Assembly (NCBI RefSeq): GCF_051903065.1
Contig: NZ_CP178438.1
Origin: Escherichia coli
GTDB lineage: Bacteria; Pseudomonadota; Gammaproteobacteria; Enterobacterales; Enterobacteriaceae
Direction: 5' to 3' (one strand)
Length of the DNA stretch: 64,000 nt
In this document: positions 1 to 64,000 of the stretch, piece after piece
How the letters are laid out: every line of letters starts with the position of its first letter
Position numbering within the stretch: the first letter of the stretch is position 1
Made by a program: the position numbers and the translations under genes
The notes under the pieces: generated by a model
The model's database searches: none
What the model was told of the DNA's origin: nothing
Seen by the model: only the letters and a program-made list of their open reading frames with translations

Positions 1-66
1 CGCCACGCACGGATTACCCGCCTGCCCGGTGAGCATAATGAGCATCCGAGGGAGAAAAACGCATGA
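1..66 (+). CDS. lldR: 3' end of the lactate operon regulator (GntR/FadR family), partial at window edge
   Basis: Frame 1 reads ...[21 protein letters not shown] then TGA at 64-66, overlapping the lldD ATG (ATGA). Position directly upstream of lldD fits lldR. Only 22 codons are visible. Confidence 0.6.
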
Positions 67-1253
67 TTATTTCCGCAGCCAGCGATTATCGCGCCGCAGC
101 GCAACGCATTCTGCCGCCGTTCCTGTTCCACTATATGGATGGTGGTGCATATTCTGAATACACGCTGCGCCGCAACGTGGAAGATTTGTCAGAAGTGGCG
201 CTGCGCCAGCGTATTCTGAAAAACATGTCCGACTTAAGCCTGGAAACGACGCTGTTTAATGAGAAATTGTCGATGCCGGTAGCACTGGCACCGGTGGGTT
301 TGTGTGGCATGTATGCGCGTCGTGGCGAAGTTCAGGCAGCCAAAGCGGCGGACGCGCATGGCATTCCGTTTACTCTCTCAACGGTTTCCGTTTGCCCGAT
401 TGAAGAAGTCGCGCCAGCCATCAAGCGCCCAATGTGGTTCCAGCTTTATGTACTGCGCGATCGCGGCTTTATGCGTAACGCGCTGGAGCGAGCAAAAGCA
501 GCGGGTTGTTCGACGCTGGTTTTCACCGTGGATATGCCGACACCGGGCGCACGCTACCGTGATGCGCATTCAGGTATGAGCGGCCCAAATGCGGCAATGC
601 GCCGCTATTTGCAGGCGGTGACACATCCGCAATGGGCGTGGGATGTGGGCCTGAACGGTCGTCCGCATGATTTAGGTAATATCTCAGCTTATCTCGGCAA
701 ACCGACCGGACTGGAAGATTACATCGGCTGGCTGGGGAATAACTTCGATCCGTCCATCTCATGGAAAGACCTTGAGTGGATCCGCGATTTCTGGGATGGC
801 CCGATGGTGATCAAAGGGATCCTCGATCCGGAAGATGCGCGCGATGCAGTACGTTTTGGTGCTGATGGGATTGTAGTTTCTAACCACGGTGGCCGCCAGC
901 TGGACGGTGTACTCTCTTCCGCTCGTGCGTTGCCCGCTATTGCAGATGCGGTGAAAGGTGATATCGCCATTCTGGCGGATAGCGGAATTCGTAACGGGCT
1001 TGATGTCGTGCGTATGATTGCGCTCGGTGCCGACACCGTACTGCTGGGTCGTGCTTTCCTGTATGCGCTGGCAACAGCGGGCCAGGCGGGTGTAGCTAAC
1101 CTGCTAAATCTGATCGAAAAAGAGATGAAAGTGGCGATGACGCTGACTGGCGCGAAATCGATCAGCGAAATTACGCAAGATTCGCTGGTGCAGGGGCTGG
1201 GTAAAGAGTTGCCTGCGGCACTGGCTCCGATGGCGAAAGGGAATGCGGCATAG
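63..1253 (+). CDS. lldD: FMN-dependent L-lactate dehydrogenase
   Basis: 396-aa ORF starting [38 protein letters not shown]; alpha-hydroxy-acid oxidase/dehydrogenase fold; recognised as E. coli LldD. Confidence 0.93.
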
Positions 1254-1261
1254 TCGTTTGC

Positions 1262-1360
1262 GCCCCCTCACCCTAACCCTCTCCCTCAGGGAGCTGTCTC
1301 TTGATCAGATCTCCTGATCAAGAGACAGGGGGAGAGCCGGGGAGAGGGGAAAAGGCCGCA
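1262..1360. repeat. Extragenic GC-rich imperfect palindrome with a perfect 15-bp inverted repeat core (ctgtctcttgatcag / ctgatcaagagacag, 5-bp spacer)
   Basis: Read directly: 1294-1308 and 1314-1328 are exact reverse complements; outer arms ccctc.../...gagggg are imperfectly complementary. Lies between lldD stop and trmL start. Confidence 0.7.
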
Positions 1361-1407
1361 CGGTTCACCAATTTTCTGCTATCCTGCCCCCGCACTAAGG
1401 GGGCAGT

Positions 1408-1881
1408 ATGCTAAACATCGTACTTTACGAACCAGAAATTCCGCCAAATACTGGCAATATCATCCGTCTTTGCGCTAATACCGGCTTTCGTCTGCATATC
1501 ATCGAACCGATGGGATTTGCCTGGGACGATAAGCGCCTGCGCCGCGCGGGGCTGGACTATCACGAGTTTACCGCCGTTACGCGTCATCATGACTTTCGCG
1601 CGTTCCTCGAAGCAGAAAATCCCCAGCGCCTGTTTGCCCTCACCACGAAAGGTACGCCTGCTCACAGCGCCGTAAGCTATCAGGATGGCGATTATCTGAT
1701 GTTCGGCCCGGAAACACGCGGCCTGCCAGCGAGCATTCTTGATGCCCTGCCCGCTGAACAAAAAATTCGCATTCCGATGGTGCCGGACAGCCGCAGCATG
1801 AATCTGTCCAATGCGGTGTCGGTAGTGGTGTATGAAGCCTGGCGGCAGCTGGGATATCCGGGAGCGTTGTTGAGAGATTAG
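1408..1881 (+). CDS. trmL: tRNA (cytidine/uridine-2'-O)-methyltransferase, SpoU family
   Basis: 157-aa [30 protein letters not shown]...; SPOUT methyltransferase; conserved position after lldD. Confidence 0.9.
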
Positions 1882-1884
1882 TTA

Positions 1885-1920
1885 CTGTATGCCGGATAGA
1901 TGATTACATCGCATCCGGCA
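1885..1920. terminator. REP-like hairpin between convergent trmL and cysE
   Basis: gccggat (1891-1897) pairs with atccggc (1913-1919); sits between two converging stop codons. Confidence 0.4.
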
Positions 1921-1933
1921 CGATCACAGGACA

Positions 1934-2755
1934 TTAGATCCCATCCCCATACTCAAATGTATGGTTAATACCGTTGAAATGCTGGTCCATATCCATTGAT
2001 GGCTTATCGCTATCCGGCTTGCCGACAATGCGTGCCGGAACGCCAGCGGCGGTGGTATGCGGCGGCACCGGTTGCAGCACCACGGAACCTGCGCCAATCT
2101 TCGCGCCGCGCCCAACTTCAATATTGCCGAGAATTTTCGCGCCCGCGCCAATCATCACACCTTCACGAATTTTCGGGTGACGGTCACCACCAGATTTACC
2201 CGTACCGCCAAGCGTCACAGATTGCAGAATCGATACGTCGTTTTCAATCACCGCCGTTTCACCCACAACGATGCCCGTGGCGTGGTCAAGCATGATACCG
2301 CGACCAATTTTTGCTGCCGGGTGAATATCAACCTGGAACGTCACAGAAACCTGGTTTTGCAGAAAGATTGCCAGTGCGCGACGTCCCTGATTCCACAACC
2401 AGTGACCGATGCGATACGCCTGCAAGGCATGAAAACCTTTCAGGTATAACAACGGCGTTGAGTATTTATCGACTGCCGGGTCGCGGGTACGCACCGCCTG
2501 AATATCACAGGCCGCAGAGGCGATCATTTCCGGGTCAGCGGCGTAGGCTTCTTCCACCACTTCACGGATAGCAATAGCAGGCATAATTGGCGATGACAGC
2601 TTGTTCGCCAGCATGTAGCTCAGTGCACTACCAAGGTTTTCGTGCTTGAGTAGCGTCGCGTGGTAAAAACTGGCCAGCATTGGCTCACAGTCCGCCAGCG
2701 TTCTGGCTTCGGCTTTAATATTGTTCCAGACAATTTCCAGTTCTTCACACGACAT
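1934..2755 (-). CDS. cysE: Serine O-acetyltransferase
   Basis: 273-aa ORF MSCEELEIVWNNIKAEARTLADCEPMLASFYHATLL...; hexapeptide-repeat C-terminus; recognised as CysE. Confidence 0.93.
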   Translation of the reverse strand: MSCEELEIVWNNIKAEARTLADCEPMLASFYHATLLKHENLGSALSYMLANKLSSPIMPAIAIREVVEEAYAADPEMIASAACDIQAVRTRDPAVDKYSTPLLYLKGFHALQAYRIGHWLWNQGRRALAIFLQNQVSVTFQVDIHPAAKIGRGIMLDHATGIVVGETAVIENDVSILQSVTLGGTGKSGGDRHPKIREGVMIGAGAKILGNIEVGRGAKIGAGSVVLQPVPPHTTAAGVPARIVGKPDSDKPSMDMDQHFNGINHTFEYGDGI

Positions 2756-2834
2756 TGCTTACTCCACACGATGAGATAATGACCGGCCCGTTCTACGCGG
2801 GCCGGGTCATAGCGGTAACAAAGGTTCCTTGGGG

Positions 2835-3854
2835 TTAGTGGCTGCTGCGCTCGTCCTTGCGTGCACGACCTAATAACGTCAATGCTGCCTCGCGCGCGTT
2901 TTTTCCGCAATATAATACTTGATAAATTTCCTCGGTTATTGGCATTTCAACGCCGAAGCGATGCGCCAGTTCGCGGACTTCTTTCGTATTGCGGTAGCCT
3001 TCCACCACCTGACCAATCTTCTCCTGCGCGCTTTGTACATCCATGCCCTGACCGAGCATCATGCCAAAACGGCGGTTACGCGACTGGTTGTCGGTACAGG
3101 TAAGCACAAGATCGCCCAGCCCCGCCATGCCCATAAAGGTGGCAGGATCGGCACCCAGCGCCGCGCCAAGACGCGACATTTCAGCCAGCCCACGGGTGAT
3201 CAGCGCCGTACGCGCATTCGCACCAAAACCGATACCGTCGGACATCCCCGCACCAATGGCAATGACGTTTTTCACCGCGCCGCCAAGCTGCACGCCAATG
3301 AAATCCGGATTGCTGTAAACGCGGAAACTTTTGCCGCAGTGCAGCAGCTGCTGGAGATCATCGGCAAAGGTCTGATCGGTCGAGGCCAGCGAAATAGCTG
3401 TCGGTAAACCTGCCGCCAGTTCTTTCGCAAACGTTGGGCCAGAGATAACCGCCAGCGGAATTTGATCGCCTAACGCCTCGCGCGCCACGTCCTGTAACAG
3501 ACGTCCGGTTTCCGCTTCCAGCCCTTTGGTCGCCCACACCAGACGCGCATCAGGACGCATCAGCGGTTTAATCTGGCGCAGCACTTCACCAAAGACATGG
3601 CTGGGTACGACGACAAGAATATTACGGCTGGCGGCCAACGCGGTGGCGAGATCGCTTTCAAGATGGAGCGTATCGGGAAAAGGCACATCGGGGAGAAACG
3701 CGGCGTTACAGCGGTCGCGTTCAAGCGTTGCGATATGTTCAGGGTCATGGCCCCAGAGGACAACCTCGTGGCCATTTCTTGCCAGGGTGATGGCAAGAGC
3801 GGTGCCGTACGAGCCGGCACCGATCACAGTCATTGAAGCATTACGTTGGTTCAT
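2835..3854 (-). CDS. gpsA: NAD(P)H-dependent glycerol-3-phosphate dehydrogenase
   Basis: 339-aa [40 protein letters not shown]...; Rossmann GxGxxG motif. Confidence 0.93.
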
Positions 3855-4321
3855 CAGGCATCCTGATGTTCTTCAGTACCTTCGCCAGCCTGCTGCTGCA
3901 AATAGTTCATGAACAGCGCATCGAAGTTAACCGGCGCAAGGTTCAGTTGCGGGAATGTACCGCGGGATACCATGCTGGTGATGCACTCACGAGCATACGG
4001 GAACAGAATGTTCGGGCAGTATGCGCCCAGGCAATGTGCCATCTGGGTGCCTTCGATACCCGCGATGGAGAAAATACCGCCCTGCTGAACTTCACACAGG
4101 AACGCGGTTTCTTCGCCCAGGGAGGCCGTTACGGTAACACGCAGTACCACTTCGTAAACGTCATCTGCCAGTTGAGTAGATGCCGTATCCAGATCAAGTT
4201 TAACTTCTGGCTGCCAATCTTTCTGGAAAACGTGCGGCGCGTTCGGCGCTTCGAAAGAAATATCCTTGGTATAAATACGTTGGATCTGGAAAGTCATTTC
4301 GGTGTTGTTTTGTTCTGACAT
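3854..4321 (-). CDS. secB: Protein-export chaperone SecB
   Basis: 155-aa [36 protein letters not shown]...; recognised as SecB. Confidence 0.95.
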
Positions 4322-4383
4322 GTGTAGAAAACCCTTAAGTGTTGTCCTTAAATACTGCGCAATGTAATGCCAACGTTCACACG

Positions 4384-4635
4384 TTATTTCAGCAGGGGAT
4401 CCAGTCCACCACGTGCATCCAATGCATACAAGTCATCACAGCCGCCAATGTGCTGTGCGTCAATAAAAATCTGGGGAACCGTGGTGCGACCGCTGCGTTT
4501 GATCATCTCTTCACGCTTGGCGGCGTTGCCATCGATCGGCAGCTCCTGGAAACTCACGCCCTTGCTGCTCAGCAGTGCTTTTGCACGATGGCAATACGGG
4601 CAGGTTTCTTTGGTATAGATTTCAACATTGGCCAT
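4384..4635 (-). CDS. grxC: Glutaredoxin 3
   Basis: 83-aa [25 protein letters not shown]... with CPYC active site. Confidence 0.93.
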
Positions 4636-4776
4636 AAATTAGCTCCTGTTTTTTTACCCTGAAATTTCATGTTGCAGGGCGGCAGCAAAATGGAGTGTCC
4701 CCAGAAGCTTATAACAATAAGTCGCTGGGGGCCTAATTGCAGCTAACGGCCTGCATCATGAAAGACGACAGGTAAA

Positions 4777-5208
4777 TTATTTGCCGCGCACCAGAGGCAA
4801 GTTTTCGCCAGCCCAGCCAGCAACGCCCTCTTTCAGCACGAATACTTGCGCAAAACCAGCTTTCGTCAGCGCGTTTGCAGGCTCCTGGCACTGCATGCCA
4901 GAACCGTCTACCACGATAACCGGTTTGTCTTTGTGCTTCTCAAGCTCACCAACATTGTTGGCTTTGATTTCGCTCGGCAACAGATTGATAGAACCTGCGA
5001 TATGGCCTTTACGGAAGTCATCACGCTGACGTAAATCCACAACCACAGCGTCTTCTTTGTTGATCAGACGCGTAGCTTCACCACGAGTAATCACCTTCAC
5101 TTTCGAGGTCAGGCTCTTAAACGTAGTCACAAGAACCGCCACCAGTAACGCGATCCAGGCGATACTCAGTATGGGATGACGGCCAACAAATTGCATAATT
5201 TCTTGCAT
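4777..5208 (-). CDS. yibN: Rhodanese-domain membrane protein
   Basis: ORF track gives 4777-5220; the likely start is the internal [15 protein letters not shown]..., giving a hydrophobic N-terminus followed by a rhodanese-like domain. Start is uncertain by about 4 codons. Confidence 0.8.
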
Positions 5209-5451
5209 GGGGGGTAACAACTCCCGACGTAGTGATTAAAAAACCAGGAAAGGAGTATACCTGCGCGGTGCGGCAAATACAGCCAGCGCGTTAACTGGAA
5301 TGCAATTTTGCGGGGCACGACGAAAAAAAAGCGCAAATCTGGCATCGGCTTGCCGCGAGCGGTCGTATATTTTGATCTTCAGAGGCTATTTTATCGATTC
5401 AGCTGTAGTAAAATTACGCAAATTTTGACTCTTGAGTATGAGGTTGTCGCA

Positions 5452-6996
5452 ATGTCGGTTTCTAAAAAACCTATGGTACTGGTGATTCTGGATGGCTATG
5501 GCTATCGTGAAGAACAGCAGGATAACGCCATTTTTAGTGCTAAAACCCCGGTAATGGATGCACTGTGGGCCAATCGTCCGCATACCCTGATCGACGCTTC
5601 CGGTCTGGAAGTCGGTCTGCCTGACCGTCAGATGGGTAACTCCGAAGTAGGCCACGTTAACCTGGGTGCCGGCCGCATCGTGTATCAGGACCTGACTCGT
5701 CTGGACGTTGAAATCAAAGATCGCGCTTTCTTTGCTAATCCAGTGCTGACTGGCGCGGTAGATAAAGCGAAAAACGCAGGTAAAGCAGTACACATTATGG
5801 GTCTGCTCTCCGCAGGCGGCGTACACAGCCACGAAGATCACATCATGGCGATGGTAGAACTGGCAGCTGAACGCGGCGCAGAAAAAATCTACCTGCACGC
5901 ATTCCTTGACGGTCGCGACACCCCGCCGCGCAGTGCTGAATCCTCGCTGAAAAAATTTGAAGAGAAATTTGCTGCGCTGGGTAAAGGCCGCGTAGCGTCC
6001 ATCATTGGTCGTTACTACGCGATGGACCGCGATAACCGTTGGGATCGCGTTGAAAAAGCCTATGACCTGCTGACTCTGGCGCAGGGTGAGTTCCAGGCCG
6101 ATACTGCCGTTGCTGGTTTGCAGGCAGCTTATGCTCGCGACGAAAACGACGAGTTCGTGAAAGCGACCGTTATTCGTGCAGAAGGTCAGCCAGATGCGGC
6201 AATGGAAGACGGCGATGCGCTGATTTTCATGAACTTCCGTGCTGACCGCGCGCGTGAAATCACTCGTGCATTCGTGAACGCTGATTTCGATGGCTTCGCG
6301 CGTAAGAAAGTGGTTAACGTCGATTTCGTGATGCTGACCGAATACGCCGCTGACATCAAAACTGCGGTTGCTTACCCACCCGCTTCCCTGGTTAACACCT
6401 TCGGCGAGTGGATGGCGAAAAACGACAAAACTCAGTTGCGTATTTCCGAAACCGAAAAATATGCTCACGTCACTTTCTTCTTTAACGGTGGCGTAGAAGA
6501 GTCGTTCAAAGGCGAAGATCGCATTCTGATCAACTCACCGAAAGTGGCTACCTACGATCTGCAACCGGAAATGAGCTCCGCAGAGCTGACCGAAAAACTG
6601 GTTGCGGCCATCAAGAGCGGCAAATACGACACCATTATCTGTAACTATCCGAACGGCGACATGGTAGGTCACACCGGGGTGATGGAAGCGGCGGTTAAAG
6701 CGGTTGAAGCACTGGATCACTGCGTGGAAGAAGTCGCGAAAGCGGTTGAGTCCGTGGGTGGACAACTGCTGATCACCGCTGACCACGGTAACGCTGAACA
6801 GATGCGCGATCCGGCAACGGGTCAGGCACACACGGCACACACCAACCTGCCAGTTCCGCTGATTTACGTTGGTGATAAGAACGTGAAAGCGGTTGAAGGC
6901 GGCAAACTTTCTGACATCGCGCCGACCATGTTGTCGCTGATGGGTATGGAAATCCCGCAAGAGATGACTGGTAAGCCGCTGTTCATCGTGGAATAA
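5452..6996 (+). CDS. gpmM: 2,3-bisphosphoglycerate-independent phosphoglycerate mutase
   Basis: ORF 5308-6996 contains the likely start [28 protein letters not shown] at 5452 (514 aa); the upstream extension is probably not translated. Confidence 0.9.
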
Positions 6997-7029
6997 TCCC
7001 TCCCCATGAGGGGAAAGGCGATTAATACC

Positions 7030-8289
7030 ATGACACGGGCCGTGAAACCGCGCAGGTTTGCAATCAGGCCCATCATCTACGCCAGCGTTCTTAGCGCTGG
7101 CGTATTGTTGTGCGCCTTTTCCGCCCACGCGGATGAGCGTGACCAACTCAAATCTATTCAGGCCGATATCGCCGCAAAAGAGCGCGCGGTACGCCAAAAG
7201 CAACAACAACGCGCAAGCCTGCTCGCACAATTGAAAAAGCAGGAAGAAGCGATCTCTGAAGCCACCCGTAAGCTGCGCGAAACGCAAAACACGCTCAATC
7301 AACTCAATAAACAGATTGATGAGATGAACGCGTCGATTGCCAAACTGGAGCAGCAAAAAGCCGCCCAGGAGCGCAGCCTCGCCGCACAACTGGATGCCGC
7401 ATTCCGTCAGGGCGAGCATACCGGTATTCAGCTGATTCTCAGCGGTGAAGAAAGCCAGCGTGGACAGCGTTTACAGGCCTATTTCGGCTATCTCAACCAG
7501 GCGCGACAAGAAACCATTGCCCAGTTGAAGCAAACGCGTGAAGAAGTCGCCATGCAGCGTGCTGAACTGGAAGAGAAACAGAGCGAGCAACAAACGCTGT
7601 TATATGAGCAGCGCGCCCAACAGGCGAAACTGACTCAGGCGCTGAACGAGCGTAAAAAGACGCTGGCAGGGCTGGAGTCTTCCATCCAGCAAGGTCAGCA
7701 ACAGTTGAGCGAGCTGCGCGCCAACGAATCCCGTCTGCGTAACAGCATTGCCCGTGCGGAAGCCGCGGCGAAAGCGCGTGCAGAACGAGAAGCACGTGAG
7801 GCCCAGGCGGTTCGCGACCGCCAGAAAGAAGCGACGCGTAAAGGCACCACCTACAAACCGACTGAAAGCGAAAAATCGCTGATGTCCCGTACCGGTGGTC
7901 TGGGCGCGCCGCGTGGTCAGGCATTCTGGCCGGTTCGCGGGCCGACGCTGCATCGCTATGGCGAACAGCTACAGGGTGAATTACGCTGGAAAGGGATGGT
8001 GATTGGTGCCTCTGAAGGTACTGAAGTTAAAGCGATTGCCGACGGTCGGGTGATTCTGGCTGACTGGCTGCAAGGCTACGGTCTGGTGGTGGTGGTTGAG
8101 CATGGTAAAGGCGACATGAGTCTTTACGGCTATAATCAGAGCGCACTGGTGAGCGTTGGTTCGCAGGTTCGCGCGGGCCAGCCAATTGCACTGGTGGGCA
8201 GCAGTGGCGGTCAGGGTCGGCCTTCACTCTATTTCGAAATTCGCCGCCAGGGTCAGGCGGTCAATCCACAGCCGTGGTTGGGAAGATAA
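7030..8289 (+). CDS. envC: Murein hydrolase activator EnvC (coiled-coil plus degenerate LytM domain)
   Basis: Start at MTRAVKPRRFAIRPIIYASVLSAGVLLCAFSAHA (signal peptide); long Q/A/E-rich coiled coil; C-terminal M23/LytM-like domain. Confidence 0.9.
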   Translation: MTRAVKPRRFAIRPIIYASVLSAGVLLCAFSAHADERDQLKSIQADIAAKERAVRQKQQQRASLLAQLKKQEEAISEATRKLRETQNTLNQLNKQIDEMNASIAKLEQQKAAQERSLAAQLDAAFRQGEHTGIQLILSGEESQRGQRLQAYFGYLNQARQETIAQLKQTREEVAMQRAELEEKQSEQQTLLYEQRAQQAKLTQALNERKKTLAGLESSIQQGQQQLSELRANESRLRNSIARAEAAAKARAEREAREAQAVRDRQKEATRKGTTYKPTESEKSLMSRTGGLGAPRGQAFWPVRGPTLHRYGEQLQGELRWKGMVIGASEGTEVKAIADGRVILADWLQGYGLVVVVEHGKGDMSLYGYNQSALVSVGSQVRAGQPIALVGSSGGQGRPSLYFEIRRQGQAVNPQPWLGR

Positions 8290-8292
8290 GTT

Positions 8293-9252
8293 TTGTTTCC
8301 ATTTCGTCGTAACGTTCTTGCATTTGCCGCTCTGTTGGCGCTCTCCTCCCCCGTACTTGCTGGCAAACTTGCCATCGTCATTGATGATTTTGGGTATCGC
8401 CCGCACAACGAAAACCAGGTGCTGGCGATGCCCTCCGCTATCTCCGTCGCTGTATTACCCGATTCACCGCACGCCAGAGAGATGGCGACCAAAGCGCATA
8501 ACAGCGGGCACGAAGTGTTGATTCATCTCCCGATGGCACCACTGAGTAAACAGCCGCTGGAGAAAAATACGCTGCGCCCGGAGATGAGCAGCGACGAAAT
8601 TGAGCGCATTATTCGTAGTGCGGTCAATAACGTGCCCTATGCCGTGGGGATCAACAACCACATGGGCAGCAAGATGACCTCTAACCTGTTTGGTATGCAG
8701 AAAGTGATGCAGGCGCTGGAGCGTTACAATCTTTACTTCCTCGACAGCGTAACCATTGGTAATACCCAGGCGATGCGCGCCGCGCAAGGCACTGGCGTGA
8801 AGGTTATTAAACGGAAGGTGTTCCTCGACGATTCACAGAACGAAGCGGACATCCGTGTGCAGTTCAATCGCGCAATTGATCTGGCGCGTCGCAACGGTTC
8901 AACCATTGCCATTGGGCATCCTCACCCTTCAACGGTACGCGTGCTACAACAGATGGTTTATAACCTGCCGCCAGACATTACGCTGGTGAAAGCCAGCAGC
9001 TTGCTGAATGAACCGCAGGTTGATACGTCTACACCGCCGAAAAACACTGTGCCCGACACACCGCGTAATCCGTTCCGTGGCGTGAAGCTGTGCAAACCGA
9101 AGAAACCGATAGAACCTGTTTATGCTAATCGCTTCTTTGAAGTATTAAGCGAAAGCATCAGCCAGAGCACGCTGATCGTTTACTTCCAGCATCAGTGGCA
9201 AGGCTGGGGCAAACAGCCCGAAGCGGCGAAACTTAACGCTAGCGCAAATTAA
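8293..9252 (+). CDS. yibQ: Divergent polysaccharide deacetylase family protein
   Basis: 319-aa ORF with signal peptide and conserved position after envC. Confidence 0.85.
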
Positions 9253-10273
9253 AGGCGCTACGCGTAATGCGATGGTGCGACCGCGTTTTGTCGCGCCATT
9301 GCCATAAGCGGAAAGACCACAGTAACGCCTGGTAACCCACCTTCACGCTGCGCACATTGGTAATCAGGCGCTTATACATACCAGAAGTAAATATCTCGGC
9401 AATCATCCGTTGGCGGGTAAGAATATCCGGCTCTTTGCGCACCGCATGGCAAACACGCAATGCTTCGTAAGTTATTTGCTGATGAAATTCCGGATAAATC
9501 GTAATTTTGTCGGCATAATTTCGATTTAATTTCTCCAGCAGGCGGGTAATCTTAATATAGTGACGTTGATAATTAAGGTTTTTATTCCCTTGTCTATGCA
9601 ACCGACTCACTGACGTATTATGCAGATAATATTTATATAATGATTGCTCGGTATATCGCGCACGCAGCGCGTTAAACATAAATTCCGTGGTCCAGATAAT
9701 ATCCTGATGATGTAATCCGGCAATAAATTTAATGTTATTTTTAACAATAACATCGCGGCGATAAACCCCCATCCAGACAACGTGAGTCCAACGGCGCGAA
9801 GAAAGCCCCATCCGCAGCCAGTCCGGGCCGGTTAATACACCGGTTGAGCGAAGGCGATCGCTGGGGATGGATTGCCAGGTTTCTCCCGTTTCACGAAAAC
9901 ACCAGTCAGCGTTGCACTGCGCCACGTCGAGGTCGTCCTCTAACGCCATGGTCATCAGCGTTTCGTACATGGTGGGATAGACTTCATCGTCAGCATCGAC
10001 AAAAGCGACATATTTGCCCGTTGCCACTTCAATCCCACGATTACGCGCCACCGATGCGCCAGCATTCGCCTGATGCAACAAACGAACGTGCGGATAGTTT
10101 TCTGCGTAATGCTTTGCTATTTCAACAGAATTATCCGTTGAACCATCGTTAATAATAATGATTTCCAGAGCAGTCCAGGTTTGCGTAATTAAAGATTCCA
10201 TACAAGTGCGGAAATCATCGCCCGCATTATATAACGGAATAATAACACTAAGTTTATTGGTGCTGTTCATCAT
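9239..10273 (-). CDS. waaH: GT2-family glycosyltransferase (LPS inner-core glucuronic acid transferase)
   Basis: 344-aa [24 protein letters not shown]...[11 protein letters not shown]...VDADDEV; GT2 DXD signature; position between yibQ and tdh. Confidence 0.85.
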
Positions 10274-10482
10274 AAATTACCGACGACCTCTGAAGTTATC
10301 CTGACGTTTTACAGGCTTTGTATTAAGAAACTATTAAGCCTGTGAGATATTATTTTTACAGGTGAGAGAGTCACTTCAGGGTAGAGAGATAATGAGAGCA
10401 GCTATATAAGAGATCAGCACAATTACGAACTCTTTATTACACTGACAGGATTTTACATATTTAACAGATTATCCTCAGATAA

Positions 10483-10504
10483 AAGGGCTGGAATACCAGC
10501 CCTT
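10483..10504 (-). terminator. Rho-independent terminator of the kbl-tdh operon
   Basis: Hairpin gggctgg-aatac-cagccc, followed on the minus strand by a T-run, immediately 3' of the tdh stop. Confidence 0.6.
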
Positions 10505-10511
10505 GTTCGTG

Positions 10512-11537
10512 TTAATCCCAGCTCAGAATAACTTTCCCGGACTGGCCCGAACGCATAGCGTCAAAGCCCTTCTGGAAATCATCGATAGAGAAACGATGGG
10601 TAATGATCGGCGAGAGATCGAGGCCAGACTGAATCAGCGCCGCCATCTTGTACCAGGTTTCAAACATCTCACGACCGTAAATGCCTTTAATGAACAAGCC
10701 CTTAAAGATCACTTTTGTCCAGTCTATCGACATGTCAGAAGGTGGAATACCCAACATCGCAATACGACCGCCGTGGTTCATGGTGTCGAGCATGGTACGA
10801 AACGCTGGCGGCGCACCGGACATTTCCAGACCGACATCAAAGCCTTCGGTCATACCCAGTTCTGCCATCACATCATTAAGGTTTTCTTTAGCGACGTTGA
10901 CCGCACGGGTGATACCCATTTTGCGCGCCAGTTCGAGACGATATTCATTAACATCCGTGATCACCACATTGCGTGCACCAACGTGTTTCGCCACCGCCGC
11001 AGCCATAATACCTATCGGACCTGCACCAGAGACCAGCACATCCTCGCCAACCAGATCGAACGACAGCGCGGTATGCACGGCATTACCGAAGGGATCAAAA
11101 ATGGAAGCCAGATCGTCGGAGATATTGTCGGGAATTTTGAAGGCGTTGAACGCCGGAATCACCAGATATTCGGCGAAGCAGCCCGGGCGGTTAACGCCGA
11201 CGCCGATCGTGTTGCGGCACAGATGGGTACGACCGCCACGACAGTTGCGACAGTGACCGCAAGTGATATGGCCTTCGCCAGAAACGCGATCGCCAATCTT
11301 GAAGCCTTTCACTTCCTGACCAATACCTACCACTTCACCGACATATTCATGGCCCACGACCATCGGCACCGGGATGGTTTTTTGCGACCACTCATCCCAG
11401 TTATAGATGTGAACGTCAGTCCCGCAGATGGCTGTTTTACGGATTTTAATCAGCAGATCGTTATGACCCAGTTCCGGCTCAGGAACGTCGGTCATCCAGA
11501 TGCCCTCTTCCGCTTTCAGTTTGGATAACGCTTTCAT
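10512..11537 (-). CDS. tdh: L-threonine 3-dehydrogenase (zinc-dependent)
   Basis: 341-aa [48 protein letters not shown]...; Zn-ADH motifs. Confidence 0.95.
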
Positions 11538-11546
11538 TTCACATCC

Positions 11547-12743
11547 TCAGGCGATAACGCCCAGTTGTTTACCAATACGCGTGAATGCTTCTACTGCGCG
11601 CGTAATTTGCTCAGGGGTATGCGCCGCAGACATCTGGGTACGAATACGCGCCTGACCTTTCGGAACGACCGGATAGAAGAAACCGGTGACGTAAATCCCC
11701 TCTTTTTGCAGCTCACGAGCAAATTTCTGCGCCACTACCGCATCGCCAAGCATGACCGGAATAATGGCGTGATCGGCTCCCGCCAGGGTAAAGCCCGCCG
11801 CCGACATTTGCTCACGGAACTGACGCGCGTTCGCCCACAGACGGTCACGCAGCTCGCTACCCGCTTCAACCATCTCCAGCACTTTAATGGAAGCGGCGAC
11901 AATAGCCGGTGCCAGCGAGTTGGAGAACAGGTACGGACGAGAACGCTGGCGCAGCCACTCAACCACTTCTTTGCGCGCCGCGGTATAACCACCAGAAGCC
12001 CCGCCCAGCGCTTTACCAAGCGTACCGGTGATAATATCGACCCGGCCCATCACATCGCAGTATTCATGGGAACCACGACCATTTTCACCGACAAAACCGA
12101 CCGCGTGGGAGTCGTCTACCATCACCAGGGCATCGTATTTATCTGCCAGATCGCAAACGCCCTTCAGATTGGCAATCACGCCGTCCATCGAGAACACACC
12201 ATCGGTGGCAATCAGCACATGACGCGCACCGGCTTCACGCGCTTCTTTCAGACGAGCTTCAAGCTCCTGCATATCGTTGTTGGCATAGCGATAGCGTTTA
12301 GCTTTACACAGACGCACACCATCAATAATAGACGCGTGGTTCAGTGCGTCGGAGATAATGGCGTCTTCCGCGCCCAGCAGCGTTTCAAACAGGCCACCGT
12401 TAGCATCAAAGCAGGAAGAGTAGAGAATCGCATCTTCCATCCCCAGGAATGCCGCCAGTTTTTGTTCAAGCTCTTTATGGCTGTCCTGAGTGCCGCAAAT
12501 AAAACGCACCGAAGCCATGCCGAAACCGTGAGAATCCATTCCCGCCTTTGCCGCCGCAATCAGATACGGATGATTCGCCAGCCCGAGATAGTTATTGGCA
12601 CAAAAGTTAATGACGTGGCTTCCATCAGCCACAGTGATATCTGCTTGCTGCGCAGACGTAATAATGCGCTCTTCTTTAAACAACCCTTCCGCCCGTGCGG
12701 TTTCCAGATCGTTGGTTAACTGCTGATAAAATTCTCCACGCAT
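11547..12743 (-). CDS. kbl: 2-amino-3-ketobutyrate CoA ligase (glycine C-acetyltransferase)
   Basis: 398-aa [41 protein letters not shown]...; PLP-dependent alpha-oxoamine synthase. Confidence 0.95.
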
Positions 12744-12956
12744 TGCGATTCTCCAGACAGGGCAAATTCCAGCACATATTACCCAAACTTATAGGTCGCG
12801 ACGAGATGACGCGTTAACACTTCTGCAAAATTCAGGATAAATAACGTCCATCAATCTCACTTTTGGCGAATGGCTGAAGCCAACGCCGTGTAGTGATATG
12901 ATAGAAGTATTCGTGTCTGAGATTGTCTCTGACTCCATAATTCGAAGGTTACAGTT

Positions 12957-13889
12957 ATGATCATCGTTACCGGCGGCGCGGGCTTTATCGGCAGCAACAT
13001 CGTTAAGGCCCTGAATGATAAAGGCATCACCGATATTCTGGTGGTGGACAATCTGAAAGACGGCACCAAGTTTGTGAACCTGGTGGATCTGGATATCGCG
13101 GACTATATGGATAAGGAAGACTTCCTGATCCAGATTATGGCTGGCGAAGAGTTCGGCGATGTCGAAGCGATTTTCCACGAAGGCGCGTGCTCTTCCACCA
13201 CCGAGTGGGATGGCAAGTATATGATGGATAACAACTATCAATACTCCAAAGAGCTGCTGCACTACTGTCTGGAGCGCGAAATCCCGTTCCTGTATGCCTC
13301 TTCCGCAGCCACCTACGGCGGACGCACCTCCGACTTTATTGAATCCCGCGAGTACGAAAAACCGTTGAACGTCTACGGTTACTCAAAATTCCTGTTTGAT
13401 GAATATGTTCGCCAAATCCTGCCTGAAGCGAACTCGCAGATTGTTGGCTTCCGCTATTTCAACGTTTATGGACCGCGTGAAGGCCATAAAGGCAGCATGG
13501 CGAGCGTCGCTTTCCATCTCAACACCCAGCTTAACAACGGTGAATCACCGAAGCTGTTTGAAGGTAGCGAGAACTTCAAACGCGACTTCGTCTATGTGGG
13601 CGACGTGGCTGATGTGAATCTGTGGTTCCTGGAAAATGGCGTTTCCGGCATCTTCAACCTCGGTACTGGTCGTGCGGAATCCTTCCAGGCTGTAGCTGAT
13701 GCTACGCTGGCTTATCACAAGAAAGGCCAGATCGAATACATTCCGTTCCCGGATAAACTGAAAGGCCGCTATCAGGCGTTCACTCAGGCAGATCTGACAA
13801 ATCTGCGCGCGGCGGGTTACGACAAACCGTTCAAAACCGTTGCTGAAGGTGTAACGGAATACATGGCCTGGCTGAATCGCGACGCATAA
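12957..13889 (+). CDS. hldD: ADP-L-glycero-D-manno-heptose 6-epimerase
   Basis: 310-aa [26 protein letters not shown]...; SDR/NAD-binding GxxGxxG. Confidence 0.95.
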
Positions 13890-13898
13890 GAGCTCTGC

Positions 13899-14945
13899 AT
13901 GAAAATACTGGTGATCGGCCCGTCTTGGGTTGGCGACATGATGATGTCGCAAAGTCTCTATCGCACGCTCCAGGCGCGCTATCCCCAGGCGATAATCGAC
14001 GTGATGGCACCGGCATGGTGCCGTCCGTTATTGTCGCGGATGCCGGAAGTTAACGAAGCCATTCCTATGCCGCTTGGTCACGGGGCGCTGGAAATTGGCG
14101 AACGCCGCAAGCTGGGTCATAGCCTGCGTGAAAAGCGCTACGACCGCGCCTACGTCTTACCTAACTCCTTCAAATCCGCATTAGTGCCTTTCTTCGCGGG
14201 TATTCCTCATCGCACCGGCTGGCGCGGCGAGATGCGCTACGGTTTACTCAACGATGTACGTGTGCTCGATAAAGAAGCCTGGCCGCTAATGGTGGAACGC
14301 TATGTGGCGCTGGCCTATGACAAAGGCGTGATGCGTACCGCACAAGATCTACCAAAACCGTTGTTATGGCCGCAATTGCAAGTGAGCGAAGGTGAAAAAT
14401 CATATACCTGTAATCAATTTTCGCTTTCATCAGAACGTCCGATGATTGGTTTTTGCCCGGGTGCGGAGTTTGGTCCGGCAAAACGCTGGCCACACTACCA
14501 CTATGCGGAACTGGCAAAGCAGCTGATTGATGAAGGTTATCAGGTGGTTCTGTTTGGCTCGGCGAAAGATCATGAAGCGGGCAATGAGATTCTTGCCGCT
14601 TTAAATACCGAGCAGCAGGCATGGTGTCGGAACCTGGCGGGGGAAACACAGCTTGATCAAGCGGTTATCCTGATTGCAGCCTGTAAAGCCATTGTCACTA
14701 ACGATTCTGGCCTGATGCACGTTGCGGCGGCGCTCAATCGTCCGCTGGTTGCCCTGTATGGTCCAAGTAGCCCGGACTTCACACCGCCGCTATCACATAA
14801 AGCGCGCGTGATCCGCCTGATTACCGGCTATCACAAAGTGCGTAAAGGTGACGCTGCGGAGGGTTATCACCAGAGCTTAATCGACATTACTCCCCAGCGC
14901 GTACTGGAAGAACTCAACGCGCTATTGTTACAAGAGGAAGCCTGA
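13899..14945 (+). CDS. waaF: ADP-heptose:LPS heptosyltransferase II (GT9)
   Basis: 348-aa ORF MKILVIGPSWVGDMMMSQSLYRTL...; GT9 family. Confidence 0.93.
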   Translation: MKILVIGPSWVGDMMMSQSLYRTLQARYPQAIIDVMAPAWCRPLLSRMPEVNEAIPMPLGHGALEIGERRKLGHSLREKRYDRAYVLPNSFKSALVPFFAGIPHRTGWRGEMRYGLLNDVRVLDKEAWPLMVERYVALAYDKGVMRTAQDLPKPLLWPQLQVSEGEKSYTCNQFSLSSERPMIGFCPGAEFGPAKRWPHYHYAELAKQLIDEGYQVVLFGSAKDHEAGNEILAALNTEQQAWCRNLAGETQLDQAVILIAACKAIVTNDSGLMHVAAALNRPLVALYGPSSPDFTPPLSHKARVIRLITGYHKVRKGDAAEGYHQSLIDITPQRVLEELNALLLQEEA

Positions 14946-14948
14946 CGG

Positions 14949-15905
14949 ATGCGGGTTTTGATCGTTAAAACATCGTCGATGGGCGATGTACTCCATACGT
15001 TGCCCGCACTCACTGATGCCCAGCAGGCAATCCCAGGGATTAAGTTTGACTGGGTGGTGGAAGAAGGGTTCGCACAGATTCCTTCCTGGCACGCCGCCGT
15101 TGAGCGAGTTATTCCTGTGGCAATACGTCGCTGGCGTAAAGCCTGGTTCTCGGCCCCCATAAAAGCGGAACGCAAAGCGTTTCGTGAAGCGCTACAAGCA
15201 GAGAACTATGACGCAGTTATCGATGCTCAGGGGCTGGTAAAAAGCGCGGCGCTGGTGACGCGTCTGGCGCATGGCGTAAAGCATGGAATGGACTGGCAAA
15301 CCGCTCGCGAACCTTTAGCCAGCCTGTTTTACAATCGTAAACATCATATTGCAAAACAGCAGCACGCCGTAGAACGCATCCGCGAACTTTTTGCCAAAAG
15401 TCTGGGCTATAGCAAACCGCAAACCCAGGGCGATTATGCTATCGCACAGCATTTTCTGACGAACCTGCCTACAGATGCTGGCGAATATGCCGTATTTCTT
15501 CATGCGACGACCCGTGATGATAAACACTGGCCGGAAGAACACTGGCGAGAATTGATTGGTTTACTGGCAGATTCAGGGATTCGCATTAAACTTCCGTGGG
15601 GTGCGCCGCATGAGGAAAAACGGGCGAAACGACTGGCGGAAGGATTTGCTTATGTTGAAGTATTGCCGAAGATGAGTCTGGAAGGTGTTGCCCGTGTGCT
15701 GGCCGGAGCGAAATTCGTGGTATCGGTAGACACTGGGTTAAGTCATTTAACTGCAGCACTGGATAGACCGAATATCACGGTTTATGGACCAACCGATCCG
15801 GGATTAATTGGTGGGTATGGGAAGAATCAGGTGGTTTGTAGGGCGCCAGATAAAGATCTTTCTCATCTGACTGCAGAAGCGGTATTTAATAAAATCAATT
15901 CCTGA
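14949..15905 (+). CDS. waaC: ADP-heptose:LPS heptosyltransferase I (GT9)
   Basis: 318-aa ORF MRVLIVKTSSMGDVLHTLPALTDAQQAIPGIKFDWVVEEGF...; GT9 family. Confidence 0.93.
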   Translation: MRVLIVKTSSMGDVLHTLPALTDAQQAIPGIKFDWVVEEGFAQIPSWHAAVERVIPVAIRRWRKAWFSAPIKAERKAFREALQAENYDAVIDAQGLVKSAALVTRLAHGVKHGMDWQTAREPLASLFYNRKHHIAKQQHAVERIRELFAKSLGYSKPQTQGDYAIAQHFLTNLPTDAGEYAVFLHATTRDDKHWPEEHWRELIGLLADSGIRIKLPWGAPHEEKRAKRLAEGFAYVEVLPKMSLEGVARVLAGAKFVVSVDTGLSHLTAALDRPNITVYGPTDPGLIGGYGKNQVVCRAPDKDLSHLTAEAVFNKINS

Positions 15906-15943
15906 TTAATACGTTCTATATTATTTAAGATGGTGGAGAAGCA

Positions 15944-17161
15944 ATGTTAACAGCCTCGCTGGCGCTACGTAATAAAGAAAGCTGGAAACCGTACTGGAAT
16001 AAAACGTTGGTATTCCTCTTTATTGCAACCTTTTTCCTTGATGGTATTACCCGTTATAAACACATCATATCCATACTAATGATTATTACGGTAATCTATC
16101 AAGTTTCTCGTGCTCCAGGAACATTTAAAGTACTCTATAAAAATAATCTTTTTTATAGTGTCCTGGTACTATCATTCATTCTTTTATATGCTACTTTCAT
16201 ATCACCTGATCTGAAAATCAGTTTTAAAGAATTCAGTAATACGGTGCTTAAAGGATTTTTGGCCTATAGTTTACTTATACCTGCATTATTAAAAGATGAA
16301 GATAATGAAAGCATTGGTAAAATTGTACTATACTCATTAGTTACCGGACTTGGCTTACGTTGTCTTGTTGAACTTATTCTTTATATTCAAGATTATAATA
16401 AAGGAATAATGCCATTTTCCACCTATGAACACCGTAGTATTTCCGATTCAATGGTGTTTCTGTTTCCAGCATTATTAAACCTTTGGCTTATCAAGAAAAC
16501 CTCTTATAAAATAGCATTCGTAATTTTTAGTGCAGTTTTCTTATTTCTGCTATTAGGAACGCTGTCTCGTGGTGCATGGCTGGCAGTATTCATAGTGACT
16601 CTGCTATGGTTAATCTTAAATCGTCAGTGGAAATTATTGATGCTGACTTCCATCGTTATTTCTGTTGCCGCAGCGGGTGTATTTACCTATAAAAGTGATC
16701 ATACCGGTAAAGACAGGCTTATTTATAAACTTCAACAGACCGACAGTTCTTATCGCTATACCAATGGTACACAAGGTACGGCGTGGACATTAATTATGGA
16801 AAATCCGCTTAAGGGATATGGCTACGGCGATGATATTTACCATGCAATATATAATAAGCGTGTCGTAGATTTTCCGTCATGGACATTCAGGCAATCAATT
16901 GGACCACACAACATTGTTTTGTCAATTTGGTTTGCAGCAGGTTTAGCTGGACTACTCGCTTTACTTTATCTGTATGGCTCTATTATCAAAGAGACAGCTA
17001 ATGCAACGTTTAAAACAGTTGTCGTCACTCCTTATAATGGTCAATTACTACTATTTTTAACGCTTGTAAGCTTTTATATTATTCGAGGTAACTTCGAGGA
17101 AGTTGATCTCAAACCAATTGGCTTGATTGTTGGTTTACTGTTAGCAATGCGGAATAAATAA
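15944..17161 (+). CDS. waaL: O-antigen ligase (Wzy_C family polytopic membrane protein)
   Basis: 405-aa, low-GC, highly hydrophobic ORF at the end of the hldD-waaFC operon. The sequence differs from the K-12 WaaL as I recall it; the start codon is uncertain. Confidence 0.8.
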   Translation: MLTASLALRNKESWKPYWNKTLVFLFIATFFLDGITRYKHIISILMIITVIYQVSRAPGTFKVLYKNNLFYSVLVLSFILLYATFISPDLKISFKEFSNTVLKGFLAYSLLIPALLKDEDNESIGKIVLYSLVTGLGLRCLVELILYIQDYNKGIMPFSTYEHRSISDSMVFLFPALLNLWLIKKTSYKIAFVIFSAVFLFLLLGTLSRGAWLAVFIVTLLWLILNRQWKLLMLTSIVISVAAAGVFTYKSDHTGKDRLIYKLQQTDSSYRYTNGTQGTAWTLIMENPLKGYGYGDDIYHAIYNKRVVDFPSWTFRQSIGPHNIVLSIWFAAGLAGLLALLYLYGSIIKETANATFKTVVVTPYNGQLLLFLTLVSFYIIRGNFEEVDLKPIGLIVGLLLAMRNK

Positions 17162-17167
17162 AAAAAA

Positions 17168-17197
17168 GCCTGCCTGACATTAAGTTCAGGCAGGCTC
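17168..17197. terminator. Bidirectional Rho-independent terminator between convergent waaL and the waaQ operon
   Basis: Perfect hairpin gcctgcctgac-attaagt-tcaggcaggc, preceded by an A-run and followed by T-rich sequence. Confidence 0.75.
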
Positions 17198-17214
17198 TTC
17201 AAATCCAATAATTT

Positions 17215-18357
17215 TTAACCAAACCAGTCTTGTATTTGTGCTTCAAAACGCTGAGTAACATGTTCCCAGCTATATTTTGAGAAAACAAAATTTCGGGCAT
17301 TTTTAGCAATTTGAGCTCTGTCAGCATCCGCCAAAACTCGCTTAATATCCGCGAGAATACTTTCAGATGTCATAGGCTCTGCAAGGTGATAGCCTGTAAT
17401 TCCTTCCAGAACAAACTCACTAATTCCACCTTTTTGACTGGCAAGTACTGGTTTACCTGCCGCCATCGCTTCAACAGCTACCATACAAAAAGCTTCTTCT
17501 ACCTGAGAAGGAACAACAACTAAATCTGCTAAACGGTAATAGTTATGCATCTGCTCTGGAGGCTGTCCACCCGCCATAATGCATTGCGCTCCAATAGCTT
17601 TCGCTGCATCCAGAACTTTTTTCTGATATTCAGCTTTTTCGCCTTTTTTACTGGCAAAAGGATCTCCGACAATCACCAGTTTGAGGTTATCTTGTATCTT
17701 ATTCAGCTGATTAAAAGCCTCCATAAGCATCAGGCAACCTTTATCTGGTGATATCCTTCCTGCAAATAATAACACGGTATCATTTGCATCAATGTTCAGT
17801 TTCTGCCTCAAATCTTCAGTATTATTTTGTTCATACGATTCAGAACAAAAACCATTAGGCACAATAGCAATATTTGCATCAGGCATTTTTTCCGAATAGA
17901 AATCGAAAAGAAACTGGCTAGGAACAATTATCTTTGCATTTTTGTCTAACTCACCTGGCTCGAAAGCATTATGAAGATGCATAACTAGCTGCGCCTGAGG
18001 GCTTCTGCTACGAATCTGTTTATACAGCTTCATGCTATTGTGGATAACAATAACAGAGTCTTTCGGATCAGTGTTTTTAGGTTGGGTATTTAAAATACGC
18101 TGAGAATATGGCACAGGATCAAGTCGAGTCCACTTTTGGAAAAGTCGTTTATAGACTCGACTAAAACCAATGTAGTGAATATCACAGTGATCATTTACTT
18201 TTGTGTAGGTTGGGTAACCTTCGTTTCGAATACAGGCGATAGTTACTGGAATCGAAAGTCTTTTTGCGACCTGATAAATCCATGTTTCAACCGCTGCAGC
18301 TCCTTTTGGCGGTATAGAAAATATTGGTGTGACGGTAAATATTATTTTTTTAATCAT
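17215..18357 (-). CDS. waaK: GT4-family glycosyltransferase, terminal outer-core transferase (WaaK-like, putative GlcNAc transferase)
   Basis: ORF 17215-18405; likely start MIKKIIFTVTPIF... (about 380 aa); C-terminal GT4 motif EAFCMVAVEAMAAGKPVLASQKGGISEFVLEGITGY. K-12 has a GT9 heptosyltransferase (WaaU) at this position, so the core type here is not K-12. Confidence 0.7.
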   Translation of the reverse strand: MIKKIIFTVTPIFSIPPKGAAAVETWIYQVAKRLSIPVTIACIRNEGYPTYTKVNDHCDIHYIGFSRVYKRLFQKWTRLDPVPYSQRILNTQPKNTDPKDSVIVIHNSMKLYKQIRSRSPQAQLVMHLHNAFEPGELDKNAKIIVPSQFLFDFYSEKMPDANIAIVPNGFCSESYEQNNTEDLRQKLNIDANDTVLLFAGRISPDKGCLMLMEAFNQLNKIQDNLKLVIVGDPFASKKGEKAEYQKKVLDAAKAIGAQCIMAGGQPPEQMHNYYRLADLVVVPSQVEEAFCMVAVEAMAAGKPVLASQKGGISEFVLEGITGYHLAEPMTSESILADIKRVLADADRAQIAKNARNFVFSKYSWEHVTQRFEAQIQDWFG

Positions 18358-18409
18358 TATTAGCCAACTCCAATATAATTTATAACACGTAATAAACACA
18401 TACAAAATA

Positions 18410-19219
18410 TTAGCTTATTTTTTCATAAACACACGGCTCTTCAATTTCGGATATTTTCATATAGGGAATAATATCATATTGAATTGCAGTATCGTCGGAT
18501 AAATTATAAATATTGATATCTTCTATATTTTCACGCATAAAACGGAAAAATGGTAAAATTTTGAATAAATCCCGAGTCAACTCTGAGGGCATAGGATTCT
18601 TATCTTCATCATAGAAACGCGAACAGCTACCCGTTAAATCAAGGCCTGAACAGATAATACGAGCATACTTCAGCGAATAGGCTATTTGGATTGCAGCAAA
18701 AGCAACGGTATGGCATGAACAATAACCGAGGTTAATATCCTTGCAAAAGCCAACCAGACGACCTTTTTTAGAAAAAGGTACAGAGATCAGGAGCTCTTTA
18801 TGAATTCGGCTCAAAATATTAAACTTGATCTTCTTGATCAATCCACCTTTTTCTCTGCGGTAAAATGAACGTAGTACCAGGCAGTTTTGAAGGATGTACC
18901 GCTTATCTTCTTCAGAAGCATGTTCATAAACGTCAACATTTACGATGGTATAACGACTTCTCTGGCTAAATTTATAAAAATCATCACGCCGTTGATGTAA
19001 AAAGCGAACATCGGTAAGTACATAAATATAGGGAATAATATTATGACTTAATAGATATTGTGCAGAACCATTGACAGCAATAACATCCCTTGTCTGCAGC
19101 ACTGACAATGGTGTTTTTTGCGATGTGGGGCCGGAAAGAAAAATAATAACATCATCAGCCGTTTTACTTTCTATCAGGTTTTCAACATCTTTTTTGTCAA
19201 TGTATCTAATATTCTTCAT
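18410..19219 (-). CDS. waaZ: LPS core biosynthesis protein WaaZ (KDO transferase-like)
   Basis: 269-aa low-GC ORF in the conserved waaY-waaZ position; assignment is by synteny more than motif. Confidence 0.65.
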   Translation of the reverse strand: MKNIRYIDKKDVENLIESKTADDVIIFLSGPTSQKTPLSVLQTRDVIAVNGSAQYLLSHNIIPYIYVLTDVRFLHQRRDDFYKFSQRSRYTIVNVDVYEHASEEDKRYILQNCLVLRSFYRREKGGLIKKIKFNILSRIHKELLISVPFSKKGRLVGFCKDINLGYCSCHTVAFAAIQIAYSLKYARIICSGLDLTGSCSRFYDEDKNPMPSELTRDLFKILPFFRFMRENIEDINIYNLSDDTAIQYDIIPYMKISEIEEPCVYEKIS

Positions 19220-19290
19220 GATAAACCTGTGAAATAAGAACTCCGCATAGAAATGTCCTGACGAAGACGTTTAAATGTAAGACTTTTACT

Positions 19291-19989
19291 TTATCGTGCT
19301 GGCTTCCCTTTCAAACGCCGCATAAGATTACGTATTTTTTTACGATAAACTAAAAGATAATAACCGAGATCTTTAACCTCATTCTTAATACCATAATGTC
19401 GCTCTAAATCAATACGATCTTTCGCTTTACGTTGTGCAGATGCCCGTTTTCCTGAAAGATCAATAATGCGTACTTCACCATTTTCAATAATAAAATTACC
19501 GCGGTGAGGATCACCAGATACCATACCGTGTTCGTGTAATGAACGAATTGATTGTTGAATTTTATTTTTTAGCGAATCATCAATATCGGGGATATCACAC
19601 AACTCTACGCCATCGATATATTCGATAAGCATGATATAAGTATGGACAAAACGTAATGTTTTCCGTTCTGCCAACAAATAAAAATCATTGAGAGAATGTA
19701 GCCCCTCGTTACGCACTTTTTGAGTTTGCTCAAAAAGGCGTTCATAATAATCTCCCTTTAAAAGAGATTTAAAGAAACGTTCGTTGCGTTTTACTTTAGG
19801 CGAAAAAACTTTAAGTATCAATTTACCGTAATCGGTATCAATAAGCATGACTTTTGTATCATCTATAGAACGAAAAACTTTGATGATATTAATATCATAA
19901 GAAAGAAAGTCATTTAATACATTGAGATACTTTGAGTTATTTTCATCGGTAAAAACAACTAAATCTTTGATTTTATTCTTCTGAATCAT
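19291..19989 (-). CDS. waaY: LPS core heptose(II) kinase
   Basis: 232-aa ORF with kinase-like HRGN motif (SGDPHRGNFI); position between waaZ and waaJ. Confidence 0.8.
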   Translation of the reverse strand: MIQKNKIKDLVVFTDENNSKYLNVLNDFLSYDINIIKVFRSIDDTKVMLIDTDYGKLILKVFSPKVKRNERFFKSLLKGDYYERLFEQTQKVRNEGLHSLNDFYLLAERKTLRFVHTYIMLIEYIDGVELCDIPDIDDSLKNKIQQSIRSLHEHGMVSGDPHRGNFIIENGEVRIIDLSGKRASAQRKAKDRIDLERHYGIKNEVKDLGYYLLVYRKKIRNLMRRLKGKPAR

Positions 19990-20006
19990 GTTAAACCAGT
20001 TAAATG

Positions 20007-21023
20007 TTATTTACGGTAATATTTTCGGCAAAGATAACACACTCCTGCAATGAGTCCTGAGATATAATGATGTTGCACTAACAGATGTTTATATCTTTTT
20101 TTGAATTCAATAATTGATTTTGCATCTCGTGGTGAGTCATCTTTCCAGGGGGATCTTTCTAAAGCTATTTTATAGTATTTTACCGATGGATAAATTGCCC
20201 ATTTGTGCCACGGCTTGGTGGCCCCAGTATAATGAATAAGAAGAGTATCCTCTTTTATCAACTCTTTATATTTTTGATGCGTTTTATCTTTTAACTCACT
20301 TTTTATTGTATATATAGTATTGAACTCACGTGGCAGGAATATTGTCATCCCTTTTAGTAGGACATTCATAACGTCCTGGTCAGGATACTTATAAATACTA
20401 TCTTTACTCATAAGAATAGACAGTGCTTTTTCGGTTAGTTTTGCTTCTGTCCATTTTTTTAGGTCTAAGTAAACGACACCAGAATTAAAATACTGCCCCC
20501 GAAGTTCAGGATCAGATAATCTGACTACCGCCTTTTCCTGCATTGGGTCTACATCCCTGACTACTGCAGCCACCGCTCCATTAAACTCTAAATGCAATAG
20601 TTGACTAATATCTCCCTTACAAACTACATCTGCATCAAGATAAAGCAAACGATCAAGAGTTAAACCCAATAATTGAAATGCAAATAAACGGAAGTACATT
20701 GCTCTTGACCAGACCTGTGTACAAGGCAAGCACTGGAGCTTATCAGTGTTAATTCTATATAACGTGATTCTTAATTGGTATTGCTCTGCAAGCTTTGCAA
20801 CTTTTTGAAAAAAAGCATCATTATAAACATCAGCAATAATATAAAAATCAAGATTAATATGTCGATTATTTAGGACAATTGATGTGATGGAAACACCTAC
20901 ACCATCAAGATAATTAGCATCGACACCATAGGCAACATTTAAACATTCACAAGTATTTATATTAGCCAGCCGAAAATCCCAGGCTTTAACTTTATCTATC
21001 TCTATGGCAGGAAATGAGTCCAC
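20007..21023 (-). CDS. waaJ: GT8-family LPS outer-core 1,2-glycosyltransferase
   Basis: 338-aa ORF with GT8 motifs (YLDADVVC, FNSGVVYLDLKKW, DQDVMNVLL, HYTGATKPW). Confidence 0.8.
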   Translation of the reverse strand: MDSFPAIEIDKVKAWDFRLANINTCECLNVAYGVDANYLDGVGVSITSIVLNNRHINLDFYIIADVYNDAFFQKVAKLAEQYQLRITLYRINTDKLQCLPCTQVWSRAMYFRLFAFQLLGLTLDRLLYLDADVVCKGDISQLLHLEFNGAVAAVVRDVDPMQEKAVVRLSDPELRGQYFNSGVVYLDLKKWTEAKLTEKALSILMSKDSIYKYPDQDVMNVLLKGMTIFLPREFNTIYTIKSELKDKTHQKYKELIKEDTLLIHYTGATKPWHKWAIYPSVKYYKIALERSPWKDDSPRDAKSIIEFKKRYKHLLVQHHYISGLIAGVCYLCRKYYRK

Positions 21024-21062
21024 AATGCTACCCTTATATCATTACTTTATAGTTTCCCAGTT

Positions 21063-22082
21063 TTAATGCTTTATCTTTTCAATAAAATAAAAAAGATAGT
21101 TGCTAAACCCTTTTAGATATCTATGTTTTTTAAGCATATGTTTTGCGCTATATCTTAATTGATTGCTATTATTCGGTTTCAGCAACGCCGTATTCTTCCA
21201 TGGCGAAGCATTTTTTGCCTCCATAAATGCTTGTGATACAGGATAATCCCAGGCCCAATCATGCCAGGGCTTGGTTGGCCCGATATAATGGATAAAAATA
21301 GTATCGTTGGTAATTGGGTTTATAAAGTTATCTTTTAGTTGATAATTTAAGCTAAACTGGGTGTTATATTTAATATCAGCGAAAATAAGTTTATCTGCCA
21401 GCAACATATTTAATACATCCTGATCAGGATGTGTTATTTTTTTGATTATTTCTGGCTCATTTAGCATTGCAATGGCTCGTGTAGAAACCTGCTGAGCCGC
21501 CCATTTGGCAGTATTAATCAATAAAAAACCGGAGTTAAAGTAACCTTTAGCAATTCCCGCAACACCTAACGAATGGGCGCGTTTTTCCCACCAGTCAGCT
21601 TGCCCTTCAGAAACAACCATTGCGACTTTATCGTCAGGAAATGAGAATTTAATTAGTGGCTCAATAGTCCCCTGACAAATGATATCTGCATCCAGATAAA
21701 GGACTTTAGCCGCCTTATTAATAAAGTAATCTGCAATAACAAAACGGAAATATATTGCATGAGTCCAGTTCTTTGTGCTAGGCAATGAGCGTAGTCGGTC
21801 ACCATTAATCAGATATATTTTTATTCTGGTTTTATACTGTAACGCTAGGGCATCAAAATACTTACGATCATCATCACCAAAATAATCAGTAAAAATGTGG
21901 AAACACAACCGACTTCCTTCATTATACTTTAATATTGAAGCAATCGAAATTCCGCAACCAAATAGAAAGTTTTTGTCAGTTCCATAAGCGATGTCCAGAC
22001 AAAGATTTTCCGTTTCTACTTTATGATTATAATCAATAACTGAATTTAGAAACTCAGTTTCCTGGAATAATACCTGCTGCAT
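21063..22082 (-). CDS. waaI: GT8-family LPS outer-core 1,3-glycosyltransferase
   Basis: 339-aa ORF with GT8 motifs (YLDADIIC, FNSGFLLINTAKW, DQDVLNMLL, HYIGPTKPW); also known as waaO. Confidence 0.8.
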   Translation of the reverse strand: MQQVLFQETEFLNSVIDYNHKVETENLCLDIAYGTDKNFLFGCGISIASILKYNEGSRLCFHIFTDYFGDDDRKYFDALALQYKTRIKIYLINGDRLRSLPSTKNWTHAIYFRFVIADYFINKAAKVLYLDADIICQGTIEPLIKFSFPDDKVAMVVSEGQADWWEKRAHSLGVAGIAKGYFNSGFLLINTAKWAAQQVSTRAIAMLNEPEIIKKITHPDQDVLNMLLADKLIFADIKYNTQFSLNYQLKDNFINPITNDTIFIHYIGPTKPWHDWAWDYPVSQAFMEAKNASPWKNTALLKPNNSNQLRYSAKHMLKKHRYLKGFSNYLFYFIEKIKH

Positions 22083-23161
22083 TATTTCCTCCGGGAAATA
22101 GCAGAAATAATTATATTATGTAATCTATCGTAATACTTCAATTGATAAAACTTATCGATCGACGCAGGAATTTTTTCATGTTCGATATGAATTTCACCTG
22201 CTATATATTTATTTAGAAGAGTTACAAAACCAGCAATATCTCCCGGTTGATACAGATGGCCATTGACATCAGATTGAATAATGTCAGCAGGCCCGGAGAC
22301 ACAATCGGCACTAATACAAGGAATCCCCCATGATAAGGCTTCAAGCAGGGTCATTGGGAAACCTTCAAAAGATGACGTGAGCAGTAACGCACTCACTTTT
22401 TTAATATCTTGCTGGACCAATTCCCAGGGATGTTGTTGCCAACCATACCAGTCAATTCGATTATCAATATTTAGTTCTCTACTATAAGCCTGGCATTTTT
22501 CGAAATCGGAACCATCACCCAATACATGGAGTTTCCAGTTACCTTGCGCTTGTGATAAGCCATCAAACAGGTCTTTAACCCTCTTCTGGCCTTCAAATTT
22601 CATACGCCCAACATAAATGAATGTTGCCGTTTCGCCTTCCCCGGGTGCAGGAATGACTGAATTTTTCGCCTCGACGGGATTAAAAATAACGTTTATTGTC
22701 GATTCTGGTACACCCCGGCTAATCATTTGCCGTTTAATACCAGAGCTGATGGCTAAATGATAGTCGGCACAGGTGATATATTCAGCATGTTTTTTATGAT
22801 CTAAAGAAAAATGCGGCCATGAAAATACAGGTACATCAATCCCCGATTTTTTACGAGCTTTGGACGCATACAAACACGAGATCACGTCAATACAAATAAC
22901 AACATCTGGCTGATAATCCTGAAGCCATTTGCTTAAAGCATGAATATGTTTCGCGCGACGCAAAAAACCTAAGCGAATATTGGAAAATGAACAAGAGTAC
23001 TTAATATCTTCCAGCCACCCCTTATCCATTTTGTCATTACGACAAAAGAAAAACATTTCACTTTGGATATGTTGTTGCCTGAAGGTAGTAATAACATCAC
23101 GAATGACTGTTTCCATGCCGCCAAAACCAGAAACAGCTTCGCCAATAAAGGCTATTTTCAT
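22082..23161 (-). CDS. waaB: GT4-family LPS 1,6-galactosyltransferase
   Basis: 359-aa ORF MKIAFIGEAVSGFGGMETV... with C-terminal GT4 motif SSFEGFPMTLLEALSWGIPCIS. Confidence 0.85.
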   Translation of the reverse strand: MKIAFIGEAVSGFGGMETVIRDVITTFRQQHIQSEMFFFCRNDKMDKGWLEDIKYSCSFSNIRLGFLRRAKHIHALSKWLQDYQPDVVICIDVISCLYASKARKKSGIDVPVFSWPHFSLDHKKHAEYITCADYHLAISSGIKRQMISRGVPESTINVIFNPVEAKNSVIPAPGEGETATFIYVGRMKFEGQKRVKDLFDGLSQAQGNWKLHVLGDGSDFEKCQAYSRELNIDNRIDWYGWQQHPWELVQQDIKKVSALLLTSSFEGFPMTLLEALSWGIPCISADCVSGPADIIQSDVNGHLYQPGDIAGFVTLLNKYIAGEIHIEHEKIPASIDKFYQLKYYDRLHNIIISAISRRK

Positions 23162-23174
23162 AATTACATTCCAG

Positions 23175-24155
23175 CTAAATATTTAAGCAAAACAATTTAA
23201 CAAGTAAATACTTATAATAATAAGAAATGGCTTTCCAATATTTTCCTTCTAACCAAAAAACTTTAGACTTTAACCTAATCTCACTTGATGATGGAGCTAG
23301 TTTTCTTTTATAGTTCTTCCATGGGGAATTTGAAAAATAATGATCAAAATTTTGCGCTCTAAATATTTTGTACCATGGTTTATTCGGAGTTACATAATGC
23401 ATTATAATTGTGTTTGGCAAGTTTTTTTGCTCTTCATCACATCGTACTGACAATGTTGTCTTATTATTGTACTTGTTATTAAGGTAATGTACTCGTCCAT
23501 TAAGTAAAATATTAAGCACATCCTGATCTGCATATCTATATACTTTCCCACTGTTGATCATCTCTAAAGCTTTTTGTGTTATATTATGTTTTTTCCATGC
23601 GCTGGTATTAATAAGCATAACCCCGGCATTAAAATAATCCACAAACTCAATGCCATAATCTAATTTTTTTACACGTTCTTGCATTTCTGGTGAGTCTGGA
23701 ATTACACATGCAATATTAGCATTTAAATTATAATCAACCAGTTCATCTAAATGGCTATTACATATGACATCACAGTCAAGATAAAGTATATTATTTATTT
23801 TATCATCAATAACTTCTGGGATTAAGAAACGTAAACATGTTGATAAAGGAATACCAAGAACTAATGTATCCGGATTAATGTCAAATTTATCAGTTATATA
23901 ATATACAGATATTGATGTATGAGGACCTTCTAGCTCGTAAAAAGCTGAACACTCTTTTTCTTCTATGCCTGATATAAGAAGGTGAAAATGAAGGTTAATA
24001 TGACTATTGTTGGATATAATTGAATATAATGCAACGCCTGCTGGCATTATGAATTCATAATCAAAGCATAGTGCAATATGTAAATGTTTAACATATGACA
24101 GTTCGTTTTGGAATAAATCTTGCCTCTTAGCAACGAAATTTCTATATTTCAACAA
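23175..24155 (-). CDS. GT8-like glycosyltransferase occupying the waaS position (very AT-rich)
   Basis: 326-aa ORF with GT8 motifs (YLDCDVICN, FNAGVMLINTSAW, DQDVLNILL, HYVTPNKPW), between waaP and waaB. I cannot confirm from memory whether it is orthologous to K-12 WaaS. Confidence 0.6.
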   Translation of the reverse strand: MLKYRNFVAKRQDLFQNELSYVKHLHIALCFDYEFIMPAGVALYSIISNNSHINLHFHLLISGIEEKECSAFYELEGPHTSISVYYITDKFDINPDTLVLGIPLSTCLRFLIPEVIDDKINNILYLDCDVICNSHLDELVDYNLNANIACVIPDSPEMQERVKKLDYGIEFVDYFNAGVMLINTSAWKKHNITQKALEMINSGKVYRYADQDVLNILLNGRVHYLNNKYNNKTTLSVRCDEEQKNLPNTIIMHYVTPNKPWYKIFRAQNFDHYFSNSPWKNYKRKLAPSSSEIRLKSKVFWLEGKYWKAISYYYKYLLVKLFCLNI

Positions 24156-24187
24156 TTTTAGAATCCCTTACTGTAATAAAATATTAT

Positions 24188-24985
24188 TTACAAGTTTTTT
24201 CTTATTGTTCTTTCTTCTATTTTTTTTGCTTTAATTTTTGCCTTTTTAAGTAAATCAGTCTCAAGTTTAAAAATATCGCGTAAAGGCATCCCAAAATAAA
24301 CCTTCATAAATCGCCAGATATCTCTCTGCGTCAGACCAATATTCATTGATGAGAAATACAAACCAATCAAATCTTTATCGCGCCAACGACGTGGAACGCG
24401 CGTGCGAAGCTGCGCCCGGTGCAGGTCAATTACCGAAATTTTTAACTCCTCTTCCTTACCGGAAAAAGGCAAGTGCAGCAGGAAATGACAGATATAACAG
24501 TCACGGTGGTTAATGCCCGCAGCATGCATATCGCGCACCATCGTCGCGACACGCTTAATAAGCATACGCTTTACGCGAACATCTGGTGGGTTGGTCGCCC
24601 AGTCAGCACAGTAATCTTCCAGACTGATGGTTGGTGTCAGATCTTCGGTAATAATAAATGAAGTTCTGGTCAGCGGATTCATGCCTTTTTCGCCAAATGC
24701 CACCCCATACATAGTATCAACGCCGACATCCCGCAGTCGATGAATCGCATTCCATTCGCGGTCTGCGCCTAATACTGGCATCCGCAATGAGAGTAAATTT
24801 TTGATTATCTCTTTCAGAGTCGTGCCGCGATGCCATTTGAGAAAATAGCTTTTGCCCGCCATTTCAAAGCGCAGAGTACGGCGAGTTTCCAGTTCACGAA
24901 ATACCTCACCCTGCAAGGTTTTAACTTCCTCAAAAGGATCTTTACCGCGCCATAACGTGGCAAACGGCTCTTTAAGTTCAACCAT
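24188..24985 (-). CDS. waaP: LPS core heptose(I) kinase
   Basis: Likely start [21 protein letters not shown]...; kinase-like fold; conserved position. Confidence 0.9.
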
Positions 24986-26102
24986 CCAGACCACCCGTTA
25001 TGATATCCGCCGCTTTCTCTGGCAGACTGTATAAATCTTGTGTATCAGCATAATGTCGCGCATTTTCCGCCCAGGCCTGGCGCAATGAAGATTGCGTTAA
25101 CGCTTTGCGTAAAATCTCATTCAATGTTTCCTGGCGGAATGGCTCAGCAATAGCCTCGCCGCAATTGGCGTCGACAATATAATGCGCATAGCCGCAAACG
25201 GCAGTTGTTAGTACCGGTAATCCTGCAGTAATCGCTTCCAGCAGCACAATTCCCGCCGCTTCCTGGTAGGCAGGATGCAGTAATAAATCCGCCGCCGCCA
25301 TTAATTCCGAGACATCGTTGCGCCCCGAGAAGAAGTGAACATTACTGCGCACGCCGCGTTTTTCTGCCAGTGCCTCAAATTTTCGCGGTTTATCCTGCCC
25401 AACAACATATAGCAATGTGTTGTGGCGCAGCGAATCCGGTAACGAAGCAAGTGCTTCAATGGAACGATCGACACCTTTACGCGTGAAGTCTGAACCGACC
25501 TGCAACAATAAATATTGTTGTTCGGTTATTCCATTCTTCTTACGGAAGATTTCACGGCTATTGGCTGGCTGCTGGCTATATTTACGATCAGGATAAATCC
25601 CCGGTGGCAGAATATGAAAACGCTCCACTTCAGTCTGATAATGTTTCTGGAAATCGGCGATTTGCTTATCTGTCAGCATCAGCAGCTGTGTCGGCTTGCC
25701 CTGTTCGAAGGTTGCCCGCTCAAAGGCGGCATAATGGCGATAACGTGACGTCAGGCGATAGAAAAAGCCTTTTTCCTGCGCTACTTTCTCGGCATAACAA
25801 ACATCAGCGGCATAATAAACGTCCAGCCCCGGCATTTTATTAAATCCAACGACTTTATCGACGGGATGTTCGCGTAAATGTTTTTGCACCCAGGCAAAAT
25901 ACTCCGCATTGCGCCCGTGATTGGTATGCGATTTAACCGGCACTTTGATCAGTTCAAATACATCAGGGCATTCGCCTTCCCACGACTGGGCATAAACCCG
26001 AACATGATGACCTCGGGCGGCGACTGTCTGAGCAATACGCATAAAATCGCGCTGCAAACCGCCAAAGGGAAAATATTTATATAAACAAAAAGCAACGATC
26101 AT
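24978..26102 (-). CDS. waaG: LPS glucosyltransferase I (GT4)
   Basis: 374-aa [40 protein letters not shown]...; GT4. Confidence 0.93.
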
Positions 26103-27157
26103 AACGACGTACCTGTCGTGGAGGAGGGCAGTAATTTATCGACAGCAGCAATGACATCTGCCGCCGGAATAACCGAAAGATACATCTCATTTCGGTCACG
26201 CTGATCGCGCGTTGGCATTTCCCGGTAATCTCCCGCCCAGAATTGAATCATGTTATTTGACCAGGGACGCCAGAAAATATGATCTGTTGCGCCAAACAGC
26301 GATATCAGCGGCGTATTAACTGCAGCGGCAATATGCGCCGGTGCGGAATCAACGCCAATAAACAGCTGCGCATGATCGATTAACGCACCAAGTTCCGGGA
26401 AGGTCACCTTTCCAGCCAGCGCCGTTACTGGTGGCGTCTGGCATCCCTGCGCAATTTCATTGACGCAGGCCAGATCGTCTTTATCTGGGCCGGACGTCAG
26501 AACGACTTCATAACCACGAGCATGTAAGGCATCAATCACAGCGGAAAACTTGGCGTTGTCCCAGCATTTGAAGATTTGCCGCGCCGTAGGTTGGATAACC
26601 ACATAATTTTGTCCAACACCAGCGTGATCAAGTTCGCGACGCATACGTTTCCAGCTTGCAGGCGGGTAACTCATGGTTGTCTGCTTCACCAACGAATCAA
26701 GTCCCAATGGCGTCAGCACGGATAAGTTACTTTCCACCACATTTCCACCCTGCAACGGCACCAAATGGGTGAAACTATTACGCCAAAAAGCAGACTGCCG
26801 ATGATGATAATCCTGGGAAATTTTCACACGGGCATTTAATAAGCGAACCAGTATAGCAACCATCCATTGATCGGTAAGATTGACGATAAGGTCATACTTA
26901 TTGGCACGTAATACCTTGATGAGATGAAAAAAGTTGGCAATTTTTTCTGAGGCTTTTGCTTTTTTATTTTTTATGCCGTAGAGCGCGTTAATCTCTGGAT
27001 TTTCAGACAGGATCGGGATGGTGTCCTGATAAAGCAGCACATCGATTTTTGCGTCAGGGTAATTTTTTTTCAGCGAACTAATGACGGGAGTAGTTAATAA
27101 CATATCCCCATGAAAACGCATCTTAATGAGCAAAATTCTTCGAAATGGCTTATCCAC
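26099..27157 (-). CDS. waaQ: LPS heptosyltransferase III (GT9)
   Basis: 352-aa ORF MDKPFRRILLIKMRFHGDMLLTTPVISSLKKNYPDAKIDVL...; GT9; first gene of the long core operon. Confidence 0.9.
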   Translation of the reverse strand: MDKPFRRILLIKMRFHGDMLLTTPVISSLKKNYPDAKIDVLLYQDTIPILSENPEINALYGIKNKKAKASEKIANFFHLIKVLRANKYDLIVNLTDQWMVAILVRLLNARVKISQDYHHRQSAFWRNSFTHLVPLQGGNVVESNLSVLTPLGLDSLVKQTTMSYPPASWKRMRRELDHAGVGQNYVVIQPTARQIFKCWDNAKFSAVIDALHARGYEVVLTSGPDKDDLACVNEIAQGCQTPPVTALAGKVTFPELGALIDHAQLFIGVDSAPAHIAAAVNTPLISLFGATDHIFWRPWSNNMIQFWAGDYREMPTRDQRDRNEMYLSVIPAADVIAAVDKLLPSSTTGTSL

Positions 27158-27206
27158 AAGTAACTCTTTTTGTTGAGATTATCCGATTAAGGTGAAGCAG
27201 AAAAAG

Positions 27207-27245
27207 CACGCTACCGCCCCAGGCTCAACAGCTACCTGAATACTG
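27207..27245 (-). promoter_or_regulatory. JUMPstart element with ops site (GGCGGTAGCGTG) in the waaQ operon leader (RfaH-dependent antitermination)
   Basis: Minus strand reads cagtattcaggtagctgttgagcctggggcggtagcgtg; the 12-nt ops consensus is exact at 27207-27218 (forward cacgctaccgcc). Confidence 0.85.
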
Positions 27246-27569
27246 ATACCGCACTGATATTGACGCGCTAGTGTATCACTTCTTTCGCGGCAATCCGACC
27301 CGAATGATTTTTAAGCACATTGTTGATTTTCAATAAAGAAATCAATCAAATAAAATCATTAGCAACCATATTCTTTCACTGTTGCTCTGCGATTCCTTCC
27401 TGCACGTACAGCAGAAATCAATGAATCGCATAAAAATACAAAAAAAGTATAGATGTTCAGCAAGAATTGGCGGGTAAATTGCTATTTAAGTCAAAAACGG
27501 GAAAAGTAATGGTAATGCCACAGCTAAATACATAGAATCCCCAGCACATCCATAAGTCAGCTATTTACT

Positions 27570-29334
<1,765 letters not shown>

Positions 29335-29341
29335 CGTTTAT

Positions 29342-29363
29342 GCCGGATGGTATGCCATCCGGC
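29342..29363. terminator. Hairpin between convergent coaD and mutM
   Basis: gccggatgg-tat-gccatccggc perfect stem. Confidence 0.6.
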
Positions 29364-29372
29364 GCGCATGAA

Positions 29373-30182
29373 TTACTTCTGGCACTGCCGACAATAAAAC
29401 GTTGCCCGCTGCGCATGTTTAGTCGCCACAATCGGCGTACCGCACACCCGACAGGGCTCGCCTTTTCGCCCGTAAACCTGCAATTCCTGCGCGAAATAGC
29501 CCGGTTTACCATCACTTTGCAGAAAATCTTTCAGCGTTGTACCACCCTGCTCAATCGAACGCAGCAACACCGCTTTAATCACCCGAGCCAGCAATTCACA
29601 CTCTGCCAGCGACAGTGATGACGCCAGCCGATCCGGATGGATCCCCGCCGCAAACAGTGATTCGCTGGCATAGATATTCCCTACGCCTACCACCAGCTTG
29701 TTATCCATCAGCCACGGTTTGATCGCCGTTTTTTTCTTCGCGCACTTCTGATGCAGGTACTCACCGTTGAAATCGTCGCTAAGCGGCTCCGGTCCAAGAT
29801 GGGCCAGCACATTATGCCCTTCCAGCTCTTTGGTCCACAGCCAGGCACCAAAGCGGCGCGGATCGGTGTAGCGCAGCACTTTACCGTTGCTCATCACCAA
29901 ATCCACATGGTCATGCTTTTCAGGGGGAAGTTCTTCTGGAAGGATGCGCAGGCTGCCAGACATCCCCAAATGAATGATAATCCAGCCCTCAGGCAGCTCC
30001 AGCAGCAGATATTTAGCCCGCCGCTGCACGCTAAGCACTGGTTGGTCGCTTAAACGGTAGATCTCTTCTGAAACCGGCCAGCGCAAGCGTCCGTTGCGCA
30101 CCACCGCATGAAGAATGGTTGCACCAACGAGATGCGGTTCTATGCCGCGGCGGCTGGTTTCAACTTCGGGTAATTCAGGCAT
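29373..30182 (-). CDS. mutM: Formamidopyrimidine-DNA glycosylase
   Basis: Start [20 protein letters not shown] (N-terminal Pro catalytic residue after Met); C-terminal zinc finger [26 protein letters not shown]. Confidence 0.93.
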
Positions 30183-30279
30183 AGCATCTCCAGGAATGAA
30201 CAGATGCAATCAATATGGGGGTAAGCAGATAACAAAAAACCCCGCCGGAGCGAGGTTTTTCGTTACATCAAAGCGAGAA

Positions 30280-30450
<171 letters not shown>

Positions 30451-30467
30451 TTATTTCCTCTAAGTAC

Positions 30468-30725
<258 letters not shown>

Positions 30726-30920
30726 TTAGCTCGAGCTTCGTATGGGGTATTGGCGCCTCGTCAGGCTTTACAGCCCGGTCATCGCAGTTCTATGTGAACT
30801 CTCGATTGCCAGGCCCAAATGCCAAACCCGAGATTCTCAAAGGTGGCGTAGTATACGCTGACTCAGCGATGTGCTCAAGTCCCGAACAGACAAAGATCCC
30901 GAAGGATCGCGCATAGCGGG

Positions 30921-31595
30921 TTAAATCCAGCCGCGTTCGGCAAAAGAAACATACTCTCCACGCCCAATCACGATATGGTCGAGCACGCGTAAATCCATGA
31001 ACTGACAACTCTTTATTATCCGTTCAGTAATGAGTTTATCCGCTTTACTGGGTTCAGCACAACCCGAAGGGTGATTATGTGCAAGGATCAGCGCCGAGGC
31101 GTTTATTTTTATCGCTTCGCGGATAATTTCCCGAGGATGGACTTCAACATGGTTTAGCGTGCCGGAAAAAAGACGGCTATGCGTTATAACCCGGTGTTGG
31201 GAGTCGAGAAAGATCACCATAAAGATCTCCCGCTCCTCACCCGTGAGCTGGCTTTGTAAAAATTCCCGCGTCATCTCCGGGCTGAGTAAAGGGCTTTCTT
31301 CACGCATCCGCACGTTGTAGTAACGCCGCGCCAGTTCAGCAATCCCCTTTAACTGGGCAAATTTCGCTACGCCAATTCCATGAACACCACTAAATTGTTC
31401 ATATTCAGAGGTTAACAAGCCATAAAGAGAGCCGAAATTCTCCAGCATCTCTTTTGCCAGGGTTAATACATCTTTACCGCGCGTTCCGGTACGCAGAAAT
31501 AGCGCCAGCAGCTCGACATCCGTTAAGGCGCTAATACCAAACTTCAGCATTTTTTCGCGCGGCATCAACAGCTGTGCATTGTTTTTCACCTTCAC
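30921..31595 (-). CDS. yicR: RadC-like JAB-domain protein (UPF0758)
   Basis: 224-aa ORF with C-terminal JAMM-like motif HNHPSG...; conserved position upstream of rpmBG. Confidence 0.85.
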
Positions 31596-31760
31596 CTCCT
31601 TTGTGGTGCTCGCATCCTGTCATAGCCGTTCCGTTAAATCGACGGCCAGTTTTCAATCCTGGAAAGTGCCTCGCAAAGTGAATCTCAGGTGAAGGCACGA
31701 CAACAAAAGTATTGTGATAAAATCGCCAACTTCTGGTGTCACCCAACAGGAAAAATCATC

Positions 31761-32981
31761 ATGAGCCTGGCCGGTAAAAAAATCGTTCTCGGCGTTAGCG
31801 GCGGTATTGCTGCCTATAAAACCCCTGAACTGGTGCGTCGTTTGCGCGATCGCGGGGCCGACGTCCGCGTAGCCATGACCGAAGCGGCAAAAGCCTTTAT
31901 CACCCCACTTAGCTTGCAGGCGGTTTCTGGTTATCCCGTTTCCGACAGTCTGCTGGACCCGGCAGCCGAAGCCGCTATGGGCCATATTGAGCTGGGTAAA
32001 TGGGCTGATTTAGTGATTCTCGCCCCTGCCACGGCAGATTTGATTGCCCGTGTTGCTGCCGGAATGGCAAATGATCTGGTATCGACGATTTGTCTGGCTA
32101 CACCTGCGCCTGTAGCCGTGCTCCCCGCCATGAACCAGCAGATGTACCGTGCCGCTGCCACGCAGCATAATTTAGAGGTGCTTGCTTCCCGTGGTTTGCT
32201 CATCTGGGGGCCAGACAGTGGCAGTCAGGCTTGTGGTGATATCGGTCCTGGGCGAATGCTCGATCCGTTAACCATTGTGGATATGGCAGTAGCGCATTTT
32301 TCGCCCGTCAACGACCTGAAACATCTGAACATTATGATTACCGCCGGCCCGACGCGTGAACCGCTCGATCCCGTGCGTTATATCTCTAATCACAGCTCCG
32401 GCAAGATGGGTTTTGCTATCGCCGCCGCCGCTGCCCGTCGTGGCGCGAACGTCACGCTGGTATCAGGTCCGGTTTCACTACCGACGCCACCGTTTGTTAA
32501 ACGTGTTGATGTGATGACCGCGCTGGAAATGGAAGCCGCCGTGAATGCTTCTGTACAGCAGCAAAATATTTTTATCGGTTGCGCCGCCGTGGCGGATTAT
32601 CGCGCAGCTACCGTGGCCCCAGAAAAAATCAAAAAGCAGGCCACGCAGGGTGATGAATTAACAATAAAAATGGTTAAAAACCCCGATATCGTCGCAGGCG
32701 TTGCCGCACTAAAAGACCATCGACCCTACGTCGTTGGATTTGCCGCCGAAACAAATAATGTGGAAGAATACGCCCGGCAAAAACGTATCCGTAAAAACCT
32801 TGATCTGATCTGCGCGAACGATGTTTCCCAGCCAACTCAAGGATTTAACAGCGACAACAACGCATTACACCTTTTCTGGCAGGACGGAGATAAAGTCTTA
32901 CCGCTTGAGCGCAAAGAGCTCCTTGGCCAATTATTACTCGACGAGATCGTGACCCGTTATGATGAAAAAAATCGACGTTAA
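31761..32981 (+). CDS. coaBC: Bifunctional phosphopantothenoylcysteine decarboxylase / phosphopantothenate-cysteine ligase
   Basis: Start [28 protein letters not shown] (flavoprotein domain); 406 aa; the upstream extension is rejected. Confidence 0.92.
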
Positions 32982-33417
32982 GATTCTGGACCCGCGCGTT
33001 GGGAAGGAATTTCCGCTCCCGACTTATGCCACCTCTGGCTCTGCCGGACTTGACCTGCGTGCCTGTCTCGACGACGCCGTAGAACTGGCTCCGGGTGACA
33101 CTACGCTGGTTCCGACCGGGCTGGCGATTCATATTGCCGATCCTTCACTGGCGGCAATGATGCTGCCGCGCTCCGGATTGGGACATAAGCACGGTATCGT
33201 GCTTGGTAACCTGGTAGGATTGATCGATTCCGACTATCAGGGCCAGTTGATGATTTCCGTGTGGAACCGTGGTCAGGACAGCTTCACCATTCAACCTGGC
33301 GAACGCATCGCCCAGATGATTTTTGTTCCGGTAGTACAGGCTGAATTTAATCTGGTGGAAGATTTCGACGCCACCGACCGCGGTGAAGGCGGCTTTGGTC
33401 ACTCTGGTCGTCAGTAA
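32959..33417 (+). CDS. dut: dUTP diphosphatase
   Basis: [36 protein letters not shown]...; start may be the second ATG at 32962. Confidence 0.93.
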
Positions 33418-33523
33418 CACATACGCATCCGAATAACGTCATAACATAGCCGCAAACATTTCGTTTGCGGTCATAGCGTGGGTGCCGCCTGGCAAGTGCT
33501 TATTTTCAGGGGTATTTTGTAAC

Positions 33524-34120
33524 ATGGCAGAAAAACAAACTGCGAAAAGGAACCGTCGCGAGGAAATACTTCAGTCTCTGGCGCTGATGCTGGAATCCAG
33601 CGATGGAAGCCAACGTATCACGACGGCAAAACTGGCCGCCTCTGTCGGCGTTTCCGAAGCGGCACTGTATCGCCACTTCCCCAGTAAGACCCGCATGTTC
33701 GATAGCCTGATTGAGTTTATCGAAGATAGCCTGATTACTCGCATCAATCTGATTCTGAAAGATGAGAAAGACACCACAGCGCGCCTGCGTCTGATTGTGT
33801 TGCTGCTTCTCGGTTTTGGTGAGCGTAATCCTGGCCTGACCCGCATCCTCACTGGTCATGCGCTAATGTTTGAACAGGATCGCCTGCAAGGGCGCATCAA
33901 CCAGCTGTTCGAGCGTATTGAAGCGCAGCTGCGCCAGGTATTGCGTGAAAAGAGAATGCGTGAGGGTGAAGGTTACACCACCGATGAAACCCTGCTGGCA
34001 AGCCAGATCCTGGCCTTCTGTGAAGGTATGCTGTCACGTTTTGTCCGCAGCGAATTTAAATACCGCCCGACGGATGATTTTGACGCCCGCTGGCCGCTAA
34101 TTGCCGCGCAGTTGCAGTAA
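33524..34120 (+). CDS. slmA: Nucleoid occlusion factor SlmA (TetR family)
   Basis: Start [52 protein letters not shown] (TetR helix-turn-helix); 198 aa. Confidence 0.92.
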
Positions 34121-34122
34121 TA

Positions 34123-34146
34123 TGACGCCGGATGAATTTTCATCCG
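34123..34146. terminator. Bidirectional terminator between convergent slmA and pyrE
   Basis: gccggatgaa-ttt-tcatccggc hairpin followed by gagtttcttt. Confidence 0.7.
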
Positions 34147-34156
34147 GCGAGTTTCT

Positions 34157-34798
34157 TTAAACGCCAAACTCTTCGCGATAGGCCTTAACCGCCGCCAGAT
34201 GTTCCGCCATTTCCGGCTTCTCTTCCAGGTAAGCAATCAGATCTTTCAGGGTGATGATAGAGATCACTTTGCAGTTGTAATCACGCTCAACTTCCTGAAT
34301 CGCCGAAATCTCGCCGCGCCCCCGTTCCTGACGATCGAGCGAAATCAACACGCCAGCAAGCGTCGCGCCATTGGCCTGAATAATTTCCATCGACTCACGA
34401 ATCGCCGTTCCGGCGGTGATCACATCATCTACCAGCATTACGCGTCCTTGTAACGCGCTACCAACCAGATTGCCGCCTTCACCGTGGTCTTTTGCCTCTT
34501 TGCGGTTAAAGCAGTACGGCAGGTCCAGGTCATGATGCTCCGCCAACGCCACGGCGGTTGTGGTGGCAATCGGGATCCCTTTGTAAGCAGGGCCAAACAG
34601 CAGATCGAACTCAATGCCGGAGTCCACCAATGCTTCAGCGTAAAAACGGCCTAACAGTGCCAGGTCGCGCCCGGTATTAAACAGCCCGGCGTTGAAGAAA
34701 TAGGGGCTTTTACGCCCGGATTTCAGCGTAAACTCGCCAAACTTTAACACCTGCTTGCTAAGCGCAAATTCAATAAACTGGCGCTGATATGGTTTCAT
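34157..34798 (-). CDS. pyrE: Orotate phosphoribosyltransferase
   Basis: Start [38 protein letters not shown]; 213 aa. Confidence 0.93.
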
Positions 34799-34862
34799 GC
34801 CTTCGCTCCTCATCTTACTTTTCTACAGACAAAAAAAAGCGACTCATCAGTCGCCTTAAAAA

Positions 34863-35579
34863 TCAGTTTGCCAGCGCCGCCTTCTGCGTCGCTACAATGG
34901 ATTCGATTCCCCCTCGGGCCAGCGCCAACAAGGTGAGTAGCTCTTCATGGGTGAACGGCTCGCCTTCTGCCGTCCCCTGCACTTCAATGATGCGCCCGTC
35001 TTCGGTCATCACTACGTTCATGTCGGTCTCTGCGGCAGAGTCTTCAACGTATTCCAGATCGCAAACCGCTTCGCCGTTCACAATCCCGACAGAAACCGCG
35101 GCTACCATCCCTTTCATCGGGTTGGTTTTCAGCTTGCCGTTTTCCACCAGCTTCTGTAGCGCATCTGCCAGCGCCACACAGGCACCCGTAATCGAAGCGG
35201 TACGCGTGCCACCATCAGCCTGAAGCACGTCGCAGTCCAGCGTAATGGTGAACTCACCCAGCGCTTTCAAATCTACTGCCGCGCGAAGCGCACGGGCGAT
35301 CAGACGCTGGATTTCCATTGTGCGTCCACCCTGCTTACCTTTCGCCGCTTCACGAGCGTTACGGGTGTGGGTAGAACGTGGCAGCATGCCGTACTCTGCG
35401 GTGATCCAGCCCTGGCCCTGACCTTTCAGGAAGCGCGGCACGCCTTCTTCAATAGAGGCGGTACACAACACTTTGGTATCGCCAAATTCGACCAGCACCG
35501 AGCCTTCTGCATGTTTTGTATAGTTACGAGTCAGGGTAACGGGACGCACCTGATTATTGCTACGGCCTGCTGGACGCAT
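34863..35579 (-). CDS. rph: Ribonuclease PH (apparently full length)
   Basis: Start [39 protein letters not shown]; 238 aa, ending ...ATQKAALAN. Confidence 0.9.
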
Positions 35580-35705
35580 ATTGAAATCTCCGGCTTGAAA
35601 CAAATGTGGCTGCGCATTATACGGACTTCCGGCGGTTATTCCTATCCTGACAAGGCATCGATGGCTATAATCCTTCCACCTCTCCTTTTATAAACAGGAA
35701 CGTCT

Positions 35706-36569
35706 ATGATCCGCAGTATGACCGCCTACGCCCGGCGTGAAATCAAGGGTGAATGGGGGAGCGCAACCTGGGAAATGCGCTCGGTAAACCAGCGTTATCT
35801 GGAAACTTACTTTCGTCTGCCGGAGCAGTTCCGTAGCCTTGAACCTGTCGTTCGCGAGCGTATTCGTTCTCGCCTGACGCGCGGTAAAGTGGAATGTACC
35901 CTGCGCTATGAGCCAGATGTTAGCGCGCAAGGTGAGCTGATCCTCAACGAAAAACTGGCTAAACAGCTGGTAACTGCCGCGAACTGGGTAAAAATGCAGA
36001 GTGACGAAGGGGAAATCAACCCGGTTGATATTCTACGCTGGCCGGGCGTGATGGCAGCCCAGGAGCAGGATCTTGACGCCATTGCCGCTGAAATTCTCGC
36101 GGCGCTGGATGGTACGCTGGACGACTTTATTGTCGCGCGCGAAACCGAAGGTCAGGCACTGAAAGCATTGATCGAGCAGCGTCTGGAAGGCGTCACCGCC
36201 GAAGTGGTCAAAGTCCGCTCCCATATGCCGGAAATCCTGCAATGGCAGCGTGAACGCTTGGTCGCGAAGCTGGAAGATGCTCAGGTTCAGTTGGAAAACA
36301 ACCGTCTGGAGCAGGAGTTGGTTCTGCTGGCACAACGAATTGACGTTGCCGAAGAACTGGACCGCCTCGAAGCGCATGTCAAAGAGACCTACAACATTCT
36401 GAAGAAAAAAGAAGCCGTTGGTCGTCGTCTGGACTTTATGATGCAGGAGTTCAACCGCGAGTCGAACACTCTTGCGTCGAAGTCTATCAATGCCGAAGTG
36501 ACAAACTCCGCGATTGAGCTGAAAGTGTTGATTGAGCAGATGCGCGAGCAGATTCAGAATATTGAATAA
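35706..36569 (+). CDS. yicC: YicC-family stress-induced protein (endoribonuclease-like)
   Basis: 287-aa ORF MIRSMTAYARREIKGEWGSATWEMRSVNQRYLETYFRLPEQFR... Confidence 0.9.
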   Translation: MIRSMTAYARREIKGEWGSATWEMRSVNQRYLETYFRLPEQFRSLEPVVRERIRSRLTRGKVECTLRYEPDVSAQGELILNEKLAKQLVTAANWVKMQSDEGEINPVDILRWPGVMAAQEQDLDAIAAEILAALDGTLDDFIVARETEGQALKALIEQRLEGVTAEVVKVRSHMPEILQWQRERLVAKLEDAQVQLENNRLEQELVLLAQRIDVAEELDRLEAHVKETYNILKKKEAVGRRLDFMMQEFNRESNTLASKSINAEVTNSAIELKVLIEQMREQIQNIE

Positions 36570-36605
36570 CTCGTAACGCCAATTCTTACTTTTCAGCCTT
36601 CACAA

Positions 36606-36638
36606 ATGCCGCCCACTCAAACAGAGCGGCATTTTTCT
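36606..36638 (+). terminator. Rho-independent terminator after yicC
   Basis: atgccgc-ccactcaaacagag-cggcat followed by tttttcttcc. Confidence 0.7.
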
Positions 36639-36729
36639 TCCCCGCAACTTTCAATTCTGTTTTTCGTGCCTGCTCCAGATTTTGCGATGTTTTTTTGCCC
36701 AGCACACTGAGAACGTGAGATACTCACAA

Positions 36730-36745
36730 CTGTATATAAATACAG
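36730..36745. promoter_or_regulatory. LexA (SOS) box upstream of dinD
   Basis: ctgtatataaatacag is a perfect CTGT-N8-ACAG palindrome about 45 bp upstream of the dinD start. Confidence 0.85.
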
Positions 36746-36790
36746 TTACAGATTTACTTTCTTTGCAATTGATATCACATGGAGTGGGCA

Positions 36791-37615
36791 ATGAACGAAC
36801 ATCATCAACCTTTTGAAGAGATAAAACTGATTAATGCAAACGGAGCAGAACAATGGTCAGCAAGACAACTTGGGAAACTACTGGGTTATTCAGAGTATCG
36901 TCACTTTATACCTGTATTAACGCGCGCCAAAGAAGCCTGTGAGAACAGTGGTCACACAATTGATGACCATTTCGAGGAGATCCTCGATATGGTCAAAATT
37001 GGCTCAAATGCCAAAAGAGCATTAAAAGACATCGTACTCTCCCGCTATGCCTGTTACCTGGTAGTACAAAACGGCGACCCTGCGAAACCGGTCATTGCGT
37101 CAGGGCAGACTTATTTTGCTATCCAGACCCGACGGCAGGAGCTTGCTGACGATGAAGCATTTAAGCAACTTCGTGAAGACGAAAAGCGTCTGTTTCTGAG
37201 AAATGAGTTGAAAGAACATAACAAACAATTGGTTGAGGCAGCACAGCAAGCTGGGGTAGCGACAGCTACTGATTTCGCCATATTTCAGAATCATGGTTAC
37301 CAGGGGCTGTATGGTGGATTAGATCAGAAAGCTATTCATCAGCGGAAGGGGCTGAAAAAGAATCAGAAGATCCTGGATCATATGGGTTCAACAGAACTGG
37401 CGGCTAATCTCTTTCGAGCTACCCAAACAGAAGAAAAACTCAAGCGGGATGGCGTGAATTCAAAACAGCAAGCTAATACCACACACTTTGACGTGGGTAG
37501 CAAGGTGAGGCAAACCATTCAGGAACTTGGCGGAACCATGCCTGAGGAGTTGCCGACCCCGCAGGTCAGCATCAAGCAGTTGGAAAACAGTGTAAAAATT
37601 ACAGAGAAGAAATAG
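36791..37615 (+). CDS. dinD: DNA-damage-inducible protein D
   Basis: Start MNEHHQPFEEIKLINANGAEQWSARQLGKLLGYSEYRHF; preceded by the LexA box. Confidence 0.88.
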   Translation: MNEHHQPFEEIKLINANGAEQWSARQLGKLLGYSEYRHFIPVLTRAKEACENSGHTIDDHFEEILDMVKIGSNAKRALKDIVLSRYACYLVVQNGDPAKPVIASGQTYFAIQTRRQELADDEAFKQLREDEKRLFLRNELKEHNKQLVEAAQQAGVATATDFAIFQNHGYQGLYGGLDQKAIHQRKGLKKNQKILDHMGSTELAANLFRATQTEEKLKRDGVNSKQQANTTHFDVGSKVRQTIQELGGTMPEELPTPQVSIKQLENSVKITEKK

Positions 37616-37906
37616 CAGAAACTAAAAACTCTTTTTGTTGATTGAGATACCCGATGCGTAAGCCAAAGTCCAGGTGCGGTGAACACAATGGCTAAACATT
37701 GCACCTTTCTTTTCCACCCCTCAATTTTAACCTATTTTTTCTTATGCATTTTCTCAGACAAGAAGTCAGAAGAATGCATCTACGCTACAGAAAATAGCGA
37801 TTTCACATAACTACAAGTTATCAATTTCCTCTCACCTTAAAAAATCTCAATCGTGACAATACGCACAAATCGCTACCCTGCCAGACAGATTTTTAGGGAG
37901 AGAACC

Positions 37907-41084
<3,178 letters not shown>

Positions 41085-41138
41085 ACCTGATTTCAGTATC
41101 ATGCCCAGTCATTTCTTCACCTGTGGAGCTTTTTAAGT

Positions 41139-41414
41139 ATGGCACGCGTAACTGTTCAGGACGCTGTAGAGAAAATTGGTAACCGTTTTGACCTGGTACT
41201 GGTCGCCGCGCGTCGCGCTCGTCAGATGCAGGTAGGCGGAAAGGATCCGCTGGTACCGGAAGAAAACGATAAAACCACTGTAATCGCGCTGCGCGAAATC
41301 GAAGAAGGTCTGATCAACAACCAGATCCTCGACGTTCGCGAACGCCAGGAACAGCAAGAGCAGGAAGCCGCTGAATTACAAGCCGTTACCGCTATTGCTG
41401 AAGGTCGTCGTTAA
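41139..41414 (+). CDS. rpoZ: RNA polymerase omega subunit
   Basis: 91-aa [62 protein letters not shown]... Confidence 0.95.
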
Positions 41415-41432
41415 TCACAAAGCGGGTCGCCC

Positions 41433-43541
41433 TTGTATCTGTTTGAAAGCCTGAATCAACTGATTCAAACCTACCTGCCGGAAGACCAAATCAAGCGTCT
41501 GCGGCAGGCGTATCTCGTTGCACGTGATGCTCACGAGGGGCAAACACGTTCAAGCGGTGAACCCTATATCACGCACCCGGTAGCGGTTGCCTGCATTCTG
41601 GCCGAGATGAAACTCGACTATGAAACGCTGATGGCGGCGCTGCTGCATGACGTGATTGAAGATACTCCCGCCACCTACCAGGATATGGAACAGCTTTTTG
41701 GTAAAAGCGTCGCCGAGCTGGTAGAGGGGGTGTCGAAACTTGATAAACTCAAGTTCCGCGATAAGAAAGAGGCGCAGGCCGAAAACTTTCGCAAGATGAT
41801 TATGGCGATGGTGCAGGATATCCGCGTCATCCTCATCAAACTTGCCGACCGTACCCACAACATGCGCACGCTGGGCTCACTTCGCCCGGACAAACGTCGC
41901 CGCATCGCCCGTGAAACTCTCGAAATTTACAGCCCGCTGGCGCACCGTTTAGGTATCCACCACATTAAAACCGAACTCGAAGAGCTGGGTTTTGAGGCGC
42001 TGTATCCCAACCGTTATCGCGTAATCAAAGAAGTGGTGAAAGCCGCGCGCGGCAACCGTAAAGAGATGATCCAGAAGATTCTTTCTGAAATCGAAGGGCG
42101 TTTGCAGGAAGCGGGAATACCGTGCCGCGTCAGTGGTCGCGAAAAGCATCTTTATTCGATTTACTGCAAAATGGTGCTCAAAGAGCAGCGTTTTCACTCA
42201 ATCATGGACATCTACGCTTTCCGCGTGATCGTCAATGATTCTGACACCTGTTATCGCGTGCTGGGCCAGATGCACAGCCTGTACAAGCCGCGTCCGGGCC
42301 GCGTGAAAGACTATATCGCCATTCCAAAAGCGAACGGCTATCAGTCTTTGCACACCTCGATGATTGGCCCGCACGGCGTGCCGGTTGAGGTCCAGATCCG
42401 TACCGAAGATATGGATCAGATGGCGGAGATGGGTGTTGCCGCGCACTGGGCTTATAAAGAGCACGGCGAAACCAGTACTACCGCACAAATCCGCGCCCAG
42501 CGCTGGATGCAAAGCCTGCTGGAGCTGCAACAGAGCGCCGGTAGTTCGTTTGAATTTATCGAGAGCGTTAAATCCGATCTCTTTCCGGATGAGATTTACG
42601 TTTTCACACCGGAAGGGCGCATTGTCGAGCTGCCTGCCGGTGCAACGCCCGTCGACTTCGCTTATGCAGTGCATACCGATATCGGTCATGCCTGCGTGGG
42701 CGCACGCGTTGACCGCCAGCCTTACCCGCTGTCGCAGCCGCTTACCAGCGGTCAAACCGTTGAAATCATTACCGCACCGGGCGCTCGCCCGAATGCCGCG
42801 TGGCTGAACTTTGTCGTTAGCTCAAAAGCGCGCGCCAAAATTCGTCAGTTGCTGAAAAACCTCAAGCGTGATGATTCTGTAAGCCTGGGCCGTCGTCTGC
42901 TCAACCATGCTTTGGGTGGTAGCCGTAAGCTGAATGAAATCCCGCAGGAAAATATTCAGCGCGAGCTGGATCGCATGAAGCTGGCAACGCTTGACGATCT
43001 GCTGGCTGAAATCGGCCTTGGTAACGCAATGAGCGTGGTGGTCGCGAAAAATCTACAACATGGGGACGCCTCCATTCCACCGGCAACCCAAAGTCACGGA
43101 CATCTGCCAATTAAAGGTGCCGATGGCGTGCTGATCACCTTTGCGAAATGCTGCCGCCCTATTCCTGGCGACCCGATTATCGCCCACGTCAGCCCCGGTA
43201 AAGGTCTGGTGATCCACCATGAATCCTGCCGTAACATCCGTGGCTACCAGAAAGAGCCAGAGAAGTTTATGGCTGTGGAATGGGATAAAGAGACGGCGCA
43301 GGAATTCATCACCGAAATCAAGGTGGAGATGTTCAATCATCAGGGTGCGCTGGCAAACCTGACGGCGGCAATTAACACCACGACCTCGAATATTCAAAGT
43401 TTGAATACGGAAGAGAAAGATGGTCGCGTCTACAGCGCCTTTATTCGTCTGACCGCTCGTGACCGTGTGCATCTGGCGAATATCATGCGCAAAATCCGCG
43501 TGATGCCAGACGTGATTAAAGTCACCCGAAACCGAAATTAA
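41433..43541 (+). CDS. spoT: Bifunctional (p)ppGpp synthetase/hydrolase
   Basis: 702-aa ORF beginning at TTG (LYLFESLNQLIQTYLPEDQIKRL...); HD, synthetase, TGS and ACT domains. Confidence 0.95.
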   Translation: MYLFESLNQLIQTYLPEDQIKRLRQAYLVARDAHEGQTRSSGEPYITHPVAVACILAEMKLDYETLMAALLHDVIEDTPATYQDMEQLFGKSVAELVEGVSKLDKLKFRDKKEAQAENFRKMIMAMVQDIRVILIKLADRTHNMRTLGSLRPDKRRRIARETLEIYSPLAHRLGIHHIKTELEELGFEALYPNRYRVIKEVVKAARGNRKEMIQKILSEIEGRLQEAGIPCRVSGREKHLYSIYCKMVLKEQRFHSIMDIYAFRVIVNDSDTCYRVLGQMHSLYKPRPGRVKDYIAIPKANGYQSLHTSMIGPHGVPVEVQIRTEDMDQMAEMGVAAHWAYKEHGETSTTAQIRAQRWMQSLLELQQSAGSSFEFIESVKSDLFPDEIYVFTPEGRIVELPAGATPVDFAYAVHTDIGHACVGARVDRQPYPLSQPLTSGQTVEIITAPGARPNAAWLNFVVSSKARAKIRQLLKNLKRDDSVSLGRRLLNHALGGSRKLNEIPQENIQRELDRMKLATLDDLLAEIGLGNAMSVVVAKNLQHGDASIPPATQSHGHLPIKGADGVLITFAKCCRPIPGDPIIAHVSPGKGLVIHHESCRNIRGYQKEPEKFMAVEWDKETAQEFITEIKVEMFNHQGALANLTAAINTTTSNIQSLNTEEKDGRVYSAFIRLTARDRVHLANIMRKIRVMPDVIKVTRNRN

Positions 43542-43547
43542 TGTTTT

Positions 43548-44237
43548 ATGAACCCAACACGTTATGCACGCATCTGCGAAATGCTCGCCAGGCGGCAGCC
43601 TGACCTGACCGTCTGCATGGAGCAGGTCCACAAACCTCATAACGTTTCTGCGATTATTCGTACCGCAGATGCCGTTGGCGTACATGAAGTTCACGCCGTC
43701 TGGCCTGGTAGCCGGATGCGCACCATGGCTTCGGCAGCGGCGGGTAGTAACAGCTGGGTACAGGTGAAAACACACCGCACCATTGGCGATGCCGTCGCTC
43801 ATCTGAAAGGCCAGGGCATGCAGATTCTGGCAACCCATCTTTCTGATAATGCTGTCGATTTCCGCGAAATTGATTACACTCGCCCGACCTGCATTTTGAT
43901 GGGACAGGAGAAAACGGGCATCACGCAGGAAGCATTGGCCCTGGCGGATCAGGACATCATCATTCCGATGATCGGCATGGTGCAGTCGCTGAATGTTTCC
44001 GTTGCCTCAGCCCTCATTCTTTACGAAGCCCAGCGTCAGCGGCAAAATGCAGGCATGTACCTGCGTGAAAACAGCATGTTGCCGGAAGCAGAGCAACAAC
44101 GCCTGTTGTTTGAAGGCGGCTATCCGGTGCTGGCGAAAGTCGCAAAACGCAAAGGCCTGCCTTACCCCCACGTCAATCAGCAAGGCGAAATCGAAGCTGA
44201 TGCTGACTGGTGGTCCACCATGCAGGCCGCAGGGTAA
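43548..44237 (+). CDS. trmH: tRNA (Gm18) 2'-O-methyltransferase
   Basis: 229-aa ORF MNPTRYARICEMLARRQPDLTVCMEQVHKPHNVSAIIRTADAVGVHEVH...; SpoU family. Confidence 0.93.
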   Translation: MNPTRYARICEMLARRQPDLTVCMEQVHKPHNVSAIIRTADAVGVHEVHAVWPGSRMRTMASAAAGSNSWVQVKTHRTIGDAVAHLKGQGMQILATHLSDNAVDFREIDYTRPTCILMGQEKTGITQEALALADQDIIIPMIGMVQSLNVSVASALILYEAQRQRQNAGMYLRENSMLPEAEQQRLLFEGGYPVLAKVAKRKGLPYPHVNQQGEIEADADWWSTMQAAG

Positions 44238-44242
44238 GCGCC

Positions 44243-46324
44243 ATGAAAGGCCGCCTGTTAGATACTGTCCCGCTCAGTTCCCTAACGGGCGTTGGCGCAG
44301 CGCTTAGTAACAAACTGGCGAAAATCAACCTGCATACCGTGCAGGATTTACTCTTACACCTTCCCCTGCGCTACGAAGATCGCACCCATCTCTACCCCAT
44401 CGGAGAACTACTGCCGGGCGTTTATGCCACGGTGGAAGGCGAAGTGCTGAACTGCAATATCTCCTTCGGCGGTCGGCGGATGATGACCTGCCAGATCAGC
44501 GACGGTTCCGGCATCCTCACCATGCGCTTTTTCAATTTCAGCGCGGCAATGAAAAATAGCCTGGCGACGGGCCGCCGTGTACTGGCTTATGGCGAAGCAA
44601 AGCGCGGTAAATATGGTGCGGAGATGATCCACCCGGAATACCGCGTGCAGGGCGATCTCAGCACGCCAGAATTACAGGAAACGCTCACGCCGGTTTATCC
44701 AACAACGGAAGGCGTAAAGCAGGCCACGCTGCGTAAATTAACCGACCAGGCGCTGGATCTGCTCGACACCTGCGCCATTGAAGAACTCCTGCCGCCGGAA
44801 CTGTCACAAGGAATGATGACGCTACCGGAAGCGTTGCGCACTTTGCACCGCCCGCCACCGACGCTACAGCTTAGCGATCTGGAAACCGGGCAGCATCCGG
44901 CGCAACGTCGTCTGATTCTGGAAGAACTGCTGGCGCACAACCTCAGCATGTTAGCCTTACGTGCCGGAGCACAGCGTTTTCATGCCCAGCCGCTGAGCGC
45001 CAATGACACGCTGAAAAATAAACTCCTCGCCGCCTTACCGTTCAAGCCAACGGGCGCACAGGCACGCGTAGTGGCGGAGATCGAGCATGATATGGCGCTG
45101 GATGTGCCGATGATGCGCCTGGTACAGGGCGATGTAGGTTCCGGTAAAACGCTGGTCGCCGCCCTCGCCGCGCTGCGTGCGATTGCCCACGGCAAACAGG
45201 TGGCACTGATGGCACCAACCGAATTACTCGCCGAGCAGCACGCCAATAACTTCCGCAACTGGTTTGCACCGCTCGGTATCAAAGTGGGCTGGCTCGCCGG
45301 TAAGCAGAAAGGCAAAGCGCGACTGTCTCAGCAGGAAGCCATCGCCAGCGGTCAGGTGCAGATGATTGTCGGTACACACGCCATCTTCCAGGAACAGGTG
45401 CAGTTTAACGGCCTGGCGCTGGTGATTATCGACGAACAGCATCGTTTTGGCGTGCATCAGCGTCTGGCATTGTGGGAGAAAGGCCAGCAGCAGGGCTTCC
45501 ATCCGCATCAGTTGATCATGACCGCCACGCCGATCCCCCGCACGCTGGCAATGACGGCGTATGCCGATCTCGATACCTCGGTGATAGATGAGCTGCCGCC
45601 AGGCCGCACGCCAGTGACTACGGTCGCTATTCCTGATACCCGCCGTACCGACATCATTGACCGCGTGCGCCACGCCTGCATAACTGAAGGTCGTCAGGCG
45701 TACTGGGTTTGTACGTTGATTGAAGAGTCAGAGTTACTGGAAGCGCAGGCGGCGGAAGCTACCTGGGAAGAGTTGAAACTGGCGCTACCAGAATTGAATG
45801 TTGGCCTGGTACACGGGCGGATGAAACCAGCCGAGAAACAGGCGGTGATGGCGTCGTTTAAACAAGGTGAGCTACATCTGCTGGTTGCCACTACCGTTAT
45901 TGAAGTCGGTGTTGATGTGCCTAACGCCAGCCTGATGATTATCGAAAACCCTGAGCGTCTGGGTCTGGCGCAGTTACACCAGCTGCGCGGGCGCGTAGGT
46001 CGTGGCGCGGTGGCTTCTCACTGCGTGCTGCTCTACAAAACGCCGCTTTCTAAAACGGCGCAAATTCGCCTGCAAGTGCTGCGCGACAGTAACGACGGTT
46101 TTGTGATTGCGCAAAAAGATCTGGAGATTCGCGGCCCTGGCGAATTGTTAGGCACGCGTCAGACGGGTAATGCTGAATTTAAAGTGGCGGATTTACTGCG
46201 CGATCAGGCGATGATCCCGGAAGTTCAGCGCCTGGCGCGACATATTCACGAACGTTACCCACAACAGGCAAAAGCCTTGATAGAACGCTGGATGCCGGAG
46301 ACAGAACGTTACTCGAATGCGTAA
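44243..46324 (+). CDS. recG: ATP-dependent DNA helicase RecG
   Basis: Start MKGRLLDTVPLSSLTGVGAALSNKLAKINLHTVQDLLLHLPLRYEDRT; 693 aa; helicase motifs (GDVGSGKT, DEQHRFG). Confidence 0.93.
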   Translation: MKGRLLDTVPLSSLTGVGAALSNKLAKINLHTVQDLLLHLPLRYEDRTHLYPIGELLPGVYATVEGEVLNCNISFGGRRMMTCQISDGSGILTMRFFNFSAAMKNSLATGRRVLAYGEAKRGKYGAEMIHPEYRVQGDLSTPELQETLTPVYPTTEGVKQATLRKLTDQALDLLDTCAIEELLPPELSQGMMTLPEALRTLHRPPPTLQLSDLETGQHPAQRRLILEELLAHNLSMLALRAGAQRFHAQPLSANDTLKNKLLAALPFKPTGAQARVVAEIEHDMALDVPMMRLVQGDVGSGKTLVAALAALRAIAHGKQVALMAPTELLAEQHANNFRNWFAPLGIKVGWLAGKQKGKARLSQQEAIASGQVQMIVGTHAIFQEQVQFNGLALVIIDEQHRFGVHQRLALWEKGQQQGFHPHQLIMTATPIPRTLAMTAYADLDTSVIDELPPGRTPVTTVAIPDTRRTDIIDRVRHACITEGRQAYWVCTLIEESELLEAQAAEATWEELKLALPELNVGLVHGRMKPAEKQAVMASFKQGELHLLVATTVIEVGVDVPNASLMIIENPERLGLAQLHQLRGRVGRGAVASHCVLLYKTPLSKTAQIRLQVLRDSNDGFVIAQKDLEIRGPGELLGTRQTGNAEFKVADLLRDQAMIPEVQRLARHIHERYPQQAKALIERWMPETERYSNA

Positions 46325-46489
46325 AAGGCGGCAGTGAGAAGACCGCCATTTCAGGTTACCCTACCTTCCTGCCGGATGCGATTCACCCTACAAATTCAAT
46401 AAATTATGAATCAATACGCAGGCTTGATAAGCGAAGCGTATCAGGCATTTGTCTTTGTTGCGGCGGCACTTCTACCGCCGCTTCATCGG

Positions 46490-47695
46490 TTAACCGGCAA
46501 AAATCGGCAACATCAAATACAACTTAATTACCAGCGCATTGACGATATCGATAAAGAACGCACCGACCATCGGCACCACCAAAAACGCCATGTGCGACGG
46601 GCCAAAGCGTTCAGTGATCGCCTGCATGTTGGCGATTGCCGTTGGCGTTGCACCGAGGCCAAAACCACAGTGACCCGCAGCCAGCACTGCCGCATCGTAG
46701 TTTTTGCCCATCATGCGCCAGGTAACGAAGATGGCATACAACGCCATGAAGATGGTCTGTACCACCAGAATCGCCAGCATCGGCAGCGCCAGCGAAGCCA
46801 GCTCCCACAGTTTCAGCCCCATCAACGCCATCGCCAGGAACAACGACAAGCTTACGTTACCCAGCACGGATACCGCACGCTCAAAGACGCGGTAAAAGCC
46901 CATTATTGACAGACCGTTGCTCAGAATCACGCCAACAAACAGTACACAGACGAAGGTCGGCAGTTCAAAAGCAGTGCCAGCCAAAAGTTGCGCAACAATT
47001 TTCCCCACCGTCAGGCAGATAGCAATCAGCGCGATAGTTTCAATCAGCACCAACGAGGTGATCATGCGGCCCACATCCGGCTTTTCAAACGCCGTCGGGA
47101 CTTCCTGGTCATCCGGAATACCGTTCGGCGTGGTGGAGTGTTTCACCAGATAGCGCGCCACCGGACCGCCAATCAAGCCGCCCAGCACCAGACCGAACGT
47201 TGCACAGGCCATCGCCACTTCCGTCGCATTGGTGAAGCCATAACGTTCAATGAACAATTTACTCCACGCAGCGCCCGTACCGTGACCGCCGGAAAGCGTA
47301 ATAGAACCGGCCAACAGCCCCATCAGCGGATCAAGCCCTAACAGGCTAGCCATACCAATGCCAATGGCATTTTGCATCACCAACAGACCAACAACCACAA
47401 TCAAGAAGATGCCAACCACACGCCCACCGGCACGCAAACTGGCAATGTTGGCGTTCAGGCCAATGGTGGCGAAGAAAGCCAGCATTAACGGATCGCGCAG
47501 GGACATATCAAAGTTGACTTCCCAGCCCATGCTTTTTTTCAGTACTAGTAGCGCCAGCGCCACCAACAAACCACCCGCAACAGGTTCCGGTATGGTGTAT
47601 TTCTTCAAAAAGGAGACGGAATGGACCAACTTACGCCCGAGCAGCAACGTCAGCGTTGCGGCAACAAGCGTTGCTAAAGTATCGAGATGAAACAT
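46490..47695 (-). CDS. gltS: Sodium/glutamate symporter
   Basis: 401-aa ORF MFHLDTLATLVAATLTLLLGRKLVHSVSFLKKYTIPEPVAGG...; polytopic. Confidence 0.92.
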   Translation of the reverse strand: MFHLDTLATLVAATLTLLLGRKLVHSVSFLKKYTIPEPVAGGLLVALALLVLKKSMGWEVNFDMSLRDPLMLAFFATIGLNANIASLRAGGRVVGIFLIVVVGLLVMQNAIGIGMASLLGLDPLMGLLAGSITLSGGHGTGAAWSKLFIERYGFTNATEVAMACATFGLVLGGLIGGPVARYLVKHSTTPNGIPDDQEVPTAFEKPDVGRMITSLVLIETIALIAICLTVGKIVAQLLAGTAFELPTFVCVLFVGVILSNGLSIMGFYRVFERAVSVLGNVSLSLFLAMALMGLKLWELASLALPMLAILVVQTIFMALYAIFVTWRMMGKNYDAAVLAAGHCGFGLGATPTAIANMQAITERFGPSHMAFLVVPMVGAFFIDIVNALVIKLYLMLPIFAG

Positions 47696-47974
47696 AGTTA
47701 CTCCTTTGTATCCGCATCACTCTTTCATACTCGTCATACTTCATCGCGCAGTGGCAACTTCATGAACTATGACGGGTATCGAGTTATGCTTTCCTGGGTC
47801 AAATTCTCAGCTGTTAATGAACAAATGGCATGGATTTTAAGCAGAAAAATACCAAAAGTTATATAAAAAAGTGCATTTATCTCATTTAAATATTTAGATG
47901 AGGATGTGGCAAACGTTTGCTTTTCTCTTTCGGTCAGCTAAAATGCCCGCTTTGCTACCACGGGATTGTTTTCG

Positions 47975-49366
47975 ATGTCTGTTTCCACCCTCGAGTCAGA
48001 AAATGCGCAACCGGTTGCGCAGACTCAAAACAGCGAACTGATTTACCGTCTTGAAGATCGTCCGCCGCTTCCTCAAACCCTGTTTGCCGCCTGTCAGCAT
48101 CTGCTGGCGATGTTCGTTGCGGTGATCACGCCAGCGCTATTAATCTGCCAGGCGCTGGGTTTACCGGCACAAGACACGCAACACATTATTAGTATGTCGC
48201 TGTTTGCCTCCGGTGTGGCATCGATTATTCAAATTAAGGCCTGGGGTCCGGTTGGCTCCGGGCTGTTGTCTATTCAGGGCACCAGCTTCAACTTTGTTGC
48301 CCCGCTGATTATGGGCGGTACCGCGCTGAAAACCGGTGGTGCTGATGTTCCTACCATGATGGCGGCTTTGTTCGGCACGTTGATGCTGGCAAGTTGCACC
48401 GAGATGGTGATCTCCCGCGTTCTGCATCTGGCGCGCCGCATTATTACGCCGCTGGTTTCTGGCGTTGTGGTGATGATTATCGGCCTGTCGCTAATTCAGG
48501 TTGGGTTAACGTCCATTGGCGGCGGTTACGCAGCCATGAGCGATAACACCTTCGGCGCACCGAAAAATCTGCTGCTGGCAGGCGTGGTCTTAGCCTTAAT
48601 TATCCTGCTTAACCGTCAACGTAACCCTTACTTACGCGTGGCCTCACTGGTGATTGCGATGGCGGCCGGATATGCGCTGGCGTGGTTTATGGGCATGTTG
48701 CCAGAAAGCAACGAACCGATGACGCAAGAACTGATTATGGTGCCAACGCCGCTCTATTACGGTCTTGGCATTGAATGGAGTCTGCTGCTGCCGCTGATGC
48801 TGGTCTTTATGATCACTTCGCTGGAAACCATTGGCGATATCACGGCGACCTCTGACGTTTCCGAACAGCCAGTGTCCGGTCCGCTGTACATGAAACGCCT
48901 GAAAGGTGGCGTGCTGGCAAACGGCCTGAACTCGTTTGTTTCGGCGGTGTTTAACACCTTCCCGAACTCCTGCTTCGGGCAAAACAACGGAGTGATCCAG
49001 TTGACTGGTGTTGCCAGCCGCTATGTCGGTTTTGTCGTCGCGCTGATGTTGATCGTGCTGGGTCTGTTCCCGGCAGTGAGCGGTTTTGTACAACACATTC
49101 CAGAACCGGTTCTGGGCGGCGCAACGCTTGTAATGTTTGGCACCATCGCCGCCTCCGGTGTGCGTATCGTTTCTCGTGAGCCGCTGAACCGTCGGGCGAT
49201 TCTGATTATCGCGCTGTCGCTGGCGGTTGGTCTGGGCGTGTCTCAGCAGCCGCTGATTTTGCAGTTTGCCCCTGAATGGCTGAAAAACCTGCTCTCCTCC
49301 GGGATCGCCGCGGGCGGTATTACTGCCATCGTGCTGAATCTGATTTTCCCACCAGAAAAACAGTAA
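47975..49366 (+). CDS. xanP: Xanthine permease (NCS2 family)
   Basis: Start [55 protein letters not shown]... Confidence 0.9.
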
Positions 49367-49372
49367 TTCACT

Positions 49373-49400
49373 GGCGGCGGTAAGATAATTACCGCCGCAG
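49373..49400 (+). terminator. Rho-independent terminator after xanP
   Basis: ggcggcggtaa-gat-aattaccgccgc hairpin. Confidence 0.65.
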
Positions 49401-49486
49401 TCTCACCTCTTTCACCATTCCCGCCTTGAGGATTGCACGTAAATCGTGCATAACTCCCTTATGTGCATTTCACGGGATGGAAGACC

Positions 49487-51196
49487 ATGAAATTTATTGG
49501 GAAGCTGCTTCTCTACATTCTCATCGCTCTGTTAGTGGTGATCGCTGGCCTCTATTTTCTTCTGCAAACCCGCTGGGGAGCAGAACATATCAGCGCATGG
49601 GTTTCCGAGAATAGCGACTATCATCTGGCCTTCGGGGCGATGGATCACCGTTTTTCCGCGCCATCTCATATCGTGCTGGAGAATGTCACGTTTGGTCGTG
49701 ATGGCCAGCCCGCGACCCTGGTGGCCAAAAGTGTCGACATTGCGCTAAGTAGTCGGCAACTGACCGAACCACGCCATGTCGATACCATCCTGCTGGAAAA
49801 CGGGACGCTGAATCTCACCGACCAGACCGCGCCGCTACCGTTCAAAGCCGATCGTCTGCAACTGCGTGATATGGCGTTTAATAGCCCGAATAGCGAATGG
49901 AAACTGAGCGCGCAGCGGGTAAATGGCGGCGTGGTTCCGTGGTCACCAGAAGCCGGTAAAGTGCTGGGTACGAAGGCGCAGATTCAGTTTAGTGCCGGAT
50001 CGCTTTCGCTCAATGATGTTCCTGCCACCAATGTACTGATTGAAGGCAGTATTGATAACGATCGCGTTACGCTGACTAACCTGGGTGCCGACATCGCGCG
50101 CGGGACATTAACCGGAAACGCGCAGCGTAACGCCGACGGCAGCTGGCAAGTGGAAAACCTGCGCATGGCGGATATCCGTCTACAAAGCGAAAAATCGCTA
50201 ACCGACTTCTTTGCGCCATTACGCTCTGTCCCGTCGTTGCAGATTGGTCGCCTGGAAGTGATCGATGCTCGTTTGCAAGGTCCGGACTGGGCGGTGACCG
50301 ACCTCGATCTCAGCTTGCGCAACATGACCTTCAGTAAAGATGACTGGCAGACACAAGAAGGCAAACTGTCGATGAACGCTAGCGAGTTCATTTATGGTTC
50401 GCTGCATTTATTTGACCCGATTATAAACGCGGAATTTTCCCCGCAGGGCGTAGCGCTGCGCCAGTTCACCAGCCGCTGGGAAGGGGGTATGGTCAGAACG
50501 TCAGGGAACTGGCTGCGTGACGGGAAAACGTTGATCCTTGATGATGCGGCAATTGCCGGGCTGGAATATACCTTGCCGAAAAACTGGCAACAGTTGTGGA
50601 TGGAAACGACACCCGGTTGGTTAAACAGCCTGCAACTGAAGAGATTTAGCGCCAGCCGCAATCTGATCATTGATATCGACCCTGACTTCCCGTGGCAGCT
50701 CACCACGCTCGATGGTTACGGTGCCAACCTGACGCTGGTTACCGATCATAAATGGGGCGTCTGGAGTGGCTCGGCGAATCTGAATGCCGCCGCCGCGACA
50801 TTCAATCGTGTTGATGTTCGTCGCCCGTCGCTGGCGCTGACCGCCAACAGCAGCACGGTGAATATCAGCGAACTGAGTGCATTTACTGAAAAAGGCATTC
50901 TGGAAGCCACTGCCAGTGTTTCACAAACGCCACAACGTCAGACCCATATCAGCCTGAATGGACGCGGTGTGCCGGTGAATATTTTGCAACAATGGGGATG
51001 GCCTGAATTACCGTTGACTGGCGACGGCAATATTCAGCTTACCGCCAGTGGAGATATTCAGGCCAATGCCCCGCTGAAACCTACGGTTAGCGGGCAATTG
51101 CATGCCGTGAACGCCGCAAAGCAGCAAGTGACTCAAACCATGAATGCGGGCGTCGTTTCCAGCGGTGAAGTTACATCGACGGAGCCGGTGCAGTAA
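49487..51196 (+). CDS. yicH: AsmA-family protein
   Basis: Start MKFIGKLLLYILIALLVVIAGLYFLLQTRW (N-terminal anchor); 569 aa. Confidence 0.88.
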   Translation: MKFIGKLLLYILIALLVVIAGLYFLLQTRWGAEHISAWVSENSDYHLAFGAMDHRFSAPSHIVLENVTFGRDGQPATLVAKSVDIALSSRQLTEPRHVDTILLENGTLNLTDQTAPLPFKADRLQLRDMAFNSPNSEWKLSAQRVNGGVVPWSPEAGKVLGTKAQIQFSAGSLSLNDVPATNVLIEGSIDNDRVTLTNLGADIARGTLTGNAQRNADGSWQVENLRMADIRLQSEKSLTDFFAPLRSVPSLQIGRLEVIDARLQGPDWAVTDLDLSLRNMTFSKDDWQTQEGKLSMNASEFIYGSLHLFDPIINAEFSPQGVALRQFTSRWEGGMVRTSGNWLRDGKTLILDDAAIAGLEYTLPKNWQQLWMETTPGWLNSLQLKRFSASRNLIIDIDPDFPWQLTTLDGYGANLTLVTDHKWGVWSGSANLNAAAATFNRVDVRRPSLALTANSSTVNISELSAFTEKGILEATASVSQTPQRQTHISLNGRGVPVNILQQWGWPELPLTGDGNIQLTASGDIQANAPLKPTVSGQLHAVNAAKQQVTQTMNAGVVSSGEVTSTEPVQ

Positions 51197-51212
51197 ACAT
51201 CAATCTCGTCGG

Positions 51213-51237
51213 GTACGACTCAGACGTACCCGGCATT
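51213..51237. terminator. Hairpin between convergent yicH and yicI
   Basis: cgggtacg-actcagac-gtacccg stem. Confidence 0.55.
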
Positions 51238-51248
51238 CCATCAATAGA

Positions 51249-53567
51249 TTACAACGTAATTGTCAGCGCATTCCCTTGAGGCTTCACCACCAGCCCCTGC
51301 TCACTTTCAGCCTGCGAACCGCCTTGCAGACCATTTACTTTCACAACATTGCGCAAGCACAGTGTCCAGTTCCTCGCCTCGCCCGCACCAATCACAGTAA
51401 TCGTGTTACCAGTACGTGTTGCTTTTAGAGTAAAGATCACCGAACCGTCAGCAGCGGGCACTTCACAGACGGCTTCATGCCCGTCTTGCTGATTAAAGAG
51501 GTGGAATGCCGTGCCTTCGTGCCACGCGTAATCGGGACGTTGATCGTTGTTGCCCAGCGCCAGTAGAGTGTTATCACGCACATAAACGGGCAGACTCAGG
51601 AAGCTGTGCTGCTGTTTATGCCAGCGACTACCGTCGAGTTCATCGTTGTGCCACAGGTGTGTCCAGCGACCTTCCGGCAGGTAGAACTGCACATCGCCCG
51701 CTTCAGTGAACACCGGCGCAACCATCACGTTGTCGCCTAACATGTATTGACGGTCAAGGTAATCACAAGCCGGATCGTCCGGGAACTCCATCATCATGGC
51801 CCGCATCATCGGCGTACCCCGCGTGTTTGCACGCGCAGCTTCACGATACAGATACGGCATCATGCGGCATTTCAGTTGCGTGAAGAAGCGCACCACATCA
51901 CAGGACTCATCATCGTAGGCCCACGGCACACGATAAGATTTGCTGCCATGTAAACGGCTATGGCTGGAGAGCAAACCAAACGCGCACCAGCGTTTGTAAA
52001 CGTGTGCCGGAGCGGTATTTTCAAAGCCGCCGATATCGTGGCTCCAGAAGCCAAAACCTGAAAGGCCAATAGACAAACCACCGCGCAGGCTTTCCGCCAT
52101 TGATTCGTAGTTAGCGTAACAGTCACCACCCCAGTGTACCGGGAATTTCTGCGCACCAACGGAGGCCGAGCGGGCAAACAAGACGGCTTCTTCCTCACCA
52201 ACGGTGTCCTTGAGCACGTTCCACACCAGTTCGTTGTAGATGTACGCATAATGGTTATGCATTTTCTGCGGATCGGAACCGTCAAACCACTGAACATCGG
52301 TTGGGATACGTTCGCCAAAGTCGGTCTTAAAGCAATCAACGCCCATCGCGACCAGACCTTTCAGTTTGTCGGCGTACCATGTGCAGGCATCCGGATTGGT
52401 AAAGTCATAAATCGCCAGACCTGGCTGCCATTTATCCCACTGCCACAGCGAACCGTCCGGGCGTTTGAGTAAATAGCCTTTCTCTTGTAACTCTTTAAAG
52501 ACGGGGGATTTTTGCCCGATATAGGGGTTAATCCAGACGCAGATTTTCAGCCCTTTCGCTTTCAGGCGGCGGATCATCCCTTCCGGGTCCGGGAAAGTCA
52601 GCGGGTCCCACTCAAAATCGCACCACTGGAAGGCTTTCATCCAGAAACAGTCAAAGTGGAAAACATGCAGTGGCAGATTGCGTTCCGCCATACCATCGAT
52701 AAAGCTGTTTACTGTCGCCTCGTCGTAGTTGGTGGTAAATGAAGTGGTTAGCCACAGACCGAAGGACCACGCGGGCGGCAGCGCCGGACGACCAGTAAAG
52801 CGGGTATAACGATCAAGTACCGCTTTCGGCGTCGGACCGTCGATAACAAAGTATTCGAGATATTCACTCTCAACGCTGAACTGCACTTTGGAGACTTTCT
52901 CCGATCCCACTTCAAAAGAGACGCATTGGGGATGATTGACCAGTACCCCATAACCACGGTTAGTCATGTAGAACGGGATATTTTTATACGCCTGTTCAGT
53001 ACTTGTGCCGCCGTCCCGGTTCCAGGTCTCTACCGTTTGACCATTGCGCACCAGGGCAGTGAAGCGCTCTCCCAGACCATAAACTGTTTCGCCAACGCCA
53101 AGATCCAGCCGCTCAAACATATAATTTCGTTGATTATTCGTGTCCTGCACGTAGCCATTATTTTTCACCTGACTACCGGTAATACGTTCGCCGTTGCGCA
53201 GAAAATCCAGTGACCAGAACTCACCTTTGCTGACACGCGCACTTAAGTTGCCACTTTTAAACTCAGCATAACGCTCTGTGTTTTCGATTGTGACCTTCAC
53301 GTCCTGCAAAATATTGAGTGGGTAATGAGGACCGTTATTCAGCGCCCCCTGAAAATGCTCAATCCGTACACCGACAATACCTTCCTGTGGGGAGAAAAAG
53401 CGCAGCGTAAATAAAGGCGTATCAAGCTGCCAGGTACGTTCACGCACATCACGGGGGGCAGCATAGACCACCATTTCATTACCCTGCTGTTCAACCTCGA
53501 ACACCTGAAGCGGGTGAATCAAATTGAGGCCAGGTTGAATCAACCAGTTTCCATCGCTAATTTTCAT
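51249..53567 (-). CDS. yicI: Alpha-xylosidase (GH31)
   Basis: 772-aa [44 protein letters not shown]...; GH31 catalytic region. Confidence 0.92.
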
Positions 53568-53576
53568 TGCCGTTCC

Positions 53577-54959
53577 TTAGTTCTGCACTTCTTGAGAGGT
53601 GAATTGTTGCTGGCAACGGCGTTTGCCCTGGGCCAGCTGTTCCATAACGGTTTTCAGATTGTGCGTCGTGAGTGAGTAGTAGCGTTTAGCGATAATCGCG
53701 CTCAGCAAATAACAGATCGCCGGAACAATCGTGAATAGCGCAATAATGATGCTAATCGTGGCGCTGTTCTGCGCTTTTTCTGCCGCATCATATCCGCCAT
53801 AAGCCAGCATCCAGCCGATAAGAGCGCCGCCGAAGGCCAACCCCAGTTTGAGCACAAACAGCGTGCCAGCAAAACTGATCCCGGTCAGGCGTTTACCATT
53901 GCACCACTCGCCGTAGTCGACGGTATCGGACATCATTACCCACTGGATAGGTGTCACCAGTTGATGCAACACACCAATCACGAAGATGAAGACAAACATA
54001 GTGATGCTGGCCTGCATGGGAACAAAGAACATCGCGAGGCTAATCACTGCCAGCAGGGCGTTCGTCCACCAGAAAATAGTGACTTTACATTTCCAGTCGG
54101 TCAGCGGTTTTGCCAGAGCGGAACCAATCAGGTTACCCACGCAATAAGTGGTGAGAAAAGCGACAAACACTTCCGGCGTACCCAAAATCCATGTGACGTA
54201 ATACATCATCGCTCCACCGCGTACGCACACCGCCAGGATATTGAAAATGGTTAGTAAACCGACAATCCGCCACTGGTCGTTTTGCCAGATATCACGTAAA
54301 TCTTCCCGCATAGACGTCGTTGTAGGTGGTGCTTCAACGCGTTCTTTAGTGGTGAAGAAACAGAATGCCAGCATCATGAATGCCACCACGGAAAGGACCG
54401 CGATACCACCCTGGAAACCGAGTGGTTTATTATCACCACCAATTAAATTAACCAGTGGCATCATCAGAACCGTAGAAAGCATGCCTCCCGCGGTCGCCAG
54501 CACAAAACGCCAGGATTGCAGCGAGATACGCTGAGTCGGGTCATTGGTGATTACACCACCCAATGCGCAGTAAGGGATATTGACGACGGTATAAAGTAAG
54601 GTAAGTAGGGTGTAAGTAATTGCTGCATAAATCATTTTTCCGTTCATACTGAGATCTGGCGTGCTATAGGCCAGTACACAGACGATCCCAAATGGCAGTG
54701 CGCCAAACAGTACCCACGGACGAAATTTACCCCAGCGAGAGCGCGTTCGATCGGCCAACAACCCCATGCAAGGATCGGAAATCGCATCCAGTGCACGAGC
54801 GACCAAAAACATGGTTCCGACAAATCCGGCAGGAATGCCAAAAATATCGGTATAAAAGAACATCATATATAACATTACGTTATCGAAAATAATGTGGCTG
54901 GCGGCGTCTCCCATGCCATAACCAATTTTCTCTTTAACGGACAACACTTCACTCTTCAT
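53577..54959 (-). CDS. yicJ: GPH-family sugar:cation symporter
   Basis: 460-aa polytopic ORF MKSEVLSVKEKIGYGMGDAASHIIFDNVMLYMMFFYTDIFGIPAGFVG...; cotranscribed with yicI. Confidence 0.9.
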   Translation of the reverse strand: MKSEVLSVKEKIGYGMGDAASHIIFDNVMLYMMFFYTDIFGIPAGFVGTMFLVARALDAISDPCMGLLADRTRSRWGKFRPWVLFGALPFGIVCVLAYSTPDLSMNGKMIYAAITYTLLTLLYTVVNIPYCALGGVITNDPTQRISLQSWRFVLATAGGMLSTVLMMPLVNLIGGDNKPLGFQGGIAVLSVVAFMMLAFCFFTTKERVEAPPTTTSMREDLRDIWQNDQWRIVGLLTIFNILAVCVRGGAMMYYVTWILGTPEVFVAFLTTYCVGNLIGSALAKPLTDWKCKVTIFWWTNALLAVISLAMFFVPMQASITMFVFIFVIGVLHQLVTPIQWVMMSDTVDYGEWCNGKRLTGISFAGTLFVLKLGLAFGGALIGWMLAYGGYDAAEKAQNSATISIIIALFTIVPAICYLLSAIIAKRYYSLTTHNLKTVMEQLAQGKRRCQQQFTSQEVQN

Positions 54960-55251
54960 CTACTTTTCCTTGATGCTATAGGGGTGCTGAGACCGATAAC
55001 GCATTTTGTAAACCATCCCTGTGAGAGCGAATATTCCGATATCTGGTTATTAATTTATGATTCTTGTTTTATGTGATCGTGGTAGCGTTAATTCCGCTCA
55101 TATGTCATTGTAAAATATGGATTTTATATGAACTATAATGCTTTCGTGATAATACGCTGCGTGTATTAGGCGGAAAAAACTGATCTGGGGGATGTAGAAA
55201 CTCAAGGAAGTAGCTATAATGCGCCCCGCCTCCATGTAGCAATCGAGGCGC

Positions 55252-55346
55252 GGAAGATCGTCGTCTCCGGTGAGGCGGCTGGACTTCAAATCCAGTTGGG
55301 GCCGCCAGCGGTCCCGGGCAGGTTCGACTCCTGTGATCTTCCGCCA
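55252..55346 (+). tRNA. selC: tRNA-Sec (selenocysteine, anticodon UCA)
   Basis: 95-nt sequence ggaagatcgtcgtctccggtgaggcggctggacttcaaatccagttggggccgccagcggtcccgggcaggttcgactcctgtgatcttccgcca, with long variable arm, UCA anticodon and encoded CCA. Confidence 0.95.
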
Positions 55347-55645
55347 GTTTACCTCTTCTGAACTCTCCCAATGTCAATAAATCTCTTCTAATCCCTTGTA
55401 TATCAGTATTTATTTGTATCCAGAGGTCAACCTACTTCACCCCGTATCAAGTTTCTTTTGGGGGTACTTTAGGGGGTGTTATTTCCTATTGAAATACCAG
55501 CACCCCCATAATAGGAAAAATGTGATATATAACAACGGCTTTTAACAACATCTTTGTTATACAAGGGGTGTATTGGGGGTATCAGGTTAGTTACTGGCAG
55601 AAATCCCCCTCAGGAACATGAATTCATCAAAAGCCGGAGGATGTC

Positions 55646-56437
55646 ATGGCATTAACCGATATCAAAGTGAAAACCGCAAAACCCAAAGACAAACCCTATA
55701 AGCTTGCTGATGGCGGCGGTATGTATCTACTGATTAACACTAATGGTTCTAAATACTGGCGCATGAAGTACCGCTTTGCTGGTAAAGAAAAGATGCTTTC
55801 TATTGGCGTATACCCCGATGTAACGCTAGCCGATGCTCGCGAGAAACGCAGTGAAGCCAGGAAACTCCTCGCTGCTGGAGGCGATCCAGGGGAGGCAAAA
55901 AAGGAAGAAAAAATCGCGCAGCAAATGAGTCTGCAAAATACGTTCGAGGCTATTGCTCGCGAATGGCACCAGTCAAAAGCCGATCGGTGGTCATTACGCT
56001 ATCGTGATGAAATCATTGATACCTTTGAAAAAGACATTTTTCCCTACATTGGCAAGCGCCCTATTGCCGAAATCAAACCAATGGAGTTACTGGAAGCACT
56101 GCGTAAAATGGAAAAACGTGGAGCTCTGGAGAAAATGCGCAAGGTCCGCCAGCGCTGTGGTGAGGTGTTCCGCTATGCAATTGTTACTGGCCGGGCAGAC
56201 TATAACCCAGCCCCCGATCTTGCCAGTGCTTTAGCTACACCGAAAAAAGTACATTTTCCCTTTCTTACTGCTAATGAACTTCCCCACTTCCTCAACGATC
56301 TGGCGGGTTATACCGGAAGTATAATCACTAAGACAGCTACTCAGATCATTATGTTAACCGGCGTACGAACACAAGAACTGCGTTTTGCACGCTGGGAAGA
56401 TATCGATTTTGAGACAAAATTGGGCTTTGTTGAATAA
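55646..56437 (+). pseudogene. Truncated P4-type tyrosine integrase (N-terminal arm-binding and core-binding part only)
   Basis: 263-aa ORF MALTDIKVKTAKPKDKPYKLADGGGMYLLINTNGSKYWRMKYRFAGKEKMLSIGVYPDV... (typical P4-family integrase N-terminus), 300 bp downstream of selC. Native sequence ends at 56422; the frame runs 4 codons into the IS left inverted repeat and stops. The catalytic R..HxxR..Y domain is absent. Confidence 0.85.
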
Positions 56438-57479
56438 ATCGAACTTTTGCTGAGTTGAAGGATCAGATCACGTATCTTCCCGACAACGCAGACCGTTCCG
56501 TGGCAAAGCAAAAGTTCAAAATCACCAACTGGCCCACCTACAATAAAGCCCTCATCAACCGTGGCTCCATAACTTTCTGGCTGGATGATGAAGCTATTCA
56601 GGCCTGGTATGAGTCAGCAACACCTTCTTCACGAGGCAGACCTCAGCGCTATTCTGACCTTGCCATCACGACTGTGCTGGTCATTAAACGCGTATTCAGG
56701 CTGACCCTGCGCGCTGCGCAGGGCTTTATTGATTCCATTTTTTCTCTGATGAACGTTCCGCTACGCTGCCCGGATTACAGCTGTGTCAGCAGGCGGGCAA
56801 AGTCGGTTAATGTCAGTTTCAAAACGCCCACCCGGGGTGAAATCGCACACCTGGTAATTGATTCCACCGGGCTGAAGGTCTTCGGTGAAGGCGAGTGGAA
56901 AGTCAAAAAGCATGGCCAGGAACGCCGCCGTATCTGGCGTAAGCTGCATCTCGCCGTTGACAGTAAAACACATGAAATCATCTGCGCTGACCTGTCGCTG
57001 AACAACGTTACGGACTCAGAGGCCTTCCCCGGGTTAATCCGGCAAACCCACCGGAAAATCAGGTCAGCCGCCGCCGATGGCGCTTACGATACCCGGCTAT
57101 GTCACGATGAACTGCGGCGTAAGAAAATCAGCGCGCTTATCCCTCCCCGAAAAGGTGCGGGTTACTGGCCCGGTGAATATGCAGACCGTAACCGTGCAGT
57201 GGCTAATCAGCGAATGACCGGGAGTAATGCGCGGTGGAAATGGACAACAGATTACAACCGTCGCTCGATAGCGGAAACGGCGATGTACCGGGTAAAACAG
57301 CTGTTCGGGGGTTCACTGACACTGCGTGACTACGATGGTCAGGTTGCAGAGGCTATGGCCCTGGTACGAGCGCTGAACAAAATGACGAAAGCAGGTATGC
57401 CTGAAAGCGTGCGTATTGCCTGAAAACACAACCCGCTACGGGGGAGACTTACCCGAAATCTGATTTATTCAACAAAGCC
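56423..57479 (+). mobile_element. IS903-group (IS5-family) insertion sequence, 1057 bp, intact 18-bp terminal inverted repeats, no target-site duplication
   Basis: Left end ggctttgttgaataaatc (56423-56440) and right end gatttattcaacaaagcc (57462-57479) are exact inverted repeats. The left-end sequence matches the IS903 end of Tn903 as I recall it. Flanking 9-mers acaaaattg and ggatttcat are not identical. Confidence 0.88.
56455..57423 (+). CDS. IS903-family DDE transposase
   Basis: 322-aa ORF (TTG start in the track) ...YLPDNADRSVAKQKFKITNWPTYNKALINRGSITFWLDD...; it fills the IS between the inverted repeats. The true start may be downstream. Confidence 0.85.
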   Translation: MKDQITYLPDNADRSVAKQKFKITNWPTYNKALINRGSITFWLDDEAIQAWYESATPSSRGRPQRYSDLAITTVLVIKRVFRLTLRAAQGFIDSIFSLMNVPLRCPDYSCVSRRAKSVNVSFKTPTRGEIAHLVIDSTGLKVFGEGEWKVKKHGQERRRIWRKLHLAVDSKTHEIICADLSLNNVTDSEAFPGLIRQTHRKIRSAAADGAYDTRLCHDELRRKKISALIPPRKGAGYWPGEYADRNRAVANQRMTGSNARWKWTTDYNRRSIAETAMYRVKQLFGGSLTLRDYDGQVAEAMALVRALNKMTKAGMPESVRIA

Positions 57480-57770
57480 GGATTTCATCTGAACAACGGC
57501 CCACAGGCCGATCGACTTGCCGACCTGGAAAGAATGCTGCATCTGTTCAGCGGCAAACCGATCCCCGACAACCGGGAAAACATCACTATTCATCTGAATG
57601 AGCACATCCGGTCTGTTCAGGGTAAAGAGTGCTATGAAGATGAAATGTTCAGCATCAGATACTTTAAGAAGGGCTCCGCGCACATCACGTTCAGGAAACC
57701 AGAACTGGTTGATCGGCTAAATGATATTATAGCCAGACACTATCCGGAAATGTTACCTTCACAATAGAGT
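57480..57770 (+). pseudogene. Orphan 3' gene fragment (C-terminal 96 codons of an unidentified protein) abutting the IS right end
   Basis: The frame is open from the first base after the IS right repeat (GFHLNNGPQADRLADLERMLHLFSGKPIPDNRENITIHLNEHIRSVQGKECYEDEMFSIRYFKKGSAHITFRKPELVDRLNDIIARHYPEMLPSQ) with no start or ribosome-binding context. Family not recognised. Confidence 0.5.
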
Positions 57771-57899
57771 ACTAAGAATTGATTCAATTATGTATTTTAG
57801 CTTCATTCCTTCATGCAAAATCATTTGGGGGTTCTTATGGGGGTTACTCATTTATCCAACACATACAAATTATTTAAGATCAATGCATTAATACTTATA

Positions 57900-57921
57900 T
57901 TCGACTCCTGTGATCTCCGCC
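57900..57921 (+). repeat. Imperfect direct repeat of the selC 3' end (attR-like island boundary)
   Basis: tcgactcctgtgatctccgcca matches selC 55324-55346 (tcgactcctgtgatcttccgcca) apart from a single T deletion; the following ~50 nt also resemble the sequence just downstream of selC. Confidence 0.8.
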
Positions 57922-58559
57922 AAAATGCCTCTCCTGACGTTCTCCAACCCCTTGTAATACTGTCAATCCAGATATTTTCTACTGCTCAATATTCAATCGG
58001 CTTCAGGAATACCTGGTCTAAGGTTTTGTGATGGACGATGAGCGGCTGAAGAATCCGCCTGTCGGTTCTTCTGTCCTCGAACGCATCCGCGATATTCACG
58101 CCAGTATGCGCCGTGTTTATTTGCAGGTGATTTGCCCCCCTGCTGACTCTCAGCCAACTGTATCGCCATTAAGGTGAAGATGTTGTTTTACTCGCCCCAG
58201 AACACCCTTTTTTATACGACTATTCTATTTCTTTAACCGCTGGCGAAAAAAAACTGACTATAAACTTCACCAATAATCAGACTGCCATCAAGATTAATTT
58301 GTTCATTTAATATATCAAATCAACTTGTTTTATTTTTACTATCAAAAATAGCTCATTGCCTTACTATAATTAATATATAAATTCGGTAATTAATTCTTAA
58401 CATGCTTTTACTAATAATCTCAATTGCTGGCCCTATAATATTGCGCTAGCATTGCTTTCTGGTTGTATCAGCGATACTCAAAAATTCTTAATACAATACT
58501 CATTCGACTGGTACTTATTTGTAACTCAGTTATATTTTTTCGCCCGGTGATTCAGAAGA

Positions 58560-59744
58560 ATGCAAAAAACGGCTACCACTCCATCAAAAATACTTGATCT
58601 CACTGCCGCGGCATTTTTACTTGTCGCCTTTCTGACGGGTATTGCGGGCGCTCTTCAGACTCCTACCCTAAGTATATTCCTCGCAGATGAACTGAAAGCC
58701 CGTCCTATAATGGTAGGTTTTTTCTTCACCGGTAGCGCTATTATGGGAATTCTGGTCAGTCAATTTCTGGCAAGGCACTCCGATAAACAAGGCGACCGTA
58801 AATTACTGATTCTGCTATGTTGCTTATTTGGAGTGCTGGCCTGCACGCTTTTTGCGTGGAATCGCAACTACTTCATTCTCCTCTCAACGGGCGTACTTCT
58901 GAGTAGTTTTGCTTCCACCGCAAACCCGCAAATGTTCGCCCTCGCCCGTGAACACGCCGACAGAACAGGCCGTGAGACGGTCATGTTCAGTACATTTTTA
59001 CGTGCTCAGATCTCGCTTGCCTGGGTTATCGGGCCACCGCTCGCTTATGAACTGGCAATGGGATTTAGTTTTAAAGTGATGTATCTCACCGCTGCCATCG
59101 CATTTGTTGTTTGCGGACTGATAGTCTGGTTGTTTTTGCCATCAATACAAAGAAATATTCCTGTCGTTACCCAACCCGTAGAAATTTTACCCTCCACCCA
59201 CAGGAAGCGGGATACGCGGCTACTTTTTGTGGTCTGTTCAATGATGTGGGCGGCGAATAATCTCTACATGATAAATATGCCGCTATTTATTATTGATGAA
59301 CTGCATCTAACCGATAAACTGGCTGGAGAAATGATTGGTATCGCTGCCGGTCTGGAAATTCCGATGATGTTAATCGCAGGCTATTACATGAAACGTATTG
59401 GCAAGCGACTATTAATGCTCATTGCTATCGTGAGTGGAATGTGTTTTTACGCCAGCGTACTCATGGCGACGACTCCGGCGGTTGAGCTGGAATTGCAAAT
59501 TCTTAATGCCATCTTCCTTGGTATTCTCTGTGGTATCGGCATGCTTTATTTTCAGGACTTGATGCCTGAAAAAATAGGCTCTGCGACAACGTTATATGCA
59601 AATACTTCACGCGTCGGCTGGATTATCGCCGGCTCTGTTGACGGAATTATGGTTGAAATCTGGAGCTACCATGCGTTGTTCTGGCTGGCGATAGGGATGT
59701 TGGGTATTGCGATGATTTGCCTGCTGTTTATTAAAGATATTTAG
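58560..59744 (+). CDS. setC: Sugar efflux transporter (MFS, SET family)
   Basis: 394-aa ORF MQKTATTPSKILDLTAAAFLLVAFLTGIAGALQTPTLSIFLADELKARP...; clear similarity to SetA/SetB as I recall them. Confidence 0.88.
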   Translation: MQKTATTPSKILDLTAAAFLLVAFLTGIAGALQTPTLSIFLADELKARPIMVGFFFTGSAIMGILVSQFLARHSDKQGDRKLLILLCCLFGVLACTLFAWNRNYFILLSTGVLLSSFASTANPQMFALAREHADRTGRETVMFSTFLRAQISLAWVIGPPLAYELAMGFSFKVMYLTAAIAFVVCGLIVWLFLPSIQRNIPVVTQPVEILPSTHRKRDTRLLFVVCSMMWAANNLYMINMPLFIIDELHLTDKLAGEMIGIAAGLEIPMMLIAGYYMKRIGKRLLMLIAIVSGMCFYASVLMATTPAVELELQILNAIFLGILCGIGMLYFQDLMPEKIGSATTLYANTSRVGWIIAGSVDGIMVEIWSYHALFWLAIGMLGIAMICLLFIKDI

Positions 59745-59854
59745 CTCACCAGTCTGGGCTAAGAAAAATCGGCGTGGCGCAAACAGAGCCATCCTCGCCA
59801 TTTTTGCTATCATGCCTGCATACATAAACGACAAAACAGTATGCAGAGGGAAAA

Positions 59855-60778
59855 ATGGGTTCCACCAGAAAGGGGATGCTGAACGTTCTGATTGCCGCCG
59901 TGTTGTGGGGAAGTTCAGGGGTCTGCGCGCAATACATCATGGAGCAAAGCCAGATGTCGTCGCAGTTTTTGACTATGACGCGTTTGATATTCGCCGGTTT
60001 GATTCTACTGACGCTGTCATTTGTTCATGGCGATAAAATCTTTTCTATTATTAACAATCATAAAGATGCCATTAGCCTGCTGATTTTTTCCGTGGTTGGC
60101 GCGCTAACTGTACAGCTCACTTTTTTGCTAACCATCGAAAAATCGAACGCAGCCACGGCAACGGTGCTGCAATTCCTCTCACCGACGATTATCGTCGCCT
60201 GGTTCTCACTGGTGCGTAAATCGCGCCCGGGCATTCTGGTTTTCTGCGCTATTTTGACATCGCTGGTCGGGACTTTTTTATTGGTGACACACGGTAATCC
60301 GACGTCATTATCGATCTCTCCTGCCGCGTTGTTCTGGGGCATTGCCTCGGCATTTGCTGCTGCATTCTATACCACCTATCCCTCAACGCTAATTGCCCGC
60401 TATGGCACGTTACCAGTCGTCGGCTGGAGTATGCTGATTGGCGGTCTGATTCTGTTGCCTTTTTATGCCAGACAAGGAACAAACTTTGTCGTTAACGGCA
60501 GTTTGATTCTGGCGTTTTTTTATTTGGTGGTCATTGGTACGTCCCTGACATTTAGTCTGTACCTGAAAGGAGCACAATTAATTGGCGGTCCAAAAGCCAG
60601 CATTTTGAGCTGTGCAGAACCATTAAGTAGCGCGCTACTCTCTTTGCTGTTGCTGGGGATCACGTTCACATTACCGGACTGGCTGGGAACGCTGCTGATT
60701 CTGTCATCGGTGATTTTGATTTCAATGGATTCCCGTCGCCGCGCCAGAAAAATAAATCGTCCGGCGCGGCATAAGTGA
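59855..60778 (+). CDS. yicL: EamA/DMT-family inner membrane transporter
   Basis: 307-aa polytopic [36 protein letters not shown]...; two EamA-like halves. Confidence 0.85.
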
Positions 60779-60781
60779 GAA

Positions 60782-61600
60782 TTACCAGCCAGGCACCGCG
60801 CCACCGTTAAAAATGGTTTCTGCCGCTTTAGCGACTTCGGGTGATTGATAAGATTGCAGAAATTCCTTCACGTTTTCTGCATTCTTATTATCTTCCCGTG
60901 CCACCAAAATATTCACATACGGCGAATTCTTATCTTCAATAAATACGCTGTCGTGCACCGGAGAAAGCCCGGTCTGCTGAATGTAAGTGGTGCTGATAAT
61001 CGCTACATCAACTTTGGGATCATCCAGTACGCGCGGGAGCTGCGCCCCCTCGAGTTCCATAATCTGCAAATGACGAGGATTATCGGTTATATCCAGCGCG
61101 GTAGGTAATAACCCTTTTCCCTCTTTCAGAGTAATTAGCTTCTCTTTTTGCAACAGTAAAAGTGCGCGACCAAGGTTGGTCGGGTCGTTGGGGATCGCCA
61201 CTGTCGCGCCTTCTTTTATTTGCGCCACGGTTTTGATTTTTTTGGAATAACCCGCCATAGGGAAGACAAACGTATTTCCCACCGCTACCAGTTTATAACC
61301 ATGCGCCTGATTATCTTGTTCAAGAAAGGGTCGATGCTGGAAGACATTCGCATCAAGTTCGCCATGATTTGTCGCATCGTTCGGTAGCAACGAACCGCTA
61401 AATCCTACCAGTTCAACATCGAGGCCATATTTCTCTTTTGCCACCTTTTTAGCGACTTCCGCGACATCTTGTTCTGCGCCATTTATAACGCCAACTTTAA
61501 TGTGTTTTGCATCGCTGCTACTCTGGTCGCAACCTGCCAGCAGAATTCCGGCCAGCAATAATGCGGCCCCTGTCCGTAGATGATGTGTTGTCAGTTTCAT
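60782..61600 (-). CDS. nlpA: Lipoprotein 28 (MetQ-like methionine-binding lipoprotein)
   Basis: 272-aa ORF MKLTTHHLRTGAALLLAGILLAGCDQSS (lipobox LAGC); NlpA/MetQ fold. Confidence 0.9.
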   Translation of the reverse strand: MKLTTHHLRTGAALLLAGILLAGCDQSSSDAKHIKVGVINGAEQDVAEVAKKVAKEKYGLDVELVGFSGSLLPNDATNHGELDANVFQHRPFLEQDNQAHGYKLVAVGNTFVFPMAGYSKKIKTVAQIKEGATVAIPNDPTNLGRALLLLQKEKLITLKEGKGLLPTALDITDNPRHLQIMELEGAQLPRVLDDPKVDVAIISTTYIQQTGLSPVHDSVFIEDKNSPYVNILVAREDNKNAENVKEFLQSYQSPEVAKAAETIFNGGAVPGW

Positions 61601-61821
61601 TTTTTTATCCTTTTATTAATGATTACCTGACTATAGCGGTAAGGTCGCTGCGGTTTAAAAAACGAAACGCTATCGATAAGAATAAAAAGGAATAAAAGTG
61701 GAATATAAAGTCTGGCACTTCTTACTGACCACGCAAGCGCGTTTCGTACAGCATGATGAGAGCGATGAAAGCAAACTACACTTATGCTTCATTCGATACA
61801 CATTTGTAAAAGGTTGAATCC

Positions 61822-62115
61822 ATGAAACCAACGACACTACTGCTTATTTTCACTTTTTTCGCTATGCCAGGCATCGTATACGCCGAGTCGCCTTTTAGCT
61901 CACTGCAGTCCGCAAAAGAGAAAACCACGGTATTACAAGATTTACGTAAAATTTGCACGCCACAGGCGTCATTATCAGATGAAGCGTGGGAAAAGTTAAT
62001 GTTGTCAGATGAAAACAATAAACAACATATACGCGAGGCCATCGTGGCGATGGAACGTAATAATCAGAGCAATTATTGGGAAGCGTTGGGTAAGGTAGAA
62101 TGCCCGGATATGTAA
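61822..62115 (+). CDS. yicS: Small secreted protein of unknown function
   Basis: 97-aa ORF MKPTTLLLIFTFFAMPGIVYAESPF... with signal peptide; conserved position between nlpA and nepI. Confidence 0.75.
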   Translation: MKPTTLLLIFTFFAMPGIVYAESPFSSLQSAKEKTTVLQDLRKICTPQASLSDEAWEKLMLSDENNKQHIREAIVAMERNNQSNYWEALGKVECPDM

Positions 62116-62155
62116 GAACAGCAACAACTACTGACCAACGCTTCTTTACCTGATA

Positions 62156-63346
62156 TCAGGATTTCTTCATTTTCACCTTTGCAGTAACCAACAATGCAGT
62201 CAGCAACATCAATGTGCCGGACAACATCAACGGCGAAGTCAGACCAATATTATCCAGCGCATAACCGCCGATTGCCGCGCCACAGGTATTAGCAAGCTGA
62301 ATAACCGCCACCTGAATAGACCCGGCTTTTTCTGCCTGATCGGCCAGCGAGCGGGTGATCCACGTTGACCAGCCGACGGGAACCAATGCAAAAGTTAGCC
62401 CCCAGATAATCGCCACGCCGGTAGCAACGATTTTATCGCTTCCCCACAACGTCAGTACCAACGCACTCACAGCCAGTATTAACGGCGCGCCTGCTAAGGC
62501 CAGTTTTACCGAACGTTTAAGAATGAACGACGAAAGCGACGTACCAATAAAGCTGGCGATACCAAAACTCAACAGCACCAGCGTTAAGCCATCCACGCCG
62601 AATCCCGCCAGGTTCATATACACCGGGCGAATATACGTGAAGAAAGCAAACTGCCCGGCGAAAGACATGAAGATGGCGATCATCCCTGCCATCACACCCG
62701 GACGTTGTAATAAGCGGAAAGTATTTTGTTTCTGATGCGAGGGTTCGCCTGGCAGTGAAGGCAATGATTTGATAATCCAGAAAATACACAGCACGCCCAT
62801 CACCGCCGCCGCATTAAAGACATTGCGCCAACCGATAAGCTCGCCTAAAAAACTTCCCAACGGCGCGGCAATCACCAGCGCAATAGAAACCGCGCCGAAG
62901 ATCACCGACAGCGCCTTCGGCACCGTACGCGGCGGCACCAGACGCATGGTCAGCGACGCCGACATCGCCCAGAACCCGCCCAGCGCCAGCCCCAGACAGG
63001 CACGACCGATTAAAAGCAAACTGAATGAGTTAGCAAAGGAAACCAGCAAGCAGGAGAGCGTCAGCAAAACGGCAAACAAAATAACAACGTAGCGGCGGTC
63101 AGTAGCCTGAATTGTCTGGGTAATAAACAAACTGGCAAACATTGCCACAAAGGCGGTCACGGTCACCGATTGCCCGGCAACCCCTTCCGAAATGCCTAAA
63201 TCCTGGGCCATTGGCGTCAACAAACTGACGGGCAAAAACTCAACGATAATCAGACAGGCGACACAAAACGCCACCGAGAAAACGGCTGACCAGTTCGGTC
63301 GGGTGATGGCATCCGCGCCGCGGTTTTCGGCAATAAATTCACTCAT
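62156..63346 (-). CDS. nepI: Purine ribonucleoside efflux pump (MFS)
   Basis: Likely start [59 protein letters not shown] (396 aa); the ORF-track extension to 63511 is rejected. Confidence 0.88.
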
Positions 63347-63556
63347 GGTGTTACCCGTGGCATGTTTCAGGGGAAAAGCCGACCACTTTAACATTGAAAT
63401 GTGTGACGCATTTAACGTTTTTGCAACTTTTACGGTGTTGCTTGAGCTGGAGTTAAGATCGAAACGGAACAGGGCAAAGATTACCGGATGCGGCGTGAAC
63501 GTCTTATCCACCCGACAGGTCAGGCGCGGTCTGTAGGCTGATAAGACGAAACGGTT

Positions 63557-63997
63557 TCAATGCAACCAGTGAACGCCCTCGGCAGGCTGAAAGAACGCGT
63601 TATAGCGCATCTGAAAAGCATTAATATCCTGCATTTCAGGTTCGGTTTCGCGCAGAAAACCTAGCGCCAGCCTGACCTGAGCGTCGGTAATCGGCGCGGC
63701 GAGGCGAGCTTTTTGTAAAATCCGATGCCATTGCAGCAGGTTCTGTTCGCTACCATCGACAATGACAATTTGCCAGATGAGCAACACCTGCGCGGCGTTT
63801 TGCAGGTGCGACTCAACCGGACGATGCAAATAACGTAAAAATTCGTCACCAGCTGACTTTCCCATTTGATCGACCATCGACTCCACGGGTACGACATCGA
63901 TGTTCAGCCGATCGCTGAGACGGCGAATCGCTTTTCTGGCCCCGGATGTCAGCACCCGAAAACCAACCACAAACACTACCGCCAGCGTGGCGAGCAT
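63557..63997 (-). CDS. yicN: Uncharacterised protein (YicN-like), start at or near the window edge
   Basis: 146-aa ORF MLATLAVVFVVGFRVLTSGARKAIRRLSDRL...; N-terminal hydrophobic segment; position after nepI. Confidence 0.6.
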   Translation of the reverse strand: MLATLAVVFVVGFRVLTSGARKAIRRLSDRLNIDVVPVESMVDQMGKSAGDEFLRYLHRPVESHLQNAAQVLLIWQIVIVDGSEQNLLQWHRILQKARLAAPITDAQVRLALGFLRETEPEMQDINAFQMRYNAFFQPAEGVHWLH

Positions 63998-64000
63998 TAT

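Follow-up and report, generated by a model that had tools for sequence, protein, structure and literature searches.

A 2.6-kb segment beside the tRNA gene selC in this Escherichia coli genome is very probably the remnant of a known 21- to 31-kb P4-type island, the interior of which has been swapped for a single IS903B. The islet is a decayed copy of an island that was already known: publications already cover its family, the 16-bp repeat, and the GGGGGT repeats of the arms (PMC6174562, PMC3032704, PMC7545054). Coordinates below refer to the window, the 64,000-nucleotide stretch of DNA that was analyzed. A reading made from the sequence alone had described a tRNA-targeting integrative element stripped of most of its cargo, and the boundary repeat, the empty sites in other strains, and the matching intact islands bear out this view. 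That reading had left two options open, and the ends of the islet, which match the ends of intact islands in strains DL21 and BE2-5, identify the remnant of a formerly larger island as the correct one. Every part of the islet was found, its position differing from the one first given by a few bases at most.

Anatomy of the islet

The integration target is the intact tRNA-Sec gene selC (55252..55346, + strand; called by ARAGORN), which aligns with its K-12 counterpart without a difference and whose 3' end forms attL. The islet begins directly 3' of this gene, as had been proposed, its first base being the one after 55346. The attL core comprises the last 24 nt of selC, TTCGACTCCTGTGATCTTCCGCCA (55323..55346, + strand; direct repeat D4), and contains TTCGACTCCTGTGATC, the published 16-bp repeat of selC islands (PMC6174562). 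At the far end, repeat search, K-12 alignment, and island comparison all located attR, a displaced copy of the selC 3' end that reads TTCGACTCCTGTGATCT-CCGCCA with one T missing (57900..57922, + strand). Seventeen nucleotides are repeated exactly (55323-55339 and 57900-57916), and the entire copy matches 23 of 24 nt. The repeat and its missing T had both been recognized from the sequence, with an end at 57921 that has to be moved one base further, to 57922. The tRNA 3' end is therefore repeated directly at both bounds, and the boundary is the K-12 empty-site junction. The same repeat closes the intact islands of DL21, BE2-5, A27, and uropathogenic E. coli (UPEC) 536, which disposes of the objection that it might be unrelated to island boundaries. 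Because the attR variant with the missing T also closes the intact 30.6-kb island of BE2-5, the loss of this base is older than the deletion described below; attR of DL21 lacks 3 bases, compared to 1 here.

Similarity had also been claimed for about 50 nt after each repeat copy, a claim that survives for the first 25 to 30 nt but not for the longer stretch. Over the first 25 nt, 15 of 25 positions match in register, a level that random 25-mers from the window reach at a frequency of 0.00035. Over 60 to 100 nt, local alignments were no better than those of shuffled sequences, which reached the same score in 105 to 214 of 1,000 cases with strict penalties and in 120 of 2,000 with permissive penalties. 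Strain comparison showed that island left arms and unoccupied sites have in common a conserved module, the ~30 nt 3' of selC, and the shared ~25 to 30 nt suggest either extended att homology or such a selC-adjacent module, conserved in strain MS1170 and in island left arms. We rejected the idea that the K-12 spacer preserves, as a fossil, the left arm of an earlier element from this family, as the similarity stops after 25 to 30 nt and the alignments are nonsignificant. The selC-setC spacer itself (57923..58559, + strand), outside the islet and as in K-12 according to PGAP annotation and K-12 alignment, extends to the start of setC at 58560. It carries a fragment at ~58001-58162 that has only a PGAP label, RhuM-family pseudogene, and for which NCBIfam returned no family; strain MS1170 has an intact rhuM gene 53 nt past selC.

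Between the two cores, the outermost parts are island arms with arm-type repeats. The left, integrase-proximal arm (299 bp, 55347..55645, + strand) opens with the conserved post-selC module seen in the strain comparison (its first ~32 nt, 55347-55378, + strand) and carries the tandem repeat pair TTTGGGGGTACTTTAGGGGGT at 55457-55477, an inverted copy at 55502-55507, and an additional copy at 55575-55580. The right, distal arm (132 bp, 57768..57899, + strand) carries the tandem pair TTTGGGGGTTCTTATGGGGGT at 57824-57844 (repeat D1). The 64-kb window contains GGGGGT 13 times, 6 of them within the two arms. The left-arm motifs are kept in the left arms of strains 536 and B7A amid varying neighboring bases, the O157 left arm lacks ~100 nt of the motif-bearing stretch, and the right-arm pair is invariant in DL21, 536, and A27. 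By sequence, these repeats on both sides have the layout of the P4 attP: the left pair starts 110 nt from the core (112 in P4) and the right pair ends 55 nt before it (53 in P4). They are probably where the integrase would bind. The right-arm 21-mer has also been published for GIselC17584/1, an island reported to carry the core repeat along with the two 21-nt arm repeats, repeats that were first described for EPI-I (PMC6174562).

Beside attL lies the gene for a P4-family tyrosine integrase, reduced to the N-terminal 259 of 394 codons where the insertion sequence cuts it (55646..56422, + strand). The sequence-only reading had placed an N-terminal integrase fragment at just this position. Comparison with an intact ortholog, the 394-amino-acid integrase WP_001218910.1, showed the fragment to be identical to its residues 1 to 259, PGAP describes it as "missing C-terminus," and its open frame extends 4 codons into the insertion sequence. 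The label "P4-type" is justified by the intact ortholog, which aligns with phage P4 Int along its full length at 45% identity (E = 2e-115) and shares its domain order (Arm-DNA-bind_3, Phage_int_M, and Phage_integrase in Pfam). The fragment retains two domains, the arm-binding and the central one, plus the residues around the first conserved Arg (GVRTQEL, residues 239 to 245). It has lost the remaining catalytic domain, including the conserved GHGFRHT (residues 329 to 335) and RGTYNH (residues 363 to 368), which are presumed to contain the catalytic His-x-x-Arg and Tyr. An autonomous P4-type island has an intact integrase; because the fragment here lacks most of the catalytic domain, the remnant, judged from its coding capacity, cannot excise alone.

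The insertion sequence is a complete, 1,057-bp IS903B of the IS5 family (56423..57479, + strand), recovered by inverted-repeat and profile searches and agreeing with the earlier assignment to the IS903 family over the same interval; other copies, 98 to 99.6% identical, are annotated as IS903B. Both features of the IS903 group, a length of ~1,057 bp with 18-bp inverted repeats and a single IS5-family transposase, are present. The terminal inverted repeats (56423-56441 and 57461-57479) agree at 18 of 19 positions; the transposase gene (56500-57423, GTG start) is intact and encodes 307 amino acids that score 357.6 bits against the NCBIfam model NF033579 for IS5 family transposases (cutoff, 140). 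No 9-bp target-site duplication surrounds the element, the flanks being ACAAAATTG and GGATTTCAT. This would be expected if the element joins two formerly distant sequences. Missing target duplications have been ascribed to adjacent deletions or to recombination between insertion sequences, and adjacent deletions are reported to be common for IS903 (PMC11708052).

On the far side of IS903B stands the tail of the gene that ends the parent island, a DUF4942 gene reduced to 95 of 281 codons at the C-terminal end plus the stop codon (57480..57767, + strand; Pfam and ortholog comparison). It corresponds to residues 187 to 281 of the 281-amino-acid protein WP_000065752.1. An orphan gene tail had been noted at 57480-57770; the tail and its start hold, and its end, stop included, is at 57767. 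The DUF4942 assignment comes from Pfam, and NCBIfam gave no family for either the tail or the full-length protein. Apart from gene fragments and arms, IS903B is the sole content of the islet, in agreement with the earlier remark that no intact cargo survives.

Distribution and parent island

A survey of 5,426 complete E. coli genomes found an empty selC junction in 2,493, including K-12, in which selC is joined straight to the sequence from 57923 on. The segment is thus absent from conspecific genomes that have an empty attB, as is usual for a P4-type island. The left arm occurs in 1,043 of these genomes and the right end in 1,140. Just two, those of the Ecuadorian strains 23CRST027 and 23CRST031, have the whole islet, at selC in both and nowhere else. 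The junction between integrase and IS903B is restricted to two genomes, and that between IS903B and DUF4942 occurs in the two carriers and at one unrelated locus. As the carriers come from one country and, judging by their names, one series, they are effectively a single observation; their islets differ by a 1-base indel inside the selC copy of the insertion sequence. The G+C content of the islet's own segments is 41 to 45%, compared to 51% and 48% in the flanking core.

The genome comparison that had been suggested, a search for strains with an empty junction and strains with a full island, yielded both, the latter represented by DL21 and BE2-5. Window positions 55200-56422 are 99.9% identical to DL21 and 100% identical to BE2-5 over these 1,223 bp, and the right 1.1 kb, from 57480 onward, is 99.6% and 99.7% identical, respectively. 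With the same integrase in intact form, the island measures 20.9 kb in DL21 and 30.6 kb in BE2-5, and the matching segments are 19,373 bp and 29,080 bp apart, respectively. According to the annotation of the parent strains, the cargo lost comprises a TPR protein, a LacI-family regulator, an MFS transporter, a GH31 hydrolase, an SSB, an autotransporter, and insertion sequence debris, along with, in the DL21 version, a CbtA-family toxin gene accompanied by DUF5983 and DUF957 genes. Neither the islet nor the annotation of the parent island includes any P4 replication or capsid-related gene. Strain 2779 initially gave the best match with an intact integrase and was rejected as parent, as it carries a different, IS1-truncated island version without the DUF4942 end. 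A CP4-type element at selC of REL606, Selc*B, is absent from K-12 (PMC3032704), and DL21, to judge from its name, may be a member of the E. coli B/BL21 lineage.

Origin of the remnant

The anatomy, the empty site elsewhere, the near-identical ends, and the lack of a target duplication are direct observations, and they are best explained by a large island that was gutted in place. A P4-type (CP4-like) island would have inserted into the selC 3' end by site-specific recombination, and duplication of the tRNA end would have created attL (55323-55346) and attR (57900-57922). In the lineage of 23CRST027 and 23CRST031, an IS903B-associated deletion would then have taken the whole stretch separating integrase codon 259 from DUF4942 codon 187, amounting to 19.4 kb against DL21 or 29.1 kb against BE2-5, and a single insertion sequence would have been left joining nonadjacent sequences. 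Probably, either a single insertion was followed by an IS903 adjacent deletion, or two IS903B copies recombined homologously. Because intermediates with IS903B in the integrase gene or DUF4942 and an otherwise intact island number zero among the 5,426 complete genomes, we infer which event came first and which exact parent version, 20.9 kb, 30.6 kb, or some other, was involved.

Other accounts of the same 2.6 kb fare poorly. That it is an ancestral, conserved part of the E. coli genome and not an insertion, the possibility that would have undone the earlier interpretation, has practically no probability: we found no point in its support, 2 of 5,426 complete genomes contain the 2.6 kb, the K-12 site is empty, and the segments differ from the flanking core in G+C content. 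An assembly artifact, in which an island collapsed across an insertion sequence, gains some plausibility from the ~20 places matching IS903B in each of 23CRST027 and 23CRST031. It is nonetheless very improbable, since both junctions are common to two separately deposited complete genomes, which the 1-base indel within the insertion sequence separates and which are therefore not copies of one assembly; moreover, a collapse requires a second copy in the same orientation inside the island, and the real structure would then still be an island disrupted by an insertion sequence. Islands with these ends do differ in cargo by strain, from ~8 kb to 77 kb (PMC7545054), as they might if the 2.6 kb were a primary minimal element, an empty scaffold that never held cargo here and was filled differently in other strains. 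This, too, we consider highly improbable, given that both genes adjoining IS903B are cut midframe at its ends, that the element lacks a target duplication, that both ends are 99.6 to 100% identical to those of intact islands, and that the arrangement is confined to two genomes.

A further possibility, unlikely in our estimation, is compatible with deletion from a larger island and concerns what the remnant became: a nonautonomous mini-island, able to excise and reintegrate when another island in the same cell supplies a related P4-type integrase and an excisionase in trans. In its favor, selC is intact, both att cores and both arm-repeat pairs are kept and are conserved across diverged islands, the repeat geometry fits a P4 attachment site, and E. 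coli genomes each hold, at 1 to 6 places, islands whose right ends (DUF4942 genes) are related. Against it, the 64-kb window holds no cognate integrase or excisionase elsewhere, selC is the sole location of the islet in both carriers, and attR is short of one base of the tRNA copy. That the remnant is a functional mini-island, excised, circularized, and reintegrated by a related CP4-type integrase in trans, is more doubtful still. If true, it would mean that integrative islands have hitchhiking deletion derivatives, akin to the miniature inverted-repeat elements of transposons, and that this one carries an active IS903B as a passenger.

On the preferred account, deletion of the interior of a larger island, the selC islet is an ordinary, strain-specific scar without surviving cargo, and it raises no new biological question. 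It is a clean case of an expanding insertion sequence wiping out a genomic island while sparing both attachment sites. A selC locus can accordingly score as "occupied" by integrase PCR or attL-junction typing yet hold no cargo, which is relevant to typing schemes based on the occupancy of selC, pheU, and pheV in pathogenic E. coli; otherwise, the islet is of little importance.

Relation to known elements

Satellite phage P4 shares with the remnant's parent an integrase (45% identical) with the same three-domain order, a core at a tRNA 3' end, and GGGGG-containing 12-bp repeats in tandem pairs in both arms. It differs in being a replicating satellite phage and in its core, TTTGAGTCCGGCCTTCGGCACCA, which derives from the 3' end of another tRNA, presumably tRNA-Leu. 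The insertion sequence in the islet resembles IS903 and IS903B in its 1,057 bp, its terminal inverted repeats (GGCTTTGTTGAATAAATC), and its one 307-amino-acid transposase, but is without the 9-bp target-site duplication expected of the family (PMC11708052).

Among genomic islands, PAI I536 of UPEC 536, GIselC17584/1, EPI-I, SHI-2, and the tia island use the same site and core repeat and have a homologous integrase and conserved arm repeats (PMC6174562; PMC7545054); the left arm and right end of the 536 island are 87.5% and 89% identical to those described here. In contrast to the remnant, which holds only an insertion sequence, these islands span 21 to 77 kb, with virulence or fitness cargo and an intact integrase. 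The closest relative is Selc*B of E. coli B REL606, intact in DL21 and BE2-5, which has the same site, integrase, left 1.2 kb, DUF4942 gene, right arm, and attR. What sets the islet apart from Selc*B is that 19.4 to 29.1 kb of interior, including 135 integrase codons, is here replaced by one IS903B.

An insertion at selC found in two genomes

The 2.6-kb segment directly 3' of tRNA-Sec is an insertion. In K-12, selC joins directly the sequence that in the window starts at 57923, and a 120-nt probe for this empty junction was covered by a single match in 2493 of 5426 complete E. coli genomes. A sequence-only reading had described a decayed integrative islet at the selC hotspot, with coordinates that proved correct within one to three bases; we confirmed that observation, and its interpretation as a remnant is supported by the empty K-12 site and the matching ends of intact islands.

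The tRNA gene itself (55252-55346, plus strand), the sole one found by ARAGORN in 50000-64000, is followed by a non-coding left arm of 299 bp (55347-55645). An open frame begins at 55646 and through codon 259 encodes exactly residues 1-259 of the 394-residue tyrosine integrase WP_001218910.1, which many other E. coli carry intact. This frame meets GGCTTTGTTGAATAAATCG at 56423; an inverted copy with one mismatch ends at 57479, and these two element ends are the only matches to GGCTTTGTTGAATAAATCG in the 64-kb window. The 1057 bp between the inverted ends (56423-57479) are IS903B, as copies in other genomes with 98-99.6% identity are annotated, and carry an intact transposase gene of 307 codons (GTG at 56500 to 57423; 357.6 bits against the NCBIfam IS5-family model). 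The last 95 codons plus stop of a 281-codon DUF4942 gene follow (57480-57767), then a 132-bp spacer and attR, TTCGACTCCTGTGATCTCCGCCA (57900-57922), which equals the last 24 nt of selC without one T; the first 17 nt of this copy are an exact repeat. The islet's own segments have a GC content of 41-45%, and the core on either side 51% and 48%.

The ends of the islet are widespread: the 299-bp left arm occurs in 1043 genomes, chromosomal in all and nearly always single copy, and the DUF4942 tail with the right arm in 1140 genomes at >=80% coverage. The entire 3.4-kb arrangement was found in two genomes only, 23CRST027 (from human faeces, Ecuador, according to its record) and 23CRST031, as was the junction of integrase and IS903B. 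Over 14.8 kb compared, the window differs from 23CRST027 solely at 57027-57030 inside IS903B, where CCCC stands against CCC and the one-base difference frameshifts the 23CRST027 transposase.

The parent island and its loss

Intact islands align with both ends of the islet. In strain DL21, which from its name we take to be a laboratory strain of E. coli B/BL21 type, segments matching window 55200-56422 (99.9%) and 57480-58600 (99.6%) are separated by 19,373 bp, in an island of 20,893 bp from core repeat to core repeat. BE2-5 matches the left part at 100% and the right part at 99.7% identity, and the two parts lie 29,080 bp apart within an island of 30.6 kb. The BE2-5 attR lacks the same T as that of the window, so the missing base predates the deletion. 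What disappeared from the parent genes is the C-terminal third of the integrase and the N-terminal two-thirds of the DUF4942 protein, and the annotations of DL21 and BE2-5 place between them a TPR protein, a LacI-family regulator with an MFS transporter and a GH31 glycosidase, an SSB, a 1165-residue autotransporter, and abundant IS debris, along with, in the DL21 version, a CbtA-family toxin gene with DUF5983 and DUF957 genes. Strain 2779 (L003, 20447-29951) holds a second decayed version of the same island, with an intact integrase and about 8 kb of sugar-utilization cargo; the IS1 that comes next has eliminated the right end of the island along with most of setC.

IS903 duplicates 9 bp of its target. 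The flanks of the window copy, ACAAAATTG and GGATTTCAT, differ and show no 9-bp duplication; therefore, the element joins sequences that were formerly not adjacent. Absent duplications have been ascribed to adjacent deletions, which have been described as common for IS903, or to recombination between two IS copies (PMC11708052), and the interior of the island would have been lost by one of these routes. Each carrier genome (NZ_AP045789.1 and NZ_AP045800.1) has 20-22 places matching IS903B-containing probes, compared with a median of 1-3 per E. coli genome with any match, which indicates an expansion of IS903B in the carrier lineage and makes either route plausible; only one copy lies inside the 64-kb window. 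None of 5426 genomes combined either IS junction (with the integrase or with DUF4942) with an otherwise intact island. A hint as to order comes from the tRNA-Ser locus of EC596 (L017, 4094-5434), where another IS903-group copy (95% identity) borders on a DUF4942 paralogue, 1 nt away from the breakpoint of the window, and on its other side on a GGDEF gene of the core. The arrangement has the look of a parallel island deletion that arose independently; it raises the possibility of an IS903 insertion hot spot in DUF4942 genes and favors a first IS insertion there.

Attachment repeats and the selC-setC spacer

The sequence-only reading also saw similarity over about 50 nt after each repeat copy. 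The near part stands, as 15 of the first 25 nt after CCA agree in register, a level that 25-mers drawn at random from the window reach with a frequency of 0.00035; when 60-100 nt are aligned, the score falls inside the range of shuffles, and a long fossil arm in the spacer is not supported. In MS1170 (L016, 5148-6237), 53 nt separate selC from an intact rhuM gene of 345 aa, no setC is annotated between rhuM and yicL, and the first 32 nt after selC, AAATGCCTCTCCTGAACTCTCCCGACGTCAAC, are closer to island left arms than the K-12 spacer is. The roughly 30 nt past the tRNA thus behave either as an extended att homology or as a module conserved next to selC. The K-12-type spacer (57923-58559) carries a RhuM-family pseudogene fragment at about 58001-58162 (PGAP annotation). 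With an intact rhuM in MS1170 against this fragment, the "empty" site is itself variable, and the K-12-type spacer may be the residue of an older selC-linked segment.

Among strains, attR copies of the selC end vary only within CTTCC: the A27 copy is perfect (24 nt), those of the window and BE2-5 lack 1 base, that of DL21 lacks 3, and that of 536 lacks 4. The copies may have decayed once integrated, or each island's attachment site may have brought its own variant. O157:H7 FRIK2069 (L011, about 1890-1960) has an attR-like copy with one T absent, then left-arm-like sequence CCTCTTCTGAACTCTCCCGACGTCAAC, the junction expected of two elements in tandem at selC.

Comparison with P4 and related selC islands

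The integrase fragment still has the first conserved Arg with its surroundings (GVRTQEL, 239-245) and lacks conserved GHGFRHT (329-335) and RGTYNH (363-368). We take these two stretches to hold the catalytic His-x-x-Arg and Tyr, and since they are absent, the fragment is dead. Both attachment sites are complete, so the islet could conceivably still be moved in trans, the only reading of these sequences with any novelty.

In the intact integrase, an Arm-DNA-bind_3 domain is followed by the central and then the catalytic domain, and the full-length protein shares 45% identity with phage P4 Int (E = 2e-115). In the P4 record, tandem 12-bp "attP arm sequence repeats" flank the core (CATTGGGGGCAT AATTGGGGGCAT and CAGTGGGGGCAC AAAAGGGGGCAT), at a distance of 112 nt on the int side and of 53 nt on the opposite side. 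Here, the left-arm repeat TTTGGGGGTACTTTAGGGGGT starts 110 nt past the attL core and the right-arm repeat TTTGGGGGTTCTTATGGGGGT ends 55 nt ahead of the attR core; the two arms (431 bp) hold 6 of the window's 13 GGGGGT sites. The diverged islands of 536 and A27 show no change in the right-arm pair, 536 and B7A conserve the left-arm sites, and in the left arm of O157 about 100 nt are gone between two such sites. By analogy with P4, the integrase N-terminal domain would bind the arm repeats and the other two domains the core, and strand exchange would occur inside the tRNA 3' end by the standard P4 mechanism. The two arm repeats seen here, both 21-mers, and the 16-bp core repeat have already been reported for GIselC17584/1, where they are traced to the original description of the avian island EPI-I (PMC6174562). 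In the E. coli W genome paper, REL606 is listed with a CP4-type element, Selc*B, at selC, and K-12 with none (PMC3032704). With its dead integrase and no cargo, confined to one IS903B-rich lineage, the islet is a deletion derivative of this described family, to which Selc*B, PAI I536, SHI-2, the tia island, and GIselC17584/1 belong (PMC3032704, PMC6174562, PMC7545054).

Follow-up and report, generated by a model that had tools for sequence, protein, structure and literature searches.

The window, that is, the whole 64-kb stretch of Escherichia coli DNA analysed here, carries the remnant of an island integrated at the 3′ end of selC, the gene of tRNA-Sec. The integrase gene (int) follows the tRNA gene directly and in the same orientation, and the tRNA 3′ end is repeated at the far boundary. 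The locus comprises the following features:

55252–55346, + strand: selC (tRNA-Sec), the integration target (ARAGORN; Rfam RF01852, 83.8 bits)
55323–55346, + strand: attL core, the 24-nt 3′ end of selC, repeated at the other island boundary
55347–55645: spacer of 299 bp between selC and the start of int
55646–56422, + strand: integrase remnant, codons 1–259, with the arm-binding and central domains kept and the catalytic domain lost
56423–57479, + strand: IS903B, 1057 bp, which cuts int (sequence; RefSeq annotation in matching genomes; Pfam DDE transposase domains)
57480–57767, + strand: 3′ tail of the island's last gene, a DUF4942 gene (Pfam PF13708; annotation in relatives)
57825–57846, + strand: far-arm (P-arm) pair ttGGGGGTtcttatGGGGGTta, with G5 runs at 57827 and 57839, 12 bp apart (flank-independent conservation)
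57900–57922, + strand: attR, the second copy of the selC 3′ end, 23 nt long, with one T fewer than selC

The exact 14-mer CGACTCCTGTGATC occurs in the window at 55325 and 57902 only, and a search of the window found no further copy of the selC 3′ end of the kind that tandem islands would leave. The whole remnant measures 2.6 kb from attL to attR, and its right arm 132 bp. Up to position 56422, the remnant of int is 100% identical to intact int genes. As revealed by a Pfam search, it retains the arm-binding domain PF13356 (Arm-DNA-bind_3, formerly DUF4102; residues 3–88, E = 8.8e-31) and the central domain PF22022 (residues 100–194, E = 2.5e-36); the PDB domain matches of the integrase are 3JU0 and 3JTZ, each a 'CP4-like integrase'. 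The sequences flanking IS903B differ, and the element thus lacks a target-site duplication, which indicates a deletion of the island interior. The exact remnant was found in only two of 5,426 complete E. coli genomes, those of strains 23CRST027 and 23CRST031. In other strains, e.g. BE2-5, the left arm is 100% identical, int is intact and the arms are about 30 kb apart. The island in this strain is dead, having lost the catalytic half of int and its interior through IS903B.

Repeats of the left arm and their conservation

The spacer between selC and int contains two groups of G5/C5 motifs, A and B, each consisting of two direct copies and one inverted copy, and a conserved block between them:

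55458–55467, + strand: predicted arm-type site A1, ttGGGGGTac; its G5 run starts 114 bp past the tRNA end; invariant in 17 relatives
55470–55479, + strand: predicted arm-type site A2, tagGGGGTgt, 12 bp after A1; invariant in 17 relatives
55501–55510, - strand: predicted arm-type site A3, caCCCCCata, inverted, 31 bp after A2; ACCCCCATAAT is invariant in 17 relatives
55528–55563, no strand assigned: conserved block with the inverted repeat TATAACAA (55528–35) / TTGTTATA (55554–61) and the tandem TAACAACNNCTTT
55563–55572, + strand: predicted degenerate arm-type site B1, aaGGGGTgta, with the G-run at 55565–69; column conservation 0.95
55573–55583, + strand: predicted arm-type site B2, ttGGGGGTATC, 10 bp after B1; column conservation 0.98
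55601–55611, - strand: predicted arm-type site B3, aaatCCCCCtc, inverted, 30 bp after B2, with an off-consensus flank; column conservation 0.89
55564–55645, + strand: predicted int promoter and leader, with the Shine-Dalgarno sequence GGAGG at 55636–40 (placed from the construct of PMC7286903 that starts at primer MC124)

A preliminary description of this DNA had drawn attention to several G5/C5 strings and inverted pairs in the spacer. A check of the letters located all the quoted strings, namely ttgggggtac at 55458–55467, agggggtgtt at 55471–55480, cacccccata at 55501–55510, ttgggggtatc at 55573–55583 and aaatccccctc at 55601–55611. The inverted pair GGGGGTG (55472–78) / CACCCCC (55501–07) was likewise recovered by an inverted-repeat search, but its description as part of a set of 'interleaved' inverted repeats was a misreading, the two halves being sites 2 and 3 of triple A. 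Four features of the locus do not appear in that description: the degenerate site at 55565–69, the far-arm pair at 57827/57839, attR at 57900–57922 and the inverted repeat TATAACAA/TTGTTATA.

The motifs are clustered far beyond expectation. The 64-kb window contains 44 runs of at least five G or C, and five of them lie inside the 181-bp stretch 55440–55620, where 0.11 would be expected (Poisson P = 1.3e-7). Shuffling of the spacer, which is AT-rich with a GC content of 40%, gave a mean of 0.14 runs, and none of the 20,000 shuffles reached five. The hexamer GGGGGT is not enriched window-wide (13 found vs 18.7 expected), so that the signal consists in local clustering. The 18-nt pattern GGGGGT-N6-GGGGGT is present in two places only in the window, at 55460 and at 57827, with 0.07 expected; the second place is in the right arm, which holds cattTGGGGGTtcttatGGGGGTtact with the same word and the same 12-bp spacing as A1/A2.

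The preliminary description had proposed a comparison with the attL regions of related islands. Seventeen selC-type spacers were aligned, originating from E. coli, Salmonella diarizonae, Photorhabdus, Trabulsiella, Yokenella, Pseudocitrobacter, Yersinia, Lelliottia, Kluyvera and several metagenome-assembled genomes. Sites A1, A2 and A3 proved invariant in all 17, and the conservation of B1–B3 was 0.89–0.98 vs a spacer mean of 0.86; among 20,000 random block sets drawn on this alignment, none was as conserved as the motif columns. In four sequences, the 80 bp beside the core are swapped for unrelated DNA, and from ATCAAG onwards, immediately ahead of A1, the sequences are conserved again. On the other side of the island, the block CATTTGGGGGTnnTTATGGGGGTTA is conserved among seven right arms, and even strains with a different gene to its left keep it, though with only G4 in the second run. 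The inverted repeat TATAACAA/TTGTTATA pairs at 7–8 of 8 positions in all 17 relatives.

The other inverted pair of the preliminary description, tatttcctatt/aataggaaa, is indeed present in the window (TTTCCTATT, 55482–90, and AATAGGAAA, 55510–18) but is not conserved. It is perfect only in the window and in one relative, the integrase of which is 97% identical, and elsewhere 4–7 of the 9 positions pair, without compensating changes. It was consequently rejected as a functional element and treated as incidental.

Layout of the repeats in phage P4 and across the integrase family

The attP sequence of phage P4 (X05947) contains the word GGGGGCA at 81 and 93 in the far arm, a 20-bp core at 156–175, and the same word at 290 and 302 on the int side, where the two copies flank the annotated -10 sequence (295–300). 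An inverted copy, TGCCCCC, is located at 332, 7 bp before the ATG at 339, which aligns with the start codon of the window; the X05947 record itself annotates the int coding sequence from 327, and the distances given here use the ATG at 339. The layout of the window closely follows that of P4. The members of each direct pair are 12 bp apart in both, the second direct site and the inverted site are 31 bp apart in the window vs 30 bp in P4, the second far-arm site lies 83 bp vs 82 bp from the core end, and the first int-side site follows the core end after 114 bp vs 115 bp. In the attP rebuilt from the two arms of the window, the second far-arm site and the first int-side site are 197 bp apart, as in P4 (197 bp). 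P4 Int shares 45% identity and the same domains with the selC reference integrase (strain THO-006).

The comparison was extended to a set of loci comprising 80 from contigs taken as one genome per species (80 of 314 relatives, with integrases 97–42% identical) and 80 from IMG/VR. Among the genome loci, 62 of 80 had the G-run triple, including loci with integrases as little as 42% identical. In the canonical arrangement, the G-runs start at -51 and -39 (direct) and at -7 (inverted) relative to the int start codon, and the spacer between the tRNA gene and int is 164–176 bp long; the tRNA genes include those for tRNA-Gly, Arg, Thr, Phe, Sec, Met and others. An unbiased scan accepted any 7-mer in the order direct, 11–13 bp, direct, 22–37 bp, inverted, with at most one mismatch in total. 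It found the triple in 102 of 137 loci, always with the 12-bp spacing, and in none of 137 control stretches inside int. The word itself varies by clade and includes G5-types, TAGGCCC and TGTTGGT.

An upstream pair of the same word, which marks an uninterrupted attP, was found in one of the 96 family loci searched, the IMG/VR locus L130, where the distance between the second far-arm site and the first int-side site is 196 bp. The other 95 loci are integrated copies, and far arms could thus be checked only in P4, CP4-57, L130 and the lineage of the window.

The E. coli-type selC lineage, to which the window belongs, departs from the canonical arrangement. Its spacer is 292–299 bp long, about 135 bp longer than canonical, and its triple A lies at the canonical distance from the core, 143–186 bp from the start codon. 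The weaker triple B follows the conserved block, at -81, -71 and -41 in the lineage of the window. At B3 the word is departed from (GGGGGA), and C4 alone is conserved there. A comparison of clusters A and B by eye, made for signs that B arose by recent duplication of A, showed little in common past the G-runs. The canonical selC integrases of Proteus and Providencia (79% identical) have a 164-bp spacer with one triple abutting the start codon (loci L019 and L048).

The bases past the G-run are also informative. The first of them is identical at all three sites in 43 of 44 loci, and the flanks are uniform within a locus, being TAT/TAT/TAT, CAT/CAT/CAT or CYT/CTY/CCT; in the lineage of the window they are less uniform (TAC, TGT, TGC; TAT; ATT; TTC, TTA) than in canonical loci. 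The first two bases agree between the two direct copies in 36/44 loci and between the second direct and the inverted copy in 29/44, vs 12.7 when the flanks are shuffled among loci. Besides, the class of the site follows the residue that comes next to the conserved K-E-K, on its C-terminal side, in the arm-binding domain. Arginine accompanies CA flanks (25/25), lysine CC or CT flanks (12/13), leucine, valine or methionine TA flanks (19/20), and methionine TG flanks (11/11), the class that includes the lineage of the window; common ancestry confounds this association, to which there is a single exception (L036/L055).

It is very likely that the G5/C5 motifs are arm-type binding sites of the island's own P4-family (CP4-like) tyrosine integrase. 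From the layout, the conservation and the analogy with related systems, we infer that Int itself binds there. The preliminary description had named arm-type integrase-binding sites as one candidate, and the invariance of A1–A3, the match to the P4 attP layout and the recurrence across the integrase family support it. The other candidate named there, recombination-directionality sites, is not favoured, since both arms carry the motif, with the 2 + 3 distribution that integrase arm sites typically show.

The closest rival would assign the repeats to the island's excision factor, a recombination directionality factor of the Vis/AlpA/Xis type, in place of the integrase. Direct repeats spaced by about one helical turn are the usual targets of such factors, which the 12-bp pairs fit, and P4 Vis is said to bind two boxes between the core and int (Cali and co-workers, 2004). 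This explanation nevertheless appears improbable. The word stands on both arms and recurs in inverted form beside the start codon, which is the 2 + 3 arrangement of integrase arm sites, the class of the site tracks the arm-binding domain of the integrase, and no excision-factor gene is left between 55347 and 57922.

A marginally smaller chance is given to a control of translation or termination by secondary structure, with the G5/C5 pairs folding into hairpins in the leader RNA of int or into DNA cruciforms. The minimum-energy fold of 55455–55522 does pair A2 with A3 (-19 kcal/mol), and in canonical loci the Shine-Dalgarno sequence is found between sites 2 and 3, the flanks of which are complementary. 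However, the folding of the two clusters is not unusual in comparison with shuffles (z = -1.04 and +0.68), and an Rfam scan of 54900–56000 with permissive thresholds found tRNA-Sec only. In P4, the annotated -10 sequence between sites 1 and 2 would place site 2 at or upstream of the transcript start. A hairpin would, moreover, explain the inverted pair alone, whereas site 1 and the far-arm pair share the word and the flanks, and the direct copies agree with each other in more loci than the direct and inverted copies do; the agreement of flanks within a locus argues for a protein site. Finally, chance or compositional clustering of G/C runs in AT-rich foreign DNA, or a G-quadruplex, has a negligible probability: the spacer is AT-rich, holds 17 short inverted-repeat pairs, many at chance level, and has four G-runs on the + strand, but five runs against 0.11–0.14 expected, the restriction of the 18-nt pattern to the two island arms and the invariance of the motifs across genera speak against chance, and the + strand gaps of 7, 88 and 6 nt make a compact quadruplex impossible.

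Predicted roles of the sites in recombination and in the control of int

If the motifs are arm-type sites of the integrase, the N-terminal Arm-DNA-bind_3 domain of Int would bind the GGGGGT(A/G/T) repeats, eight words in all, two in the far arm and six on the int side, and the C-terminal domains would bind the core inside the selC 3′ end. With the far-arm pair (57827, 57839) and A1/A2 in direct orientation and A3 inverted, Int could bridge the arms and the core. IHF would bend the arms, and the bridge would be formed by the arm- and core-bound domains of the same protomers. The resulting complex would integrate attP into selC and, with the excision factor, would excise the island by recombining attL with attR. 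In most members of the family, the int promoter and the ribosome-binding region lie under the int-side triple as well, so that bound Int would be expected to repress its own gene. In P4, both Int and Vis are reportedly involved in autoregulation, and the N-terminal part of P4 Int is said to be enough for autorepression (Piazzolla and co-workers, 2006).

A scan of 55200–55800 for promoters and terminators found neither a + strand consensus sigma-70 promoter nor a terminator; its one promoter-like site is on the minus strand and at the level expected by chance. The overlap of the sites with the promoter is for this reason deduced from plasmid constructs of strain 536. The primers MC125 and MC124 of that work match the window at 55541–60 (20/20) and 55564–78, respectively. 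A fragment starting at MC125 binds IHF and one starting at MC124 does not (PMC7286903, Chitto et al. 2020), which places the IHF box in 55541–63, between triples A and B. The integrase IntI of the pathogenicity island PAI I536 strongly represses its own promoter, and the IHF box damps that promoter (PMC7286903). Removal of the box raises the firing of the intI promoter about 20-fold and destabilises the island (PMC7286903). The box-less construct still expresses intI, which suggests that the promoter lies downstream of 55564, under triple B. Such an autoregulated integrase promoter overlapping attL is a property of the 'STI' tRNA-integrase arrangement (Panis et al. 2010, PMC2951348).

The predicted sites are likely operators for the autorepression by IntI and for the IHF effect in strain 536. 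More specifically, triple B, together with IHF, is probably the operator through which Int represses int. On this hypothesis, triple A would serve recombination, and triple B (55565, 55575, 55605) with the IHF box would serve repression.

The preliminary description called the sites orphaned, which is correct in one respect and incomplete in another: IS903B has removed the catalytic domain, but the Arm-DNA-bind_3 and central domains are both still encoded in the 259 codons that remain. With the catalytic half of int gone, the sites are unable to support recombination by their own enzyme. They can at most bind the truncated N-terminal fragment or a related integrase acting in trans. The DNA-binding half, Int(1-259), may still occupy the predicted sites.

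Two further readings are put forward jointly and as a speculation, the chances of the pair being rather low. According to the first, an ancestral dual-purpose triple would have been split in the E. coli-type selC islands into A, the recombination set, and B, the set of promoter operators, with an IHF-bent segment between them, which would make recombination and autorepression tunable independently. According to the second, the residue after K-E-K (R, K, L/V or M) would specify the two bases past the G-run (CA, CY, TA and TG, respectively). If true, this would constitute a simple recognition code, of use for the prediction of att arms and for the design of orthogonal integrases.

Comparison with known systems

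The kind of feature described here is already known, and the accepted picture of tyrosine-integrase arm sites is unchanged. The arm sites of λ Int are the textbook model. The P4 repeats have been known since 1987, when Pierson and Kahn reportedly noted five of them. A search of open papers found none that maps Int sites at selC islands, and the same literature search found described neither the family-wide 12/30-bp triple with clade-specific words nor the doubled triple of the E. coli-type selC lineage. The practical use lies in annotation: the true attL and attR arms of selC islands are marked by the G5 triple together with the far-arm pair. The selC site is occupied by LEE-associated elements as well as by PAI I536, and P4-family elements at other tRNA genes also have the triple ahead of int; a simple pattern search could delimit such islands and predict whether they are still mobile.

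The arm-type sites of λ Int (P1, P2, P′1–P′3) resemble those proposed here in that the integrase has two domains, the core is flanked by arm sites on either side and the DNA is bent by IHF (PMC2951348). The λ system differs in the family of the arm-binding domain, in the word, in the spacing and in the orientation pattern, and λ int is not transcribed from within attP. A P4-family integrase at a tRNA gene is found in ICEMlSymR7A, where five arm-type sites, P1–P5 (TGKTGGTATC), are all needed for integration (PMC11963761). Here attP and intS are the sole element-encoded factors required for integration, and bound IntS blocks the transcription of intS (PMC11963761). The word resembles B2 (TGGGGGTATC) and has no G5 run; the comparison covered the word and the number of sites.

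In CP4-57 of E. coli K-12, with its integrase IntA, a triple of the type direct, 12 bp, direct, about 31 bp, inverted precedes intA, and the far arm carries a 12-bp pair 84 bp before the end of the ssrA repeat. The word is AGGCCCA/GGGACCA, and the int-side arm is about 22 bp longer, with 135 bp from the core to the first site vs 114 bp in the window.

Phage P4 shares with the island of the window a G5-based word, the set of two direct repeats in the far arm with two direct and one inverted repeat on the int side, and a core formed by the 3′ end of a tRNA gene with int immediately downstream. The word is GGGGGT(A/G/T) in the window and GGGGGCA in P4, and the target is selC for the island and leuX for the phage. 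The spacer is 299 bp long in the window vs 163 bp in P4 (core end to ATG 339). Unlike P4, the window has an IHF box and a further, degenerate triple in the stretch from triple A to int. The distance between the inverted site and the start codon is 143 bp in the window (A3) and 7 bp in P4.

The selC-intL locus of E. coli O157:H7 EDL933, which lies upstream of the LEE-associated element, belongs to the same lineage as the window, its IntL being 96% identical to the THO-006 reference integrase, and the attL arm is shared. Its spacer is 195 bp long as a result of a 104-bp deletion with end points in the G-runs A1 and B1, which leaves a single triple. The promoter PintL is repressed 4-fold by IntL (PMC2951348, Panis et al. 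2010), and the loss of half the sites is offered as a reason for this weak autorepression. The selC-intI locus of PAI I536 in the uropathogenic E. coli strain 536 is orthologous DNA and has its IHF box between the triples. The paper on this island (PMC7286903) left the integrase binding sites unmapped. In PAI I536 int is intact and the island excises, whereas in the window int is cut by IS903B and only the 2.6-kb remnant is left.

The int-side arm and its possible recognition code

The int-side arm carries two triples of predicted arm-type sites (the G5/C5 words A1-A3 and B1-B3) in the spacer between selC and the P4-family integrase gene int. In four selC-type spacers from related integrase loci (L009, L015, L016 and L018), approximately 80 bp adjoining the core is unrelated in sequence to window positions 55390-55445, and homology to the window restarts at ATCAAG, immediately before A1. 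The functional part of the arm on the int side may thus begin at ATCAAG.

The first 60 codons of int were compared with the 60 bp preceding it in loci L007-L176. In the Arm-DNA-bind_3 domain, the residue that follows the conserved K-E-K varies together with the two bases following the G-run. Arginine is found with a CA flank (25/25), lysine with CC or CT (12 of 13), leucine, valine or methionine with TA (19 of 20), and methionine also with TG (11/11). One exception to this match is L036/L055 (Affinibrenneria), where an R-type domain occurs with TAT sites. The association may represent a recognition code, but it is confounded by ancestry.

Window positions 55528-55563 contain a conserved inverted repeat, TATAACAA/TTGTTATA, and a tandem repeat, TAACAACGGCTTT / TAACAACATCTTT, which bracket or include the IHF box that was mapped in uropathogenic strain 536 (window 55541-55563). 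Co-variation is uninformative for the inverted repeat because both of its arms are invariant. These repeats could be IHF sites or excision-factor boxes. The spacer also contains the following promoter-like sequence, made up of two invariant blocks, ATAACA and CCCCCATAAT:

55508-55535, minus strand: promoter-like TTGTTA-16 nt-TATTAT, directed toward selC

The count for this promoter-like sequence was not above that in shuffled sequences.

The island remnant and its right end

The 2.6-kb island remnant is interrupted by one insertion sequence:

56423-57479: IS903B, 1057 bp, abutting int codon 259 on one side and the final part of a DUF4942 gene on the other

The 9 bp on either side of IS903B are unlike each other (acaaaattg and ggatttcat), and the interior of the island has therefore been lost by deletion through the IS. 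Among 5,426 complete E. coli genomes, the exact int-IS903B-DUF4942 configuration was found in only two, strains 23CRST027 and 23CRST031, in which about 22 matches to the query are present. The IS903B-DUF4942 junction alone was found at further loci in other strains.

At attR (window 57900-57922), the repeated selC 3′ end, GATCTCCGCCA, has one T fewer than selC itself, GATCTTCCGCCA, and no third copy of this end was found within the window. The right arms of APEC E19019, ExPEC XM and p4A lack four bases within the same copy. A rhuM gene fragment is annotated immediately outside attR in related genomes (window 57960-58180), and an intact rhuM lies inside the island in ExPEC XM and p4A (L087 and L088, 603-764), adjoining the far-arm pair (57827/57839 in the window). 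The placement of rhuM hints at older island remnants or at recombination between different selC islands.

Similar words away from selC

A selC-type int-side arm fragment is located among IS elements, away from selC, in E. coli XJ5.2 (L005, 2440-2700), where the annotation overlaps a hypothetical protein. It spans the core end through A1 and A3, without A2, and is evidently a scrap of an island that has been transposed or rearranged. At window positions 1263-1403 a cluster of four G5/C5 runs, unrelated to the selC arm sites, lies within a palindromic repeat element; it includes ctgtctcttgatcagatctcctgatcaagagacag and tgcccccgcactaagggggca.

The spacer deletion in O157:H7

The spacer between selC and intL, the orthologous integrase gene of O157:H7 strain 1130 (L004, 2501-2695), lacks 104 bp compared with window positions 55460-55565. 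In the alignment, both end points of the deletion lie within the G-runs A1 and B1, and it looks like the product of recombination or slippage between arm-site repeats. A single triple is left in the O157:H7 spacer, and this loss may account for the weak (4-fold) autorepression reported for the intL promoter, PintL.

Follow-up and report, generated by a model that had tools for sequence, protein, structure and literature searches.

The window considered here, the whole stretch of 64,000 nucleotides (64 kb) of Escherichia coli DNA that was analysed, carries at the tRNA gene selC, a classic hot spot for tRNA-linked islands, the remnant of a CP4/P4-type genomic island; the rest is ordinary E. coli backbone (lldD, the waa cluster, spoT, recG, yicJ). 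The island is integrated in selC and bounded by attL and attR: the locus lies at the 3' end of the tRNA gene, and direct repeats of that end delimit it on both sides. Its features are listed below, together with the neighbouring landmarks; 33-6 is a strain in which the locus is undeleted, and 23CRST027 is one of two complete genomes that share the arrangement found in the window.

55252-55346, plus strand: tRNA-SeC gene (selC), into which the island is integrated (ARAGORN, anticodon TCA; annotated as tRNA-Sec in 23CRST027)
55323-55346, plus strand: attL, the repeat of the selC 3' end, which matches the far-end repeat
55646-56422, plus strand: truncated P4-type tyrosine integrase gene, codons 1-259 of 394
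56414-56422, no strand: left 9-bp flank of the insertion sequence, ACAAAATTG; the next bases in intact 33-6 are TGGGAGATCC
56423-56440, plus strand: left terminal inverted repeat, 18 bp, GGCTTTGTTGAATAAATC
56455-57423, plus strand: IS903B transposase ORF, 322 aa from a TTG codon, intact
57462-57479, minus strand: right terminal inverted repeat, 18 bp, GGCTTTGTTGAATAAATC
57480-57488, no strand: right 9-bp flank, GGATTTCAT; directly preceded in intact 33-6 by GGGACAGATGG
57480-57767, plus strand: in-frame tail of a DUF4942 gene (nt 559-846, comprising codons 187-281 and the stop codon)
57900-57922, plus strand: attR, a direct repeat of the selC 3' end and right boundary of the remnant
58001-58162, plus strand: rhuM pseudogene fragment outside attR, an older remnant (transferred from the 23CRST027 annotation)
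58560-59744, plus strand: setC, the first backbone gene on the right, given for context

The boundary repeats comprise a perfect 17-bp direct repeat (55323-55339 with 57900-57916), which can be extended to 23 of 24 nt if one single-base gap is allowed. Between them, both genes that abut the insertion sequence are incomplete. The left one had been described as the N-terminus of an integrase and this is indeed the case: its 259 residues are identical to residues 1-259 of the intact 394-aa integrase of strain 33-6, after which the reading frame continues for four codons into the insertion sequence and ends at a stop at 56437. The NCBIfam profile NF007246 is accordingly matched over positions 8-265 of 413, and the annotation of 23CRST027 marks the gene as 'missing C-terminus'. 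The 135 residues absent from the window include the motifs HGFRH, LAHVD and RGTY (the tyrosine motif), and the Pfam catalytic domain spans residues 206-370 of the intact protein. What lies beside the tRNA gene does not qualify as a functional tyrosine recombinase, the HxxR and Tyr motifs being in the lost part. The right flank, previously read as the 3' end of a different reading frame, proved to be the in-frame tail of a DUF4942 gene. The junction falls at 0-based position 558 of the 846-nt gene of 33-6, so that the last 95 of its 281 codons are kept; the Pfam DUF4942 domain covers residues 87-276 of the intact protein, and the fragment is annotated in 23CRST027 as 'missing N-terminus'.

The element that separates the two fragments spans 56423-57479 on the plus strand, is complete and measures exactly 1057 bp; the interval 56414-57488 given in the earlier note corresponds to it plus 9 bp on each side. 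The same note had taken it to be structurally intact, with perfect 18-bp terminal inverted repeats, and both statements were borne out. The arms differ at base 19 (G vs A), and a repeat finder extends them past 18 bp into the flanks at a complementarity of only 73%, which is not meaningful. The 18-mer GGCTTTGTTGAATAAATC occurs just twice in the 64-kb window, at the two ends of the element; tolerating two mismatches adds no further site, and the expected count in shuffled sequence is then still 0. The transposase scores 357 bits against NCBIfam NF033579 (IS5-family transposase; cut-off 140) and, past the start codon, is identical to WP_000654812.1, an IS903B family transposase encoded by another copy. 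Comparison of the full 1057 bp, which the earlier note had proposed as a means of naming the element, yielded 100% identity to many E. coli copies labelled 'IS5-like element IS903B' in RefSeq. Therefore, the element is IS903B (IS5 family, IS903 group), in agreement with each structural feature that was tested. The window holds a single copy. Of the 5,426 complete E. coli genomes searched, 1,993 have a match to IS903B, and the median number of places in these is 2.

The 9-bp flanks ACAAAATTG and GGATTTCAT are mismatched at 8 of 9 positions, which confirms the observation that no 9-bp target-site duplication surrounds the element. The significance of this absence depends on whether IS903B does generate such duplications. 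A duplication of 9 bp is tabulated for IS903 (PMC2577343), and the rule held in three IS903B copies from other strains that had been retrieved for unrelated reasons and that differ from the window copy by 2-4 mismatches each: perfect duplications were present in strain 729_141114_1_15 (TAGTGTAAC), in strain XDL, where the element lies within ghrA (GCCTGGAAG), and in strain F2_407_2_2, where it lies between setC and yicL (GATATTTAG). Given these near-identical copies and the published value, the missing duplication in the window is a real departure from simple insertion, and it belongs to the insertion event, not to the element itself.

A crucial piece of information came from relatives in which the locus has not been interrupted. 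The left flank is 100% identical in many strains in which the integrase is intact, and the right flank is 99.5-100% identical in many strains in which the DUF4942 gene is intact, yet the only relatives with both flanks 100% identical are 33-6 and 58-3. In these two strains the breakpoints are 9,642 bp apart, and the flanks are collinear with those of the window and in native orientation. The separation of the flanks, whose measurement had been suggested beforehand, thus places them in two different genes. The interval in 33-6 contains the following:

33-6, 9,642-bp interval as a whole: the integrase 3' end, then 14 other annotated genes or gene fragments, then the first 558 nt of the DUF4942 gene
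33-6, within the interval: a TPR protein gene, a phosphoethanolamine transferase gene and an outer-membrane protein gene
33-6, within the interval: an hns-like pseudogene, acuR, and PglZ and antirestriction fragments
33-6, within the interval: radC, yeeT and a gene pair for a YeeU-family antitoxin and a CbtA-family toxin
33-6, within the interval: DUF5983 and DUF957 genes

Other strains with these flanks have 11.8-52 kb between them, as judged from match coordinates. The interior of 33-6 is a mosaic that is contiguous only in 33-6 and 58-3, and for this reason the figure of about 9.6 kb for the loss, a minimum-type value, is the best estimate at hand and not a certainty; the ancestral island may have been larger. 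Additional information was provided by ECNB21-M121, the closest backbone relative (about 1 mismatch in 25 kb), in which the integrase 3' end and the TPR gene are kept along with a portion of the phosphoethanolamine transferase gene. This retained part is collinear with 33-6 at 99.9%, which supports the presence of a 33-6-like left part in the ancestor. ECNB21-M121 also carries an IS903B with 0 mismatches to the window copy, which lies in this same island and is oriented alike. Its two junctions differ from those of the window and likewise lack a duplication: one is within the phosphoethanolamine transferase gene, and the other corresponds to window position 58426, past attR and 134 bp upstream of setC.

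The order integrase fragment, IS903B, DUF4942 fragment was found, among the 5,426 complete genomes, only in 23CRST027 and 23CRST031, two human faecal isolates from Ecuador. The window and 23CRST027 differ by one base in a C-run at 57030, and it is this difference that frameshifts the transposase of 23CRST027. The search for further copies of the element, also proposed in the earlier note, showed that each of these two genomes carries IS903B in 20-22 places. An IS903B site common to ECNB21-M121 and the 23CRST strains elsewhere in the chromosome was looked for and not found, so that a shared, IS-expanded ancestor is not demonstrated.

All these observations identify the event as a deletion bounded by an insertion sequence: the interior of the island is gone, and one intact IS903B lies exactly at the joint. 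The anatomy is that of an adjacent deletion: the element at the joint is complete, its flanks line up with the undeleted locus, and there is no duplication. The proposal of the earlier note, namely that an IS-mediated adjacent deletion or a recombination between two copies removed the C-terminal half of the integrase together with island genes, is thus supported by each check that the note had proposed. An inversion was discarded, since neither flank is turned around relative to selC and setC. Relocation of the interior was also discarded: 23CRST027 and 23CRST031 are absent among the top-ranked matches to the 6.6-kb interior, within which a near-identical copy would rank.

Three routes predict the final sequence equally well, namely adjacent deletion, recombination between two copies, and one-step insertion with deletion. 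We lean, with modest confidence, towards an insertion followed by transposase-mediated adjacent deletion, that is, intramolecular replicative transposition. Briefly, IS903B would have entered the island at some position by normal transposition, creating a 9-bp duplication, and the transposase would then have carried out one or two intramolecular replicative events, in each of which one end of the element would become linked to a target close by, with loss of the intervening DNA as a non-replicating circle. The outcome of such a process would be a complete element, flanks in native order and orientation, and no matching 9-bp repeats. Several lines of evidence argue for this route. A single insertion in a target of 11 kb suffices, whereas recombination requires two. 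The identical element of ECNB21-M121, with its different duplication-less joints, points in the same direction, because recombination would need four separate insertions to account for both lineages. The expansion of IS903B in the 23CRST lineage (20-22 places vs a median of 2) also favours the involvement of the transposase. Moreover, a second locus of 23CRST027 and 23CRST031, next to cydA, contains a complete IS903B preceded by a 47-bp IS903B remnant, which begins at the terminal base of a left end and abuts a truncated LysR gene without a duplication. This joint is end-specific and non-homologous, which is a transposase signature, and recombination between two complete copies cannot yield it directly. 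Finally, the route is in keeping with the literature, in which adjacent deletions are common for IS903 and 14 of 14 duplication-less IS150 deletions of the long-term evolution experiment arose by adjacent deletion from an IS150 already in place (PMC11708052).

Some facts count against adjacent deletion. Cut-and-paste is the main mode of IS903 transposition, the replicative pathway being the minor one. About 20 identical IS903B copies represent plentiful substrates for RecA, and the end product is also the exact outcome of a RecA-dependent recombination between two direct copies; the window copy is identical to those of its relatives, so that no mosaic signature can be read from it. The published IS903 target motif marks neither breakpoint as preferred. 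In addition, an intermediate carrying a single IS903B with its duplication at either breakpoint was searched for in the 5,426 complete E. coli genomes, by megablast of both real joints and by blastn with a synthetic joint made of the DUF4942 5' part, GGATTTCAT and the left end of the element, and none was found. At the integrase site, the joint left by a simple insertion would read CAACAAAGCC-ACAAAATTG-TGGGAGATCC (right end of the element, duplication, integrase 3' part), and at the DUF4942 site it would read GACAGATGG-GGATTTCAT-GGCTTTGTTG (DUF4942 5' part, duplication, left end of the element). A database search with the island interior likewise did not find an ancestral IS903B inside it. One possibility is that a single ancestral IS903B lay in the part deleted in both the window and ECNB21-M121 lineages, which extends from the phosphoethanolamine transferase gene to nt 558 of the DUF4942 gene, and that independent two-sided deletions followed in each. 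The joints of ECNB21-M121 could reflect repeated local end-joining from one or several insertions. Two successive deletions at the window locus, or a wholly different route, are likewise possible.

Next in plausibility, and in our view a serious contender that is nevertheless rather unlikely, is the notion that the integrase gene and the DUF4942 gene had each independently acquired an IS903B, with both copies facing the same way, and that RecA-dependent recombination between them deleted the interior and one of the copies. Of the two original duplications, only the left half of the first and the right half of the second would survive, as observed at the joints; the 20-22 identical copies of the lineage offer abundant homologous substrates, and recombination between insertion sequences is a frequent cause of missing duplications (PMC11708052). 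It demands, however, two independent insertions in one island of roughly 11 kb, neither of which was found among the 5,426 complete E. coli genomes (a sample that does not exclude them), and two further insertions at two other island sites in ECNB21-M121. The 47-bp end remnant elsewhere in the same genome, in turn, attests to non-homologous, end-specific joining in this lineage.

It seems improbable that IS903B arrived from elsewhere and inserted in one step as the interior was lost, so that the duplication was never made, whether by insertion at a double-strand break or by the attack of the two ends on two separate targets. A precedent exists in a new 62-kb deletion of E. coli C, centred on an element of the IS903 subgroup, devoid of a duplication and arisen within one overnight culture (PMC11708052), and the two-step intermediate was not found here among the 5,426 complete genomes. 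However, the authors of that work allow for two steps in rapid succession, the lack of intermediates in the sampled genomes is weak evidence, and no feature of the sequence demands a one-step event.

Very unlikely is an assembly artefact in which two true IS903B copies surrounding the island interior were collapsed by the assembler. The element is a 20-copy repeat in this lineage, and homopolymer-length differences between assemblies hint at error-prone reads; yet the joint is also present, besides the window, in two separately assembled complete circular chromosomes, and those genomes are not among the top matches to the interior. Finally, a simple insertion between adjacent flanks whose 9-bp duplication later mutated has nothing beyond the intact element in its favour and can be virtually dismissed, since 8 of the 9 positions differ and, in a relative with 100% identical flanks, these lie 9,642 bp apart in different genes.

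A separate observation concerns strain EC596, where, in an island at the serX tRNA gene, an IS903-type element lies at the joint between the 3' flank of ycdT and the tail of a paralogous DUF4942 gene. Compared with the window copy, this element shows 35 differences over 1057 positions (3.3%); its joint falls at nt 559 of the DUF4942 gene vs 558 in the window, that is, 1 bp apart, and it has the same orientation, no duplication and the whole island interior gone. Apart from this joint and that of the window, the collection of 5,426 genomes contained no IS903/DUF4942 joint of this kind. The coincidence looks non-random and suggests a preferred target, two cases being known. No simple insertion at the DUF4942 site was detected in the 5,426 genomes by blastn with the synthetic joint, and a metagenome scan for the joint between the right end of the element and DUF4942, with a 1-bp offset allowed, gave 0 matches. 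The published IS903 motif does not account for the coincidence. For WTTYA-N9-TRAAW, background sequence matches on average at 3.7 of 10 positions; the breakpoints reach 3-6 and the three genuine insertion sites just 4-5 of 10, which makes the motif uninformative here. We regard as doubtful the stronger proposition that nt 558/559 of DUF4942 genes, located at the ends of CP4-type islands, is an unrecognised strong target of IS903-type elements from which these islands are repeatedly stripped, or that the joints of the window and ECNB21-M121 are one-step, duplication-less events. If the hot spot were true, the EC596 joint would be a natural target to study how IS903 chooses its sites.

IS-bounded deletions have long been known, and the event is one of them, an instance of ordinary and well-understood genome erosion. 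It accounts for two pseudogenes annotated in RefSeq, the integrase and the DUF4942 fragment, and it cost the lineage a cargo that included the phosphoethanolamine transferase gene and the CbtA-family toxin/YeeU-family antitoxin pair. With most of the catalytic domain missing from its integrase, the remnant is no longer able to excise, and the selC island of this lineage is a dead, non-excisable shell. It adds to the documented instances in which insertion sequences erode genomic islands, here in an E. coli clone that is undergoing IS903B expansion. Variants of the selC locus bounded by IS1 also exist. Taken together, the window, ECNB21-M121 and the IS1-bounded variants depict the decay of the selC island as recurrent and IS-driven.

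When placed beside known systems, the locus resembles tRNA-linked CP4/P4-type islands of E. coli, which have the integrase at the tRNA end and radC, yeeT, yeeU/cbtA, DUF5983, DUF957 and DUF4942 genes at the far end: it shares with them the selC-adjacent integrase, the tRNA-derived boundary repeats and the terminal DUF4942 gene. Unlike an intact island of this type, only a 2.6-kb shell is left, of which the insertion sequence makes up 1.06 kb. The element itself conforms to IS903/IS903B in its length of 1057 bp, its perfect 18-bp inverted repeats and its single DDE transposase ORF, and differs in lacking the 9-bp duplication typical of simple insertions of the element. With the classical adjacent deletions of IS903 (PMC11708052) it has in common the complete element at the joint, the absence of a duplication, the native orientation of the flanks and the one-sided loss of neighbouring DNA, whereas neither joint in the window seems identifiable as the original insertion site. 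Lastly, the Ec-Del-IS of E. coli C (PMC11708052) coincides with the window case in IS subgroup and species, in the position of the element between the deletion ends and in the missing duplication; that element measures 1,051 bp and has 14-bp inverted repeats, in contrast to the 1057 bp and 18 bp of the window IS903B, and its deletion was observed in the laboratory and removed 62 kb of backbone, while the window documents the loss of at least 9.6 kb of island in a natural isolate.

The right edge of the island remnant in the window is a repeat of the selC 3' end (57900-57922), and the fragment of a rhuM pseudogene found outside it seems to be an older remnant. Both features, and the copy of IS903B in the selC island of ECNB21-M121, the closest backbone relative, are as follows (L-numbers denote loci from other E. 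coli strains, with coordinates counted within each locus):

Window 57900-57922 and 55323-55346: selC 3' end repeat, 23/24 nt
Window 58001-58162: rhuM pseudogene fragment
L007 3171-4227: IS903B, ECNB21-M121 (NZ_CP083585)

The ECNB21-M121 element is identical to that of the window and lies in the same island in the same orientation, but its joints differ from the window's: the element is placed between a fragment of the phosphoethanolamine transferase gene and a point 134 bp upstream of setC, the right joint corresponding to window 58426, so that attR and the rhuM fragment fall within the ECNB21-M121 deletion. Comparison of its flanks, CCGTCAATA and GCTGGCCCT, indicates that there is no duplication at this copy.

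The island of strain 33-6, used as the undeleted reference, is itself rearranged: a fragment of PglZ (BREX) adjoins a fragment of an antirestriction gene (L004 6387-6995). In 19SZHZ713Rt and similar strains, the stretch that begins with the phosphoethanolamine transferase gene and reaches pglZ is oppositely oriented relative to the DUF4942 end.

Two complete genomes, 23CRST027 and 23CRST031, have the same junctions as the window. The transposase ORF is intact in the window, which reads CCCC at 57030-57033; 23CRST027 reads CCC, and its transposase is therefore annotated as frameshifted. One of the two assemblies may have miscounted this homopolymer through a sequencing error. A further joint lies elsewhere in these genomes:

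L014 3001-4104: complete IS903B plus preceding 47-bp copy of its left end, between cydA and sucD, 23CRST031 (NZ_AP045800)

The 47-bp copy stands directly before the complete element, the flanks (CTGATAAAT and GTGCTTTGA) show no duplication, the neighbouring LysR gene is truncated, and 23CRST027 has the same cydA-sucD joint. The remnant joint is evidence for end-specific, non-homologous joining in this lineage.

Elements of this type were also found in other strains:

L011 2501-3557: IS903B adjoining a CP4-type island end, strain 162.2
L012 3005-4061: IS903B adjoining a CP4-type island end, strain YZ22MPE54
L005 5094-6150: IS903-type element, serX locus, EC596 (NZ_CP156718)

Neither the 162.2 copy (flanks GCGGGTAAC/GATGCGTGG) nor that of YZ22MPE54 (TTCTACCGA/AAAAGGCAT) has a 9-bp duplication. 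In the selC-setC interval of other lineages, namely MB30, C3728, ECCNB20-2 and PT62 (L009), the selC island or setC is truncated, with IS1 at the boundary. Erosion of the selC island is recurrent, and different ISs are involved.

The EC596 element, which also lacks a 9-bp duplication, is independent of the window's IS903B (35 mismatches in 1057 positions), and the entire island to its left is missing. It abuts a paralogous DUF4942 gene at nucleotide 559, in the same orientation as the window's element, whose joint (57480) falls at nucleotide 558, only 1 bp away. The DUF4942 joint site is thus a possible hot spot for IS903.

Follow-up and report, generated by a model that had tools for sequence, protein, structure and literature searches.

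The selC-setC spacer of Escherichia coli: an attachment-site flank, a RhuM-family relic and an AT-rich setC upstream region probably bound by H-NS

The interval from 57922 to 58559 of the window, by which we mean the whole 64-kb stretch of DNA that was analysed, is the E. coli selC-setC spacer. ARAGORN and Rfam both place one tRNA-Sec gene (selC) upstream of it, and the sugar efflux gene setC follows. The features of the locus are as follows.

55252-55346, tRNA-Sec gene (selC)
55646-56437, truncated tyrosine integrase of the P4 type, 263 aa
56455-57423, IS903B transposase (IS5 family), directly after the integrase
57534-57767, C-terminal end of a DUF4942 gene (last 77 codons only)
57900-57922, plus strand, attR, a 23-nt direct repeat, partial and one T short, of 55324-55346 at the 3' end of selC
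57923-58000, plus strand, selC-distal flank of 78 bp with no recognisable feature, identical to K-12
58001-58177, plus strand, RhuM-family pseudogene relic, truncated at both ends (yicT, b4653 in K-12)
58178-58410, no strand assigned, distal AT-rich block that makes up most of a published promoter island, fast-evolving
58411-58559, plus strand, conserved setC-proximal segment of 149 bp with 3 substitution sites
58434-58439, plus strand, TATAAT, a perfect -10 hexamer preceded by C and accompanied by a poor -35 (hexamer scan)
58560-59744, plus strand, setC, SET-family sugar efflux transporter of 394 aa (ORF and annotation)

A first-pass annotation of this DNA had placed an island junction at the 5' end of the interval, and this was borne out. 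Position 57922 is the terminal A of the partial copy of the selC 3' end, and colinearity with K-12 begins at that copy (57900-57922). Since the attR copy ends at 57922 and the ATG of setC stands at 58560, the interval is exactly the DNA that runs from the right junction of the islet to setC. Island junctions at tRNA genes are recognised by a distal direct repeat of the tRNA 3' end, and such a repeat is present at 57900-57922; in other strains, the same junction point is abutted by different islands. The attR copy is the right boundary of a degraded islet inserted at selC. The T that is missing from it falls at 57915-57916, compared with 55339-55341 in selC (gtgatc-tccgcca versus gtgatcttccgcca), and is retained at the same junction in strain M9682-C1, which carries another island there.

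The islet itself (55646-57767), with its truncated integrase, IS903B transposase and DUF4942 fragment, appears to be a CP4-like island that was reduced by an IS-associated deletion. At full length and 100% identity, it was found in only 2 of 5426 genomes, those of strains 23CRST027 and 23CRST031. The right arm of the island also contains a sigma-70-like site on the plus strand, TTAAGA-16-TATATT at 57874-57901, which points into attR and the spacer and could drive read-through toward setC in island-carrying strains.

Aligned with its counterpart in K-12 MG1655, the spacer proved colinear throughout, selC 3' end to setC ATG, and its 638 bp showed just a single 1-base indel, an additional A in the run of A at 58246-58253. 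Among 5426 complete E. coli genomes, 3618 have at least 80% of the spacer, with an identity of 93.5-100%, and it occurs behind an unoccupied selC as well as behind various islands; the other strains with an unoccupied selC site have it at 95.6-99.8% identity. The first-pass annotation had made its reading depend on conservation with the selC-setC spacer of island-free strains, and since the spacer is conserved there, island or not, the reading held on this point. With the selC 3' end and the setC start as its bounds and near-identity to the island-free reference, the interval has what defines the orthologous locus, and it is the ordinary selC-setC spacer of setC-carrying E. coli strains. With the islet in between, the complete selC of the window is not adjacent to the spacer, which starts instead at a partial selC copy without one T.

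By GC content, the spacer consists of three parts, namely, 57923-58000 (41%), 58001-58177 (52%) and 58178-58559 (30.9%), while the whole window has 49.2%. The earlier description of the entire interval as AT-rich therefore applies to 58178-58559 and not to the two parts before it. Elsewhere in the 64-kb window, the only comparably AT-rich stretches are blocks with a GC content of at most 32% at 15956-24400.

The first part, the flank at 57923-58000, has only its first 15 bp in common with LF82, a strain that lacks setC. It is also among the most variable parts of the spacer, with 11.5% substitution sites in 14 strains. In strain GN03139, a 15-bp deletion removes 57984-57998, just upstream of the RhuM relic. 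We considered the flank as the left arm of an old island and rejected this, as its alignment to the attL arm of the window scored 18, compared with 15.9 ± 2.1 for shuffled sequences, which is not significant.

The second part is the relic of a RhuM-family gene. By tblastn, positions 58001-58162 align with the intact RhuM of LF82 (345 aa), with 63% identity over residues 121-185 and an E value of 9e-20 against a 1-kb subject. The reading frame of the relic is interrupted by a stop codon and has lost 8 codons to a deletion, and whether it is also frameshifted at 58079 and 58135 depends on the strain (14 compared). PGAP labels it "rhuM ... internal stop; incomplete" in every strain inspected, and it is likewise a pseudogene in K-12. 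Protein similarity to intact RhuM and loss of coding integrity, the two marks of a RhuM pseudogene, are thus both present. The density of substitutions in the relic (7.3%) was indistinguishable from that at setC third codon positions (8.9%); the relic is a dead gene that evolves neutrally. It fills about a quarter of the interval (160-180 bp). Only five ORFs of at least 30 aa overlap the interval and none of them is a credible gene, in agreement with the first-pass annotation, whose untranslated spacer stands insofar as no functional ORF is present but had missed the rhuM/yicT pseudogene. The rhuM gene of Salmonella SPI-3 is also located at selC.

The third part precedes setC and shares its distribution. 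Of the complete E. coli genomes, 32% lack both setC and its leader, the AT-rich block; the block was found in 3674 of the 5426 genomes, always as a single copy and only on chromosomes. Plasmid copies were considered and rejected, the sole high-identity matches of this kind being records of megabase size, apparently chromosomes that were entered as plasmids. Our data suggest that setC is dispensable in some lineages. The gene is frameshifted in strain EC77 (locus 1683-2866) and has a later annotated start in CFSAN027350 (locus 1967-3121).

The closest paralogue of setC is setB, with about 72% nucleotide identity. Outside E. coli, no close setC ortholog appeared among the relatives listed, one GTDB representative genome being taken per species; these relatives were about 65-72% identical to setC, the best reaching about 72%. 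Since E. coli setB is itself about 72% identical to setC, the relatives from other species are most likely setB-type loci. No tRNA-Sec was found near any of 60 SetC-like loci scanned in other species, the spacer was common to none of 80, and the DNA upstream of such loci had a median GC content of 44%, compared with 31% for the setC leader. Absence from 32% of E. coli genomes, combined with the lack of a close ortholog among the relatives listed from other species, makes setC and its leader look like an E. coli-specific accessory unit.

LF82 has no setC and carries other DNA in its place. Its homology to the K-12 type extends for 15 bp beyond selC and is then lost until 29 bp before yicL (window 59826). 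The selC-yicL region of LF82 (locus 2590-4912) harbors the intact rhuM in a 1.2-kb mini-islet whose arms resemble the ends of the island in the window, with local-alignment scores of 39 (12 ± 2 in shuffles) and 94 (16 ± 2 in shuffles). The same region contains a degenerate selC repeat at about 3790-3815, a second and heavily decayed rhuM relic at 3893-4096 (residues 166-245, E value of 2e-12) and a gene for a 165-aa hypothetical protein with 33% GC. We infer an order of events in which setC and its leader were laid over an older rhuM-bearing element. The selC hotspot of "island-free" strains is thus not pristine, since it still contains the wreck of an older element.

The 382 bp from 58178 to 58559, with their 30.9% GC, rank in the lowest 2.2% of the 382-bp windows across the 64 kb, and the promoter-island part of the block (58215-58546) has 29.5% GC. 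As is characteristic of H-NS-silenced regions, the AT content is high (30.9% GC, compared with 49.2% for the whole window). Two properties that the first-pass annotation had ascribed to the DNA, short poly-A/T tracts and curvature, did not withstand comparison with shuffled sequences. Tracts of at least 4 A/T bases numbered 9, compared with 7.1 ± 2.3 in composition-matched shuffles, and no 10-11 bp phasing of AA/TT was detected in the AT-rich block (shuffle fraction of 0.30). Having neither an excess of tracts nor phasing, the block offers no sequence support for intrinsic curvature. The high-affinity H-NS motif TCGATAAATT was matched in the block only with 2 mismatches. H-NS targets often have curvature or nucleation motifs, neither of which was thus recovered here, but do not require them. 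The block contains 12 -10-like hexamers, which places it in the top 2.2% of window tiles, but 10.3 ± 3.6 are expected from its composition (shuffles). Scanning for the sigma-70 consensus gave no plus-strand promoter in the block and no enrichment.

The region upstream of setC splits cleanly into a constrained proximal segment of 149 bp and an unconstrained, AT-rich distal part. In 14 strains that were picked to span the range of identity, and that are non-random and mutually related, the share of substitution sites was 2.0% for the proximal segment, as opposed to 8.9% for the third codon positions of setC and 13.3% for 58178-58410, the distal block, a few calls near the A-run being alignment artefacts. 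By Fisher's test, the proximal segment differed both from setC third positions (p = 0.004) and from the distal block (p = 7e-5), while the substitution rate of the distal block was not below neutral. Judging from sequence and conservation, 58411-58559 probably holds the core promoter or promoters, the 5' UTR and the ribosome-binding site of setC. A Shine-Dalgarno-like GGTGA lies 8 nt before the ATG. As a setC promoter, possibly one of the sigma-S type, the TATAAT at 58434-58439 is the strongest candidate.

In K-12, from which all H-NS and SELEX evidence considered here comes, the H-NS evidence by way of a secondary compilation, the spacer has been covered by several published data sets. Among the 78 "promoter islands" of U00096.2 is the entry 3834632_331, selC(+)/setC(+) (Panyukov & Ozoline 2013, PMC3661553 Table 1). 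It is marked "A", that is, bound by H-NS "according to all studies" compiled (Grainger, Kahramanoglou, Oshima), and setC is flagged as foreign, after Nakamura et al. (PMC3661553). As a class, promoter islands have a very low transcript output (PMC3661553). Genomic SELEX located an RpoS-holoenzyme peak at 3834856 (U00096.2; intensity of 22.6) and an RpoH-holoenzyme peak at 3834954 (intensity of 3.4), both in the spacer (Shimada et al. 2017, PMC5493296).

Using an offset of 1977 bp from U00096.2 to NC_000913.3, with the extra length assumed to lie entirely upstream of the locus, we mapped the promoter island to NC_000913.3 3836609-3836939, corresponding to about 58215-58546 of the window, and the RpoS and RpoH peaks to about 58440 and 58538, respectively. 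The offset reflects the length of U00096.3, which we take to be 1977 bp greater than that of U00096.2. At the resolution of genomic SELEX (about 100 bp), the coincidence between the RpoS peak and TATAAT is only suggestive. The view that the interval is an H-NS target, which the first-pass annotation had offered for checking against published data, agrees with the listing of the K-12 counterpart of 58215-58546 (PMC3661553 Table 1). Its other proposal, a native setC promoter region, was upheld in one half: a promoter role fits the RpoS peak and the conserved 149 bp, but "native" holds only with the qualification that setC is absent from 32% of genomes.

The phenotypes of setC in K-12 bear on how strongly the gene might be silenced. 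Deletion of setC in MG1655 raises intracellular arabinose and overexpression lowers it (Koita & Rao 2012, PMC3429515), and strong overexpression is toxic (PMC3429515). As deletion has a phenotype, setC must be functional, is expressed at some level and is not fully off, so that silencing would be partial at most; toxicity upon overexpression, in turn, provides a reason for tight control.

Taken together, these data led us to the following proposal. The flank starts at attR, the selC-derived repeat where the degraded islet ends, and the yicT fragment would be left over from an older element that once lay beside selC. The 382-bp block of about 31% GC would travel with setC as its upstream region. 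Owing to its AT-richness, the block would present many -10-like hexamers that bind RNA polymerase and would be a preferred platform for H-NS; its distal part (58178-58410) is likely an H-NS binding platform. H-NS on the AT-rich block would most likely keep setC transcription low, as in xenogeneic silencing, while the real promoter or promoters, the 5' UTR and the ribosome-binding site would lie in the conserved 149 bp, with TATAAT at 58434-58439 perhaps read by sigma-S RNA polymerase. Since the distal block is not conserved beyond neutral expectation, any role of H-NS there would depend on composition rather than on specific sites; H-NS silencing being composition-dependent, weak conservation of sites is no argument against it. 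The anatomy of the spacer alone, with its attR flank, relic and AT-rich block, appears to us practically certain. The complete proposal, in which attR flank and relic are joined to an H-NS-bound regulatory region of setC with a proximal promoter, we regard as probable. That H-NS actually represses setC, as the reported occupancy, the foreign-like composition and the toxicity of overexpression would suggest, we favor only slightly over the contrary.

The main competing explanation concerns this last step. Binding of H-NS could be incidental, the distal block being neutral filler and setC depending on a weak or condition-specific (e.g., sigma-S-dependent) proximal promoter, with no meaningful silencing. 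A distal block that evolves at or above the neutral rate next to a constrained proximal segment would be expected in that case, as would a hexamer density explained by composition, a phenotype of the K-12 setC deletion (PMC3429515) and the binding of RpoS holoenzyme to the spacer without other factors (PMC5493296). Occupancy of the K-12 counterpart in all compiled ChIP studies and the very low transcript levels of promoter islands (PMC3661553) speak against it, and we consider incidental binding rather unlikely, though a serious contender. A simpler picture would be that of a plain native promoter region, a uniform, AT-rich and curved noncoding spacer that is ancestral to E. coli and contains nothing else. 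Colinearity with K-12, the wide spread of the spacer in E. coli and its AT-rich 3' part are all compatible with this picture, but about a quarter of the interval is a RhuM relic with 52% GC, curvature has no sequence evidence in its favor, and setC with its leader is missing from 32% of E. coli, replaced in LF82 and devoid of a close ortholog in the scan of other species. In its strict form, the picture is refuted by the yicT/rhuM relic and the presence/absence polymorphism, and overall, we hold it to be improbable.

Two further possibilities would place an additional element inside the spacer. One is an unannotated small gene or RNA regulator, such as a small ORF, sRNA or cis-acting leader. 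Small ORFs are present at 58028-58177 (49 aa), 58452-58550 (32 aa) and 58463-58597 (44 aa), and a leader is conceivable in the conserved proximal segment. However, the 49-aa ORF is broken by strain-variable frameshifts, the current K-12 annotation, which includes recent small proteins such as yicU, has only yicT here, and no annotated feature lies under the AT-rich block among the 12 matches listed from 3674 genomes. A hidden RNA or leader structure was rejected, as Rfam gave no family at E ≤ 1 besides tRNA-Sec over 54000-60000 and the fold of the putative 5' UTR (58446-58580) was no better than that of shuffles (z = -0.66). A hidden gene or RNA of any kind is thus highly improbable. Alternatively, the AT-rich block could be what remains of a mobile element, with an imperfect inverted repeat of 23 nt (58229-58251/58535-58557) as its borders; this repeat is 74% complementary and almost exactly brackets the published promoter island. 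Against this, the perfect 10-nt core of the repeat is expected by chance in 2 kb, its left arm has four strain-variable positions, neither a transposase nor a target-site duplication turned up, and all 3674 carrier genomes have the block as a single, chromosomal copy. With a repeat at chance level and arms that vary among strains, a mobile-element origin was rejected, and we give it even less credence than a hidden gene.

Beyond the H-NS-bound regulatory region that we propose, the locus could be read as a layered fossil of traffic through the selC hotspot. An ancestral element with rhuM would have been located beside selC, and its 3' part would have been replaced in one E. coli lineage by a setB-like setC with its own leader, whereas LF82-like lineages would have kept another piece of the old rhuM and later gained the rhuM mini-islet. 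The distal leader would be retained as a composition-dependent "sink" of H-NS and RNA polymerase, so that a toxic transporter is hardly made, and the conserved 149 bp would contain a sigma-S-type promoter able to evade this silencing during stress or stationary phase. As a complete scenario, this is speculative and, in our estimate, unlikely. Because the region upstream of setC is cleanly divided into a constrained part of 149 bp and an unconstrained distal part, it offers a convenient natural test case for the silencing of promoter islands by composition alone.

For annotation, the interval should be labeled as attR, followed by the yicT/rhuM pseudogene and then the setC promoter region, with no new feature. 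Annotations or publications already cover yicT as a pseudogene, the attachment site, the promoter island and its binding by H-NS.

The closest known counterpart is the spacer of K-12 MG1655 (NC_000913.3 3836317-3836952), with which the window shares the order selC 3' end, yicT/rhuM relic, AT-rich leader, setC and yicL. Unlike in K-12, the complete selC and the spacer are about 2.6 kb apart in the window, the islet with its truncated integrase, IS903B and DUF4942 fragment lying between them. In LF82, a 345-aa "virulence RhuM family protein" is encoded directly downstream of selC; the relic described here keeps about 19% of that gene, with about 75% nucleotide identity. With xenogeneic silencing by H-NS, the spacer shares an AT-rich block upstream of a variably present, E. 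coli-specific accessory gene as well as the reported occupancy, but it differs from typical H-NS-silenced regions in having no strong nucleation motif or A-tract phasing and in that setC is at least weakly expressed in K-12. The class of promoter islands is defined by PlatProm scores, as stretches of 300 bp or more in which predicted transcription start points are extremely dense, and membership of the window rests on the near-identical K-12 entry, the density of hexamers here being at the level set by composition. Like the K-12 promoter islands (entry 3834632_331), 58215-58546 is about 70% AT, dense in -10-like hexamers and adjacent to a gene flagged as foreign, setC being the horizontally acquired neighbor that is expected of a promoter island.
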